Positions 1 to 56,765 of a stretch of DNA of 56,765 nt are shown here, piece after piece. The position numbers and the translations under genes are program-made. The notes beneath the pieces were generated by a model. The model was not told the origin of the DNA, did not search any database, and saw only the letters and a program-made list of their open reading frames with translations. The stretch is from Burkholderiales bacterium. GTDB taxonomy: Bacteria; Pseudomonadota; Gammaproteobacteria; Burkholderiales; Burkholderiaceae_E. Numbering within the stretch: position 1 is the stretch's first letter; each line of letters begins with the position of its first letter. The stretch is taken from the NCBI GenBank assembly GCA_947463885.1, contig CANHUQ010000001.1:1-56765 (forward strand), read 5' to 3'.

Positions 1-561
1 CACGACGGCGATTCCGGCTTCACGCCCGAATGCATCGGTGCCTTCCAGCTCGATGACGAAATTCAGGCTCTTGTTGAGAATGCGCGGAAACGGGTGAGCC
101 GGGTCAAGAGCAATCGGCGTGAGCAGCGGCTCGATGTCGCGCACGAACACCTGTTCGGCCCATGCGCGCTGGGTCGCGTTCCAGTCCTGACTCATCAGAA
201 TCAGGATCCCTTCGCGGGCAAGCAACGGAATGAGCGTGCCGTTCAGCAAGCGGTACTGTCGGGCCACGAGGCGGCGGGCGCGTTGGGCCACCGCTTGCAA
301 GGCCTCGACCACCGGCCCGGAATCAATATGGGCCAAGGGATCGACCCGCATCAGCTCTTTGAGTTCGGCCACGCGCACCTCGAAGAGCTCATCGAGGTTG
401 TTGCTCACGATGGTGAGGTAGCGCAAGCGTTCAAGCAGGGGCGTGGCGCCCTCTTCGGCCAGCGAGAGCACGCGTTCGTTGAAGGCCAGCAGGCCGAGTT
501 CGCGGTTCAGCAGGCGCGGCGCTGAAGCAGGCAAGGAGGCGTGATCGTTTGAGGCAGACAT
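1..561 (-). CDS. ppk: polyphosphate kinase 1, N-terminal part (gene continues past the left window edge)
   Basis: Manual minus-strand translation from ATG at 561: MSASNDHASLPASAPRLLNRELGLLAFNERVLSLAEEGATPLLERLRYLTIVSNNLDELFEVRVAELKE... This is a typical PPK1 N-terminus. It is absent from the ORF track because it is truncated by the window edge. It is divergent from ppx. Confidence 0.85.
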   Translation of the reverse strand, partial: MSASNDHASLPASAPRLLNRELGLLAFNERVLSLAEEGATPLLERLRYLTIVSNNLDELFEVRVAELKELMRVDPLAHIDSGPVVEALQAVAQRARRLVARQYRLLNGTLIPLLAREGILILMSQDWNATQRAWAEQVFVRDIEPLLTPIALDPAHPFPRILNKSLNFVIELEGTDAFGREAGIAVV

Positions 562-729
562 TCGGTCGATTGTCCATGCGCCGGATGACGCCACCGTGAC
601 GGTCGACGCCGTGGCTGCGCGCTGCGCGGCCTGGGCGTGCTCCAACGTGCTGCGGGACCGCGCGCGTTCGTTGCGCGTTTGGGGTGTCTGGTGCAGCCCG
701 CCCAGGGTACCGGATGATTCTGCGGCAAA

Positions 730-3081
<2,352 letters not shown>

Positions 3082-3084
3082 CGG

Positions 3085-3762
3085 TCAGGCTCCTGAAAGG
3101 GGCGAAGCGGGCGCAGCACCAGACGCAGGCAGGGCGGTGCGCGTATCGAGCAGCAGATGATAATGGACCTGCCCGGCCTTGCCGGCACGATGCAGGATCA
3201 GATCCGGACACTGCGCAAGCGGTGGCGCATCAGGCGCCAGAGGCTGCGCAGATTCCACATAGACCATGCCGCCCGGTGCCAGCACACGCAGCACCGTTGG
3301 CAGCACGCGGGTCAGTGCATCCGACTGAAAAGGCGGATCGAGCAGGATCAGGTCAAAGCGCTGCGTGCACCGGGCCAACCAACCCAGGGCCTCGGCCTGC
3401 ACGATGCTGATCGTGTCGGCATGCAGACGCTCGCGCAGGCGCTGCAATGCGCTGACTGCCTGCGGCTCGCGTTCGACCAGCACCACATGAGCCGCGCCAC
3501 GCGAGGCGGCTTCCAGACCCAGTGCACCCGTGCCGGCGAAGAGGTCCAGACACTGCCATCCCGTCAGGTCCTGACCCAGCCAATTGAAAAGGGTTTCGCG
3601 CACCCGATCAGGGGTGGGCCGCAGTCCGGGCACCTCGGGGACCGGGATCGGCGTGCGTTTCCAGGTCCCGCCGATGATCCGCAGGCGTGCGGGCGGCGCG
3701 GCACGCGACTCAGCGCGAGGCTCAGTGCGCAACGGCGTGCGCGCCTCAGGGCGTGGTTTCAC
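3085..3762 (-). CDS. rsmD: 16S rRNA (guanine966-N2)-methyltransferase
   Basis: LRIIGGTWKRTPIPVPEVPGLRPTPDRVRETLFNWL ... LDPPF motif. Conserved position next to coaD. Confidence 0.85.
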   Translation of the reverse strand: MKPRPEARTPLRTEPRAESRAAPPARLRIIGGTWKRTPIPVPEVPGLRPTPDRVRETLFNWLGQDLTGWQCLDLFAGTGALGLEAASRGAAHVVLVEREPQAVSALQRLRERLHADTISIVQAEALGWLARCTQRFDLILLDPPFQSDALTRVLPTVLRVLAPGGMVYVESAQPLAPDAPPLAQCPDLILHRAGKAGQVHYHLLLDTRTALPASGAAPASPLSGA

Positions 3763-5170
3763 CAGCTCCCACGATGACCGTGACCAGTTGCTTCGGATTG
3801 ATGCGCCGGGAGAACGCTTCTCGCACCTGCGCCGATGAGACCCGCTCGACCTGCTCGGTCCAACGGTCGAGGTAATCGAGCGGCAACCCGTACCAGCCGA
3901 TCAGGGCGAGGTTGCCCAGAATCTTGCCGTTGGAATCGATGCGCAATGCAAACCCACCAACGAGATTTTGCTTGGCCGCCGTGAGTTCAGCCTCGGTGGG
4001 GCCATCGGCCACAAACCCGGCCAGGGTGTCGCGCACCACGGCCAGTGCCTGATCGGTCTGCGCTTTTTGCGTCTGCAGGGACACTACAAACGGGCCGGGC
4101 TGCATCAGCGGGGTGAAACCCGAGCCGACGCTGTAAGACAGGCCGCGCTTCTCACGCACCTCATTGGTCAGACGCGATACGAATCCTCCGCCACCCAACA
4201 CGTAATTGCCCACGAAGAGCGGGAAAAAATCAGGATCGCCGCGTGAGATGAGCGGCGTGCCGATCAGGATATGACTCTGGCTCGCCGGATGCGCGATACG
4301 CCGTTCCGCCGCCACCGGTGCACGGAGCGCAGGCATGGCCGGCGCCGGCTCGCCCTGTGGCAGGTCGCGGGTGAGGCGCTCGGCAATGGCTTGCGCATCG
4401 CTGCGGGTGATGTCGCCAACCAGAGAGATCACCGCACCCGAAGCGCCGAAGCGTGCGCGGTGATAGGCCACCAGGTCGTCGCGCGTGATGGCTGCGATCG
4501 TCTTGGCATCGGAGAGCGTGCCATAGGGGTGATTGGGATAGAGGAGCGGATAGAACGCACGCTGCGCAATGCTGGCCGGTTGTGTCAGGGACTCACGCAG
4601 CGATTGCAGGCTGCGGTCTTGTTCGCGGGCCAGCAGCGCCTGCGGAAAGAGGGGACGCGACACCAGGTCGGCCAGCAACTCGACGGCGGCGTTGCGTTCA
4701 TCGGCACTGGAGAGCGTGCGCAGCGACACCCCCAGGCGATCGTCATCCGTGCCGCCGCCACGAATGGCGCCCAGGTCGGCCAAGCGTTCGGCGATCTGGG
4801 CCTCATCTCGGCCCTCAGAGCCGCGTGCCAGCATGGCACCGGTCATGGACGCCAGACCGTCCTTGCCGGGCGGGTCGTGGCGCGCGCCGGCATCGAAGTC
4901 GATGTTGACATCGAGCATCGGGATGGACGGCGCACGCACGAAGTACACCCTTGCACCACGCGACGTGGTCCAGTGTTCGATGGGCAGCGCGGCCGATGCC
5001 AGAGGACTGACGCACACGAGCAACCAGACGAACAGGCGCACGCATGACGCGCCAGGGCTGTCAGACACGCTGCGCACAGGTCTGGGCAGCTGAACCCAGC
5101 CAGGCAGGCGCAACCAGTGGGCAACACGTTGAAGCAGGGCGGGCACGGGGGACTCCATCGGGGACGCCAT
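3746..5170 (-). CDS. M16 (pitrilysin) family peptidase, non-catalytic-type partner (no HxxEH seen)
   Basis: 474 aa with a signal-like N-terminus and M16 C-terminal-type domains. It lies 5 nt downstream of a second M16 gene that does carry HxxEH. Confidence 0.8.
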   Translation of the reverse strand: MASPMESPVPALLQRVAHWLRLPGWVQLPRPVRSVSDSPGASCVRLFVWLLVCVSPLASAALPIEHWTTSRGARVYFVRAPSIPMLDVNIDFDAGARHDPPGKDGLASMTGAMLARGSEGRDEAQIAERLADLGAIRGGGTDDDRLGVSLRTLSSADERNAAVELLADLVSRPLFPQALLAREQDRSLQSLRESLTQPASIAQRAFYPLLYPNHPYGTLSDAKTIAAITRDDLVAYHRARFGASGAVISLVGDITRSDAQAIAERLTRDLPQGEPAPAMPALRAPVAAERRIAHPASQSHILIGTPLISRGDPDFFPLFVGNYVLGGGGFVSRLTNEVREKRGLSYSVGSGFTPLMQPGPFVVSLQTQKAQTDQALAVVRDTLAGFVADGPTEAELTAAKQNLVGGFALRIDSNGKILGNLALIGWYGLPLDYLDRWTEQVERVSSAQVREAFSRRINPKQLVTVIVGAGETTP

Positions 5171-5175
5171 GGCGA

Positions 5176-6696
5176 TCAGTGCCGGGCACCGGTCGGGGCC
5201 GGTGTGGCGCGCGGTGCACCGAGCGGTTGCGGCAACAGAGTGGCAACCGTGAGGGCGTCGTCGCCGAAATACTTGGCGGCAACGGCTTTCACCTCATCGA
5301 CGGTCACCGAACGCACCTGATCGAGGATGCGATCGGCATCACGGTAGGACAGACCCACCATTTCCAATCCGGCCAGCTCCATCGCCTGCGCAAAGATCGA
5401 ATCGCGCTTGTAGACCCGCGACGACACATACTGAACCTTGGCGCGGGCAAGCTCGGCTGCGGGCACCCCCTCGGCCGCGATGCGGGCGATCTCGGCGCGC
5501 AGCGCCTGCTCAAGCTCGGCCGTGGTGCGACCATCGGCAGGTGTGCCGTCGAGGGTGAACTGGGCCGGCCCGCGTTGCGTCATGCTGTAGCCGGCGCCGG
5601 CCCGATTGGCCACCCGCGACCCGCGCACCACGTTGCGGGTAAGGCGGGTGCTGTCGCCCCCGTCCAGCAGCGTGGACAGCAGTTCGAGTGCGTAAGGTTC
5701 TCGATCGCCGTCGATGCTGCGCAAACCCGGCACCCTGAATGCGAGCGCCACATAAGGATTTTCTGCAGGCGCTTTGACCTGGATGCGGCGCAGGCCAAGC
5801 TGAGGCGGTTCGTCTTGCGGCTTGCGTGCGGGCACCGGACGGGTGGCCACCTTGCCGTACGTGGTCTCGGCCAACGCAATGACGGCTGCAGGCTCCACAT
5901 CACCCGCAACCACCAGCACCGCATTGGCAGGCGAATACCAGGCGTCGTACCAGGCCTGTGCATCGTCGACGGTCATGGCTTGCAGATCGGCCATCCAGCC
6001 CACAATGGGCGCGCGATAAGGGTGCGCCGTGAAGGCGGTTGCCATCAGCTGCTCGTAGAGCACGCCCGAGGCGCGGTCTTCGGTGCGCAGCCGGCGCTCT
6101 TCCATGACGACCTTGATCTCCTTGTCGAACTCCTCTTTCGACAGGCGCAGATTGGCCATGCGATCGGCCTCCAGAGCCATGACTTCAGCCAGTCTGGACT
6201 TGTGAATCTGCTGGAAATACCCGGTGTAGTCGCGCGAGGTGAAGGCATTCTCGCGCCCGCCCATGGCGGCCACGCGCTTGGAGAACTCGCCAGGTGCGAC
6301 GGTGGCTGTGCCCTTGAACATCATGTGCTCCAGGACATGAGCCACGCCGGTGCGACCGTTGACTTCATCCATGGAGCCCGCGCGGTACCAGACCATGTGC
6401 GCCACAGTGGGCGCCCGCCGATCGGGCTTGACCAGCACCTTCATGCCGTTGGCCAACCGGTGCTCGACGGCCGCGCGCTCCGTGACCTGAGGTGCGGCTT
6501 CTGTAGATCCGGCAGCGACCACCGGGCCCGGGGTTGCAGCACTCCCCGCCTGCGCCACGCCAGGCGTGCCCGCCCCAGGCGCGGCGCAAGCGCCGAGCAG
6601 GAGCGCAGCCGACAGCACACCAGCGGATAAAACGCCGGCGCGCGAGCGCACGGAACATTGAACAAGGGAGGCCATCAGGTGGACGAGGGCACGCAT
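5176..6696 (-). CDS. M16 family zinc peptidase (HxxEH type)
   Basis: HVLEHMMFKGT zinc-binding motif. I used ATG 6696 (MRALVHLMAS..., followed by a signal-like segment). The ORF-track extension to 7116 overlaps the ftsY promoter and start region. Confidence 0.85.
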   Translation of the reverse strand: MRALVHLMASLVQCSVRSRAGVLSAGVLSAALLLGACAAPGAGTPGVAQAGSAATPGPVVAAGSTEAAPQVTERAAVEHRLANGMKVLVKPDRRAPTVAHMVWYRAGSMDEVNGRTGVAHVLEHMMFKGTATVAPGEFSKRVAAMGGRENAFTSRDYTGYFQQIHKSRLAEVMALEADRMANLRLSKEEFDKEIKVVMEERRLRTEDRASGVLYEQLMATAFTAHPYRAPIVGWMADLQAMTVDDAQAWYDAWYSPANAVLVVAGDVEPAAVIALAETTYGKVATRPVPARKPQDEPPQLGLRRIQVKAPAENPYVALAFRVPGLRSIDGDREPYALELLSTLLDGGDSTRLTRNVVRGSRVANRAGAGYSMTQRGPAQFTLDGTPADGRTTAELEQALRAEIARIAAEGVPAAELARAKVQYVSSRVYKRDSIFAQAMELAGLEMVGLSYRDADRILDQVRSVTVDEVKAVAAKYFGDDALTVATLLPQPLGAPRATPAPTGARH

Positions 6697-6832
6697 CAGT
6701 GTCGGCTTGAAGGGGAGACGCGGGGCCGTGGCTGCGCGGCCCCATGCAGCGGGGCGCTGTGACGGCCAGCGTAGAATCAAAGGCTGTCCAGTGTACTTGA
6801 GGCGCCGATCAGCCCCGGCGTTGTCCCTGCCG

Positions 6833-7969
6833 ATGTTCGGATTCCTTCGCCGGAAAAAGCCGGCTACTGCCGAGGCCGCGCCACAGGTCAACCCTGAGGC
6901 CGATGCCCATCTTCCAGTGGCCGATGCTCCTGTAGCAGACGTCACTGCAGCCGACGCGCCAATCGCCGATGCCGGGCTGGTCTCTGCACCGCCCATCGCT
7001 GAACAGCCCTCTGCCTGGCTTGCCACCGAACCGGCCGAGAGCACGGCGTCGATTGATCCGGCGCGCGGCGGATGGATGAACCGGCTGCGCCAGGGACTGT
7101 CGCGTACCCGCGGCAATCTCTCGGGGCTGTTTACCGGAGTGCGGGTCGACGAAGCACTCTTCGAAGACCTGGAATCGGCCCTGCTGATGAGTGACGCGGG
7201 TGTTCAGACCACACAGTGGCTGATTGCGGCCCTGCGGGAGCGGGTCAAGCGCGACAAGCTCACGGAAGCTCAGCAGGTGAAGGCCGCTCTGCGCAGCCTG
7301 CTGGTCGAAGTGCTGACGCCGCTCGAGCAGCCCATGGACATCGACCGCGCCCTGCCGGTGGTGATGATGATCACCGGCGTGAACGGGGCCGGCAAAACCA
7401 CGTCCATCGGCAAGCTGGCCCGGCATCTGCATCGCGAAAACAAAGCCGTGCTGCTGGCCGCAGGCGATACCTTCCGCGCCGCTGCCCGCGAGCAGCTCGC
7501 GCAATGGGGGCAACGCAACGAAGTCGATGTGATCGCCCAGGAAGGCGGGGACCCTGCAGCCGTGGCCTTTGATGCCGTGGCCGCAGGCCGGGCGCGGTCC
7601 ACTGGTGTGGTGATCGTCGACACCGCGGGGCGTCTGCCAACACAAAATCACCTGATGGATGAGCTGAAAAAAGTGCGCCGGGTGATTGGAAAAGCCATGA
7701 GCGGTGCGCCGCATGAAGTGCTGCTTGTACTGGACGGTAATACCGGGCAGAACATGCTGGCCCAGGTCAAGGCCTTCGACGACGCGGTGCAACTCACCGG
7801 ACTGATCGTGACCAAACTGGATGGGACCGCCAAAGGTGGCGCGCTCGCGGCGCTGGCGCATACCCGGCGCGAACACCCGATCCCGGTCTACTTCATTGGC
7901 GTGGGCGAAGGCATTGACGATCTGCAGGCGTTTTCCGCCGAGGAGTTTGCTGCCGCGCTGGTCGATTGA
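6833..7969 (+). CDS. ftsY: signal recognition particle receptor FtsY
   Basis: Acidic N-terminal region, then an SRP GTPase domain: GVNGAGKTTSIGKLA, DTAGR, TKLDGTAKGG. ATG at 6833 (MFGFLRRKK). Confidence 0.95.
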   Translation: MFGFLRRKKPATAEAAPQVNPEADAHLPVADAPVADVTAADAPIADAGLVSAPPIAEQPSAWLATEPAESTASIDPARGGWMNRLRQGLSRTRGNLSGLFTGVRVDEALFEDLESALLMSDAGVQTTQWLIAALRERVKRDKLTEAQQVKAALRSLLVEVLTPLEQPMDIDRALPVVMMITGVNGAGKTTSIGKLARHLHRENKAVLLAAGDTFRAAAREQLAQWGQRNEVDVIAQEGGDPAAVAFDAVAAGRARSTGVVIVDTAGRLPTQNHLMDELKKVRRVIGKAMSGAPHEVLLVLDGNTGQNMLAQVKAFDDAVQLTGLIVTKLDGTAKGGALAALAHTRREHPIPVYFIGVGEGIDDLQAFSAEEFAAALVD

Positions 7970-8066
7970 GCGGAGCGGGCGGCCGAGCGCTGGTACGGAG
8001 CTCGCGCCGAACAGTCCACTGACCGGTCCACTGACCAGTCTGCTGGTCGGTCCGGTGGTCGATCCA

Positions 8067-8846
8067 TCATGGGCCTGAATAGACGCAGCGAAAGCCCACA
8101 TAGACCGCATAAAACGCCGCGGGCTTGTACTGCATACCCTCGCGCTGCGTTTGCGCAGACCCATACCACCATGAGCCACCTGCAGTCAGGCGCTCATCGC
8201 CCCGGGCATCGGCCAACCACTCCCAGAGGTTGCCGGCCATGTCGTGCAATCCATTGACGCCGGCAGGCGTGACACCGGTGGGTGCATGGCGGGCATAGCC
8301 GTCGGCCACGCCTGAGAGATTGGCGCCGGCGGTGGATTCACCGCTGGGATACGGATACGTGCGGCCTCGAACGAATGGGGCAACAGGCGAGGCGCGCGAC
8401 TCGGTATAGGCCGCCTGCGCCCATTCGTCGCGGGTGGGCAATCGCCCGCCCGCCCAGGCGCAAAAATCGCGCGCCTCGAACCAACTGACATGGGCCGCAG
8501 GATCGTCGGCACGTGCCGGCTCGCCGGACGGGGCGCGAAAACTCCAGCCAACGCGCCGCTCCCAACCCGCACCCCACTCAAACCCCCCGCCCTCTCGCTC
8601 GGCGGCACTCGTGCGGCCCGTGGCGCGCAAAAAGGCATCGAAGCGAGCGACACTCACCTCGGTGCGGTCGATCCGAAACCCTGCAATGGGCACGGCGGCA
8701 GCCGCCAACGCGCGCGCGGGCGCCTCGGCGAACACGGTCGGCACACCGCTGCCGAGCAGCAGAGCCAGCATGAAGTCGGCCCGCCGCCGCGACAGCCATG
8801 ACGGGGCGCTTCCTTGCATTGGGAACGAGGGAGTGGTCATGTGCAT
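8067..8846 (-). CDS. formylglycine-generating-enzyme (FGE-sulfatase/SUMF1) domain protein, secreted
   Basis: HVSWFEARDFCAWAGGRLPTRDEW, GNLWEWL, GGSWWY, FRCV are hallmarks of the FGE-sulfatase fold. It has an N-terminal signal-like segment. Confidence 0.8.
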   Translation of the reverse strand: MHMTTPSFPMQGSAPSWLSRRRADFMLALLLGSGVPTVFAEAPARALAAAAVPIAGFRIDRTEVSVARFDAFLRATGRTSAAEREGGGFEWGAGWERRVGWSFRAPSGEPARADDPAAHVSWFEARDFCAWAGGRLPTRDEWAQAAYTESRASPVAPFVRGRTYPYPSGESTAGANLSGVADGYARHAPTGVTPAGVNGLHDMAGNLWEWLADARGDERLTAGGSWWYGSAQTQREGMQYKPAAFYAVYVGFRCVYSGP

Positions 8847-8879
8847 TCGGTCAACTCAAAATGCATGTCAGGAGGTTTG

Positions 8880-9923
8880 TCAGGGCGCGCATGAGCGCAG
8901 CGTAAACACCGGGTGCAGTTCGCCCACGCGCAAGCCTGCCATGTTGTGCAAAGGCATGCGGGCATAGCGGGACAGATGCGAATCGTCAGGGTCCGCCAGA
9001 CCCAATGTGCGCAGCACTTCGACTGCGGCCACATAGCGGGCATGAGCATGGCCGTCGGCGATTTTGATGGCGATCCCCAACCCGCGCGATCGGATGGCGA
9101 AGGTCTGCACGCCGTCGGCGCCCGCCTTGGCCACCCAGTCGCCCCGCCCGGCTAGGCTGAAATGCAGATCGGGGCGATCCGTCCCTGACACCATGTCGGG
9201 ATGGCGGGTCATGACGCTGAAGATCTGCTCGAAGCAGGCATCGGTGTGCGCATGGCCACTGCCCGATGCCACCATGGCCCAGAGGCGGGCGAGTTGCGCA
9301 AGCGGCAGCGCAAGGTTGGGCGCGCTGCACCCATCGGTGCCTGTGGCCAGAGTGTCGGGCTGTGCGCCCAACAGACGGGCCACTTCATGGCGGATGCGTT
9401 GCTGCAGCGGATGCTGGGGATCCAGGTAGGACTCGGTCGGCAAGCCATGCAGGGCGCAATAGGCAAGAAAGCCTGCATGCTTGCCCGAGCAGTTGTGATG
9501 ACGCGCATCGAAGCGCGCCTCAGCAGGCACCGCACGGCCGGTGGCCTCATACACGTACGGCACATGACATCCACAGCGCAGTCGGGCCATGGTCTGGCCG
9601 GCCTTGCTGAGCAGACCGTCGACCGCCTCGACATGCGCGGCTTCGCCCGAGTGGCTGGCGGTGAGCAGCGCCGTTTCCTGCGTCGTCAGCCCGAAATGGC
9701 GCGGCCCATCGTCCAGCAGAAAGGGCAATGCCTGGAAGGCTTTCAGTGCCGAGCGGGTAAAGGTGACGAAGGTCGGGTCGCCAGCCGAGTGCAGCAGAGT
9801 GCCCTGGGCATCAACCACGGCAATCGAACCGTAATGGACGTTTTCAGGGGTGTGGCCGCGCCGTGAGACGACCAGCGGCACATGGGCGCCAAATGAGGCG
9901 ATGGAGGCAGAAGAGGCGGACAT
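8880..9923 (-). CDS. asparaginase II family protein (Rhizobium AnsA-type, PF06089-like)
   Basis: ENVHYGSIAVVDAQG, TRSALKAFQALP, SHSGE, NCSGKHAGFL, GTDGCSAPN, KAGADGV. These are collinear with the R. etli thermolabile asparaginase family. Confidence 0.85.
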   Translation of the reverse strand: MSASSASIASFGAHVPLVVSRRGHTPENVHYGSIAVVDAQGTLLHSAGDPTFVTFTRSALKAFQALPFLLDDGPRHFGLTTQETALLTASHSGEAAHVEAVDGLLSKAGQTMARLRCGCHVPYVYEATGRAVPAEARFDARHHNCSGKHAGFLAYCALHGLPTESYLDPQHPLQQRIRHEVARLLGAQPDTLATGTDGCSAPNLALPLAQLARLWAMVASGSGHAHTDACFEQIFSVMTRHPDMVSGTDRPDLHFSLAGRGDWVAKAGADGVQTFAIRSRGLGIAIKIADGHAHARYVAAVEVLRTLGLADPDDSHLSRYARMPLHNMAGLRVGELHPVFTLRSCAP

Positions 9924-9981
9924 GCCTCATTGTAGGCATGCCCACGGCGCACATGCCCCAGCGCGCGTGCGCCAGACGGTG

Positions 9982-11088
9982 TCAGGGACGCAGCGCGCTC
10001 GCCCCGGAGCGGGCTGCATTGAGCAGCGCCACCCCAACACGGCGTGCGTGTCGCGCTGTGCTGAGGATCGGCGGCGAAGCACGCAGGCGCCTGACCGTGC
10101 GCCGCGCCTGAAAGCGCGAGGCGCGCAGCCAGCTGGGCTCGACCGCACCTTGCATCAGTGCGATGCAGTCGGTACTCGCCGAGCGCTTGTACTCCATGTC
10201 GCCGCTGCTGAAGTCGATGGTGTCGATCCCGATCGATGGCGCATGCTCGGCCATGCGTAACAGCAAACCTAAGCCCGGGGACAGGGTCGCAAGCTCACGA
10301 TCATAGGTAGGCAAATAGTGGTGCCAGACGCGCTCGGAGCGCATGCCCAGATGCACCGCAGCCAACCTGTCGCCCGCATAGAGTGTTGACATCATGGCGC
10401 TCAGCCCCGGGGTGGTCGCTTCGCGCAGACGCTCGAGATACGCCCTCACCCAGGCGATGCTGAAGTTGTCCACCAGGCCTGAGCGACGGTACTGCGCTGA
10501 CTTCCAGGCCACCAACTGACTCCAGGCACGCGGGTCATGCGTGTGCGCCTCAAAGCGCAGCGGCCCGAACTGGCGCTCAAGACGCCGCAGCTTTGCCGCG
10601 GTACGCCGAATCCAACCACTGCGGGCCTCGATAGCCGTGCGGTACGCCGCAAAGCCCTCATCGAGCCGCAGCAGCCAGGCGCTGACCTGATCGGTCTCAT
10701 ACGCTGCGAATCCGGGCATCCCCGCAGGCAGGTGATCGAATCGCCAAGACCGGATGCCACAGGCCTTCAGCCAAACACTGGGATCGAGGTCGATGCGCGG
10801 ATCGAGCAAGGGCGCATGAGCATCCGACATATGCGCACACAGCGGCATCGCCCTGCCCAGCGCAGCCGGCTCGAACGCATGAAAGCCCGCCACCGCCCCC
10901 TCGCTTTCAATCACCGCAATGCGCGAACGCGGGCGCACCTCGCCGACCAACTGCGCAAATTCCGGCGCGAAAAAGGGACTGCGCAACGCAGGCGCGGCAT
11001 CGGGCGCTTCGCGCAAGGCGCGCCAGCGCGCAATCAGGGACGCATCGAGTTCGCTTGGGGGCAGCAGGTGGACTTTCATGACCGCCAT
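9982..11088 (-). CDS. GNAT / FemAB-like (CelD, BioF2-like) acetyltransferase-fold protein
   Basis: About 368 aa from ATG 11088 (MAVMKVHLLPPSELDASLIARWRAL...). Length, N-terminal pattern and a divergent CE4 deacetylase partner are typical of EPS-locus FemAB-related proteins. This is a family-level call only. Confidence 0.55.
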   Translation of the reverse strand: MAVMKVHLLPPSELDASLIARWRALREAPDAAPALRSPFFAPEFAQLVGEVRPRSRIAVIESEGAVAGFHAFEPAALGRAMPLCAHMSDAHAPLLDPRIDLDPSVWLKACGIRSWRFDHLPAGMPGFAAYETDQVSAWLLRLDEGFAAYRTAIEARSGWIRRTAAKLRRLERQFGPLRFEAHTHDPRAWSQLVAWKSAQYRRSGLVDNFSIAWVRAYLERLREATTPGLSAMMSTLYAGDRLAAVHLGMRSERVWHHYLPTYDRELATLSPGLGLLLRMAEHAPSIGIDTIDFSSGDMEYKRSASTDCIALMQGAVEPSWLRASRFQARRTVRRLRASPPILSTARHARRVGVALLNAARSGASALRP

Positions 11089-11231
11089 GCTGCCCGCGCA
11101 GGCGTGGGGACACAGCGGGCAATCTGCCTGCGTCGATGTAGGAGGCGCTGCCGCACTGAGCCTGCGCAGTGCGGCGCGTGCAGGACAAGAAGACGATGCG
11201 ACATCGACACCCTCCAAGCGCCGGTGTGCCT

Positions 11232-12074
11232 ATGCCTCGCAGTGTTCCGATCCTGATGTACCACGCCATTGCGCCGGTTGCCTGCGCACGCGAAGCGGCC
11301 TACACCACCCCGCCTGACGTCTTCGCGCGGCAGATGCAGTATCTGCATCGACGCGGCTATCTGGTGCTATCGGTGGGCGAACTGATGCGTCGCCTCGATC
11401 GCAATGAAACCCTGCCGGATCGCACTCTTGCACTCAGCGTGGACGACGGCTTTGCGTGTGCCCATGATGCCGCTCTGCCCATCCTGCAGACCTACGGACA
11501 CGGGGCCACGGTGTATGTAATCAGCGGCTATCTGGACCGCATGGCGCGATTCGATCTGGACCTGGGTATTCCCGCGCGCCCTATGCTGGCCCGCAGCCAG
11601 GTGCAGGCGCTGCATGCGGCGGGCATCGAGATTGGCGCGCACACGGTCAACCATGTGGATCTGCGCACGCTCTCGGCCCCGGCTTTGCGCAATGAACTCG
11701 AACGCTCGCGGCATGATCTGCAGGATCTGATCGGTGCGCCCGTGGACAGCTTTGCGTATCCGCGTGGTTTGTTCGATCGCACGGTCCAGCGTGCGGTGCA
11801 GGAAGCCAACTATCGCAGTGCCTGTTCCACTCTGCCGGGATCGGTGTCGGTGCGCACCGACCGACTGGCGTTGCGACGAGCGCAAATCGGTCATGACCCG
11901 CACGAGGCCGCCTTCGAGGCCATCCTGCGCTGGGGCAGTGCGCCATCGAGGCTGGTGCGGTCTGCAGTACGCGGCGCGCTGGTGGCCGTCTGTGCGCCGA
12001 TCATGGGGGTCGATCCGATGGATTGCCGGCTGCGCCCGCTGCGCCAGTCTTTGCGCCGTGCCACAAGCAGCTGA
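11232..12074 (+). CDS. polysaccharide deacetylase (NodB homology / CE4)
   Basis: PILMYHAI, LSVDDGF, HTVNHVDL, FAYPRG are the CE4 catalytic motifs. ATG 11232. Confidence 0.8.
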   Translation: MPRSVPILMYHAIAPVACAREAAYTTPPDVFARQMQYLHRRGYLVLSVGELMRRLDRNETLPDRTLALSVDDGFACAHDAALPILQTYGHGATVYVISGYLDRMARFDLDLGIPARPMLARSQVQALHAAGIEIGAHTVNHVDLRTLSAPALRNELERSRHDLQDLIGAPVDSFAYPRGLFDRTVQRAVQEANYRSACSTLPGSVSVRTDRLALRRAQIGHDPHEAAFEAILRWGSAPSRLVRSAVRGALVAVCAPIMGVDPMDCRLRPLRQSLRRATSS

Positions 12075-12090
12075 ACCCAGGCTGCGCCGC

Positions 12091-13404
12091 TCAAATGCCC
12101 AGTTGCTGCACCCAGTCGATCGCTTGCATCTGAGCCAAGTTCAGTGACTTGGGGGTGAGCTCAAGCGCCTTGCACAAGGCGGCGACTCCACTGAGGGTGG
12201 GGTTCTCGCAAGCCTCGGCGAGCTCCAGATAAGGCGCGAGCACACCGGTGCGCGCCAGGAGTGCTTCAGTCACCATCGGTGGCAGATCCAGGTCGCTGAT
12301 AGCCTGAGCCATCGGCACCATCAGCATGGCCGGCAACAGCGAAAACGTCCCGGCAATGAACAGATTGTCTCGCTGTGCCACATCGAATCGGCCCTCGCCC
12401 AACAGCTCGATCAGACGCCCGCGGGTGATGGCCGTGCGCGCCAGCACCTGTGCAGTCGGGTCACGGCTGTCGGCAGTGGCCAGCAGCAGCGTGAGCCAGC
12501 GGGCAAGCTTGTTGTAGCCAAGCATCGAGATCGCCTGCTTGAGCGAATCAATGCGGGTCGACAGCCCCATGCCGGCTGAATTCATGTAACGCAGCAGCTT
12601 CACCGAGAGCGCGACATCGCGCTTGAGGGCATTGTCGACATCGACCACATCGGCATTGCGCAGCAACAGGCGAATCGCCTGCAGGACCGCTGCCTTGCCC
12701 GGTTCCAGGCGTCGCGCCGACAGCGTCTCGGGCCGTGCGAAGTAATAACCCTGCAGACAATCGAAGCCCAGCTCAAGGCACTGCTGCGCCTGCTCGCGAC
12801 TCTCCACCTTTTCGGCCACCAGCACGCGGCGCCCGCCCATCGCCGTCAGCAGCTTGGCCACGAGCGGCAGCTGGGCTGGTGCAATCCGCTGCAGATCGAC
12901 TTTCGCGTGGCTCGCCAGTGCAAAGAGTGGCGTGCGCAAGGCCGCCGGCGAATCGACCGTGACCGCCACGCCGAAGCCATCCTTGCGCAACTGCGCCAGA
13001 CGCTGCAGTGCCGCCTCGTCGAGCTGGATGTCGCCGCCGAACTCGAGCACGGTACGCCGGGCATCCAGCAGCGACAGCGGGGTGTGTTCGCTCACCGAGC
13101 GCGCGGCCACGTTGACGAATCCCACCTTGCCACCCAAGACTTGCTCGGTACCGATTTCGTTCAACAGTGATGCGATCACCACCAGGCTGGCATGTACTGC
13201 GTCTTCGAATGCCGCCCCGGTGGCCGTGCCATCTGCGCGGTACAGCAGCTCGTAGCCGATCAACTGCTGATGACGGTCCAGGATCGGCTGTCGGCCCAGA
13301 AAGGCCATCTGGTGTGTGTCTTCAAACGCGGGCGCAATGGCTGCGCTCAGCGCCTGGTCACGCTGCTGCGTGGTATGCGCCTCGGTCGTCACGGCTTGCG
13401 TCAT
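12091..13404 (-). CDS. EAL domain + HDOD domain protein (EAL residues largely retained)
   Basis: FLGRQPILDRHQQLIGYELLYR, FVNV, KVDL, AEKVES, LQGYYF, then an HDOD-like region LLRYMNSAGMGLSTRIDSLKQAISMLGYNKLARWL. ATG at 13404 overlaps the upstream stop (ATGA). Confidence 0.8.
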   Translation of the reverse strand: MTQAVTTEAHTTQQRDQALSAAIAPAFEDTHQMAFLGRQPILDRHQQLIGYELLYRADGTATGAAFEDAVHASLVVIASLLNEIGTEQVLGGKVGFVNVAARSVSEHTPLSLLDARRTVLEFGGDIQLDEAALQRLAQLRKDGFGVAVTVDSPAALRTPLFALASHAKVDLQRIAPAQLPLVAKLLTAMGGRRVLVAEKVESREQAQQCLELGFDCLQGYYFARPETLSARRLEPGKAAVLQAIRLLLRNADVVDVDNALKRDVALSVKLLRYMNSAGMGLSTRIDSLKQAISMLGYNKLARWLTLLLATADSRDPTAQVLARTAITRGRLIELLGEGRFDVAQRDNLFIAGTFSLLPAMLMVPMAQAISDLDLPPMVTEALLARTGVLAPYLELAEACENPTLSGVAALCKALELTPKSLNLAQMQAIDWVQQLGI

Positions 13405-14666
13405 GCGCTCACCCCTTGCCTGCGCTCCCAGGCGCGGGGGGTGTCGGCAGGCTCGCTGGTGTGGCGTCTGGCACGAGCCAACGCGCCGACCGACAAAGAC
13501 AGCTCGCTGCACAGTGCCTCGACCCGATCATCGTGTCCGGCCTCTAATGCATCTGCGAGATTGAGCAAGGCACCGAAACGGCCCTGGCGTGCGACCAGCG
13601 CATCGGCCACACCGTCAGGCAATGCCAGGGTGCTGACCGCCTCGGACATGGGCTGCATGAGCAGGGCGGGGAGCATCGACAAGCCGCCGACCAGAAAGAG
13701 GTTGTCCAGATCATGCCCGGCGAAATACTCCGCCCCAAGCAATTCGAGCACCTGACCGCGCAGGGCGGCGCTTTGTCCAAGCCGTCGGGCCGCCGGGGAC
13801 ACATCGTCCACACAGCTGAGCAAGAGTCGCAACCAGCGGGTGAGCCTGCGCATGCCCACCAGCGTCAGCGCATGACGCAGCGAGTCCAGTGGCATGAGCC
13901 GGCCGAAATTGGCCGACGCGATGAACCGCAGCAAACGCCAGCACAGCCCGACATCGCTGCGAAAGGTCTGCTCAATTGCAGACAGCGAGGCGCCTGTGGT
14001 GGCCTGCACCAGCGCCCTGCGCACGGTGTCGTGACACACGCCCAGACGAATCTGGCCCATCGATTCGACCGCACCGAAATGCGCACCCTGAAAGGCATGG
14101 CATCCGATCGCGTGGCTGCGGCTGGCGAGCTCCGGCGAATCGACCGACTCGGCAATCAGGGTCAGACCGCCGCGTGCCAGGCACGCAGCCAACGCATGCT
14201 CCGATCCGGGCGCCAGGTGTTTCATGTCCACCCGCAGGTGCGTCGCCCACCGCATCCAGGAGGCCTTGCGCTCGTCGTGGCGCGGCGCAGGCACAGCGAC
14301 CCCAAAGCCCTGTGTCCTGAGCGCCTCCAGTCGAGTGAGCATCCGGGGATCGTCGGTCTGCATGCTGCTCAGACTGACCACCGTGCGCCCGGGGTCGAGT
14401 CTGCGCAGATCGGTCAGGTCAGGCAGCGCCTGGGAATCGATCTCCAGGAAACCCGTCCGCCCAGCTAAAATGTGATCTGACCCCAGATCTTGCAGGAGGT
14501 TGGACAGCCCCTGGAGATCGGCTCTGCAGGCTGCTCGTTCGGCCTGGTGGGTGCCCTGCGGACGGCGCCACGACAAGCGAAAGCCGGCGAGTTCGCCCCG
14601 GCGATCCATGATCGGCTGTCGATCCAACAGGCTGGCAGTGCATGGTTCCATGGGCACCCACATCAT
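13401..14666 (-). CDS. EAL-like (degenerate) + HDOD domain protein
   Basis: Paralog of the downstream gene: LLDRQPIMDRRGELAGFRLSWR (Glu of the EAL motif replaced), FLEI in place of the Asn motif, then HDOD-like LLRFIASANFGRLMPLDSLRHALTLVGMRRLTRWL. Start taken at ATG 14666. Confidence 0.7.
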   Translation of the reverse strand: MMWVPMEPCTASLLDRQPIMDRRGELAGFRLSWRRPQGTHQAERAACRADLQGLSNLLQDLGSDHILAGRTGFLEIDSQALPDLTDLRRLDPGRTVVSLSSMQTDDPRMLTRLEALRTQGFGVAVPAPRHDERKASWMRWATHLRVDMKHLAPGSEHALAACLARGGLTLIAESVDSPELASRSHAIGCHAFQGAHFGAVESMGQIRLGVCHDTVRRALVQATTGASLSAIEQTFRSDVGLCWRLLRFIASANFGRLMPLDSLRHALTLVGMRRLTRWLRLLLSCVDDVSPAARRLGQSAALRGQVLELLGAEYFAGHDLDNLFLVGGLSMLPALLMQPMSEAVSTLALPDGVADALVARQGRFGALLNLADALEAGHDDRVEALCSELSLSVGALARARRHTSEPADTPRAWERRQGVSA

Positions 14667-14676
14667 CGTAACGGTA

Positions 14677-14703
14677 TGGACACGATTATGTCCAAATCGT
14701 GTC
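14677..14703. promoter_or_regulatory. two overlapping inverted repeats immediately upstream of the EAL-HDOD operon
   Basis: TGGACAcgattaTGTCCA (14677-14694) overlaps GACACGATT-atgtcca-AATCGTGTC (14679-14703). Both are perfect and lie 11-37 nt upstream of ATG 14666. Confidence 0.4.
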
Positions 14704-14840
14704 TGACTGCGTGCAGCACCCGTTCGATGCCGGACCGACGGACAAGCGAGGCCGTCAGTCGGTATCAAGTACGATGCGCCCGTGCCGATGTGTGTCAACG
14801 ATGAGGCCGATTGCGCGCCGCACCACAGCCGTCGTTGCGC

Positions 14841-15824
14841 CTAGAACACGCTCTCGCGTACGAACACCAGGTCATCGGGGCGCACGGGCTCATCAAGCCG
14901 AACCTCCAGGACTTGCACGCTGCCACTGGCCGCACGCCGATGCAGACGCACCCCACGATCGGTGCCGCGCAAGGTCAGCCCACCGCCTTTGGCGATCGCC
15001 TGGGCCACGGTCAGGCCGCGGTCTACGCCGTACATCCCCGGGCGCTGCACTTGTCCATAAATGTAGTACTGGGGCGCGCGTCCGACATAGATCAGGTCAC
15101 CGGCCTGCAAAGCGGGGTCGCGCGCCAGATCGCCGCTGGCGAACATGGCCGCCAGATCCACTTCCAATCGGGCGGCCTGTCCGCTGCGACGGGTCACCAG
15201 CACCACTTCGTCGGCGCCGGCCGGCCCCACGCCGCCGGCCAAGGAGACCATTTCCGACAGGCGCATGCCGGTGGTCTCGATCGGGTAACGACCCGGGCGG
15301 GCGACGTTACCCAGGACGGAGACCTGCTGACTGCGAAACGCGGTCACATTGACGGTGACTTGCGGACTTTGCAGAAAGCGGCCCTGACGCAGCCGCTCGG
15401 CCAGATGCTGCTCCAGTTCGGACACGGACAACCCCGCGACCCGAACCGCACCGATCAGCGGATAAGACAGCACACCGGCTTCCGAGATCCGAGCTTCCAC
15501 AGTCAGGTCAGGACTCTGAAAGACCTGAATGCGCAGGGCATCGCCTGCGCCCAGCCGATAGTCGTCCCGCACGGCGTCGGGCGTGGCGCGCTCTGCCGCA
15601 GGGGCGGCCAGCGCCGACGGTGCCAGCGAAGAGGCCGGCAATACGTTAGGCGGCGACACCGGTGTGGTTTGAGCGATGGCCGGTGAGGACACAGTGTCGG
15701 GTGCGGCCGCAGCGCTGCCCGGCGCCAACCCTGTACAGGCGGCGGCGAAGCTCAGGTACAACGCCAGATGACGGACACCCACACGGCGGTTCAGCCGGGG
15801 GGCAGATGCAGTCGATACCTTCAT
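14841..15824 (-). CDS. outer-membrane polysaccharide export (OPX, Wza-like; Poly_export + SLBB)
   Basis: YRLGAGDALRIQVFQSPDLTVEARISEAGVLSYPLIGAVRVAGLSVSELEQHLAERL is the Poly_export signature; SLBB-like repeats follow. ATG 15824 (MKVSTASAPRLNRR...FAAAC signal). Confidence 0.8.
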   Translation of the reverse strand: MKVSTASAPRLNRRVGVRHLALYLSFAAACTGLAPGSAAAAPDTVSSPAIAQTTPVSPPNVLPASSLAPSALAAPAAERATPDAVRDDYRLGAGDALRIQVFQSPDLTVEARISEAGVLSYPLIGAVRVAGLSVSELEQHLAERLRQGRFLQSPQVTVNVTAFRSQQVSVLGNVARPGRYPIETTGMRLSEMVSLAGGVGPAGADEVVLVTRRSGQAARLEVDLAAMFASGDLARDPALQAGDLIYVGRAPQYYIYGQVQRPGMYGVDRGLTVAQAIAKGGGLTLRGTDRGVRLHRRAASGSVQVLEVRLDEPVRPDDLVFVRESVF

Positions 15825-15898
15825 GCAAGTACTCCTGTGCGAAGTGAGACCCGAACGGCGAGCGTCCGGACAAGGGATCACGCCCATGGCCACCGCAT

Positions 15899-17182
15899 TC
15901 AGAACGCGGTCGACACACCCACACCAGCCCAGCGGTCGGTGAAGTCGTAACCTGGGTAATTGGAGTCGCGTGACAGCTGGCGAACCGAGGCGCTGAGCCA
16001 GGTGCGCCGCGCGATCTGGTAGCGCAATTCGAGCCCGTACTGGCGGAGGTGATCCTCACGCACCAGCCCGCCGCTCAGGGCGGTGCCAGGATCGCCGAGA
16101 TACTGACGATTGGAGTAAGCCACCGTCGCCTCCAGCCGTGTACGCCCGGTGATCTGCCAAGCTGGCCGCAGCGCGACACCGCGGACCTCGATGTAGTTTG
16201 CAGATGGCACCGCGGCCACCTCGATGCTGCGCAACAGCCCGCCTCGCATCACGACAGCGCCCGACAGCGGCCACTCGGCATCCAGGCCCAGCGTCACGCC
16301 GCTAAAGTCACGCTGAGACAGGTTGTCGTATCGGCGCTGCGTGTAGCCCAACTGCCCGGCGATCCGACTGGCATCGTGCGGTCTGTAGGCCAGGCGCACG
16401 AGCGGGGTGTCCTGGGTGTAGGCGTTGTCCACCGCATCGGGCAGCGGGGCCCCGTTGGCATCGACGATCTGTCGATTCGGGTAGCGGGCCGTCTCATGGC
16501 GCCAGACCGCATCGAGCTCCAGCGCACTCTGCGGGGCGTATCGCAGGCCTGCCTCCAGACCGGTCCGGCTGTAGTCGGCCGGCTGCTGGCTCAGCAGCGA
16601 GTTGCTCGCGTAGGTTTCGTCAAACGCTGCAATGGCTGCCCAGGCCTGGGTCAGGCGCAGACCAGCCAGGGCCCTGACACTGGCCAGGGTCTGCAGGTTG
16701 TTCGCATAGGCGCCCACCAGATCGAACGGGGTTTGCTCGCGGCCCACGCGCGCCACCACGTCACCAAACCAGCCGCGACCGATCGCCCAGTTCCAGGTCG
16801 CGCCCAGGCCATAGCCCAGGTAGCTGTAGTCGGCATTGTCCAGGTAGCGCACCGGCACCACGAACGCCTCCAATCCCACCCGCTGCAGTCCGATCACCCG
16901 TTCCAGGCGCACCCCTGCCGTGGCGCGCAACACCGTGTCCGAGGGGCCGCCCGCGACGCGAAAGACGTTGTCGTGCTGCTCGACCTCGAGCGCGCCATGG
17001 ACGGTCAAAACGTCCGGCACCTCCGTAGGCAGCGCCACCGGCTGGGCGCCGACCCCCCCGGCAAGAGCCAGGCATGCGGTTGCCGCACAGGCCTGCGCCA
17101 CTGCGCGGCGGCGCGGGCTGGCGGGGCCAGGCGGCAGGACGGTCAGTGCATCGGACAAGGAGCCAGTTAAAGCATCGGTCAT
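15899..17182 (-). CDS. outer-membrane beta-barrel protein of EPS loci (EpsL / PEP-CTERM-locus-type porin-like)
   Basis: Signal peptide (ACLALAGGVGAQP), alternating beta-strand-like pattern rich in Y/G/R/D, and the terminal ...GVGVSTAF aromatic OMP signature. It is directly upstream of the OPX gene. Confidence 0.55.
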   Translation of the reverse strand: MTDALTGSLSDALTVLPPGPASPRRRAVAQACAATACLALAGGVGAQPVALPTEVPDVLTVHGALEVEQHDNVFRVAGGPSDTVLRATAGVRLERVIGLQRVGLEAFVVPVRYLDNADYSYLGYGLGATWNWAIGRGWFGDVVARVGREQTPFDLVGAYANNLQTLASVRALAGLRLTQAWAAIAAFDETYASNSLLSQQPADYSRTGLEAGLRYAPQSALELDAVWRHETARYPNRQIVDANGAPLPDAVDNAYTQDTPLVRLAYRPHDASRIAGQLGYTQRRYDNLSQRDFSGVTLGLDAEWPLSGAVVMRGGLLRSIEVAAVPSANYIEVRGVALRPAWQITGRTRLEATVAYSNRQYLGDPGTALSGGLVREDHLRQYGLELRYQIARRTWLSASVRQLSRDSNYPGYDFTDRWAGVGVSTAF

Positions 17183-17540
17183 GGCGGTCAGCCTGGCAGG
17201 TGGCCAGCGGCCACGATTGAGACCACCGTAGCAGCCGGACTGCGGAGCGGATACCGCCGTGTCAGCATGGCTGGGGGACCGACGCGGGCACTCCCTCGGT
17301 CGGTGCAGGCAGGCCATCGTCAGTCTGCGCAGCCTGGCCTTTCGGACCGAATCCCGCACTGCTGCACCGCTTGCGGGGGCATGCCCAAGCAACGAGGCGG
17401 TGATGCGGTTGCCGGGGCCTACCTGCTGAGCCGCAGGGCGCCGATAGCAGGGTCAGCCTCACGCCGATCACTGGACGGGGTCTGATCTGACCCCTGCACG
17501 CGCTCACCACCCGTCCTTTCAGATGAGATCTCTCTGCCGA

Positions 17541-17630
17541 TTGAGTAGATTGTGTCTATATAGACAAAATCTATTAGCACTCTCTATAGACGAGTGCTAG
17601 GATATTCATTCCGAGGCACGGTGCCTTGGG
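17541..17630 (+). promoter_or_regulatory. AT-rich palindrome-dense region upstream of rpoH (promoter/operator/5' leader)
   Basis: TAGATTgTGTCTATATAGACAaAATCTA (17546-17573; perfect core TGTCTATATAGACA 17553-17566). TAGCACTC-tctatagac-GAGTGCTA (17575-17599). CCGAGGCAC-g-GTGCCTTGG (17611-17629). Then AAGGAAG and ATG 17655. Confidence 0.45.
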
Positions 17631-17654
17631 TACAACCTTGAAAAGGAAGACTGA

Positions 17655-18551
<897 letters not shown>

Positions 18552-18561
18552 GTCCGAAACA

Positions 18562-18590
18562 GGCCCGGTTCCTCCTCAGGGGACCGGGCC
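18562..18590. terminator. GC-rich hairpin between convergent rpoH and epimerase genes
   Basis: GGCCCGGT-tcctcctcagggg-ACCGGGCC, 11 nt after the rpoH stop. No clear U-tract, so possibly bidirectional. Confidence 0.45.
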
Positions 18591-18609
18591 GTCTGATCGG
18601 CGTTGCAGT

Positions 18610-19617
18610 TCAGCGCCGGTAAAACGCCCGATACCAGCTCACAAAGCGCTGCACGCCCTCGGTGAGCGGCGTGCCCGGCGCAAAGCCCACCAGCGCAGCC
18701 AACTCCGAGGTGTCGGCAAACGTCGCCGGCACATCGCCCTCCTGCATCGGCAAGAAATGCTTGGTCGCCTCGCGACCAATGGCTGATTCCATGGCGCCGA
18801 TGAAGGCCATCAGCGGCACCGGGTCGGCATTGCCGATGTTGAACACACGATACGGCGCGCGGCTTGTGGCCGGATCAGGGCGCAGGGGATCGAAAGCAGG
18901 ATTGCCCTGCGGCGGATGATCCAGCAGCCGCACTACGCCTTCGACGATATCGTCGATGTAGGTGAAGTCGCGCTTCATGTCGCCATGGTTGAAGACGTTG
19001 ATCGGGCGACCCGCCAGGATGGCGTCGGCGAACAGGAACGGCGCCATATCGGGCCGGCCCCACGGGCCGTACACCGTAAAGAAACGCAGTCCCGTCGTCG
19101 GCAGCTGGAACAGATGGCTGTAGGTGTGGGCCATCAGTTCGTTGGCCTTCTTGGTGGCCGCATACAGGCTCACCGGATGGTCCACCGCGTCGTGCTCGGA
19201 GAACGGCATCTTGGTGTTGCCGCCGTACACGCTGGAGGAGGAGGCATACACCAGGTGCTTCACGCCCCCGTGCCGACAGGCCTCCAACATATTGGTAAAG
19301 CCGACCAGGTTGGCGCTGGCATAGGCATGGGGATGCGTGATGGAGTAGCGCACACCGGCCTGGGCCGCCAGATGCACGACACGCTCGAAGCGATGTGCAT
19401 CGAAGCAGCGCTGCATGGCGGCCATATCCGCAATATCCATGCGCTGGAATGTAAAGGCCGGATACGCCTGCAGTTGCGCCAGCCGAGCTTCCTTGAGCGC
19501 CGGATCGTAGTAGGCATTCAGATCATCAATGCCCACCACCTCATGGCCCGCGCCCAGCAGTCGCTGCGCGACATGCATGCCGATGAAGCCAGCTGCACCG
19601 GTGACCAGCAGCTTCAT
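18610..19617 (-). CDS. UDP-glucuronate 4-epimerase (NAD-dependent epimerase, CapI/LpsL type)
   Basis: MKLLVTGAAGFIGMH, HLAAQAGVRYS, YASSSSVYG, SLYAATKKANELMAH, GLRFFTVYGPWGRPDMA. ATG 19617. Confidence 0.85.
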   Translation of the reverse strand: MKLLVTGAAGFIGMHVAQRLLGAGHEVVGIDDLNAYYDPALKEARLAQLQAYPAFTFQRMDIADMAAMQRCFDAHRFERVVHLAAQAGVRYSITHPHAYASANLVGFTNMLEACRHGGVKHLVYASSSSVYGGNTKMPFSEHDAVDHPVSLYAATKKANELMAHTYSHLFQLPTTGLRFFTVYGPWGRPDMAPFLFADAILAGRPINVFNHGDMKRDFTYIDDIVEGVVRLLDHPPQGNPAFDPLRPDPATSRAPYRVFNIGNADPVPLMAFIGAMESAIGREATKHFLPMQEGDVPATFADTSELAALVGFAPGTPLTEGVQRFVSWYRAFYRR

Positions 19618-19651
19618 GCCAGAGCCCTTATCAGGATGAGCACCGCCATGC

Positions 19652-20974
19652 TTAGAGCCGGCCGATCGAGATGTAGTCCAGACCGGCTGCGCGCGGCAGG
19701 GCCGGCGGATACATGTTGCGTCCGTCGATGACCAGCGGCTGCTTGAGCGCGTTGCGGATCGCATCGAAGTCGGGGCTGCGGAACTCCTTCCATTCGGTTA
19801 CGATCAGCAGCGCATCCGCGCCTTCCAGCGCCTGCATCGGGCCTTCCGCATACGTCAGGCCGGCACACTCGCCGATGGCGCGCTGCGCCTCGTGGATGGC
19901 CACCGGATCATAGGCGCACACGGTGGCGCCACGCGCAATGAGCGCATCGATGATCACGCGGCTGGGCGCCTCACGCATGTCGTCGGTGTTGGGCTTGAAG
20001 GCCAGTCCCCAGAGGGCAAACCGCCGCCCGGATAGGTTTTCGCCGAAGCGAGCCACCACTTTTTCGACCAGTACATGCTTTTGCGCGTCGTTGGCGGCTT
20101 CCACTGCGCCGAGCACCTTCATGTCGCGCCCGTTCTCGCTGCCGATGCGAATCAGTGCCTTCACATCCTTGGGAAAGCACGAGCCACCGTAGCCCGCACC
20201 GGCATACAGAAAGTGATAGCCGATCCGCGGATCAGAACCTATGCCCTGCCGCACCAGCTCGATGTCAGCGCCCACCTGCTCGGCAAGCAGCGCGAGCTCA
20301 TTCATGAAGGAAATGCGGGTGGCCAACATTGCGTTGGCGGCGTATTTGGTGAGCTCGGCCGAGCGCACATCCATCACCACCAGTCGTTCGTGGTTGCGCT
20401 GGAACGGCGAATACAGCGCCTTCATGAGGAAGATCGCCTGCTCGTCGTCGGCGCCCACCACGATGCGGTCGGGCCGCATGAAGTCGTCGACGGCAGCGCC
20501 TTCCTTCAGAAACTCGGGATTCGACACCACGGCATAGGGGACCTCAACGCCACGGGCCTTCAGTTCCTGGCCCACGGCCTCGCGCACTTTGTCGGCGGTG
20601 CCGACCGGTACGGTCGACTTGTCGACGATGACCTTGTAATCGGTCATGTACTTGCCAACATTGCGTGCAGCCGCGAGCACATATTGCAGATCGGCCGAGC
20701 CGTCTTCGTCAGGGGGCGTGCCCACCGCGATGAACTGGATGGTGCCGTGCTCGGCTGCGCGCTTCGGGTCGAGCGTGAACTTCATCCGGTTGGCCGCAAC
20801 GTTGCGTCGGACCATATCCTGCAGCCCAGGTTCCCAGATGGGGATTTCGCCGCGTTCGAGCATCTCGATTTTGCGCGGATCAACGTCCATGCACAGCACG
20901 TCGTTGCCCATTTCGGCCAGGCAGGCGCCTGAGACCAGACCGACATAGCCGGTCCCGATGACAGTGATTTTCAT
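19652..20974 (-). CDS. ugd: UDP-glucose 6-dehydrogenase
   Basis: [35 protein letters not shown] catalytic Cys motif. 440 aa. Confidence 0.95.
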
Positions 20975-21197
20975 GCCGGCATGATAAACGCAGGCTCATC
21001 AAGCCGCTGTGACATGCGCCACTGACGCGCACGAAGTGAGCGGCGTGTCGGCAGCCACGCCACAGCGCGGCACCGGGGCAACGCTGATACGCGGCGGTGC
21101 CCAGAACCACCGCTTCGGCCTCACACAGGCACGATCGTCGCCTGATCGCAGGCATACAGCCCGGCCTTGAGGGCTGCCCTCGGTCAGGACACACAGG

Positions 21198-22391
21198 ATG
21201 CCCCAGCTCACGTCACACCCGATCCCCCGGTCGGCTGCGCAGCCGCCTGCCGCCCCGACGCACACCTTGCACAACGCGGCGCACCCGGGCGCCCACCGGC
21301 AGCACGCACTATTGGATGCGTCGCTGGGCACGCCCGCGCGGCACGGGGCGAGCCATCATGGCAGTGGTCGGCGGCCGCGCGAGCGGGCACTGCGCAGGGG
21401 CCCGGATCGGGTGCTGATCGTCGGCGCTAACCCGCTGGGGCGCACGCTGGCCCGCGCCCTGCTCCGCCAGGCGCACCCTCGACTGCACCTGGCGGGCTTT
21501 GTGGATGACCGCCTGATTCCACGCGCCGAAGACTCGGCGCAACGGCTGGAAGCGCCGCTGCTGGGCACGACACAGCGGCTGGGCGAATGCGTGCGGGCAC
21601 GTCATATCGATCGGGTGTATTTCGCGCTGCCGATGAGCGCACAACCGCGTATCCGCGCGTTGCTCGAGCAGCTCGGCGACACCACAGCCTCGGTGTATTT
21701 CGTACCCGATATCCAGCTGGCCGAGCCGCTGCGCGTACGGCTGGAAACCGTGGCCGGGCTGCCGGTCGTGGGGGTGTGCGATACGCCGTTTCGCGGCGCA
21801 CGCGCGGTCTACAAGCGCATCTTCGATGTGGCGGTGGCCGTGCCGGCGCTGATCGCCGCAGCGCCGCTGATGCTGGCAATTGCGGCGGCGATTCGACTCA
21901 CGATGCCCGGGCCGGTGCTGTTTCGACAGCGCCGCTACGGCCTGGATGGCGCCCCGATCGAGGTTTGGAAATTTCGCACGATGCGCGTGCAGGAAGATGG
22001 GGCGGTCGTGCGTCAGGCCACGCGGTGCGATGACCGGGTCACACCGCTGGGTGCGTTTCTCAGACGCACCTCGCTCGATGAATTGCCTCAGCTCTTCAAC
22101 GTGCTGCGCGGCGAGATGAGCGTGATCGGCCCCAGGCCACACGCGGTGGCGCACAACGAACATTACCGCCGACTGATTCGTGGCTACATGGTGCGCCACA
22201 AAGTGCGACCGGGCATCACGGGCTGGGCCCAGGTCAATGGCGCGCGCGGCGAGACCGATACGCTGGAAAAGATGGAGCGCCGCGTGGCCTACGACATGGA
22301 GTACCTGGCGCACTGGTCACCGGCGATGGATGTGCGCATCTTGTGGCGCACCGCGGTGCAGGCCCTGCGTGGCGACGACAATGCGTACTGA
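21198..22391 (+). CDS. polyprenyl-phosphate hexose-1-phosphate transferase (WbaP/WcaJ-type Bac_transf), short form without N-terminal TM bundle
   Basis: Rossmann-like RVLIVGANPLGRTL, one TM segment (IFDVAVAVPALIAAAPLMLAIAAAI), then PGPVLFRQRRYG, DELPQLFNVLRGEMSVIGPRP, KVRPGITGWAQV. The start is uncertain: the first ~70 residues are low complexity. Confidence 0.85.
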   Translation: MPQLTSHPIPRSAAQPPAAPTHTLHNAAHPGAHRQHALLDASLGTPARHGASHHGSGRRPRERALRRGPDRVLIVGANPLGRTLARALLRQAHPRLHLAGFVDDRLIPRAEDSAQRLEAPLLGTTQRLGECVRARHIDRVYFALPMSAQPRIRALLEQLGDTTASVYFVPDIQLAEPLRVRLETVAGLPVVGVCDTPFRGARAVYKRIFDVAVAVPALIAAAPLMLAIAAAIRLTMPGPVLFRQRRYGLDGAPIEVWKFRTMRVQEDGAVVRQATRCDDRVTPLGAFLRRTSLDELPQLFNVLRGEMSVIGPRPHAVAHNEHYRRLIRGYMVRHKVRPGITGWAQVNGARGETDTLEKMERRVAYDMEYLAHWSPAMDVRILWRTAVQALRGDDNAY

Positions 22392-22438
22392 TCAAGGCGT
22401 ACTGATCAAGGCGTTCTAATCAACGCGTACTGATCAGC
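22383..22438. repeat. 4 x 14-bp tandem repeat overlapping the stop codon of the priming transferase
   Basis: GCGTACTGATCAAG, GCGTACTGATCAAG, GCGTTCTAATCAAC, GCGTACTGATCAGC. Each copy contains the TGATCA palindrome or a variant of it. Confidence 0.8.
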
Positions 22439-22498
22439 ACCTAGGGATGGACTGCCCGATGCCGCGAGCCTGCGGCTGCGGCCGGCCAAAGATCAGGC

Positions 22499-23209
22499 TT
22501 AGGACTTGCTGAGCAGCAGCTTGAGGTCGGCTGCGATATCGGCTGCGCTCGCACCATGGCGCACATACAGTCGCAACTGCCCTGCTCGGTCGATCACGTA
22601 GCTCGCAGCGGTGTGATCGATCGAGTAGTTGTCGGCGCTGGTGCCGGCATTGCGCTGCATGAAGACCTTGAATTCACGGGCAGCGCGCGTGGTTGCAGCG
22701 GCGTCGCCCGACAGGCCCAGAAAGCGCGGGTCAAAGGCGGTCACGTAGCCGGCCAGCACGGTAGGCGTATCGCGCTCGGGGTCCAGGGTCACGAACAGCA
22801 CCTGCACCTTGTCGGCATCCGGGCCCAGTTGCTTCATGACCTCGGCCATGGTCACCAGGGTCGTCGGGCAGACATCGGGGCACTGCGTGAACCCGAAGAA
22901 CAGCACGACCAGCTTGCCGCGAAAGTCGGTCAGCGTGCGGGCTGCACCCGTGTGATCGGTGAGCTCCAGCGTCTTGCCGTAGGCGGCGCCCGTGATGTCG
23001 GTGGCTTTAAACGAGGTCGATGCAGCGGCGGCGTCGGTGCCCGACGGCTTGCCGGCCTGGGTGAGCCCGAGACGCTCGCAGCCGGCCATGAGCAGACACA
23101 GGCTCGCGATCAGGGCGATGACGACCCACTGACGCAGCACGGGGCGGCGTCCGGTCGCTTTCAGGGGGGTGGCTGCAACGGTCACGGCAGTGTTCACGGC
23201 AGCGGTCAT
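22499..23209 (-). CDS. SCO1/SenC copper chaperone
   Basis: Thioredoxin-fold [11 protein letters not shown] (CxxxC) motif and an N-terminal lipoprotein-like LMAGC. ATG 23209 overlaps the ctaB stop (ATGA). Confidence 0.85.
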
Positions 23210-24096
23210 AGCCAATGGTCGATCAGCAGTGCGCCGAAGAGCGCTGCCAGATATGTGATCGAATACGTGAAGGTGCGTCGGGCCAATGCGTCGGAATACT
23301 GGCGCCACAGCCGCCAGGCGTAGGCCAGGAAGATCCCGCCGAGCACCAGCGCACAGACCAGGTAGAGCAGACCGCTCATGCCGATCAGATAGGGCAGCAC
23401 CGTGGTCGCGACCAACAGGCAGGTGTAGAGCAGGATATGCAGCCGCGTGAACTGCCCGCCATGGGTCACCGGCAGCATCGGCAGGCCCGAGCGGCGGTAG
23501 TCCTCGACGCGATACAGGGCGAGCGCCCAGAAGTGCGGTGGCGTCCAGACGAAGATGATGAGAAACAGCACCAGTGCCTGCGGGCCCACATCATTGGCGA
23601 CCGCCGCCCAACCCAGTAAGGGAGGCATGGCGCCGGATGCGCCGCCGATCACAATGTTTTGCGGCGTGGCGGGCTTGAGCACCAGGGTGTAGACCAGCGC
23701 GTAGCCCACGAAGGTGGCCAGCGTGAGCCACATGGTGAGGGGATTCACGAACGCCAGCAGCAACCAGGCACCGGCCCCCGCCAGCAACAACGCGAACGCC
23801 GCTGCACCTGAAACCGAGACCTCGCCGCGTGCAGCGGGGCGCCCGCGCGTGCGCGCCATGCGGGCGTCGATGCCGCGCTCGACCAGACAGTTGAAGGTGA
23901 AGCCTGCACCCGCCAACAGCGAGATGCCGAGGGTGCCAAACACCAGGATGCGCCAGGGCACCATGCCCGGGTCCGCCAACACCATGCCGATCACGGCACA
24001 AAAGGCCGTGAGCATCACGATGCGTGGCTTGGTGAGCGCCACGTACTGGCCCAGCAAGTGGGCCCACGTGGCTTGGGGGCGCTGAATGAGGTCCAT
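23206..24096 (-). CDS. ctaB: protoheme IX farnesyltransferase (heme O synthase)
   Basis: [31 protein letters not shown], UbiA-family TM pattern. The start could instead be 24126 or 24144. Confidence 0.9.
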
Positions 24097-24106
24097 GGGC
24101 AGGGGA

Positions 24107-25291
24107 TCAGGCCCGTGATCGGGCATTGGCCACGCCCGGATCATCGTGGGATGAGGGCGGCCACTGGGCGGATACGTCCATCGAAACGCGTGCCGAGCGA
24201 CATACGAAGGCTACCACGACGAGCAGGCCGACCAGGGCGGCTGCACCACCCGTGTGTGCCACCGCAGCAGCCAGCGGCCAATCCAGAAAAATATTGGTCA
24301 GGCCGGTGACGGCTTGCAGCACCAGCACCGCCGCCAATGCGTGACCGTAGCGGCGCAGCACCGCGACCCCTTGCAGCCGCCACGCCAGCAGGCCCAGCAC
24401 GGCAAAGACGACAAAGGCGAAGCAGCGATGCGTCAGATGAATGGCAGTGAGGGCCTGAAAGGGCAACGCGCGGCCATCACCACTCACCCCCAGGGCTCGC
24501 CACAGCTCAAAGCCCCGGGCAAAGTCGGCCGGCGGCCACCACTGGCCTTGGCACATCGGGAAATCACGGCACGCCAGGGTGGCGTAATTGGTGCTGACCC
24601 AGCCACCCAGGGCGATCTGTACCCAGAGCAGGGCCAGCGCACCCAGTGCCAGCGGCGCCAGCTGCCGCGCTCGCGCGGCGTCGTGGGGAAGCGCAGGCAC
24701 CGGCGCGTCGGTGCGGGCCCATTGAGCGACCAGCAGTGCAAACAGCCCCATGCCGCCCAGCAGATGCAAGGTCACAATGGCCGGTTGCAGCTTCATGGTG
24801 ACGGTGAGCGCACCGAATGCGCCTTGCATGAGGATCCAGGCCAGGGTGAACCACGCCAGCGCCACGCTGGGCAGCGGCGCGCGCGCAGTGGCCGAGACGG
24901 GCTTCGCACGCGACACACCCGCGCGCGACACCGTGCGGCGGGCCAGAATGACCAGGGCAATCACGATCAGACCCAGGACGGCTGCGATGTACCGGTGCAG
25001 CATTTCAACCCAGGCCTTGAATACCGTGACCGGACCATCCGGGCGCTCGGCGGCTTCCGTGCGGATGTGCTCGAGCGCGCCCAACGGCGTGGCCTTGCCA
25101 TAGCACCCCGGCCAATCGGGGCAGCCCAGGCCGGCATCGGTGACCCTCACGAAGGCGCCGAACATGATCAGGTCGAAGGTCAGAAACAGCGCCACGGCAA
25201 GCAGCCTGCGCCAGGCGGCCCCGGACCGCCGCGATGCCGCTGGCGGGTTCGGATGCGTTGACGAGCTCAGATGCTCTGATGAGACCGCCAT
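24107..25291 (-). CDS. ctaA: heme A synthase (COX15/CtaA)
   Basis: Multi-TM protein with [12 protein letters not shown] and conserved His-containing helices. Positioned between ctaB and the cox-cluster TM protein. Confidence 0.85.
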
Positions 25292-25296
25292 GATGC

Positions 25297-26034
25297 TTAT
25301 CCGACCCGCGAGGCCTTGAGCAGGCGGCCGATGTCCTTACGGATGCGCGCCGGCTCGCCATCGGCCGGAAAACGCATCATGAGATTGCCAAGCGGATCGA
25401 TGATGTAAAGATAGTCACGCAGACTGCGGCCAGGACCGGCCGGGAACAGCGTCTGCAGCTGCGCTGCATCGGCGCGCAGCACAAGGGTGCCGGCGTATTC
25501 ACGCTCAAGCATGGCGGCATCTGGCGCGGTTGTATCGTTCACCAGCCAGACACGGTCGATCCGATCGCGGTCTTTGCCGGTCATGGTCCGCTGCTGACGC
25601 AGCGCGTAGAGCTTGCTGATGCAGGCGGCCTCACAGGCGCCCGCATCAATGTGCAGGATGACCCACTGCCCAAGCAGCGCCTTGAATGCATAGGGCGTGC
25701 CGTCGGGCTGCGACAGCTTCAATTCGGGCACCGGGCGCTGCGGCTCAATGAGCTCCCCGAAGTTGGTGCGTCCGACCGGCGGAAAGACGTAGTACATCAG
25801 GTAGGACAGGATCACTGGCGCCGCGCACACCAGCAGGATGGCCAGCAGTTTCAGACGCTGTGTGCGTGGATTTCTCGTGGGAGGGAGTGATCCGCGGGCA
25901 GTTGAAGTCACCGAGGAAGGTGTGGACGACACCATGGACGAAGACCCCGACGACGATCCAGGCGCGGACGAACCGGTGGACGAAACGTTAGAAGAAGTGG
26001 CGGACGAAGGCACGGAGGACGGCTCGTTATTCAT
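25297..26034 (-). CDS. conserved cox-cluster membrane-anchored SCO-like/thioredoxin-fold protein with Ser-rich N-terminal extension
   Basis: RLKLLAILLVCAAPVILSYLMYYVFPPVGRTNFGELIEP..., matching the protein normally found between SURF1 and ctaA in Burkholderiales (from memory). ATG 26034 gives MNNEPSSVPSSATSSNVSSTGSSAPGSSSGSSS... Confidence 0.65.
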   Translation of the reverse strand: MNNEPSSVPSSATSSNVSSTGSSAPGSSSGSSSMVSSTPSSVTSTARGSLPPTRNPRTQRLKLLAILLVCAAPVILSYLMYYVFPPVGRTNFGELIEPQRPVPELKLSQPDGTPYAFKALLGQWVILHIDAGACEAACISKLYALRQQRTMTGKDRDRIDRVWLVNDTTAPDAAMLEREYAGTLVLRADAAQLQTLFPAGPGRSLRDYLYIIDPLGNLMMRFPADGEPARIRKDIGRLLKASRVG

Positions 26035-26442
26035 TCGTTCGATTCTACCGCCGGCCTGCGCTTGAGCCGGCTCAATGCCCCGCACTGCGAAGGGAGCGAG
26101 GCTGTGCCAACCCTGTCTCACAGAGTGGCTCGCATGCCTGAAGGCTCCTTGATCGAACCGACAGCCCGCACCCGGCCGATGTCGTTGCACCCGGCGATGC
26201 CGAACAGGTCGGATACGAAACCCGCCCCGTGCCAATCACATGGCCAGCCAATCCATGCGGCGCGACGCGGGTGGCTGCTGTACATCGCCACCGCGCTGCT
26301 GTGTGGGGCTTCACAGCAGGCATCGGCGACCACTTCAGGTCATGACACTTCAGGTCACGACACCTCAGCTGATGACCGGCTGGTGCTGCGCGCAGGATGG
26401 GTTTTGCGCGCCTGCGACTGCTGACGCGGGAGCCCACGACAT

Positions 26443-27891
26443 ATGTTTGCCGAATCGGTCGCCGAGATCGCCCGCGGCAGGCGCCTATTCGATGTCTGCC
26501 TGGTGGGATCAGGACCGGCAGGCATCACCCTGGCGAGCGAACTTGATGCGCGCGGGCTGTCGGTGCTGTTGCTTGAAGCCGGGGGCGCGCACGTGGACCC
26601 GGCCTCGCAGGAGATGTTTGAAGCGGAAGTAGTGGGACCCTTGCGCTTCGACCCCGCCGTGGCCCGCCTGCGCTGCTTCGGGGGCAGCTCCAATCACTGG
26701 GGAGGCTTTTGCCGGCCACTGGATGCGATCGACTTCGAGGACAAGATCCCGGGTATCGACAGCGCCTGGCCGATCGCACGCAGCGACCTCGACCCCTTCC
26801 TCGGTCGGGCCGAAGCCATTCTCGAATTGCCGGCCGCGCAGCCTGACACCGCCTTCGGTGAACGGGTGCGCCACACCCCGATGCGGTATTCGCCGCCGGT
26901 CCATTTCGCGGTGAAGTATCGGCCGCTGCTGCAGCGCTCCTCGCGCACACTGGTGGCGCTGGACGCCTGCGTGGTCGGGCTGCAGGAGCGTGCAGGGCAC
27001 ATCCATGCACTGCAGGTCTGCGGGCCGGACGGGGTACCGCATGCCCTGCGGGCACGCCAGGTGGTGCTGTGTGCGGGAGGGATCGAGAACAGCCGTTTGC
27101 TGCTGTGGGCCAATGCCTGCAACGGCGGGCGGATCGTGCCCGAACCGTACGCACTGGGCCGCTACTGGTTCGAGCATCCTCACTTCACCTTGGGCGAGGC
27201 CTGGCTCGAGGATGACTCGGCCTTCGCGTTCGATCGCTGGTCGATCGCATGGGTTGCACCGATGCAGCATGTGCTGCGCGATCAGGGCATGCTCAATGTC
27301 GGTCTGCGGCTCACGCGCCAGCATCGCGAGACCGCTCGGGAAATCGCGGTGCGACTGGGATGTGTTGCCCCTGCACTGGGTCGCGCAGCGCTGTCCCAAC
27401 TGGGCCGTCGCCTGACCTGCGGAGTGCTGTTGCGGGCCTCGTGGGAGCAAGCCCCCCAGCCCTGGAACCGCGTGGTGCTCAGCGCTGATCGCGACCGGCT
27501 CGGAGTGCCTCGCGCCGAGCTGCACTGGCGGCTGGGCGATCTGGAGCGCACCAGTGCGCGCAATGCCGCACTGATGCTGGCGACTGAATGCGCGCGCCGT
27601 GGCGTGGGCCGAGTGCGGCTGGATGACTGGGTGCTCGCGCGCGGCGCGTTTCCTGCCGATGACGAGATCAAGGGCAATCACCACATGGGCGGCACACGCA
27701 TGTCACGCGATGCACGGCGTGGCGTGGTCGATGCGAACTGCCGCGTGCACGGATGCGCCAATCTCTTTGTGGCCGGCTCCTCGGTCTTTCCAAGCGGTGG
27801 CGCAAGCAACCCCACGCTCACGATTGTGCAGCTGGCCCTGCGCTTGGCCGATCACCTCGCTCGCCCTGCGCGTGCACAGGCCCTCACATGA
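26443..27891 (+). CDS. GMC family FAD-dependent oxidoreductase
   Basis: DVCLVGSGPAGITLASELDARGLSVLLLEAGG (FAD beta-alpha-beta fold), GGSSNHWGG, and C-terminal GNHHMGGTRM...NLFVAGSSVFPSGGASNPTLT. Confidence 0.85.
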   Translation: MFAESVAEIARGRRLFDVCLVGSGPAGITLASELDARGLSVLLLEAGGAHVDPASQEMFEAEVVGPLRFDPAVARLRCFGGSSNHWGGFCRPLDAIDFEDKIPGIDSAWPIARSDLDPFLGRAEAILELPAAQPDTAFGERVRHTPMRYSPPVHFAVKYRPLLQRSSRTLVALDACVVGLQERAGHIHALQVCGPDGVPHALRARQVVLCAGGIENSRLLLWANACNGGRIVPEPYALGRYWFEHPHFTLGEAWLEDDSAFAFDRWSIAWVAPMQHVLRDQGMLNVGLRLTRQHRETAREIAVRLGCVAPALGRAALSQLGRRLTCGVLLRASWEQAPQPWNRVVLSADRDRLGVPRAELHWRLGDLERTSARNAALMLATECARRGVGRVRLDDWVLARGAFPADDEIKGNHHMGGTRMSRDARRGVVDANCRVHGCANLFVAGSSVFPSGGASNPTLTIVQLALRLADHLARPARAQALT

Positions 27892-29405
27892 TCCGCACGC
27901 GTCTGACCCCACGCATGCGCCGCGTCCTGCAGGTCATGACGGCCCTCGCATTGCTGCTGAGCGCCGGGCTGGCAGCCCACGAACTGCGCGCGCGTCGCGC
28001 CGTGGCAGGCTGGACCGAGCGAGCCCTTCCGATCGAGCCTCAAGCGATGCCCTTGGCGCGGGTGCGCGCAGGCTTCGAACGCATGGACGCACCCGGTGCC
28101 GCCGACTATGACGCGCTTGCCCTGCATCTGCTGGAGGGCTGGACGGCGTATCGCACACCCGATGCAGAGCGCGCGCACTATCCCGGCGAGCCCAGCGATG
28201 CCGGTCGCCCTCAGGACGGCCTGGAGGGCTTTGCGCGCATGCTGCCGCTGGCGGCCGTGCGCTGGGCGGGCGGTGCATCCCCGGTCATTGCCACCGTCAG
28301 CGATGCACAGCAAGCGGATCTGGGCGCATTGTTTGCCCAGGGCCTGAAGGTCGGCACCGATCCGGCCCATCCGAATTACTGGGGCGCGATCCGCGACTAC
28401 AGTCCGCAACTGGTGGAGGCTGCCGACATTGCGCTGGGTCTGTGGATCGGGCGTGCGCAATTGTGGGACGGCCTGGATGCTGGCACCCGACAGCAGGTGT
28501 CGGACTGGCTCATCGGAGCACTGACGAGTCAGCCGCACGAGGGCAACTGGCAGCTGTTCCCGCTGATCGTGCATCGGGCACTGCAGGGGCTAGGGGTGGA
28601 TGTGCGCCGCTTCGATGCGCGCATGACCTCGAACTGGGAGCACTTCCGGTCCTTGCATCGCGGCGACGGATGGTTCGAGGACCCACCGAACGGATTTGAT
28701 TTCTACAACGCCTGGGGCGTGCATTACGGCTTGTATTGGCTGCGGCGCATGGATCCGAACTTCGAACCGGAGTTCATCGGGCAGGCGCAAGGCGCGTTCG
28801 CAGGCTTTCAGCGGCACCTCTTTTCACAACGCGGCCATCCCCTGATGGGGCGCAGCGTGTGTTACCGCATGGCCGCACCGACGCCGCTGCTGGCCGCACA
28901 GTTCACGGCACCAGACGCAGTGGCTTCCGGCGAAGCGCTGCGCGCCCTGGACCTCACCTGGTCCTGGTTCCTGCGCCAGGGTGCGATCAAGGCCGGGGCA
29001 CCCACCTCGGGATTTTGCGGCGATGATCCGGCGCTGCAGGCGCGCTACTCCGGGCCGGCGAGCTGTCTGTGGTCGCTGCGCGCATTGGTGTTGGCGCTGG
29101 ACCTGCAGGCCCACAACGGTCTGCTGGATCAGCCGCGTGCGCCCCTGCCGGTGGAGCGAGGTAATTTCACAGTGCATCAGCCGGTGTCGGGTTGGACCAT
29201 CCTGGGCGAGCAGTCCACTCAACGCATTGAACTGGTGCTGCCCGCGCAGACCGACACACCCGACACGCGCTGGCGCGATTACGGGTGGGCAGCCCGCATG
29301 ACTGAGGCCTGGCTGCACAGCCCCCGACGGCCTGACAACCATCCCGCGCTCTATCTGCGCCACCGGTATCCCAACGGCGAAGCCCGCACCGTCTGCGAGC
29401 GCTGA
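27888..29405 (+). CDS. DUF2264-like protein with N-terminal signal anchor
   Basis: EGFARMLPLAA, HPNYWGAIRDYSPQLVEAADIALGLW, GNWQLFPL, GDGWFEDPPNGFDFYNAWGVHYGLYW, GRSVCYRMA follow the DUF2264 pattern as I remember it. ATG 27888 overlaps the GMC stop (ATGA). Confidence 0.65.
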   Translation: MIRTRLTPRMRRVLQVMTALALLLSAGLAAHELRARRAVAGWTERALPIEPQAMPLARVRAGFERMDAPGAADYDALALHLLEGWTAYRTPDAERAHYPGEPSDAGRPQDGLEGFARMLPLAAVRWAGGASPVIATVSDAQQADLGALFAQGLKVGTDPAHPNYWGAIRDYSPQLVEAADIALGLWIGRAQLWDGLDAGTRQQVSDWLIGALTSQPHEGNWQLFPLIVHRALQGLGVDVRRFDARMTSNWEHFRSLHRGDGWFEDPPNGFDFYNAWGVHYGLYWLRRMDPNFEPEFIGQAQGAFAGFQRHLFSQRGHPLMGRSVCYRMAAPTPLLAAQFTAPDAVASGEALRALDLTWSWFLRQGAIKAGAPTSGFCGDDPALQARYSGPASCLWSLRALVLALDLQAHNGLLDQPRAPLPVERGNFTVHQPVSGWTILGEQSTQRIELVLPAQTDTPDTRWRDYGWAARMTEAWLHSPRRPDNHPALYLRHRYPNGEARTVCER

Positions 29406-29532
29406 GCCCACCCGCATCGGTCTGAGGCGATACCCCCCGCGTGGCGCCACCGCCACGCCCACTGCCGTGCGCGCTGCGCAGGTCGGCCAAGCTCGGCCGT
29501 TCATCGGCCCGCACACCTGAAAGCTTGACGCT

Positions 29533-29548
29533 TGGCACCCATGGTGCC
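29533..29548 (+). promoter_or_regulatory. candidate sigma-54 (-24/-12) promoter upstream of the lipoprotein pair
   Basis: TGGCACccatggTGCc. GG (29534-35) and GC (29546-47) have the canonical 12-nt offset, the -24 hexamer is perfect, and it lies about 200 nt upstream of ATG 29751. Confidence 0.3.
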
Positions 29549-29750
29549 GCCGATCTGCCATGCCAGCCCGTCGGTCCGTCCGACCGCTTAGTCGCCACGG
29601 CCACGCCCGTACGGTGCGTCCTCGAAAGCCCTCGACCGATGGTCTTTCGATGGTCCGCACGCACCTGACGCCAACCCGGCATCCGGCGCTCCGCGGTCGA
29701 CTCATGCCAGGCGCCCACCAGCGCTGCGCACGCACCTTTGGATATCCGAC

Positions 29751-30926
29751 ATGCGAACTCATCGCCTCATGCAGGTCGCACCGACCTCGCTCCGTTCTTC
29801 CTTCGACGGCATTTCACAGCGCGACCACACCCCGCAGGGTGATGCGATCCGTGCCGCCACCGTTGACCGCTCCCACCTGGGCCGGTCGGTGCTTGCGCTG
29901 GCATTGACCGCAGCACTGGCTGGTTGCGGCGGCGCCGACACGAGCTCCTCGCTGCAAACCGTTGCGAATGCGCTCAACAGTGCCGCGACGGCACTCACCT
30001 CCGGCAACACCAGCACCACCGTGGCGGGTGCCATGACCGCAGCCTCTTCGGCTCTGGTTCCGGCGACCGCACCGACCCCCGCGCCCACCGGCAGCACCAC
30101 CGGCACGACAACCGGCAGCGCCACAGGTGCCACTGGGACCACGGGCTCGACCGGCACCGCCACTGGCGGCACCTCCGGTACAACGACCGGCACCACCGGG
30201 ACGGGCACCACCACGACCGCCCCGGTCAAGGTCAACTCGGTCGAGACCATCATCGACGATATGTCGCTGCCGCATGAGGGCACGCCGATCGCCTTTGCAG
30301 GATGGGGCACGCTCACCGGACCTGGCCTGGATTACGGCAACAACCCGCCCACCGACTGGGGCTACGCGTTGCCCTGGGGAGTCGTCTTCGTGGCCAAGGA
30401 AGGCAGCCAAGCGACCAACACCCGCGTCGAGATGCGCAACATGCGGATCTATGTGCTGAGCAAGCGCACCAACACCTGGCGCCAGATGGGCAGCTCGACC
30501 ACGGTCGATGGATCGTTCTATAACGAGGACTTCCGGCAGGGGAACGACATCAAGCCTGCCACGATGCGCACCGAGCCGGGCGGGGGCGTCTCCACCACGC
30601 CCGTGTGGCCGTACGCCTATCATTTCTGGTGCTGCGGCCGTCAGCCCTTCGATCGGGCCGACCTCGGCGGCGTGTATGCCACGTACCAGGCTCGCCTGGT
30701 GGTGAACGACACGAGCAAACCCGATGACCGTGCCAAAGCCCGTTTCCTGGCCTATACCGGCCTGGACTACTGGCGTGACCTCACTTCGGGATGGCAGCCA
30801 GGACAACCGCACAACGGCGAGGCCGGCCATGGCCGCATGAAGTACGTGACCAGCAACTGGCGTGCGATCAACATGACCACGGTGCCGGCCGCCACATTGC
30901 GGGCCAATCCGCCGCCGGTGGAATAA
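29751..30926 (+). CDS. lipoprotein of unknown family, Thr/Gly-rich linker + ~235-aa C-terminal domain (paralog A)
   Basis: Lipobox LTAALAGC-GG, then the linker GSTTGTTTGSATGATGTTGSTGTATGGTSGTTTGTTGTGTTTT. The C-terminal domain aligns with the next gene (VETIIDDM, LPWGVVF, TRVEMRNMRIYVLSKRTNTW, YQARLVVN, LRANPPP). Confidence 0.7.
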   Translation: MRTHRLMQVAPTSLRSSFDGISQRDHTPQGDAIRAATVDRSHLGRSVLALALTAALAGCGGADTSSSLQTVANALNSAATALTSGNTSTTVAGAMTAASSALVPATAPTPAPTGSTTGTTTGSATGATGTTGSTGTATGGTSGTTTGTTGTGTTTTAPVKVNSVETIIDDMSLPHEGTPIAFAGWGTLTGPGLDYGNNPPTDWGYALPWGVVFVAKEGSQATNTRVEMRNMRIYVLSKRTNTWRQMGSSTTVDGSFYNEDFRQGNDIKPATMRTEPGGGVSTTPVWPYAYHFWCCGRQPFDRADLGGVYATYQARLVVNDTSKPDDRAKARFLAYTGLDYWRDLTSGWQPGQPHNGEAGHGRMKYVTSNWRAINMTTVPAATLRANPPPVE

Positions 30927-31124
30927 GGCCTCGCCTCTCATCAGGCCTCAGGGCCGTCCTGAAGACCGGCCACAGGACAATCGGGGCGCCGCGCACGGTG
31001 GCGCCGCCCGCCCGGGCATACCGATTGCCTGATGGGTGGGGTCATGCTGACTCCACCCACTCCGAGCGGACCGCGCGGTTCACCCTGCGACGGTCCGCTG
31101 TCGCGTCCAGCGCCGCCGCAACGT

Positions 31125-32078
31125 ATGCCGCCCCACCGGCCGTCCCATCGGACATCCCGACTCCCCCGGGTGAGTACCCTGCTGTGGTCGCTCGCGCTGA
31201 TCGCCTGCGACAGTTCCGGCGTGCGATCAGCCACCGTAGCCGATGCGGGGTCGGGGTCGAACGCTGGCAGCGGCGTGAACGTGGCAGCGCCATTGAACAC
31301 CGTCGAGACGATCATCGCCGACATGCGCGAACTCAACGATCTGCCGCTCGCCGGCGTATCCAACTCCCCCGGCTGGGCACGCGGACCGGGCCACGTGGTC
31401 ATGGGCAACGATCCGCGTGGCAGTCGCACACCGGCTGCGTGGCGTCCGCGCGATCCACGCTTGAAGTCCGATGCCTGGTGGAATGCGCTGCTGCCCTGGC
31501 TGGTGGTGTTCGATGGGGTGGGTCACACCGCCACGCACACGCGCGTGCAGGTGCGGCACATGCGCACTTATGTGCTCAGTCGGCGCACTGGGCAGTGGCT
31601 GCGCATCGGGGCCGATGCCACGATCGATGGCGAGCTGTACCCGAAGACCCTGACGGGCGCACCGATGTCCAGCGCAGATTTGCGTCAGGAGCCGGACGGT
31701 TCGACATCGATCGGCGTGCCCGGCGGTGACCGGGTCTTTCATGGATGGAGCGGTGCCCGCCAGCAGATCGATCCTGCCGACGTGATGGCAGTGCATGTGA
31801 CGCTGCAGGCACGGCTGATGGTCAATCGTCTTGACGACCGGGACCAGGCCAAACTGCTGATCCAAGTGGGCGCAGACTACTACCCCGATCGCAACACCAG
31901 CACATCGGCCTTTGCGCCCGAGACCTACAACCCCGGGGTGGGGCTGTCTCGCGCCAAGCGGGTCTCCAATGCCTGGCAGGCCTTCAACTTCACCACGATC
32001 GATGTCGCGGTGCAGGACCCGGGTGGTGCAACCATCAGCGTGGCCGCGCTGCGTGCCCTGCCCCCGCCGCTTCAGTGA
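31125..32078 (+). CDS. lipoprotein of unknown family (paralog B)
   Basis: ATG 31125: MPPHRPSHRTSRLPRVSTLLWSLALIAC-DS (lipobox, Asp at +2). The domain shares VETIIADM, LPWLVVF, TRVQVRHMRTYVLSRRTGQW, LQARLMVN, LRALPPP with paralog A. Confidence 0.7.
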   Translation: MPPHRPSHRTSRLPRVSTLLWSLALIACDSSGVRSATVADAGSGSNAGSGVNVAAPLNTVETIIADMRELNDLPLAGVSNSPGWARGPGHVVMGNDPRGSRTPAAWRPRDPRLKSDAWWNALLPWLVVFDGVGHTATHTRVQVRHMRTYVLSRRTGQWLRIGADATIDGELYPKTLTGAPMSSADLRQEPDGSTSIGVPGGDRVFHGWSGARQQIDPADVMAVHVTLQARLMVNRLDDRDQAKLLIQVGADYYPDRNTSTSAFAPETYNPGVGLSRAKRVSNAWQAFNFTTIDVAVQDPGGATISVAALRALPPPLQ

Positions 32079-33189
32079 CCGCAGCACGCGGCAACCACTG
32101 TCGCAACATCAGCTCATAGCTCCCCAGCACTGCACTCCAGCTCAGCCCGGCTTCAAACCGTTGCACACTGGCTACGCGCATCGCAGCCAGTGCCTCTTGA
32201 TGCTGCGCCAGGCTGACCAGCACCCGATCGATGTCGTCGGCATCGCGAAAATACCGGGCGCCTTCACCTGCGACCCATCGGTTGAACCGGTTGTCGTGCG
32301 CGATGACCGCGTTGCCTGCGCCCAGTGCCTCCACGAGCGACGGATTAGTCCCGCCGACCTGGTGACCATGCACGTAAGCCGCGCAGTGCACACGCAATGC
32401 GCGAACCACATCGCGGTCATAGATCGCACCGGCAAACACCACTTCCTGGCTGGCCGCGGCTTTCACGGCACGGTGATAGGGCTGGGCATCGTCATAGTGG
32501 CCCAGCACCAGCAGCTTCTGGCCACGCGGGCGTCGCGAAAATCCCTGCACGACTTCCAGAATGGAATTCTCGGGCTCGGGGCGCGCCACCACAGTGAGAT
32601 AACGGCCCGGCTCCAAACCCAGGGCACGCACCGGTGCCTGCGGGGCATCGGTCACACGATCGGCGCCATAGGCAATGGTGCTGAGCTTGCCGGCGCAGCC
32701 ATGGCGAGCGTTCAAATGCGCAGCAATCTCGGGATGGTCTGCAATCAGATGATGCCCCAGCCGGCATCCTGCCGCCTCGTTCAGGCGAAACCAGGTGCGT
32801 GCGACGGGTCCCCATTTGGCGCGCGCCCATTCAATACCATCCATGTTGATCACGTTGGGCACATGCGCGGCCCTGAGCAGCGCGCAGAACACCGCCGTGT
32901 TGTAGCCCAGCGTGAGGCACAAGTCCCGCGCGCGCGCCGCGTGCATGGTGGCCTTCCAGTCGAAGACGATGGTCGCAGCCGGCCCCTGGGCGGCCACCGG
33001 AATGGTGACGCGCTCCACGCCCTGCCAAGTGTCCAGGCGCATCGGGCCCGCACCGACTTCCTGGCCATAGACCACTACACGCCAACCGCGCGCCACCAAA
33101 TAGAGCGCCAGTCGCTCGGCAAAAGTCTCAAAACCCCCATGGGCTGCAGGCACGCCACGGGTTCCCAAAATGCGCAGGCAGGGTTTCAT
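32035..33189 (-). CDS. glycosyltransferase, DUF1972 N-terminal domain + GT1/GT4 C-terminal domain (rhamnosyltransferase-like)
   Basis: ILGTRGVPAAHGGFETFAERLALYLVARGWRVVVYG is the DUF1972 signature. It is the last gene of the minus-strand EPS operon. Confidence 0.75.
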   Translation of the reverse strand: MKPCLRILGTRGVPAAHGGFETFAERLALYLVARGWRVVVYGQEVGAGPMRLDTWQGVERVTIPVAAQGPAATIVFDWKATMHAARARDLCLTLGYNTAVFCALLRAAHVPNVINMDGIEWARAKWGPVARTWFRLNEAAGCRLGHHLIADHPEIAAHLNARHGCAGKLSTIAYGADRVTDAPQAPVRALGLEPGRYLTVVARPEPENSILEVVQGFSRRPRGQKLLVLGHYDDAQPYHRAVKAAASQEVVFAGAIYDRDVVRALRVHCAAYVHGHQVGGTNPSLVEALGAGNAVIAHDNRFNRWVAGEGARYFRDADDIDRVLVSLAQHQEALAAMRVASVQRFEAGLSWSAVLGSYELMLRQWLPRAAVTEAAGAGHAARPR

Positions 33190-33190
33190 G

Positions 33191-34537
33191 TCAGCGACTC
33201 ACTCCAAGTTCGGCATACAGGTCGAGCATCGCGCGCAAATAGCCGGCCCGGTGAAAGTGCTGCACCACATGTGCGCGGGCGGCGCGGCCCATGTCGGCTA
33301 CGCGCGCATCAGGCAATGCACTCACACGCGTCAGCGCCGTGGCCAATGCGTCGGCGTCACCGCTGGGGAAGACCCAGCCGTTGTGATCCGGTTCGATCAA
33401 CTCGGGAATACCGCCGATGTCAGCGCCGATCACAGGCTTGCCCAGCGCAAAGCTCTCGAGCACGCTCATGGGTGCGTTCTCGTACCACTCCGATGGCAGC
33501 ACCACCGCTCGGGCACCGCGGATGAGCGCATGCAACGCGTCGCCCGACTGAAAGCCCATGAATTGCGCGTGTTGACCCAGCTGTGCATCGATCTCGCGCA
33601 AGCGCGCCTCGTGGGGGCCGCTGCCGGCAATGCGCAGCGGCACACCGGCTTGCGCCGCCGCCCGCAGCAGCGTGCCCACCCCCTTTTCGGGCGCAAGGCG
33701 CCCGAAATACAGGAAGTAGTCACCCGGCTCGCATCGCGGCACGAAGCGCTTCGCATCCACGCAGTTCGGGATGTATCGGAACTGTTCGCGTGGCCAACCC
33801 CACTCAACGAATTTTTCGAGAAAGAACCGGCTGGGTGCGACGATGCAATTGACCTGCCGCCGATAGGTACCCAGCAGTCCGTGCAAGCCACTCTCGGCTG
33901 CTACCACCGCACTGGCCGACAGCGACTCGCGCACACAGCGATAGCGGATGACATTGAGCACTGAGCCATCGCGGCAACGCTCGCACACGCCGGTCTCGTT
34001 GAGCATCTTGTAGGCCGGACAGGCGATCTTCAGGTCATGCGCGGTCAGCACCACCGGAATGCCGCGCTCACGCAGCACCGGCAGCACAGCCGGCGACAAG
34101 TGGTGATACAGGCAATGCACATGCGCCACATCGGGGCGATACACATCGAGCAGCGCGCGCAGCTTGCGTCGGGCTTCGAATGAATAGATCACCTTACCGG
34201 CCATCAGCAGCTTTTTCCACGCGCTGTAGTGGTGACCGAACTCCAGTTCATCCACGAAGTAATCGGACCACTCGCTGGCCAGATTGCGCGGGTGATGCAT
34301 GGAGAAAAAGGCATTGTCCCAACCCTGGTCGCCCATCAGCGCGGCATGCTGGAAATACACCTGATCCGACCCGCCGCGGGGATAGTGGTAATTGTTGATG
34401 CTGAGCAATCGGGGCGCGCCCGCGGGGCGTCGATGCCCTGTCGGATTCGATAACGGCCTCGATGTTGGACTCGATGTTGGACTCGATGTTGGACTCGATG
34501 TTGGGCTCGATGTCAGGCTCGATGAACGGTGCAGCAT
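33191..34537 (-). CDS. GT4 family glycosyltransferase with N-terminal (SSPT)n repeat
   Basis: GT-B fold with the E-x7-E region (PSEWYENAPMSVLESFALGKPVI). ATG 34537 shares one base with the Wzx stop (TGATG). The N-terminus reads MLHRSSSLTSSPTSSPTSSPTSSPTSRP. Confidence 0.8.
   Translation of the reverse strand: MLHRSSSLTSSPTSSPTSSPTSSPTSRPLSNPTGHRRPAGAPRLLSINNYHYPRGGSDQVYFQHAALMGDQGWDNAFFSMHHPRNLASEWSDYFVDELEFGHHYSAWKKLLMAGKVIYSFEARRKLRALLDVYRPDVAHVHCLYHHLSPAVLPVLRERGIPVVLTAHDLKIACPAYKMLNETGVCERCRDGSVLNVIRYRCVRESLSASAVVAAESGLHGLLGTYRRQVNCIVAPSRFFLEKFVEWGWPREQFRYIPNCVDAKRFVPRCEPGDYFLYFGRLAPEKGVGTLLRAAAQAGVPLRIAGSGPHEARLREIDAQLGQHAQFMGFQSGDALHALIRGARAVVLPSEWYENAPMSVLESFALGKPVIGADIGGIPELIEPDHNGWVFPSGDADALATALTRVSALPDARVADMGRAARAHVVQHFHRAGYLRAMLDLYAELGVSR
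34459..34530. repeat. 12-bp tandem repeat (3 perfect + 3 degenerate copies) encoding (SSPT)n
   Basis: Plus strand CTCGATGTTGGA x3, then CTCGATGTTGGG, CTCGATGTCAGG, CTCGATGAACGG. Confidence 0.85.
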
Positions 34538-36204
34538 CAAGACGGTTGCTCCTCGGGATCGGGCTGAAGTCGGATGAGCAGGGTGTCGCCGGGTGCGATC
34601 ACCTTGAACCCACGCAGCGCCGCAACGAACGCCACAAGCGCTGCCAGCGTGCCCAGGCCAGCGGCGATCGGCGGTTGTGCCAGCAGATCCAGCGCATGCA
34701 GAGCCCAAGACATGGACCAAGACGTGGACCAAGACGTGGACCACGACATGGCCTCAAGCCATGGCGTGACAGCAGGAGCCGTGCCTGTGCACAGCGCGCG
34801 CATCGCCCAGCCCGCGGCGCTCGCCAGCACCATCGTCCACACCAGCCGCTGCCAGCGCGTGAGGCTGAACTGCACGGGATCACCCAGCGCCCGCAGACCA
34901 TGAACCGCCACCGCGATAAACACTCCATCCGTGATCAGCACAGCGATGGGCGCACCGTGCGGGACCCCGGTGTGCGTCAGGAGCAGCACGGAAAGCGGCA
35001 CCGCCAACAGGCATGCAAAGGCCGCACGGGCGAATCGGGCCGAGTGGCCCAGCGTATAGGCCATCAGTTCGGTACCGCGACGCACCGTGTGGCCAGCCAG
35101 CAGCGGCACGAGGCACACCAGCAGCCAGCCTGCGTCATGCACCTTGCCGCGTGACAACATCTGCACCAGCACATCACCCGCGACGACGCTGGCGGTGAGC
35201 ACACCAGCCACCGCGATCAGATTGGCATCGATCATGCGGTTGCAGTCCTGCATGAGCCTGCGCGCATCGCGTCCGCCTGATTCATAACGACCGATAGCTG
35301 CAGGCCGCACCACGCCCCAGAAGAGGTCCATGGGCAGATAGCGACGCGCGGTCTCAAGCAGTCGCACCACGAAGCCGAAACTGGCAGTGGCCTCCACACC
35401 CAGGTGACGCGCCACCAGCGTGGTCATCACATCGGTGCCGATCAGCAGCATCAGCACAATGCTCACGTAGGCATGGACCGCAAAGCGCACTGAAGGCCAC
35501 CCGACCCAGGCGGCGATCGACGGGTCCTGGCCCGCAGCACGCCCCCGCAGATGCCAGCCCAGCCCGACGATGGCCACAATCAACGCCAGGGCGGCCACAG
35601 CGATCTCGATGCGCAGCACCGTAGCGGCCTGCAGCGGCTCGCCCGGTGCTAGCCACGCGACACTCACATAGACCCCCGCGCAGGTGCCGACCACACGGAC
35701 CACCTGCGAGACCTGCGCAATGCGCTGCAGCAGCAGCACCGCCATCAGGCTGTCGCGCAGCACACGTGCCGGGCCCTCGAGCGCCAGCAGGATGCCTGCA
35801 AGTTGCAGCACAGCAACCGGGGCCACCCCGCCCAGCCAAGCTGAAACATGGTCAGCGAGTGTCCACAGCAAGGCGCCGGCCGCGGCATAGGTCACGCAAG
35901 GCAGTGCGCCAAGCCGAAGCACTGCACGGCGCAACTGCGCCGCATTGCCTCGCACCTGAATGCCCGCCAGAGCCGTCTGCATCACCCACTCGACACCGAA
36001 GGTACCCAGCACGACGCCGATCTCCAGCAAGGCTACCGCCGACACATAGGCCGCGTATTGCTCGCGCGGCATGAGCGCAGCCAGCAGCAGCACGAGCAGC
36101 AACGACAGCGGCGCCGTGATGGCCTTGCCGATCGAATAGGCCACCAGGCTCGAGCGCACACGCCCAATGCCATACGGCGCAGCGCGTGAGGTGCCCGGAC
36201 TCAA
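34537..36204 (-). CDS. wzx: Wzx-type polysaccharide flippase (MOP/PST superfamily) with C-terminal SWST repeat and extra TM tail
   Basis: 555 aa, about 12-14 predicted hydrophobic helices, typical basic loop pattern. The TTG start at 36204 overlaps the upstream stop (TTGA); the start is uncertain. Confidence 0.7.
   Translation of the reverse strand: MSPGTSRAAPYGIGRVRSSLVAYSIGKAITAPLSLLLVLLLAALMPREQYAAYVSAVALLEIGVVLGTFGVEWVMQTALAGIQVRGNAAQLRRAVLRLGALPCVTYAAAGALLWTLADHVSAWLGGVAPVAVLQLAGILLALEGPARVLRDSLMAVLLLQRIAQVSQVVRVVGTCAGVYVSVAWLAPGEPLQAATVLRIEIAVAALALIVAIVGLGWHLRGRAAGQDPSIAAWVGWPSVRFAVHAYVSIVLMLLIGTDVMTTLVARHLGVEATASFGFVVRLLETARRYLPMDLFWGVVRPAAIGRYESGGRDARRLMQDCNRMIDANLIAVAGVLTASVVAGDVLVQMLSRGKVHDAGWLLVCLVPLLAGHTVRRGTELMAYTLGHSARFARAAFACLLAVPLSVLLLTHTGVPHGAPIAVLITDGVFIAVAVHGLRALGDPVQFSLTRWQRLVWTMVLASAAGWAMRALCTGTAPAVTPWLEAMSWSTSWSTSWSMSWALHALDLLAQPPIAAGLGTLAALVAFVAALRGFKVIAPGDTLLIRLQPDPEEQPS
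34705..34752. repeat. 12-bp tandem repeat (4 copies) encoding MSWSTSWSTSWSMSW in the flippase tail
   Basis: Plus strand CCAAGACATGGA, CCAAGACGTGGA, CCAAGACGTGGA, CCACGACATGGC. Confidence 0.85.
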
Positions 36205-37538
36205 GAGGGCTCGCCCGATGGTCCGGCCACAGGGGATCGGCAGGCACTGACGTGAGTGCGGGCCACGGCGTGCAGCTGCGCACAGACCTGTTGAGCGATG
36301 ACGTCGTAGCCGCGATGGCGCCCCACCCAGTCACGCGCCGCCAAGGCCTGCCGCGCGCGCTCCACCGGATCGGCATCAAGCAGTTCAAGGATCGCCTCGG
36401 CAAAGGCCTGGGCCTCGAAGGCCACCACCCGTCCGCCGCCGCTGGCGCGCACCACATGTGCCTGATCGGGCTGGTCATTACAGACCACGGCCAGCCCGCA
36501 GGCGATGTATTCGACTGCCTTGGTGGGCGAGCCCACTTCGGTGAGCGGCGTACGCGGCACCGGCGAGACACCGATCTGCGCGCGACGCGCGAGGGCCAGC
36601 GCCTGTTGCGGTGGCAGCCGACCGGTGAAGTGCATCCAGGGCAATGCGCCGGCGCGTTCGGCGGCCTTGCGTAGGGCCCCGACATCGGCCGGTTCATCGG
36701 CCTCGCCGATCACCAGCAAACGGAAGTCCGGGCGTCGGCTGGCCACTGCAAGCGTGGCATCGATCAGCATCTCCAGGCCGCGCGCGCGATCGAGCGTGCC
36801 GAGGTACACCGCCCAGGGCGCAGGGTTCGGCGCGACCGACGAGGTCTGCGCCGTGCTGTCGATCAAGCCCTTCGGCAGGATGGCCGCAGGCTCAGGCAGA
36901 TGCGTCAGGTCGACGCCCATGGGGACGGCGCTGGCACGCGCATGCTGCAGCGGCCCGGCACGCAAGCCATCAAGCATCGCCTGCGACTGCACGAAGAGCC
37001 AATCGGCGCGTGGCACCAGCACACGCGCCAGGATCTGCTGACCGAGTGTTCCCCGACAGCGCAACCAGAGCCTGCGCACCCGCGACACCGGCGCATCACG
37101 CCGTGCAGCGAGCCACAGGTAGTGCTCGGGCAGCGGATACGACATCCAGTAGCAAAAAGGCACGCCCGCCCTGCGCGCGGCCAGCCAGCCGATGACACCC
37201 AGCACCGGCTTGTCGCGCACGATCAGCAGGTCGCACCCCTGTCGACACAAGGCAAAGAGCTGCCACTGCTGCAGGAAGTCGAGCACCGGCGCAGGGACAT
37301 GCCCGCGCACGCGACGCAGATGAGCGCGGCCTGCAGTCCAGGTGGAGGGAGCATCTGCGTCCGCTGGCGCGCCGGGCGATGTACGATCGACCACGAGCTC
37401 TGTGCTGCCCAGCGCCAGCAGATCGACCTGCACGCCCAGGGCTGGCAGCATCCGCCCGAACAGCACCGCCACATCCGGGCGATGCGTGGGATGCGACTCG
37501 GCCGTGGCGAGCAGGACCCGCAGTGACGACAACGTCAT
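36201..37538 (-). CDS. GT4 family glycosyltransferase
   Basis: MTLSSLRVLLATAESHPTHRPDV..., C-terminal FTGRLPPQQALALARRAQIGVSPVP...GSPTKAVEYIACGLAVV. ATG 37538 overlaps the Wzy stop (ATGA). Confidence 0.8.
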   Translation of the reverse strand: MTLSSLRVLLATAESHPTHRPDVAVLFGRMLPALGVQVDLLALGSTELVVDRTSPGAPADADAPSTWTAGRAHLRRVRGHVPAPVLDFLQQWQLFALCRQGCDLLIVRDKPVLGVIGWLAARRAGVPFCYWMSYPLPEHYLWLAARRDAPVSRVRRLWLRCRGTLGQQILARVLVPRADWLFVQSQAMLDGLRAGPLQHARASAVPMGVDLTHLPEPAAILPKGLIDSTAQTSSVAPNPAPWAVYLGTLDRARGLEMLIDATLAVASRRPDFRLLVIGEADEPADVGALRKAAERAGALPWMHFTGRLPPQQALALARRAQIGVSPVPRTPLTEVGSPTKAVEYIACGLAVVCNDQPDQAHVVRASGGGRVVAFEAQAFAEAILELLDADPVERARQALAARDWVGRHRGYDVIAQQVCAQLHAVARTHVSACRSPVAGPSGEPS

Positions 37539-39142
37539 GCGGCACCTGCAGGCACGCGGCGCCAGCGCCAGGCAATCAGACCCAGGATCGTGGCCATGAT
37601 CACCTGCAGACTCGCTGCCAGCATCAACAGGTCCATCGCCAACCACATCGGCACGATCAGCAGCACCGCGGCACGCAAGCTGCGGCACAGGGCGCGATCG
37701 GCCCCGGGCGCCGCCTGCTGCACCAGGCGGCCGGCGGCGCGCCAGGCCCCCACCAGCATCGCCACAAACAGCGTGACGCCAAACAGGCCGATCTCCCAAA
37801 GCTGGGTCGCCAGGGCCGTCAGACCAATGGAGTAGCCGGGATAGCGCCGGTCGATGTGACCGAGCCGCTCACTGCCGCGCGAGCCGTGTGCCGAGCCCAG
37901 GCCATGTCCGAACACGGTGCCCAACGGATCATTCAGGCCATGGCGACTCCACCAGAACGGCACCACGTTGCCGCGGTTCAGGCTCGCACCGCCGAAATAG
38001 CCGCGCTGCCCCACGTTGTATTCGAGGTTCTGCTCGAAGCGCTGGCGAAAGCTCATGCCTGTGCGCCCGTTGTCTACCTGCAGCGCCACGTACGAATAGA
38101 ACAGCGCGGACACCAGCACGAGCGTGACCAGCGCACCCGCGACAAACGCGAAGGGTCGGCGACGCGCAGCATCGGCATACAGCACGCCCAGCCCCAACGG
38201 CAGCAAGACCAGCACCATCTTGGTCTCGCCCAGGGCAATTGGCGCGACCACCATCAGCACCAGGGGCCACAGCCACCGGTCGCGGATCAGCCCTTCGCGC
38301 CGCGCCGCCAAGAGGCCGATCAGGATGCACACCAGAAACAGCGCCATCACGTTGTCGTTGGCACCGCCCGTGATCGAGCCCTCGAAGGTGCCGGCCACGA
38401 TGTCCACCGGCACGACCTCATTGGGCATGTTCATGCGCAGCGGCACGAGCACGATGCGCTGGTACAGCGCAAACGGCAGTTGCAGTACGGCCAACAGCAG
38501 CACGAAGCGCAACCAGCCGCGCACCTGCTGCACGGTGAACGGCACCGCTGCAAAGGCGAACATCACGCCCCAGTACTGATACTGACGCTTGAGGGCACTG
38601 ACGCCTTCATCGATCGGGCCGGCACTGAAAGCCACGCTCGCCACGGCGTACACCATGGCCAGCACCGCCAGCATGACGAACCCGGGCACCGGTGGGCGCA
38701 ACCCGCGCACGGCCGTGCGCCCCGGTGTCGCCAGGCCGACGCGCGCAGTCCCCGCGTGCAGGACGGCCACGACGATCAGGAACAGGCCCAGCATCGAAAA
38801 CAGCCACGCCAGGCGGGCGAACTGGGGCTGATGCATGACCAGCGGCCCTGTGATTGCGAGGGTGCCCACCAGCACGATCCACACCACCAGCGCCGGCGCA
38901 TTGAGCAACAGCACACCCAGGATCGTGCCCAGCACCAGACCGCTGGCCACCAGATTGCCCGTGGCCATCACCGCAGCGCCCAGGCTCGCCGCCAGGGCAA
39001 AACCCAGGACGGTCGCCAGCGTGCCCAGGCCGGGCAAGGCGTCGCGCAGGCTGGCCCATCGGCTCAACAGCCAGCCCTGCAGCCGGGCTGCGCCCCGCAC
39101 GGTCGCATTCGGTGCGCCGTGCACCCCTTGCAAAGACAGCAT
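37535..39142 (-). CDS. Wzy-type polymerase / O-antigen-ligase-like integral membrane protein
   Basis: 535 aa, more than 10 hydrophobic helices with one larger loop. Positioned between the BY-kinase and a GT in a Wzx/Wzy-type operon. The call rests on topology and context. Confidence 0.6.
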   Translation of the reverse strand: MLSLQGVHGAPNATVRGAARLQGWLLSRWASLRDALPGLGTLATVLGFALAASLGAAVMATGNLVASGLVLGTILGVLLLNAPALVVWIVLVGTLAITGPLVMHQPQFARLAWLFSMLGLFLIVVAVLHAGTARVGLATPGRTAVRGLRPPVPGFVMLAVLAMVYAVASVAFSAGPIDEGVSALKRQYQYWGVMFAFAAVPFTVQQVRGWLRFVLLLAVLQLPFALYQRIVLVPLRMNMPNEVVPVDIVAGTFEGSITGGANDNVMALFLVCILIGLLAARREGLIRDRWLWPLVLMVVAPIALGETKMVLVLLPLGLGVLYADAARRRPFAFVAGALVTLVLVSALFYSYVALQVDNGRTGMSFRQRFEQNLEYNVGQRGYFGGASLNRGNVVPFWWSRHGLNDPLGTVFGHGLGSAHGSRGSERLGHIDRRYPGYSIGLTALATQLWEIGLFGVTLFVAMLVGAWRAAGRLVQQAAPGADRALCRSLRAAVLLIVPMWLAMDLLMLAASLQVIMATILGLIAWRWRRVPAGAA

Positions 39143-39154
39143 CGTGTGCCCCGA

Positions 39155-40066
39155 TCAGACCGCGTTGAGCGTGGCGCCCAGCACCCGGATACCGCTGTGC
39201 CCCAGGATCGTGGTGAGTTGCGTGATGTCGCTGCTGCGGGTGCGGCCGGCACGCCCGACAACGATGGCGGCGCCCGCGCGCTGTGCAATCACCTGCGCAT
39301 CGGACGACTGCTGGGCTGAAGGCGTATCGATCAGGATCGCATCGAAGCGGCGCGACAATTCATCGAGCAGCCTGGGGAAGTCGCCCCGCCCCAGCAACTC
39401 CTGCGGATTGGGCGGCAGCGGCCCGGAGGGCAAGAGCGACAGTCCGTCCAGACCCGGCACCGGTGCGATCTCATCCAGGCCGGCGCGACGGCTGAGCACG
39501 CCCGCAAGGCCCATGCGATTGGGCAGTCCGAAGAGTTGATGCTGAACCGGCTGACGCAAATCGGCATCGATGATCAGCGTGTTCTCGCCCAGATGCGCAA
39601 ACACCACGCCCAGATTGGCGGTAGTGAAGCTCTTGCCGTCACCGCGATCGACACTGGTGATCGCAAGCGCCGCCTGACCAGGCGTGCCATCAAACCAGCG
39701 CAGACGCAGTTGGCTGCGCAGCGCGCGCAAGGCTTCGGCATACGGCGACGCCGGTTGGCAGGCAGCGGCCAGTCGAGCCGACAAGGTGCGGCGCAACGGA
39801 TCCGGTGTGGCATAGCCGAATTGCAGCGCCAGTGCATCGTCGATATCACTGGACACCACAAAGCCCAGGCGCGTGGCCACCTCACCGAAGCGGTGTCCCC
39901 CGCGCGCCTGCTCGGCAAGAACGCTCGCCAACTGGGCGGTACTCAGTCGCCCTCGCGCATTCAGAATCTGGCCAATGCGCATATCGGCGCTGGCTTTGGT
40001 GTGCTCGCTGATGCGCGTGACCTGCGCACCGCGACCCAGTGGCTGAACGACTCCGGTCGATGTCAT
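39155..40066 (-). CDS. BY-kinase-family P-loop ATPase (EpsG-like chain-length regulator component) with N-terminal MshEN-like motif pair
   Basis: Walker A SVDRGDGKS, A' LIIDADLRQP, B DAILIDTPS. ATG 40066 is preceded by AGGAG. There is no Tyr in the C-terminal tail. Confidence 0.8.
   Translation of the reverse strand: MTSTGVVQPLGRGAQVTRISEHTKASADMRIGQILNARGRLSTAQLASVLAEQARGGHRFGEVATRLGFVVSSDIDDALALQFGYATPDPLRRTLSARLAAACQPASPYAEALRALRSQLRLRWFDGTPGQAALAITSVDRGDGKSFTTANLGVVFAHLGENTLIIDADLRQPVQHQLFGLPNRMGLAGVLSRRAGLDEIAPVPGLDGLSLLPSGPLPPNPQELLGRGDFPRLLDELSRRFDAILIDTPSAQQSSDAQVIAQRAGAAIVVGRAGRTRSSDITQLTTILGHSGIRVLGATLNAV
39821..39979 (-). other. tandem 24-residue MshEN-like (c-di-GMP binding type) motifs with 5-residue spacer
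   Basis: RIGQILNARGRLSTAQLASVLAEQ / ARGGH / RFGEVATRLGFVVSSDIDDALALQ, compared with the consensus RLGxx(LVI)(LVI)xxG(LVI)(LVI)xxxxLxxxLxxQ. Confidence 0.55.
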
Positions 40067-40160
40067 AACGGCTCCTGCGGGTGCTCGGTGAAAAGTGGCG
40101 TCATCGGACGCAATCGGGGCGGCAAGGCGCAACGCCTGGCGCAGCGTGATACGCCCGGGA

Positions 40161-41585
40161 TCAGGGACCCAGTTGCAAATTCGGCGCAGGCAAACCCGGC
40201 GCGGCATTACCGATCAGGCGCTGCGGACGCCGCGAGTCGGCGCGTGGCAGCACCGCCAGCACCGGCACCTGGCCGGCTTCCTGCAAATCCTGTGCGGTAC
40301 GCACGGGCCGGTTCATGGATTCAAGCGTCAGCGCAGCGAGCACCGCCAACAGCGTCCCGAACGCTGCACCGGCCAGCGTATTGATCGCCAGCTTGGGGCG
40401 GAACGGTTCGACCGGCACCGACGCCGGCGTGAGCACGGCGATGTTGGAAGGCCGCGCCTGGCTCTCCAGGCTGGTCTCGGTGAACCGCTGGGACACCAGA
40501 TCGAGCGCCCGCTGCGCGCCCTGCACTTCGCGCTCCAGCACCTGCAACTGGTCGCGCGAGGCCTTGAGTCCAGCCACCCGGTCGCGTTGGGCATCGAGCA
40601 GCGTGCGCAACTCGGTTTCGCGGCGCAGATTGATCTGATTGCCGGCCACGATGCTGCCGCCTACTCGCGCGGTCTCGGTCTGCAAGCGCGCACGCAACTG
40701 ATCGACCTCGGCCTGCACGGACTGATGCTCGGGATGCGCCGGGCCGAGCCGCGTCGAGAGTTGCTGGAGGCGGGCTTCAGCCCGCCCCAGGTCACCCGAG
40801 AGCGTCTGCAGCAAGGGGTTGCTCACCACCTCGGGCATGGAAGCACTGCTGCGCTGCGCGGTGTCGGCCCGCGAGCGGCTATCGGCCAGGGCCGCCTGCA
40901 CGGTCACCAACTGATTGGTGAGATCAACGAGCCGCACGTTTTCGACGTCCAGTCGCTCGTCACTCACCAGAATGCCACTGGCGCGCTGCGCCGCAGACAG
41001 CCTGCGCTGAGCAGCGTCGAGCCGATCGCGATAGGTGCGGGTCTGCGACTCGAACCAAGTGCGAAAGCCGGTAGCCGGCCCGGTCTTGAGCTCCATCGCG
41101 GTGTCGATGTAAGCCCGTGCAAAGGCGTTCACGACCGCAGCGGTCAGCTCCGGATCAGGGCCTTCATAGGCCACGACCAGCGTCGTGCCTTCACGCGAAG
41201 CATCGACCGTGAGGCGACGCTCGAAGTGGCGCAGGATGCGGCTGCGCGCTGAGCCGAGCGCCTGCCCGGCATCGGCCGTGGCGACGGCAAGCATGGTCGC
41301 GCTGCTGTCGAGCGAGAGTGCATCGATCACCCGATTCATCACGCGCTCGCTGCGGATGATTTCCGACTGCGTGACCAGATGCCCCTGAACGGTCTGAGCC
41401 ATGGCAGCCGCACCACCCAGCACCGGATCGGTGTTGCGCACCTCCACCACCAGCGTGGTCGAGGCCTGATACTTCGGTGTGATCACCAGACTCACGCCGA
41501 TGCTGGCCGCGATCGCCGCTGCGATGATCAGCAGGATGATTCCGAAGCGCGCCTTCAGAATGCGCAGAAACTGTTCGACGACCAT
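40161..41585 (-). CDS. polysaccharide chain-length determinant (Wzz/PCP, EpsF-like)
   Basis: MVVEQFLRILKARFGIILLIIAAAIAASIGVSLVITPKYQASTTLVVE (Wzz N-terminal TM plus motif), a long coiled-coil periplasmic region, and a C-terminal TM. GAGG RBS. Confidence 0.85.
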   Translation of the reverse strand: MVVEQFLRILKARFGIILLIIAAAIAASIGVSLVITPKYQASTTLVVEVRNTDPVLGGAAAMAQTVQGHLVTQSEIIRSERVMNRVIDALSLDSSATMLAVATADAGQALGSARSRILRHFERRLTVDASREGTTLVVAYEGPDPELTAAVVNAFARAYIDTAMELKTGPATGFRTWFESQTRTYRDRLDAAQRRLSAAQRASGILVSDERLDVENVRLVDLTNQLVTVQAALADSRSRADTAQRSSASMPEVVSNPLLQTLSGDLGRAEARLQQLSTRLGPAHPEHQSVQAEVDQLRARLQTETARVGGSIVAGNQINLRRETELRTLLDAQRDRVAGLKASRDQLQVLEREVQGAQRALDLVSQRFTETSLESQARPSNIAVLTPASVPVEPFRPKLAINTLAGAAFGTLLAVLAALTLESMNRPVRTAQDLQEAGQVPVLAVLPRADSRRPQRLIGNAAPGLPAPNLQLGP

Positions 41586-41806
41586 GGGCTGACCTCGTCT
41601 GCACCGGGCCGACGATCCGGCCCGTGGCGCCGGGCCTCGTGAGGGCTTGGCGGCGCGAAGTCATCATGCACAGGGTTTGTGGTGCGCAGCGTGCGCCACG
41701 TATGAGTGCACGCCGCAGTGCCGCGTCAGAGCACAGCGCGTGCGCTCGAGCTTCAGAACTCAGGCAGGTCCACTGTGTGACTCAGCGGCGAATCAGCAGC
41801 AGCTCC

Positions 41807-41869
41807 GTCGCATGTCGCATGTCGCATGTCGCATGTCGCATGTCGCATGTCGCATGTCGCATGTCGCAC
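41807..41869. repeat. heptanucleotide microsatellite (GTCGCAT)8 + GTCGCAC
   Basis: Perfect 8-copy array confirmed by the periodic MSHVACR translation in two ORF-track entries. It lies between the rfbD stop (41884) and the Wzz start (41585). Confidence 0.95.
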
Positions 41870-41883
41870 ATGTCACACGCCGA

Positions 41884-42789
41884 TCAGCTGCGCGTGGGCA
41901 GACCTTCCGTCCAGGTGTCGAGCAGACATGCAATACCGTGTTCCCACGCAGGGGGCGTGAGGCCGAAGCGCTGACTCAGCGCATCGGTCGCCAGACGCGA
42001 ATTGGCCGGGCGGCGCGCGCGCGTGGGGTACTCCGAGGCGGGGATACCTTGCACGGTTTGCACCCTCAGAGGCCAGCCGCGCTGCCGCGCCCCCTCGATC
42101 ACCGCACTGGCCAAGCCGTGCCACGAGGTACTGCCGCCTGCCACGAGGTGGTAGATGCCCGACTCAATGCGGCCTTCGGCGGCTTCACGCGTGCAGCAGG
42201 CCACGGCATGGGCGGTCATGTCGGCGATCAGCCGTGCTGAAGTCGGGGCGCCCACCTGATCGGCCACCACCTTGAGCGCTTCGCGCTCGCCCGCCAGACG
42301 CAGCATGGTGCGCGGAAAGTTTGCGCCACGATCGGCATAGACCCAGCTGGTGCGAAACACCAGCCAGCGCCCGCCCGCTGCAGCCACCGCCTGCTCGCCC
42401 GCGAGCTTGGTGCGGCCATAGGCGTTGATGGGTGCGGTGAGATCGGCTTCGCGATACGGGCGATCGAGCGTGCCGTCGAACACATAGTCGGTGGAGTAAT
42501 GCACCATCAGGGCATCGAGTGCCGCCGCTTCCTGGGCCAACACGCCCGGGGATTCGCCATTGATGCGCAGGGCCAGGGCTTCTTCGTCCTCGGCCCGGTC
42601 CACTGCGGTATAAGCCGCAGCATTGAGGATCACATCGGGGCGCAGCTTGCGCACCAGCGCACGCAGCGCTTGAGGATCAGCCAGATCGGCGCCGGTGCGA
42701 TCAAGCGCAATCACCTCGCCCAAGGGCTGCATGGAGCGTGTGAGCTCCCAGCCAACCTGCCCGCGGGATCCGGTGATCAGGATCTTCAT
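41884..42789 (-). CDS. rfbD: dTDP-4-dehydrorhamnose reductase
   Basis: MKILITGSRGQVGWEL..., 301 aa, RmlD family. Overlaps the rfbC stop (ATGA). Confidence 0.9.
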   Translation of the reverse strand: MKILITGSRGQVGWELTRSMQPLGEVIALDRTGADLADPQALRALVRKLRPDVILNAAAYTAVDRAEDEEALALRINGESPGVLAQEAAALDALMVHYSTDYVFDGTLDRPYREADLTAPINAYGRTKLAGEQAVAAAGGRWLVFRTSWVYADRGANFPRTMLRLAGEREALKVVADQVGAPTSARLIADMTAHAVACCTREAAEGRIESGIYHLVAGGSTSWHGLASAVIEGARQRGWPLRVQTVQGIPASEYPTRARRPANSRLATDALSQRFGLTPPAWEHGIACLLDTWTEGLPTRS

Positions 42790-43334
42790 GCGAACACCTC
42801 GGCTTGGGCGAGCGAAACACCCGCCTGGTCCTTGGCCGAGAGCTTAGGCTCGATGCCAACCAGCGGCCAGTCGATGCCTACCGCGGGATCATTCCAGGCG
42901 ATGCAGCGTTCGTGTTCTGGCGCGTAATAGTCCGTGGTCTTGTAGAGAAAATCGGCCGACTCGCTGAGCACGATGAAACCATGTGCAAAGCCTGCAGGCA
43001 CCCAGAACTGGCGGCGGTTGGACTCGGAGAGGATCACCCCGTGCCAGCGCCCGAAAGTGGGCGAGCTGCGTCGAGCATCGACCGCCACATCGAAGACTTC
43101 GCCCTGCACCACCCGCACGAGCTTGCCCTGCGGCTGGCGCAGCTGATAGTGCAAGCCTCGCAGCACACCACGCCCGCTGCGCGAGTGGTTGTCCTGCACG
43201 AACGAATCCTGCACGCCGGTGAGCTCACGAAATGCGCGCTGATTCCAGCTTTCCATGAAAAAGCCGCGATCGTCTCCGAAGACACGCGGCTCAATCACCA
43301 GCAGCCCCTCGATGGGTGTAGCGACCACATTCAT
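42786..43334 (-). CDS. rfbC: dTDP-4-dehydrorhamnose 3,5-epimerase
   Basis: ATG 43334: MNVVATPIEGLLVIEPRVFGDDRGFFMESWN...GVLRGLHYQ, RmlC cupin. Confidence 0.9.
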   Translation of the reverse strand: MNVVATPIEGLLVIEPRVFGDDRGFFMESWNQRAFRELTGVQDSFVQDNHSRSGRGVLRGLHYQLRQPQGKLVRVVQGEVFDVAVDARRSSPTFGRWHGVILSESNRRQFWVPAGFAHGFIVLSESADFLYKTTDYYAPEHERCIAWNDPAVGIDWPLVGIEPKLSAKDQAGVSLAQAEVFA

Positions 43335-43362
43335 CTCGACAACCTCCGCGCTCGGGTGTGAA

Positions 43363-44259
43363 TCAGAAAATCCGTTCGTGCGGCAGGCGCGCGAGATATT
43401 GGCCGTAGCTGCTCTTGCCGAGCTCGCGCGCCAGCACGCCCAATTGTGTGTCGTCGATCCAACCCTTACGCCAGGCGATTTCCTCGGGGCTGCCAATGCG
43501 CAGCCCCTGCCGGCGCTCCACCGTCTGGATGAAGAGGCCCGCCTCAATCAGCGACTCATGCGTGCCCGTGTCGAGCCAGGCATGGCCGCGGCCCAGCACG
43601 TGCACATCGAGCGTGCCTCGCTCCAAATAGACGCGGTTCAGATCGGTGATCTCGAGCTCGCCGCGCGCAGAAGGCTTGAGCGCACGTGCGATCGACACCA
43701 CATCGCGGTCGTAGAAGTACAGACCAGTCACTGCATAGCGGCTCTTGGGTTGGGCCGGTTTTTCTTCCAGGCTGATGGCGCGGCCCTGCGCATCGAACTC
43801 GACCACACCATAGCGCTCGGGGTCGTTCACCGGATAGGCAAAGACCGTGGCGCCATCGGTGCGTGCGGTCGCGGCCTCCAGATCACGGCCCAGTTCCTGG
43901 CCATGAAAGAGGTTGTCGCCCAGCACCAGCGCCGAGGGTGAGTCGCCCACGAAGTCGGCGCCGATGGTGAAGGCCTGCGCCAGCCCGTCGGGGCTGGGTT
44001 GTACGGCGAACTGGAAATTTACGCCCCATTTGCGGCCGTCGCCCAGCAGCTGCTCAAAGCGCGGCGTGTCCTGCGGCGTGGAGATGATGAGAATGTCCCG
44101 AATGCCCGCCAGCATCAGCGTGGAGATCGGGTAATAGATCATCGGCTTGTCGTACACCGGCATCAGCTGCTTGGACACGGCGAGCGTGCACGGATGCAGC
44201 CGGGTGCCCGAGCCCCCCGCCAGGACGATGCCCTTGCGGGCTGCTAGAGAAACGGTCAT
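43363..44259 (-). CDS. rfbA: glucose-1-phosphate thymidylyltransferase
   Basis: [36 protein letters not shown], RmlA. Confidence 0.95.
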
Positions 44260-45326
44260 GCCTGGCCCTCGCGATCGGCGTAGTTGTTGCGCACCCAGTC
44301 CTGGTAACGGCCCGAGGTGACACCCTCGACCCAGGCCGCATGGTCCAGATACCAGCGCACCGTGCGGCGAATACCGGTCTCGAAGGTCTCGGCCGGCCGC
44401 CAGCCGAGTTCGTCGGCCACCTTGCGGGCGTCGATCGCATAGCGGCGGTCGTGGCCCGGACGGTCCTTCACGAAGGTGATCAGCCGCTCACGCGGGCCGG
44501 CCGGATCGGGGCGCATTTCGTCGAGCAGCCGGCAAATGCCGCGCACGATATCGATGTTGGTCTTTTCGTTCCAGCCGCCGATGTTGTAAGTCTCGCCCAG
44601 CCGACCAGCTTCGAGCACACGGCGAATGGCGGTGCAGTGGTCGCCCACATAGAGCCAGTCGCGCACGTTCAGGCCATCGCCATACACCGGCAGCGGTTCA
44701 CCGCGCAGGGCGCGCGTGATCACCAGCGGGATCAGCTTTTCGGGGAACTGATAGGGCCCGTAGTTGTTCGAGCAATTGGTGGTCAGTACCGGCAAGCCGT
44801 AGGTGTGATGCCAGGCCCGCACCAGATGGTCGGACGCCGCCTTCGAGGCACTGTAGGGGCTGTTCGGCTCGTAGGGATGCGTCTCGGTGAACGCGGGCGC
44901 CGTCGCGTCGAGTGAACCGTAGACCTCGTCGGTGGACACATGCAGGAACCGAAAGGCGTCGCGCTCGGCACCCTGCAGGCCCGACCAGTACTGGCGTGCA
45001 GCCTCCAGCAGCACGAAGGTGCCGTGGATATTGGTGCGCAGGAAAGCCTCCGGCCCGAGGATCGATCGATCGACATGGCTCTCGGCGGCAAAGTGCACGA
45101 TGGCGCGCGGCCGGTGCGTAGCGAGCAGCCCGTCGACGCAGGCCCGGTCGGTGATGTCACCGCGCACGAACACATGTCGGGCGTCGCCCTGCAGGGAGGT
45201 GAGGTTTTCGAGGTTGCCGGCGTAGGTCAGCGCATCGAGGTTGACCACCGGCTCGTTGTGGGCGGCCAGCCAGTCGAGTACAAAATTGGCGCCGATGAAC
45301 CCGGCGCCGCCAGTCACAAGAATCAC
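44256..45326 (-). CDS. rfbB: dTDP-glucose 4,6-dehydratase
   Basis: [39 protein letters not shown], RmlB. Confidence 0.95.
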
Positions 45327-45405
45327 GTGCGTTGTCCTTCGAGGAGGTTCATGAGGCCGCCGAACCGGTGCTCAGGCAGCCCTGAAGTATAACGAGGGGG
45401 GTGCA

Positions 45406-46155
45406 TCAGGGCTCGGCTCGACGCCTGCGCGCCCGCCAGGTGGCGAGCCCCCACATGACAGCAGCGGCCAGCGCCAGCGCATACCACTGGGCGGCATAGG
45501 CGCGGTGCTTGTCTGCGCCCTGCCCAGGCTGGACCCACGCTCGCACCAGCCCGTCATCGAGCTCCGAGGTCTGCCGGACGATCACCGGTTGCATCGACCA
45601 GCCCGAAAACTGTGCATACGCGGGCACCGTGACGCGCTGCCACAGGCGTGCGCCAGCCGTGGGCGGGCCGGCCTCGCCCTGCAGCAAGATGGGCTGCGCC
45701 AATTCGCTCATGCCGAGCCCATCGATCCGCACCACCCCATCGGGCGTGCGCAAGGCCGGCAGCCGATTGCGGTCTGCCCGATCAGCGGCGATCCAGCCTC
45801 GCAACACCAGGACGTGCTGCCCGCGCGGATCATCGCGCTCGGCAGGCAGCAGGCGCATGGGCGTGAGCACATGAAAGCCCGCCACACCCTGGTGGGTGCG
45901 GTTGTCCAGAAAAATCGAGGCATCGCCCAACAAATACCCCTGGACCCAGACCTGACGGCCATCGAGTGCGCCCTCGCGCATCGGCTCCTGGGCCACAGGC
46001 TGCGGCGGCTGGGCCAGCGCGGCATCGCGTTCGGCCTGCGCGCGCTGCTTTTCATCGGCGCGCCGCAACTGCCAGTTGCCAAGCGACACCGCGGTGAGGA
46101 CCACCGCCAGGGCCGCCAGACCGGCGATGACCGCGCGCACGGTGGCACGCGTCAT
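45406..46155 (-). CDS. SURF1 family cytochrome oxidase biogenesis protein
   Basis: N-terminal TM then LGNWQLRRADEKQ, and a C-terminal TM with YAAQWYALA. Confidence 0.85.
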   Translation of the reverse strand: MTRATVRAVIAGLAALAVVLTAVSLGNWQLRRADEKQRAQAERDAALAQPPQPVAQEPMREGALDGRQVWVQGYLLGDASIFLDNRTHQGVAGFHVLTPMRLLPAERDDPRGQHVLVLRGWIAADRADRNRLPALRTPDGVVRIDGLGMSELAQPILLQGEAGPPTAGARLWQRVTVPAYAQFSGWSMQPVIVRQTSELDDGLVRAWVQPGQGADKHRAYAAQWYALALAAAVMWGLATWRARRRRAEP

Positions 46156-46260
46156 GATGCGGCCCGCTTCGCGCAGCAGGGGATGACCTGCTTCGCCTGG
46201 GCTGGGTCGGTGCGTTGCGTGCGGCCAAGGCCGCTGCGGGCGCGTGCGATACTCGAAACG

Positions 46261-46473
46261 ATGAAAATCATCATTGTCATGGCGTTCGTGGGCATCATCG
46301 GCAGCTTGTTGTCTGCGCTGTTCTTCATGATGCGCGACAAGGGGCGCACACGTAATACCGTGCGTGCCCTGAGCATACGCGTCGGGCTGTCAGTGGCGCT
46401 GTTCCTGTTCCTGATGGTCTCGTATTACATGGGCTGGATCGAAAGCCGTGGCGTGCCGATCGGCGCACCCTGA
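46261..46473 (+). CDS. twin transmembrane helix small protein (DUF2909), 70 aa
   Basis: MKIIIVMAFVGIIGSLLSALFFMMRDKGRTRNTVRALSIRVGLSVALFLFLMVSYYM. Internal ATG of the 45505..46473 track ORF. Conserved opposite-strand position next to SURF1. Confidence 0.75.
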   Translation: MKIIIVMAFVGIIGSLLSALFFMMRDKGRTRNTVRALSIRVGLSVALFLFLMVSYYMGWIESRGVPIGAP

Positions 46474-47504
46474 GCCGTCACGAGATCCTCCGCCCGAACT
46501 GGCCATTGACCCACCGGGCGCAACGCCTGCAAAGGCGCCTGCGAAGGCGCAACCCCCACCCATTCCAGCGCCAACTGCCTGGCGGCATCCTCGGGTTGCA
46601 GTGCGAACTTGCGCGCAAAGAAGCGCCCTCCAGCCTCCAGCGCAGGCATATCGGCCAAGGTCAATACACGCGGATGCCCCTGCCCGTCGAATCGGCTGAT
46701 CGCATGGTTCGATGTCCCGATCCGCAATCCGGTTTGTGCAATCAAGGTCGCCAGCAGCGTTTCATCGACCAGGTGCAGATGCTTGAATCCGCTGGACCAC
46801 GGCTCTTCTTCACTCATCTGCAGCATGCGTTCACAGGCATGACGATGCGCCCCGAACCAGGTACTGCCGATGCGGGGTCGCAGGGCAGGCCCGAACGGAT
46901 GGGCGCCGAATGCGCCGTGCGCAGCCAGTCGCGTAAGCGCCAGCCCGGCATAGCCGCCCAAGGCGGTCGGGGTGATTGCCGGGCGCGGCATGCGCCGGTG
47001 CAGCGATAAGGAGTGGTACTGCACCAGCGGTGGGCGCGCACCGAAGTACCAACCGCGCATGCGCCGCAATAGACGAAACCGCAAGGTGCTACCCGGCAGG
47101 TAGGTCCGGTAGCCAAAGGTCATGAAGGTATCGTTATCGCACTCGACCGGTATCAGATCAGCGTGGATATCGACCCGCTCCTGGAGGATATGGGCCCGAA
47201 AGTCGGCAATCGGGCGGATGGGCAGACACGACGGGCTCAGCAGCTGGAAGTAATCGAAGTCATGGACTTCAGCCGCATGTCGCACGGTACGCAGGATGGC
47301 CCGCGTAAAGCCCCAGTTGCCCCAGCCGGTGGCGCTGGCATGGGGAACGTTAGACAGGTTGGGGCGCTCGAGTTTGAGCTGCGAGGCGCGGGCGGCATCC
47401 AGGTGCAGCACCACGCGCAGGGGCGCAAGCGCATCAACCAGCTGCGCCACGGCCGCCGGAGGCTCATGTGAGGCCATGAGCCCGAACACAATCCGCATGC
47501 CCAT
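46425..47504 (-). CDS. GT14-like (Core-2/I-branching 'Branch' domain) glycosyltransferase-like protein
   Basis: MRIVFGLMASHEPPAAVAQLVDAL...VVLHLDA...NV...ATGWGNWGFTRAILRTVRHAAEVHDFDYFQLLSPSCLPIRP follows the Branch-domain pattern. GAGGG RBS 5 nt upstream of ATG 47504. Confidence 0.55.
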   Translation of the reverse strand: MGMRIVFGLMASHEPPAAVAQLVDALAPLRVVLHLDAARASQLKLERPNLSNVPHASATGWGNWGFTRAILRTVRHAAEVHDFDYFQLLSPSCLPIRPIADFRAHILQERVDIHADLIPVECDNDTFMTFGYRTYLPGSTLRFRLLRRMRGWYFGARPPLVQYHSLSLHRRMPRPAITPTALGGYAGLALTRLAAHGAFGAHPFGPALRPRIGSTWFGAHRHACERMLQMSEEEPWSSGFKHLHLVDETLLATLIAQTGLRIGTSNHAISRFDGQGHPRVLTLADMPALEAGGRFFARKFALQPEDAARQLALEWVGVAPSQAPLQALRPVGQWPVRAEDLVTAQGAPIGTPRLSIQPM

Positions 47505-47615
47505 GAGACCCTCGCCTGAGTTTGCTCAGGTGCCATCGTGGCCGGGTCAGCGCGGTCCTGTGATGAGCGTAGTCAAGTTGGGCCGACCGCGCAGATGCTC
47601 AGCACCCGTACATCC

Positions 47616-48482
47616 TTAAATCCAGTACACCACCACGTACAAACCCAACCAGACCACGTCAACGAAGTGCCAGTACCAGGCAGCGCCTTCGAACGCGAAA
47701 TGGTGCTCGGGGGTGAAGTGACCTTTCAGGACCCGGATCAGCACGACCGTAAGCATGATGGCGCCGACCGTCACGTGGAAGCCGTGAAAACCGGTGAGCA
47801 GAAAAAACGTGGAACCGAAGATGCCCGAGGTGAGCTTCAGGTTCAGGTCTTGGTAGGCGTGAGCGTATTCGAGGACTTGAAGGCCCAGAAAGATGACCCC
47901 CAGCGCGATGGTCGCGGACAGCCAGAAAATCAACTTGCTGCGATGATTGTCTTTCAGTGCGTGATGCGCAATGGTCAGCGTGACGCCCGACAGCAGCAGC
48001 AATGCCGTGTTGATCGTCGGGATGGGCCAGGGACCGATCGTGTTGAACTTCTCAATCGTGCCCGCCGGCCCAGTGCTAGGCCAGGCCGCACCGAAGTTCG
48101 GCCACAGGAACTGCTTGTGATCCAGGTCGCCCAGCCAGGGGGTTGCAATGGTCCGGGCATAAAACAAGGCGCCGAAGAAGGCTGCGAAGAACATCACCTC
48201 GGAGAAGATGAACCAGCTCATGCTCCAGCGAAACGAGGTGTCGACCAGCTGGTTGTACTGCCCACGCTCAGACTCGCTTGCGACCGCACCGAACCAGCCC
48301 ACCATCATGTAGAACAGGATGGCAAAACCCGCCAGCAGGCTCCACGGACCCCAGGCGGTATGGTTGACCGTACCGACGGCACCGAAGCCGGCGAAGAGCA
48401 TGGCGATGGAGCCAACCAGCGGCCATTGCGAGGGGGCCGGCACGTAATAGTGCGGGGCCGCGGCGTGGGTGCCTGCGCTCAT
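47616..48482 (-). CDS. ctaE: cytochrome c oxidase subunit III
   Basis: 288 aa, 7-TM, ...GFHGFHVTVGAIML...WYWHFVDVVWL. Confidence 0.95.
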   Translation of the reverse strand: MSAGTHAAAPHYYVPAPSQWPLVGSIAMLFAGFGAVGTVNHTAWGPWSLLAGFAILFYMMVGWFGAVASESERGQYNQLVDTSFRWSMSWFIFSEVMFFAAFFGALFYARTIATPWLGDLDHKQFLWPNFGAAWPSTGPAGTIEKFNTIGPWPIPTINTALLLLSGVTLTIAHHALKDNHRSKLIFWLSATIALGVIFLGLQVLEYAHAYQDLNLKLTSGIFGSTFFLLTGFHGFHVTVGAIMLTVVLIRVLKGHFTPEHHFAFEGAAWYWHFVDVVWLGLYVVVYWI

Positions 48483-48525
48483 CGAAGGATCTCCCTTGAA
48501 GTTCGAATAATGTCGGTGCGGGTCA

Positions 48526-48744
48526 TCATGAGCCCACCACCAGTTTGACGACAGTCAGCAGCCCGAGGACAAAGAGTGCTGCCAAAGCGATGCCCACTGC
48601 GATGACCGCTAGCGGGTTGAGTCGGGACAGATCCCGCTCATGAGCGCGGCTGCCCCGCACCCCGAAGAACGAAGCCGCCACCGCGCGTACGGTCTCAAGC
48701 AGCGAGGCTTTGGCCTGTGCAGACGACGCAGGGCGGTCGACCAT
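48526..48744 (-). CDS. DUF2970 small membrane protein
   Basis: SLLETVRAVAASFFGVRGSRAHERD...single TM. Conserved position between ctaG and subunit III. Confidence 0.75.
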   Translation of the reverse strand: MVDRPASSAQAKASLLETVRAVAASFFGVRGSRAHERDLSRLNPLAVIAVGIALAALFVLGLLTVVKLVVGS

Positions 48745-49328
48745 CAGACCCCACCCGTCAGGCCGACTGCGCGGGACTGGGGCGCTGCCCCGGCTCCGAC
48801 ATCAAAGAACGTGTAGGACAGGGTGATCGTGCTGACATCCGGCGGCAGGCGGGGGTCGATGACAAACACCACCGGAAAGCTGCGGGTTTGGCCGGCGGCC
48901 AGCGTCTGTTGGCGAAAACAGAAACACTCGAGCTTGTGCATGTACTGGGCAGAAACCGCCGGGGCATAGCTGGGGATCGCTTGCCCGGACAGATCCTTCG
49001 ACGTGCTGTTCACCAGTTCGTACGATACGGTGATGAGTTCGCCCGGGTGGGCCTGCACAGAGCGCTTTTCGGGGCGAAACTGCCAGGCACCAAAGTGGTT
49101 GGCGTCCAGTTCGATCGTGACCGTACGACTGGTATCCACCTGCGTGTTGCGCACGAGTTCACGCACCGCCGGGTCGATCTTCGTGAGCGAATTGATCCCC
49201 GTGACTTCGCAGATCGCCCGATACAGCGGAACCATGGCAAAGCCGAAACCGAACATGAGCGCCACCAGCAGCGCGAGCTTGCCGAGCGTGTGCAGCTTGA
49301 GCCGCGTGCCGTCGGTCGGAGCGGTCAT
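48744..49328 (-). CDS. ctaG: cytochrome c oxidase assembly protein CtaG/Cox11
   Basis: FGFAMVPLYRAICEVTGIN and CFCFRQQTL motifs. Confidence 0.9.
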   Translation of the reverse strand: MTAPTDGTRLKLHTLGKLALLVALMFGFGFAMVPLYRAICEVTGINSLTKIDPAVRELVRNTQVDTSRTVTIELDANHFGAWQFRPEKRSVQAHPGELITVSYELVNSTSKDLSGQAIPSYAPAVSAQYMHKLECFCFRQQTLAAGQTRSFPVVFVIDPRLPPDVSTITLSYTFFDVGAGAAPQSRAVGLTGGV

Positions 49329-49447
49329 GAGAGCCAGACACGCTTGAGGATGACCGCAGCGAAGAATACGGCCGCGATGGACAGCAGCACCAAGGCGGTC
49401 CGCAGATTGCCGGATCGCCTTGGCACGGGGGGTTGCACCGAAGTCAT
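49325..49447 (-). CDS. cytochrome oxidase small assembly protein (40 aa)
   Basis: MTSVQPPVPRRSGNLRTALVLLSIAAVFFAAVILKRVWLS. Internal ATG 49447 of the 49325..49816 track ORF. Conserved slot between subunit I and ctaG. Confidence 0.7.
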   Translation of the reverse strand: MTSVQPPVPRRSGNLRTALVLLSIAAVFFAAVILKRVWLS

Positions 49448-49470
49448 GGTGAGGCGTGCGCGGGTGGCGT

Positions 49471-51057
49471 TCAGCGAACCGTAGGCGGCGTCTCGAAGGT
49501 GTGGAAAGGCGCGGGCGAAGGCACCGTCCACTCCAGACCCTGCGCGTTTTCCCAGACCTGAGCCGTCGCCTGCTTGCCGCCCTTGATGCATTTCAGGATG
49601 GCATACAGGAAGATCAGCTGCGACAAACCGAACCCGAACGCCCCGATGCTGGCGATGAAGTTGAAGTCGGCAAACTGCATCGGATAGTCGGCATAGCGAC
49701 GGGGCATGCCAGCCAGACCGAGGAAGTGCATCGGGAAGAACGTGATGTTGAAGGTGATCAGCGAGGCCCAGAAATGCAGCTTGCCGATCGACTCGTCGTA
49801 CATGTGGCCGGTCCATTTGGGCAGCCAGTAGTACGTGCCTGCGAACAGGGCGAACAGCGAACCCGCCACCAGCACATAGTGGAAATGAGCGACCACGTAG
49901 TAGGTGTCATGCAGCTGGATGTCCAGCGGCGCCACCGACAGGATGATGCCGGTCAGGCCACCCATCGTGAACACGAAGATGAAGCCGATTGCAAACAGCA
50001 TGGGCGTCTCGAAGGTCATGGACCCGCGCCACATCGTGGCCACCCAGTTGAAGATCTTCACACCCGTGGGGACCGCGATGAGCATCGTCGCGTACATGAA
50101 GAACAGCTGACCGGTCACCGGCATGCCGGTGGTGAACATGTGGTGAGCCCACACGATGAACGACAGAATTGCAATCGACGCCGTGGCGTACACCATCGAC
50201 GAGTAACCGAACAGGCGCTTGCGGGCAAACGTGGGAATGATTTCGCTCACGATGCCGAAGGCCGGCAAAATCATGATGTACACCTCGGGATGACCGAAGA
50301 ACCAGAAGATGTGCTGGTACATCACCGGGTCGCCGCCGCCGGCCGCATTGAAGAACGACGTGCCGAAATGTCGGTCGGTCAGCAGCATGGTGATGGCGCC
50401 TGCCAGCACCGGCATGACCGCGATCAGCAGGTAGGCCGTAATCAGCCAGGTCCAGACGAACAGGGGCATCTTCATGAGCGTCATGCCCGGCGCCCGCATG
50501 TTCAGAATGGTGGTGATGATGTTGATCGAGCCCATGATCGAGGAGGCGCCCAGGATGTGCACCGCGAAGATCGCCATGTCCATGCCAACGCCCATCTGCA
50601 CCGACAGCGGCGCATAGAGCGTCCAGCCGGCTGCCGTCGCCCCGCCCGGGACGAAGAACGACCCGACCAGCAGCAGCGCCGCTGGCGGCATCAGCCAGAA
50701 GCTGAAGTTGTTCATGCGGGCAAACGCCATGTCGGAGGCGCCGATCATGAGCGGGATCTGCCAGTTCGCGAAGCCCACGAACGCCGGCATGATCGCGCCG
50801 AACACCATGATCAGGCCGTGCATGGTGGTGAGCTGATTGAACAGCTCGGGCTGCACGTACTGCAGACCGGGCTGCATCAGCTCGGCACGGATGGTGAGCG
50901 CCAGCACACCGCCCGAGATCAGCATGGCAAAAGCAAACCACAGGTAAAGCGTGCCGATGTCCTTGTGGTTGGTGGCGTACAGCCACCGGCGCCATCCGTG
51001 AGGATGGTCATGGGCGTGGTCGTCGTGACCTGCGTGGTGATCCAGAACTGCGCTCAT
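49471..51057 (-). CDS. ctaD: cytochrome c oxidase subunit I
   Basis: [33 protein letters not shown]-type motif ([14 protein letters not shown]), 528 aa. Confidence 0.97.
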
Positions 51058-51113
51058 CGACTGCTCCTGCTCTCGAATACGGGTAAACGCTCTCGATGTG
51101 GTCCGGTGCTGCC

Positions 51114-52292
51114 TTACTTGCGGGCGGCGCTGAAGTCTTTGGGTTGAACAATGGCGTCGTCGGCCTTGTTGCCCCAGGCATTGCGTGTGTAGGTGGCGAC
51201 CGCCGCAAGCTCGACATCAGAAAGCTGCTTGAAGGACGCCATGGAGGTCCCCTGCTTGCCGTTGAGCAACAAGGCGATCTGATCGTCCTGCGGCCCCAGC
51301 ACGACCTTGGAGCCATCCAGGGCCGGGAACGCCCCGGGCACACCTTTTCCGGTGGCCTGATGGCACGCCACGCAGTTGGAGGCATAGACCTTTTGGCCGC
51401 GGTCGACCAGGTCGGTCTGCTGCCATTCCTTCGTCGGATCGTCCGCCTTGGCGAGCATGTCCTTCTTGCGCTCGTCGGCCCATTTGCGGAAATCCTCCTG
51501 GGACTTCACTTCGACCACAATCGGCATGTATGCGTGGTTCTTGCCGCACAACTCAGCGCATTGACCGCGGTAGGTTCCCACTTTTTCAGCCCGAAACCAG
51601 GTGTCGCGCACGAAGCCCGGAATGGCATCTTGCTTGACGCCGAAGGCCGGCACCATCCAGGCGTGGATCACATCGCTGGCGGTAATGACCATGCGGATCT
51701 TCTGCCCGACCGGCACCACCAGCGGCTGATCGACTTCCATCAGGTAAGTCTCAGACTTAGGCGCACTGGACCCCAACTGCATCTGCTCAGGCGGCGTGGA
51801 CAGCGTGGACAGGAACGACACTCCGGCGCCGTCACCTTTCAGGTACTCGTAGCCCCACTTCCACTGATAGCCCGTGGCCTTGATGGTGAGGTCGGCCTGT
51901 GACGTGTCTTTTTGCTCGATCACCATCCGGGTGGCTGGAATAGCCAACCCCACCACGATGAGGAACGGCACGATCGTCCAGGCGATTTCAACTGCCGTGC
52001 TCTCATGGAAGTCGGCCGACTTGGCGCCGCGCGATTTACGGTGCGCCCAGATCGAATAAAACATCACCGCAAAGACGGCGATGAAGATCAGCACACACAC
52101 GACCAGCAGGAAGTTGTGGATCCACCACTGGTCTTCGGCAATACGGGTGACGCCCGGGCTGAGATTGATCTGCTTGACCGCAGGGCCGCCGGGCATGTCG
52201 CCCACCGCCCAGGCCGAGCCTGTCATCACCGCCGTTGCCGCCCCCATCAGAGCGGACTTGAGCTTCCCTGTCGTTGTTTTCTGTGGCCGCAT
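51114..52292 (-). CDS. ctaC: cytochrome c oxidase subunit II with fused C-terminal cytochrome c domain
   Basis: CuA site [12 protein letters not shown] and heme c site CVACHQ. ATG 52292 ([12 protein letters not shown]... signal). Confidence 0.93.
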
Positions 52293-52309
52293 GCTCACAC
52301 CGAGACCTT

Positions 52310-52786
52310 TCAAGATCGCATTCCCTGAAGCTGTGTCCTGAGCTCGTTCGCCAGACCCCGACGGTCGGATTCTGGTACGAATCGGCCCACTTCTATTCTT
52401 CTGCCCGACGCCACCAGCCCGATGAGCTCGCGACGACGGCCTTGATACTCGACCCTGGTCCAGGCCGGGGTGCACTGCTGTTGCATCAACCGAGTGGCCC
52501 GACTGACTTCGACCGTCAAGCGCTCGGGGCTCAGTGTGATGCGCTCATAGTCTGCCGCATGCCTGGCATGGACCACGAATGCAACACCCAAACCCAAGAC
52601 CTCGATCAGGGCAAACGGCAGCACCAACCATGCGCCAGACAAGGCAAACAAGGCGGCGATGGTGAGCGAAACCGCCACCAACGAGCCGAAGATCAGAGCC
52701 AGCTGCCTGGGAGAGATTGAACAGTTCTGTCTGCTCAGCCACTCCTGTCGATGCGCAGACTCGACGCGAACCCACGGGTGCTGCAT
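52310..52786 (-). CDS. DUF2244 membrane protein (cytochrome oxidase cluster associated)
   Basis: SPRQLALIFGSLVAVSLTIAALFALSGAWLVLPFALIEVLGLGVAFVVHARHAADYERITL. Start uncertain (ATG 52786 used). Confidence 0.7.
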   Translation of the reverse strand: MQHPWVRVESAHRQEWLSRQNCSISPRQLALIFGSLVAVSLTIAALFALSGAWLVLPFALIEVLGLGVAFVVHARHAADYERITLSPERLTVEVSRATRLMQQQCTPAWTRVEYQGRRRELIGLVASGRRIEVGRFVPESDRRGLANELRTQLQGMRS

Positions 52787-52899
52787 CGGAAAACACCACA
52801 TCAGAAGATCAATGCAACGCAGCATTATAGGCGTTGGCTGTTTAGGCCAGCAAGCCGAAAGGGACTTTGGCCGGCCAGCAAGCCGCCGCCGGCCCGCGG

Positions 52900-53829
52900 T
52901 CAGCGCCGCGCGTTCGGCCGCGCAGGACGAAATTCGATTGGCGCATAGCCGTCGGCGCGCGGCTTGCGCGACGCACACCAGGCGTGGCCATAGATCACTT
53001 CGAAGGTAATCGACATGGGGGTGCCCGACGCATCGGACAGCCCCTCGGGCAAGCCTTGCAGCAGGTGATCCAATCGGCGCGGGGTCACCAGGCCGTGCGG
53101 CCGCGTGCGACGTGCATCGCCGCCCAGCGCTCGCAGATCGGTGAACAGGGTGCGTGCATCGCGCCAGGTGATGGTCAATCGCTCGGTATCCATGACCGGG
53201 TCGGCGAATCCGGACTTCACGAGCGCATCGCCAATGTCATGCATATCGGGCCATTGCGGCAGAGCAGCACCGGCGCGGCGCAGCTCAACCAGCGTATCCA
53301 CGCCCAGCGCACTGAACATCAGCAGGCCCTCAGGACGGATCACCCGGTGCCATTCGGCGATGGCTACCGGCACATCGTCCAGCCAGTGCAGCATCAGGTT
53401 GGACCAGATCAGCTCGGCAGATCCCGAGGCCAACGGCAGCGCGTGGGCGTCGCCAGCGAGGTAGGTGGCCGGCAGCGGGCGTGCAGCGGGGCGCGTCGTG
53501 GGGGCGGCTGCAAACCGGCCCATGAGGGTTCGCAGCCAGCCTGGGTCGGCGGGGATGGTCCGCTGCTGCGCGCGGGCCAGTCGCGACACAGACAGATCGA
53601 TGCCGATGCGGGTGGCACCTGGCCAGCGTTCTCCCAGCCGCGCGAGGCCCTGACCGAACCCGCAACCGAGATCGAGCACGCAGGCGGGGTCCAGGCGGAT
53701 GAGTTCCAGGCGCTCGAGCATCCGCCCTTCAATTTCCCGCAGCAGGAAGTCGGCGGCCGCAGGATGGCTTGAGCGGCGATCGAACTGACGCCGTACAGCC
53801 GAACGGTCTAAGTCTGAAGGCTCAGGCAT
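52900..53829 (-). CDS. class I SAM-dependent methyltransferase (BioC-like)
   Basis: ATG 53829: MPEPSDLDRSAVRRQFDRR...VLDLGCGFG...GDAHALPLASGSAELIWSNLMLHW. Divergent from comF, as is common in betaproteobacteria. Confidence 0.75.
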   Translation of the reverse strand: MPEPSDLDRSAVRRQFDRRSSHPAAADFLLREIEGRMLERLELIRLDPACVLDLGCGFGQGLARLGERWPGATRIGIDLSVSRLARAQQRTIPADPGWLRTLMGRFAAAPTTRPAARPLPATYLAGDAHALPLASGSAELIWSNLMLHWLDDVPVAIAEWHRVIRPEGLLMFSALGVDTLVELRRAGAALPQWPDMHDIGDALVKSGFADPVMDTERLTITWRDARTLFTDLRALGGDARRTRPHGLVTPRRLDHLLQGLPEGLSDASGTPMSITFEVIYGHAWCASRKPRADGYAPIEFRPARPNARR

Positions 53830-53864
53830 GGCGCGCGCAGTATACGGGCGCAGTATCGTTGAGC

Positions 53865-54671
53865 ATGTCCCGCACGCTGCGCGCACCTGGCCTGCCACCA
53901 CCCCGTCGCATCCTGATGCGTCAGGTGAGCCTGCGCGCACGCCGGCACCTCGGGCGCTGGCTCGATCATCTCGCGCCCAGGGCCTGCGCCTTGTGCGGCA
54001 CCGCGCTGGCTGCGGGCGCGCTGTCCGGGGTCTGCACGGGTTGCCTGCTCGATCTGCCCGGCGCGGCCCGTGGACGCTGCCCCCGCTGCGCGCTGCCGAC
54101 GGCCGAGTCGCCCTGTCTGTGCACAGCAGATTCGTGCACCGCAAATTCGTGCGCCGCTGATCCGTGGCCGCTTGATGCAGCCCTGGCCGTTGCCGACTAC
54201 GCGCCACCGTTCGACCGCCTGATTCACGCCCTGAAATTCGGCCGCCAACTCGCGCTGGCCCGGCCACTGGGCGAATTGCTCGCCACCGCCTGGCTGGGGC
54301 AAACCGATCCGCCTGTGCTGGACTGCCTGATCCCCGTGCCCCTGGGTCCTGAACGGCTGCGCACTCGAGGATTCAATCAGTCGCTGGAAATGGCGCGCGC
54401 CATGTCACGCTGCATGGGCGATCGCCTGCCCGTACTGGCCCACAGTCTGGCCCGGCGACGCGACACGCCCGAACAGAGCCGGCTCGGTCTGGCACAACGC
54501 CGCGCCAATCTCACCGATGCGTTCATCGTGCACGGTCGCCTGGAGGGGTGTCGTGTCGGTCTGGTCGATGACGTCATGACAAGCGGCAGCACGGTCATCG
54601 CGGCCGCTCAGGCACTCAAAGACGCAGGCGCGGTGCGGGTCACCGCCCTGCTGGCTGCACGCACCGACTAA
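53865..54671 (+). CDS. comF: ComF family phosphoribosyltransferase-like protein
   Basis: N-terminal Cys pairs (CALCG...CTGC...CPRC), then the PRT motif VGLVDDVMTSGST. Confidence 0.8.
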   Translation: MSRTLRAPGLPPPRRILMRQVSLRARRHLGRWLDHLAPRACALCGTALAAGALSGVCTGCLLDLPGAARGRCPRCALPTAESPCLCTADSCTANSCAADPWPLDAALAVADYAPPFDRLIHALKFGRQLALARPLGELLATAWLGQTDPPVLDCLIPVPLGPERLRTRGFNQSLEMARAMSRCMGDRLPVLAHSLARRRDTPEQSRLGLAQRRANLTDAFIVHGRLEGCRVGLVDDVMTSGSTVIAAAQALKDAGAVRVTALLAARTD

Positions 54672-54697
54672 GAACGATGCTGCACTAGACTCACACC

Positions 54698-55168
54698 ATG
54701 TTCCATGTCGTGCTCGTTCATCCGGAAATCCCTCCGAACACAGGCAACGTGATTCGCCTGTGCGCCAATACCGGCGCGCAACTGCATCTGGTCGAGCCGC
54801 TGGGGTTTGCGCTGGACCATGCAAAGCTGCGCCGAGCCGGCCTCGATTATCACGAATGGGCGAGCGTGCAGGTCCACCCCAATTGGCAGGCACTGCTGCA
54901 GACGCACCGCCCGCCGGCCGATCGGCTGTTCGCACTGACCACCCGTGGCCAGCACGGCGTGCACCAGCAGCGTTTTCAGCCGGGTGACTGGTTCGTGTTC
55001 GGGTCGGAGAGCGCGGGGCTGCCTGCGCAGGTGCGCGAACAGATTGCCGCGCCCCAACAGCTGCGCCTGCCCATGCGCGACGGCAATCGCAGCCTGAACC
55101 TGTCGAATGCGGTGGCGGTGGTGGTATTCGAAGCCTGGCGTCAGTCAGGCTTCGAGGGCGGGACCTGA
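54698..55168 (+). CDS. trmL: tRNA (cytidine/uridine-2'-O-)-methyltransferase TrmL
   Basis: MFHVVLVHPEIPPNTGNVIRLCANTGAQLHLVEPLGF, SPOUT fold, 156 aa. Confidence 0.9.
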   Translation: MFHVVLVHPEIPPNTGNVIRLCANTGAQLHLVEPLGFALDHAKLRRAGLDYHEWASVQVHPNWQALLQTHRPPADRLFALTTRGQHGVHQQRFQPGDWFVFGSESAGLPAQVREQIAAPQQLRLPMRDGNRSLNLSNAVAVVVFEAWRQSGFEGGT

Positions 55169-55169
55169 C

Positions 55170-55898
55170 TCAGAACCCGTCGAACTTGGCAAAGCCTGGG
55201 ACGGATTCGCGGTCGGTGTAGAGGGTATTGATCAGGGCGTCCGGATCGGCCCATCCCAGCGACATGCCGCACACCAGCATCTCGTTGGACGGAATGCCGA
55301 GGTGCTCGGCAATGATGGTGTGGAAATCCAGGAACGCGGCCTGCGGGCAGGTGTCGAGCCCGCGGCCTCGGGCCGCCACCATCACGTTCTGGATAAACAT
55401 GCCGTAGTCGAGCCAGCTGCCACGCTCCAGGATGCGGTCAATAGTGAACATCAGCCCCACCGGCGCATCGAAGAAGGCGTAATTGCGCCCGTGCTGCACG
55501 TGCGTTTTTTCAAAGTCGCCTTTGCCGATGCCCAGCATGCCGTACATGTCCCAACCCACCTTGCGACGGCGATCGACATATGGCGACGTCCATTGCTGGG
55601 GGTAATAGGCATATTCGCGACTGTGGGTCTTGGCGATCGCGGGGTCGTCGAAAGCGGCCAGAATCTTGCGGCTAAGCTCCACGCGGCGCTCGCCGGCCAC
55701 GGCGTACACCTTCCAGGGCTGGGTGTTGGTGCCCGAGGGCGCGCGGGCGGCCACTTCGAGGATGTCATTGACCGTCTCGAGCGGCACGGGCTTGGGCAGG
55801 AAAGCGCGAATCGAGCGACGGGTCACCAGCGCTTCGTCGGCACTGGCACAGGGCGCATGGCGGGTCTTGGGATCGAAGCGCTTGGGATCGAACTGCAT
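55170..55898 (-). CDS. nitroreductase family protein
   Basis: ATG 55898 with GGAG RBS; RRSIRAFLPKPV, APSGTNTQPWKVY. Confidence 0.8.
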   Translation of the reverse strand: MQFDPKRFDPKTRHAPCASADEALVTRRSIRAFLPKPVPLETVNDILEVAARAPSGTNTQPWKVYAVAGERRVELSRKILAAFDDPAIAKTHSREYAYYPQQWTSPYVDRRRKVGWDMYGMLGIGKGDFEKTHVQHGRNYAFFDAPVGLMFTIDRILERGSWLDYGMFIQNVMVAARGRGLDTCPQAAFLDFHTIIAEHLGIPSNEMLVCGMSLGWADPDALINTLYTDRESVPGFAKFDGF

Positions 55899-55948
55899 GC
55901 AAAGGTCTCCTCGGTTGAGTGTGTGTTGTTGAATACGTGGTGAAGGCG

Positions 55949-56545
55949 TCAGGTGGGCGGCGCGTGCAGGCCCAACCTTGCCAAGGCAGCTTCGGGGGTA
56001 TCGAAGCGCTCCATGACATCGATGTCGACTTGCGAGGCCAGTTCGTGGGCTACGATGCTGCGCAAGCACGCCACCAGCGGGGCAAAGTAAGCCTCGTCAT
56101 CCACCACCAGAATGGGTTTGTCGTGTTCGCGCAGCTGGCGCAGCGTGAGCACTTCGAACAATTCATCGAGCGTGCCCAGACCACCGGGCAGCGTCAGAAA
56201 AGCGTCGGACAACTCGATCATGCGTTGCTTGCGCACCTGCATGTCGGCGACCACCTCATTGCGGGTGAGGGCTGCATGGCCCACCTCGCGCGCCACGAGC
56301 GCGCTGGGGATGACACCGATCACCTCGCCACCGGCCTGCAGTGCCGCATCGGCCAGTGCGCCCATCATGCCGACGCTGCCGCCGCCATAGACCAGCGTGG
56401 CGCCGCTGCGGGCAATGGCGGTGCCGGTGCGTCGGGCGAGCTCGAGAAAGCGCGGCTGCGAGCCTGGGCGAGCTCCACAGAACACACACACGGCCAGTCG
56501 GGTGCGTGAGACGCTGTCGGGCGCGGGCTGGACCGGCTCACTCAT
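55949..56545 (-). CDS. LOG family protein (TIGR00730-type nucleotide phosphoribohydrolase)
   Basis: VCVFCGA...LVYGGGSVGMMG...PGGLGTLDELFE (PGGxGTxxE). Confidence 0.85.
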   Translation of the reverse strand: MSEPVQPAPDSVSRTRLAVCVFCGARPGSQPRFLELARRTGTAIARSGATLVYGGGSVGMMGALADAALQAGGEVIGVIPSALVAREVGHAALTRNEVVADMQVRKQRMIELSDAFLTLPGGLGTLDELFEVLTLRQLREHDKPILVVDDEAYFAPLVACLRSIVAHELASQVDIDVMERFDTPEAALARLGLHAPPT

Positions 56546-56575
56546 GAAGTGCCTTGTGGGGGGGCAGCGCGGGGC

Positions 56576-56765
56576 TCATCTCGGCTCGGTGCGCGGCTCG
56601 GTGCGCGGTTCAGTGAGAGGCTCGGTGCGAGGCTCGGTGTGATGCTCGGCACGCGGCTCGCGGGCCAGCAGCGCCGCCACAGCTTCACGGGGGGCACGGC
56701 CCTCAAAGAGCACGGCAGCCACAGCTTGCGTGATCGGCAACTCGACACCCAATTGCCGGGCGCGA
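56576..56765 (-). CDS. gpsA: NAD(P)H-dependent glycerol-3-phosphate dehydrogenase, C-terminal end (gene continues past the right edge) with TEPR-repeat tail
   Basis: Manual minus-strand translation: [62 protein letters not shown]. The first part is the conserved GpsA C-terminus. Confidence 0.7.
56583..56654. repeat. 12-bp tandem repeat (about 6 copies, 2 perfect) encoding the (TEPR)n tail
   Basis: GGCTCGGTGCGC x2, GGTTCAGTGAGA, GGCTCGGTGCGA, GGCTCGGTGTGA, TGCTCGGCACGC. Confidence 0.8.

Follow-up and report, generated by a model that had tools for sequence, protein, structure and literature searches.

To our knowledge, no Wzx/Wzy-dependent pathway has been shown to have its polysaccharide secretion controlled post-translationally by c-di-GMP, a mode of control established in synthase-dependent systems such as those of BcsA, PelD, Alg44 and NfrB. 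In BY-kinases, ExxRxxR is the ring-oligomerisation motif and a tyrosine-rich C-terminal tail is the defining feature. Chain-length control was reviewed in 2025, with c-di-GMP mentioned for synthases only. E. coli NfrB, a GT2 glycosyltransferase joined to MshEN, carries an MshEN-type domain on an exopolysaccharide biosynthesis protein, as EpsG does, and in the NfrB system c-di-GMP acts post-translationally on polymer production (PMC8669469). EcpK of Myxococcus xanthus and HfsB of Caulobacter crescentus are stand-alone, tail-less BY pseudokinases that partner kinase-less PCP-2 proteins and are proposed to act without tyrosine phosphorylation; how such proteins drive the co-polymerase cycle is a current question (PMC12004946).

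The closest described relatives of the protein studied here are the EpsG proteins (TIGR03029) of Methylobacillus sp. 12S and M. flagellatus. Wang et al. 2016 (PMC5013675, Suppl. Tables 3-4) tabulated EpsG (Mfla_2024/BAC55137) as 'MshEN_N - AAA_31' and independently predicted that it binds c-di-GMP. Neither the architecture of EpsG nor the prediction of binding is therefore new, both being present in Suppl. Tables 3 and 4 of that paper. c-di-GMP is known to be bound by proteins that consist of MshEN_N alone, Bd2402 among them. The original prediction also supposed that binding had not been demonstrated experimentally for this protein class, and the literature we searched agrees, containing neither c-di-GMP binding data for any EpsG-type protein nor an experimental link between c-di-GMP and a BY-kinase or EpsG.

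The epsG-like gene and its neighbourhood

We analysed a window of 56,765 nucleotides (56.8 kb) from a Burkholderiales bacterium, computing homology, predicted fold, conservation at the contact positions, synteny with EpsF, and whether fused forms occur. The features are collected in Table 1. The EpsG-like protein, read from the ATG at 40066, has a disordered N-terminus (residues 1-24), an MshEN_N four-helix bundle (30-82), a linker and a P-loop domain (~106-303) with the BY-kinase fold, and hydropathy analysis found no TM segment in it. An alternative start, ATG 40207, would overlap epsF; we judged it unlikely because a database protein with 99% identity is annotated with a length of 303 aa and homologues are mostly ~290-320 aa long, a few having longer N-terminal extensions. 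The protein scored 287.4 bits against the EpsG model TIGR03029 over model positions 2-273/274 (273/274 covered), short of the equivalog cut-off (313.8), and passed the broader model TIGR01007 (142 bits, cut-off 108).

Table 1. Features of the window discussed in the text, in order of position
Feature	Position	Strand	Basis or remark
EAL-HDOD protein 1	12091..13512	(-)	divergent EAL keeps ExLxR (YELLYR), EKVE, QGYYF
EAL-HDOD protein 2	13401..14798	(-)	degenerate EAL: FRLSWR, no catalytic Glu, below Pfam cut-off
epsE, outer-membrane polysaccharide export (OPX) protein	14841..15893	(-)	TIGR03028 EpsE 319.1 bits, cut-off 262.65
epsL-like outer-membrane beta-barrel protein	15899..17392	(-)	TIGR03014 EpsL 241.3 bits (cut-off 275), Pfam BBP2_2
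Initiating phosphoglycosyltransferase, WcaJ type	21198..22391	(+)	TIGR03023 460 bits, cut-off 410.75
Multi-pass membrane protein, 555 aa, putative Wzx-type flippase	34537..36204	(-)	~10 hydrophobic segments
Multi-pass membrane protein, 535 aa, putative Wzy-type polymerase	37535..39142	(-)	position and hydropathy
epsG-like gene	39155..40066	(-)	303-aa protein, predicted cytoplasmic
C-terminus VLGATLNAV, then stop codon	39155..39184	(-)	translation
Walker B ILIDTPS, residues 244-250	39317..39337	(-)	translation
Walker A' IIDADLR, residues 165-171	39554..39574	(-)	translation
Walker A GDGKS, residues 142-146	39629..39643	(-)	translation
ExxRxxR motif EALRALR, residues 111-117 (E111, R114, R117)	39716..39736	(-)	translation
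MshEN motif II, residues 59-82, RFGEVATRLGFVVSSDIDDALALQ	39821..39892	(-)	HMM, profile, translation
Spacer ARGGH, residues 54-58, 5 residues	39893..39907	(-)	translation
MshEN motif I, residues 30-53, RIGQILNARGRLSTAQLASVLAEQ	39908..39979	(-)	aligns ungapped to MshE R9-Q32
epsF, PCP-2b-type chain-length protein	40161..41585	(-)	TIGR03017 EpsF and Pfam Wzz

The P-loop half resembles the BY-kinases of PCP-2b and PCP-2a systems, Staphylococcus aureus CapA/CapB and E. coli Wzc. CapB (4jmp) was matched in sequence at E 3.8e-33, a Foldseek search with the AF2 model (pLDDT 85) returned CapAB/Wzc/Etk at 1e-15 to 1e-18, and the folds superpose with TM 0.73-0.83 and an rmsd of ~2 Å. Walker A, A' and B and ExxRxxR are shared with these proteins, so that all these BY-kinase features, with the P-loop fold, are present in the window EpsG. 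It differs from CapA/CapB/Wzc in having no Tyr-rich tail, no detected phosphatase gene and an extra N-terminal MshEN_N. Its split architecture is that of the PCP-2b pair, the two-TM partner carrying a cytoplasmic tail. That partner, EpsF, is encoded directly upstream of epsG in a Wzx/Wzy-type EPS cluster; it scored 419.2 bits against TIGR03017 (cut-off 422.75), matched Pfam Wzz, and by hydropathy has two TM segments (16-34 and 399-417), with ~365 aa in the periplasmic domain and ~55 aa in the cytoplasmic tail.

The original prediction placed the gene between EpsF and a Wzy-like polymerase. The adjacency to epsF stood, while the Wzy identity of the other neighbour rests on position and hydropathy: this 535-aa protein has ~11-13 hydrophobic segments, with one hydrophilic loop ~100 aa long, and matched no Pfam or NCBIfam family even at E<=1; nor did the putative Wzx of 555 aa match any family at that threshold. 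The order EpsF-EpsG-membrane protein is kept in 16/17 related Burkholderiales loci, and both epsF and the gene for the 535-aa protein adjoin epsG in all 17; the latter gene follows epsG directly in 16 and lies upstream in inverted orientation in the remaining one (L011), where the three genes are adjacent but rearranged. The EPS genes of the window form two blocks with cytochrome-oxidase assembly genes between them. The two-domain EpsG, the EpsF partner and the neighbours EpsE and EpsL are common to Methylobacillus and the window; in Methylobacillus, however, an exosortase (EpsH/XrtB) follows epsG, where the window has the unclassified 535-aa membrane protein, and the window ORFs scanned, a part of all its ORFs, gave no exosortase family match. 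An Rfam scan of the window found no riboswitch and no other RNA.

The two EAL-HDOD genes that the original prediction associated with epsG do exist, but they lie 25 kb from it, beside epsE/epsL, and one of them is degenerate. A regular-expression search of the window for GGDEF, DDFG[TAS]G, HD-GYP, LMW-PTP and EAL gave as its sole match E[GK]VE...QG in the first of these genes, and the same admittedly crude kind of search found no GGDEF, EAL or HD-GYP signature within 10 kb of epsG in the 17 related loci. We conclude that, the distant EAL-HDOD pair excepted, these loci show no genomic coupling of epsG to c-di-GMP turnover. Among 81 flank ORFs of 7 loci, the 25 commonest Pfam families, a listing that leaves singletons aside, comprise only glycosyltransferases and sugar-modifying enzymes, with no phosphatase family.

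The tandem motif and its predicted fold

Residues 30-82 of EpsG (39821-39979, minus strand) consist of two 24-residue MshEN-type motifs and a 5-residue spacer; the spacer varies across the family and has 6-7 residues in some relatives. Translation from ATG 40066 bore out the sequence, the coordinates and the division into residues 30-53, 54-58 and 59-82 given originally, as well as GDGKS, IIDADLR and ILIDTPS; the AGGAG placed 6 nt upstream of this ATG is in fact spaced 5 nt from it.

NF053729 ('cyclic di-GMP-binding domain, MshE-related'), a curated NCBI HMM of 53 positions with a cut-off of 38, matched residues 30-82 end to end (1-53/53) with 42.3 bits and an E-value of 4.6e-11. The match expected to T2SSE_N was not obtained, Pfam PF05157 giving none at E<=1 with either the whole of EpsG or residues 1-104. 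We did not take this miss as refutation because the NCBIfam motif model, the family profile searched against the PDB and the predicted fold agree, and because the Pfam model also covers a second subdomain, which is missing from the window EpsG: in the AF2 model residues 83-105 run straight into the P-loop domain, without the alpha/beta MshEN_C (T2SSE_N1) subdomain, so that EpsG, unlike MshE, has MshEN_N only.

A profile made from 30 family N-termini matched PilF (2e-24), PilB (1.6e-9) and Vibrio cholerae MshE (5HTL, 2.7e-9), its matches being limited to these three proteins. The alignment with MshE runs without gaps from R30=R9 through Q82=Q61, with 19/53 residues of the tandem motif identical between EpsG and MshE. 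The contact/turn residues of MshE are R9, L10, G11, G18, L25, L29 and Q32 in motif I and R38, L39, G40, G47, L54, L58 and Q61 in motif II (Wang 2016). Their equivalents in EpsG are R30, I31, G32, G39, L46, L50 and Q53, and R59, F60, G61, G68, I75, L79 and Q82, which makes 11 of the 14 positions identical and 3 conservative. The signature had been called complete, and at these positions it is kept; in motif I, however, N36 at position 7 and R40 at position 11, and in motif II T65 at position 7, are non-hydrophobic at 'h' positions of the hydrophobic core and misfit even the relaxed published motif, [RKPN]hGxxhhxx[GAS]hhxxxxhxxxhxx[Q..]. Arg or Lys at position 11 of motif I is the family norm, and position 1 of that motif is R, K or L across the family, in keeping with the consensus as extended from PilF. 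For XpsE, which does not bind, the listed substitutions include I19R, the counterpart of R40; this residue, however, makes no ligand contact.

The AF2 model places helices at residues 31-37, 43-56, 60-66 and 72-82 (pLDDT 88-96), which is the four-helix MshEN arrangement. In a Foldseek search of the PDB the best match to this predicted bundle was 5HTL with c-di-GMP (rmsd 0.7 Å over 55 columns), and the best 17 matches were all MshEN/GSPII domains, c-di-GMP complexes of PilF GSPII-B included. MshE and Thermus thermophilus PilF GSPII-B are like EpsG in tandem motif and predicted bundle, but their output is a hexameric T2SSE secretion ATPase whereas that of EpsG is a P-loop domain of BY-kinase fold, and position 2 of motif II is Leu in MshE and Phe in EpsG. 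EpsG also showed a weak cross-match to region 486-545 of the NfrB model.

A helical Leu/Gln-rich segment could come to resemble a loose consensus by chance, the more so as this consensus leaves most of its positions hydrophobic or unspecified and Foldseek gave a 77-residue model E-values of only 0.016-0.5. We rejected this on statistics, leaving it practically no probability, given the HMM and profile E-values above and a profile that found MshE, PilB and PilF only. In the six-frame translation of the window, moreover, the tandem core pattern R.G(6)G(13)Q(5)R.G(6)G(13)Q was observed once against a composition-based expectation of 1.6e-4, and the single-motif pattern was observed twice, both times in the EpsG motif pair, against 0.018 expected. 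The motif pair is conserved in hundreds of clusters. The MshEN_N of EpsG is a genuine homologue of the c-di-GMP-binding domain, and the original assignment was upheld alike by curated HMM, sequence profile and predicted fold.

Family conservation and the missing tyrosine tail

The EpsG family comprises 890 clusters at 50% identity (E < 1e-30). We compared a close set of 121 sequences (the query and 120 close homologues) with a wide set of 150 family representatives at 50% identity. No variation occurs in the close set at G32, Q53, R59, F60, G61 or L79, and 120/121 of its sequences have Q82; in the wide set G32, Q53, F60, G61, L79 and Q82 are each kept in 132-144/150, and the c-di-GMP contact residues in ~83-96% of representatives. 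The Walker A lysine, K145, follows another course, being invariant in the window's clade but present in only 22/150 wider representatives, so that it is replaced in 128/150 (~85%) with the c-di-GMP motif still conserved. The E, R and R of ExxRxxR are kept in 143, 149 and 147 of the 150. Fused Wzz-GNVR-MshEN_N-P-loop proteins also exist, in which the domain lies between TM2 and the P-loop ring.

We had been led to expect an ordinary co-polymerase ATPase of the BY-kinase family, and in one respect the protein is not one. The window EpsG ends in ...LGATLNAV, 2 residues past the LN motif of the last strand, and therefore has no Tyr-rich tail; it contains two tyrosines in all, Y85 and Y109, and none after residue 109. 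The CapB alignment reaches the end of EpsG, with CapB running ~18 residues further. Such a tail is likewise absent from all 120 close homologues, and the last 25 aa hold at most 1 Tyr in 148/150 representatives, whereas canonical BY-kinases recovered in the same scan have 3-7 tail tyrosines. In one family cluster, P0188, the motif and the Walker lysine occur together with a tail of 5 Tyr. Y85 is the only well-conserved tyrosine (Tyr in 91/150, Phe in 31/150). A crude search for the LMW-PTP signature C.G[NS].CRS found none in any frame of the window or the 17 related loci. Public annotation names the EpsG family 'tyrosine autokinase', a label that is probably misleading for EpsG-type proteins. 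Loss of the Walker A lysine in most of the wider family is a likeness to the BY pseudokinases EcpK and HfsB, although EcpK has neither a Walker motif nor a ligand-binding domain and the window EpsG has all Walker motifs and MshEN_N.

Possible ligand and output of EpsG

The explanation that we favour as a whole, and regard as reasonably probable, is that EpsG is the partner of EpsF, that its MshEN_N binds c-di-GMP and that the ligand gates polymerisation and export. EpsG would be the soluble cytoplasmic member of a PCP-2b-type pair with the two-TM EpsF. The likeliest mode of binding is that its MshEN_N holds a single c-di-GMP as MshE does, each 24-residue motif taking one guanine through its R/I(F)/G start, two C-terminal hydrophobic residues and terminal Gln. 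Binding may alter the oligomerisation of the P-loop domain, its use of ATP or its docking on the EpsF tail, and, by pure analogy as to direction, high c-di-GMP would switch on Wzy-dependent polymerisation and export through EpsE/EpsL. We infer ligand binding and its affinity, and likewise in which direction and by what mechanism the output works. In NfrB the system is synthase-dependent and the receptor sits on the synthase; in EpsG it is of Wzx/Wzy type, with the predicted receptor on the cytoplasmic partner of the co-polymerase.

The domain might instead have kept the MshEN_N fold and lost nucleotide binding, serving as a docking or structural module, for example for the cytoplasmic tail of EpsF or for the polymerase. 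There are precedents, the N-domains of GspE/XpsE binding GspL and Xanthomonas PilB binding PilZ; XpsE is one of many MshEN domains that no longer bind, R40 equals one XpsE-type change, Pfam has no match for the EpsG N-domain, PilB(N)-PilZ complexes are among the Foldseek matches, and in the fused forms the domain has the membrane on one side and the P-loop ring on the other. We nevertheless think a docking module unlikely, since non-binders lose the Leu triads as well as the Gly and Gln residues, and these are the best-conserved positions of the EpsG family (both Gln, both motif-start Gly, F60 and L79 in at least 132/150), and since a pure docking surface has no need of a pseudo-twofold ligand signature. 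If the site does bind, another nucleotide such as 3'3'-cGAMP is a very improbable ligand: cGAMP is bound weakly by MshEN and position 2 of motif II is an invariant Phe rather than the Leu of MshE, but in MshE specificity comes from backbone amides after each Gly, which read guanine O6/N7, and both half-sites of EpsG look guanine-specific because the RxG and RFG starts are both kept.

A further alternative leaves the N-domain a fine-tuning role and makes EpsG a conventional BY autokinase whose main switch is phosphotyrosine cycling; its acceptor might be the conserved Y85 or lie in a different protein, for example Ugd or the phosphoglycosyltransferase. The motifs Walker A, A', B and ExxRxxR are intact in the window's clade, and the public family name, the conservation of Y85 and the composition of cluster P0188 all point the same way. 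Against them stand the missing tail in EpsG, its close homologues and 148/150 representatives, the contrast with the tail tyrosines of canonical BY-kinases, the absence of the LMW-PTP signature from the window and the 17 related loci, and the replaced Walker A lysine in 128/150, which together make us consider conventional autokinase control improbable. The lack of a tail, the replacement of the Walker A lysine with the motif kept, and the fused forms point to c-di-GMP rather than tyrosine phosphorylation as the possible switch in this family. We therefore advance, as a tentative proposal that we would not on balance expect to hold, that c-di-GMP on MshEN_N takes the place of tyrosine phosphorylation and dephosphorylation in switching co-polymerase ring assembly, the EpsG family being phosphorylation-independent PCP-2 partners; retention of ExxRxxR and of the contact residues, alongside the missing tail and the lost Walker lysine, lends support to it. 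Such a c-di-GMP switch would drive ring assembly and disassembly and thereby control Wzx/Wzy polymerisation and export.

As tail-less partners of BY-kinase fold that carry a conserved second-messenger module, EpsG-type proteins join two questions, how tail-less pseudokinases drive the co-polymerase cycle and whether c-di-GMP acts post-translationally in Wzx/Wzy pathways. Cultivable hosts exist in Methylobacillus and, for the fused form WP_424192292.1, in Ampullimonas aquatilis. If the c-di-GMP-switch proposal is true, it would supply the missing regulatory input for BY-pseudokinase systems, and EpsG would be, as far as we know, the first direct second-messenger receptor inside the Wzx/Wzy machine.

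The MshEN_N domain of the EpsG-like protein

Translation bore out the tandem motif claimed for the EpsG-like protein, its coordinates and its P-loop motifs: residues 30-82 correspond exactly to positions 39821-39979 of the window, and the protein contains GDGKS, IIDADLR and ILIDTPS, together with EALRALR, an instance of the BY-kinase ring motif ExxRxxR. The start at ATG 40066 yields 303 amino acids, the length also of a 99%-identical database protein, and has the AGGAG ribosome-binding site originally described, with a spacer of 5 nt rather than 6. The epsG homologues of two related loci, L013 and L015, have 7 residues between the motifs (RSPDERG/RSPDERA) versus 5, so spacer length is not strictly fixed across the family.

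Coordinates of features discussed in the text; residue numbers count from ATG 40066
Feature	Position	Strand	Detail
Longest ORF spanning the tandem motif	39155-40207	(-)	
MshEN motif I	residues 30-53		RIGQILNARGRLSTAQLASVLAEQ
Spacer between motifs	residues 54-58		ARGGH
MshEN motif II	residues 59-82		RFGEVATRLGFVVSSDIDDALALQ
Walker A lysine K145	39632-39634		epsG-like gene
Presumed Wzy	37535-39142	(-)	gene downstream of epsG
Presumed Wzx	34537-36204	(-)	
EPS blocks	9982-22391, 32035-45326		
Cytochrome c oxidase cluster	22499-25291, 45406-52475		
Two tandem EAL-HDOD genes	12091-14798	(-)	
Sigma-70-family factor	17655-18551	(+)	298 aa; regions 1.2, 2, 4

The NCBIfam model NF053729 (53 positions; 'cyclic di-GMP-binding domain-containing protein, MshE-related') covers residues 30-82 end to end (42.3 bits, cut-off 38, E 4.6e-11). 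Against the PDB, the single sequence matched PilF (4e-6) and MshE 5HTL (0.0066), and a profile built from the N-termini of 30 family members matched PilF (2e-24), PilB (1.6e-9) and MshE (2.7e-9); below E 1e-3 this profile returned MshEN/GSPII proteins only, and it aligned to MshE without gaps, placing R30 on R9 and Q82 on Q61. The profile match anticipated by the original prediction was thus found with NF053729 and the family profile but not with Pfam T2SSE_N, which spans both MshEN subdomains; the N-terminal four-helix subdomain (MshEN_N) is the sole MshEN part present.

An AlphaFold2 model built with a 60-sequence alignment (pLDDT 85) has residues 1-24 disordered, helices at 31-37, 43-56, 60-66 and 72-82 (block pLDDT 91-96), a poorly defined linker and a Rossmann-like P-loop domain. 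Foldseek matched the whole model to the CapAB, Etk, Wzc, BceF and VpsO kinase domains (E 1e-14 to 1e-18, rmsd ~2 A). For a separate model of residues 24-100 (pLDDT 81) the top PDB match was 5HTL, MshE with c-di-GMP (rmsd 0.7 A, 55 columns, 34% identity), and every one of the 16 hits ranked after it was a PilF GSPII or PilB N-domain, in most cases a c-di-GMP complex; the shortness of the domain kept Foldseek E-values modest (0.016-0.5), with an unambiguous ranking. The predicted fold agrees with the expected four-helix MshEN arrangement.

This architecture was already on record. The founding MshEN paper presents EpsG as MshEN_N combined with a non-T2SSE ATPase, the latter a proposed chain-length tyrosine kinase, lists 'MshEN_N - AAA_31: Methylobacillus sp. 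EpsG (BAC55137), beta- and gamma-proteobacteria' in Supplementary Table 4, and places EpsG Mfla_2024 under the c-di-GMP-binding column of Supplementary Table 3, whose footnote gives the assignments as motif-conservation predictions save for a few tested proteins, EpsG not among them (Wang et al. 2016, PMC5013675). The EpsG-like protein is a further case of it, and the proposal of c-di-GMP sensing was right but not new, since both the architecture and the prediction of binding were made public in 2016. The claimed experimental gap appears real: our literature search found no paper testing binding or function of an EpsG-type MshEN_N domain, and a review from 2025 on chain-length control brings up c-di-GMP solely for synthase-dependent systems.

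The surrounding EPS locus

TIGR03029 (EpsG) aligned over 273 of its 274 positions with 287 bits, under the equivalog cut-off of 313.8. The gene upstream encodes EpsF (419 bits, two TM segments, a cytoplasmic tail of ~55 residues), and the downstream gene a conserved protein of 535 aa that has some 11-13 hydrophobic segments. Neither this presumed Wzy nor the presumed Wzx matched a Pfam or NCBIfam family, so the label 'Wzy-like polymerase' fits by position and hydropathy only. In Methylobacillus the exosortase gene epsH comes after epsG, whereas in the window an unclassified membrane protein is found there. EpsF, EpsG and a membrane protein of the 535-aa type are adjacent in 17/17 Burkholderiales MAG loci, 16 of them in the window's order; the nearest are freshwater Burkholderiaceae bins (99% and 96% identity).

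The window also encodes EpsE (OPX, above cut-off), an EpsL-like beta-barrel, a WcaJ-type initiating transferase, Ugd, RmlABCD and several GT4 glycosyltransferases. Its two EPS blocks border the cytochrome c oxidase cluster or break it up: COX2-COX1-COX3-SURF1 is followed by rmlBADC-epsF-epsG through the glycosyltransferases, then by CtaA-CtaB-SCO1, and then by the phosphoglycosyltransferase, Ugd, epsL and epsE. Five related loci (L002, L003, L005, L006, L008) share the SURF1-rmlB junction, and in L009 and L010 CtaA is located downstream. A sigma-70-family factor is encoded inside an EPS block, between epsL and a sugar epimerase. The long ORFs tested on either strand of 28824-32087 (~3 kb; GC ordinary at 0.65-0.70) had no Pfam match even at E<=1.

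Both EAL-HDOD genes of the original prediction are real and follow epsL-epsE immediately, in the same orientation, but they lie 25 kb from epsG and the second is degenerate. The first product keeps ExLxR (YELLYR), EKVE, QGYYF and most catalytic residues, with KDGFG replacing DDFG; the second has FRLSWR, has lost the catalytic Glu and scores under the Pfam cut-off. Either product might sense c-di-GMP instead of acting enzymatically.

Tyrosine tail and Walker A lysine across the family

The description of the protein as an ordinary co-polymerase ATPase did not hold, as the Tyr-rich tail is absent: the chain ends at ...LGATLNAV, two residues past the last strand. The 120 closest homologues all lack such a tail, many finishing with a single ...LNEY. 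Canonical BY-kinases from the same genome scan have 3-7 Tyr in the last 30 residues and lack the MshEN motif. No LMW-PTP signature was found in the window or 17 related loci.

Searched exhaustively with HMMER, a set of 1.84 billion representatives yielded 890 clusters below 1e-30. Of the best 150, almost every one aligns from around residue 25-30 through to the C-terminal end and so carries both domains. Among these 150 of 890, the MshEN signature (G32 in 142, Q53 132, F60 144, G61 142, L79 139, Q82 139) and ExxRxxR (E111 143, R114 149, R117 147) are kept; the position of K145 is Lys in 22, Arg in 95 and Cys in 11, and the last 25 residues hold no Tyr in 107 and one in 41. Public names are nonetheless 'tyrosine autokinase' or 'tyrosine kinase EpsG', despite the Walker A Lys in only 22. 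MshEN motif, Walker A lysine and Tyr-rich tail occur together, among the 150, only in P0188 (327 aa, metagenomic, with 5 Tyr among its last 25 residues), which may reflect the ancestral state. A Sphingomonas oleivorans FW-11 homologue (L020:10001-10810) keeps the tandem motif (RIGELL...Q / LFGEIC...Q), has a degenerate Walker A (GADEATPVS) and no tail; being alphaproteobacterial, it extends the architecture beyond the beta- and gamma-proteobacteria of the 2016 listing.

c-di-GMP as a candidate switch

The MshEN match of residues 30-82 exceeds chance: across all six reading frames of the window the tandem core pattern was seen a single time, versus 1.6e-4 expected, and a fortuitous resemblance is scarcely credible. 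In MshE, stacking on, H-bonding to or positioning of c-di-GMP involves R9, L10, G11, G18, L25, L29 and Q32 of motif I and R38, L39, G40, G47, L54, L58 and Q61 of motif II (Wang et al. 2016, PMC5013675); the equivalents here are R30, I31, G32, G39, L46, L50, Q53 and R59, F60, G61, G68, I75, L79, Q82. Deviations from the motif (N36, R40, T65) all fall on core 'h' positions without ligand contact, and a PilF study widens consensus position 1 to R/K/L, which covers the variation at motif I position 1. That the domain binds another nucleotide ligand is very improbable.

A docking module without ligand binding seems unlikely, although on residue comparison one caveat to the binding prediction is real: I19R, the counterpart of R40, is among the listed differences of the non-binder XpsE, yet R or K at this position is the rule in the EpsG family. 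Six fused proteins of 747-847 aa (P0153, P0194, P0216, P0249, P0259, P0260; for example Ampullimonas aquatilis WP_424192292.1, and one annotated 'EpsF') have the order Wzz - GNVR - MshEN_N - P-loop, putting MshEN_N between co-polymerase TM2 and the P-loop ring. A conventional autokinase acting on Y85 or external substrates we regard as more improbable still. K145 is invariant in the window's own clade. The sole tyrosines are Y85 and Y109.

The best-supported reading, which we hold to be reasonably probable, is an EpsF-EpsG co-polymerase gated by c-di-GMP on MshEN_N. EpsF and EpsG would form a bipartite PCP-2b co-polymerase; c-di-GMP bound to MshEN_N would alter how the ring assembles, how ATP is used or how docking on the EpsF tail takes place, and the altered EpsG state would gate both the Wzy-dependent polymerisation step and export via EpsE/EpsL. 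What the computation shows is homology, predicted fold, residue conservation, synteny and gene fusion; binding by EpsG and the sign of its effect are presumed from MshE, PilB and NfrB. The sequence observation behind the original prediction is confirmed and its interpretation partly supported. The part worth pursuing is the family-level loss of tail and catalytic lysine while the c-di-GMP motif stays. Tentatively, and with some doubt, c-di-GMP may replace phosphotyrosine cycling as the switch in the EpsG family; if true, this would answer a question raised for the BY pseudokinases EcpK of M. xanthus and HfsB of C. crescentus (PMC12004946).
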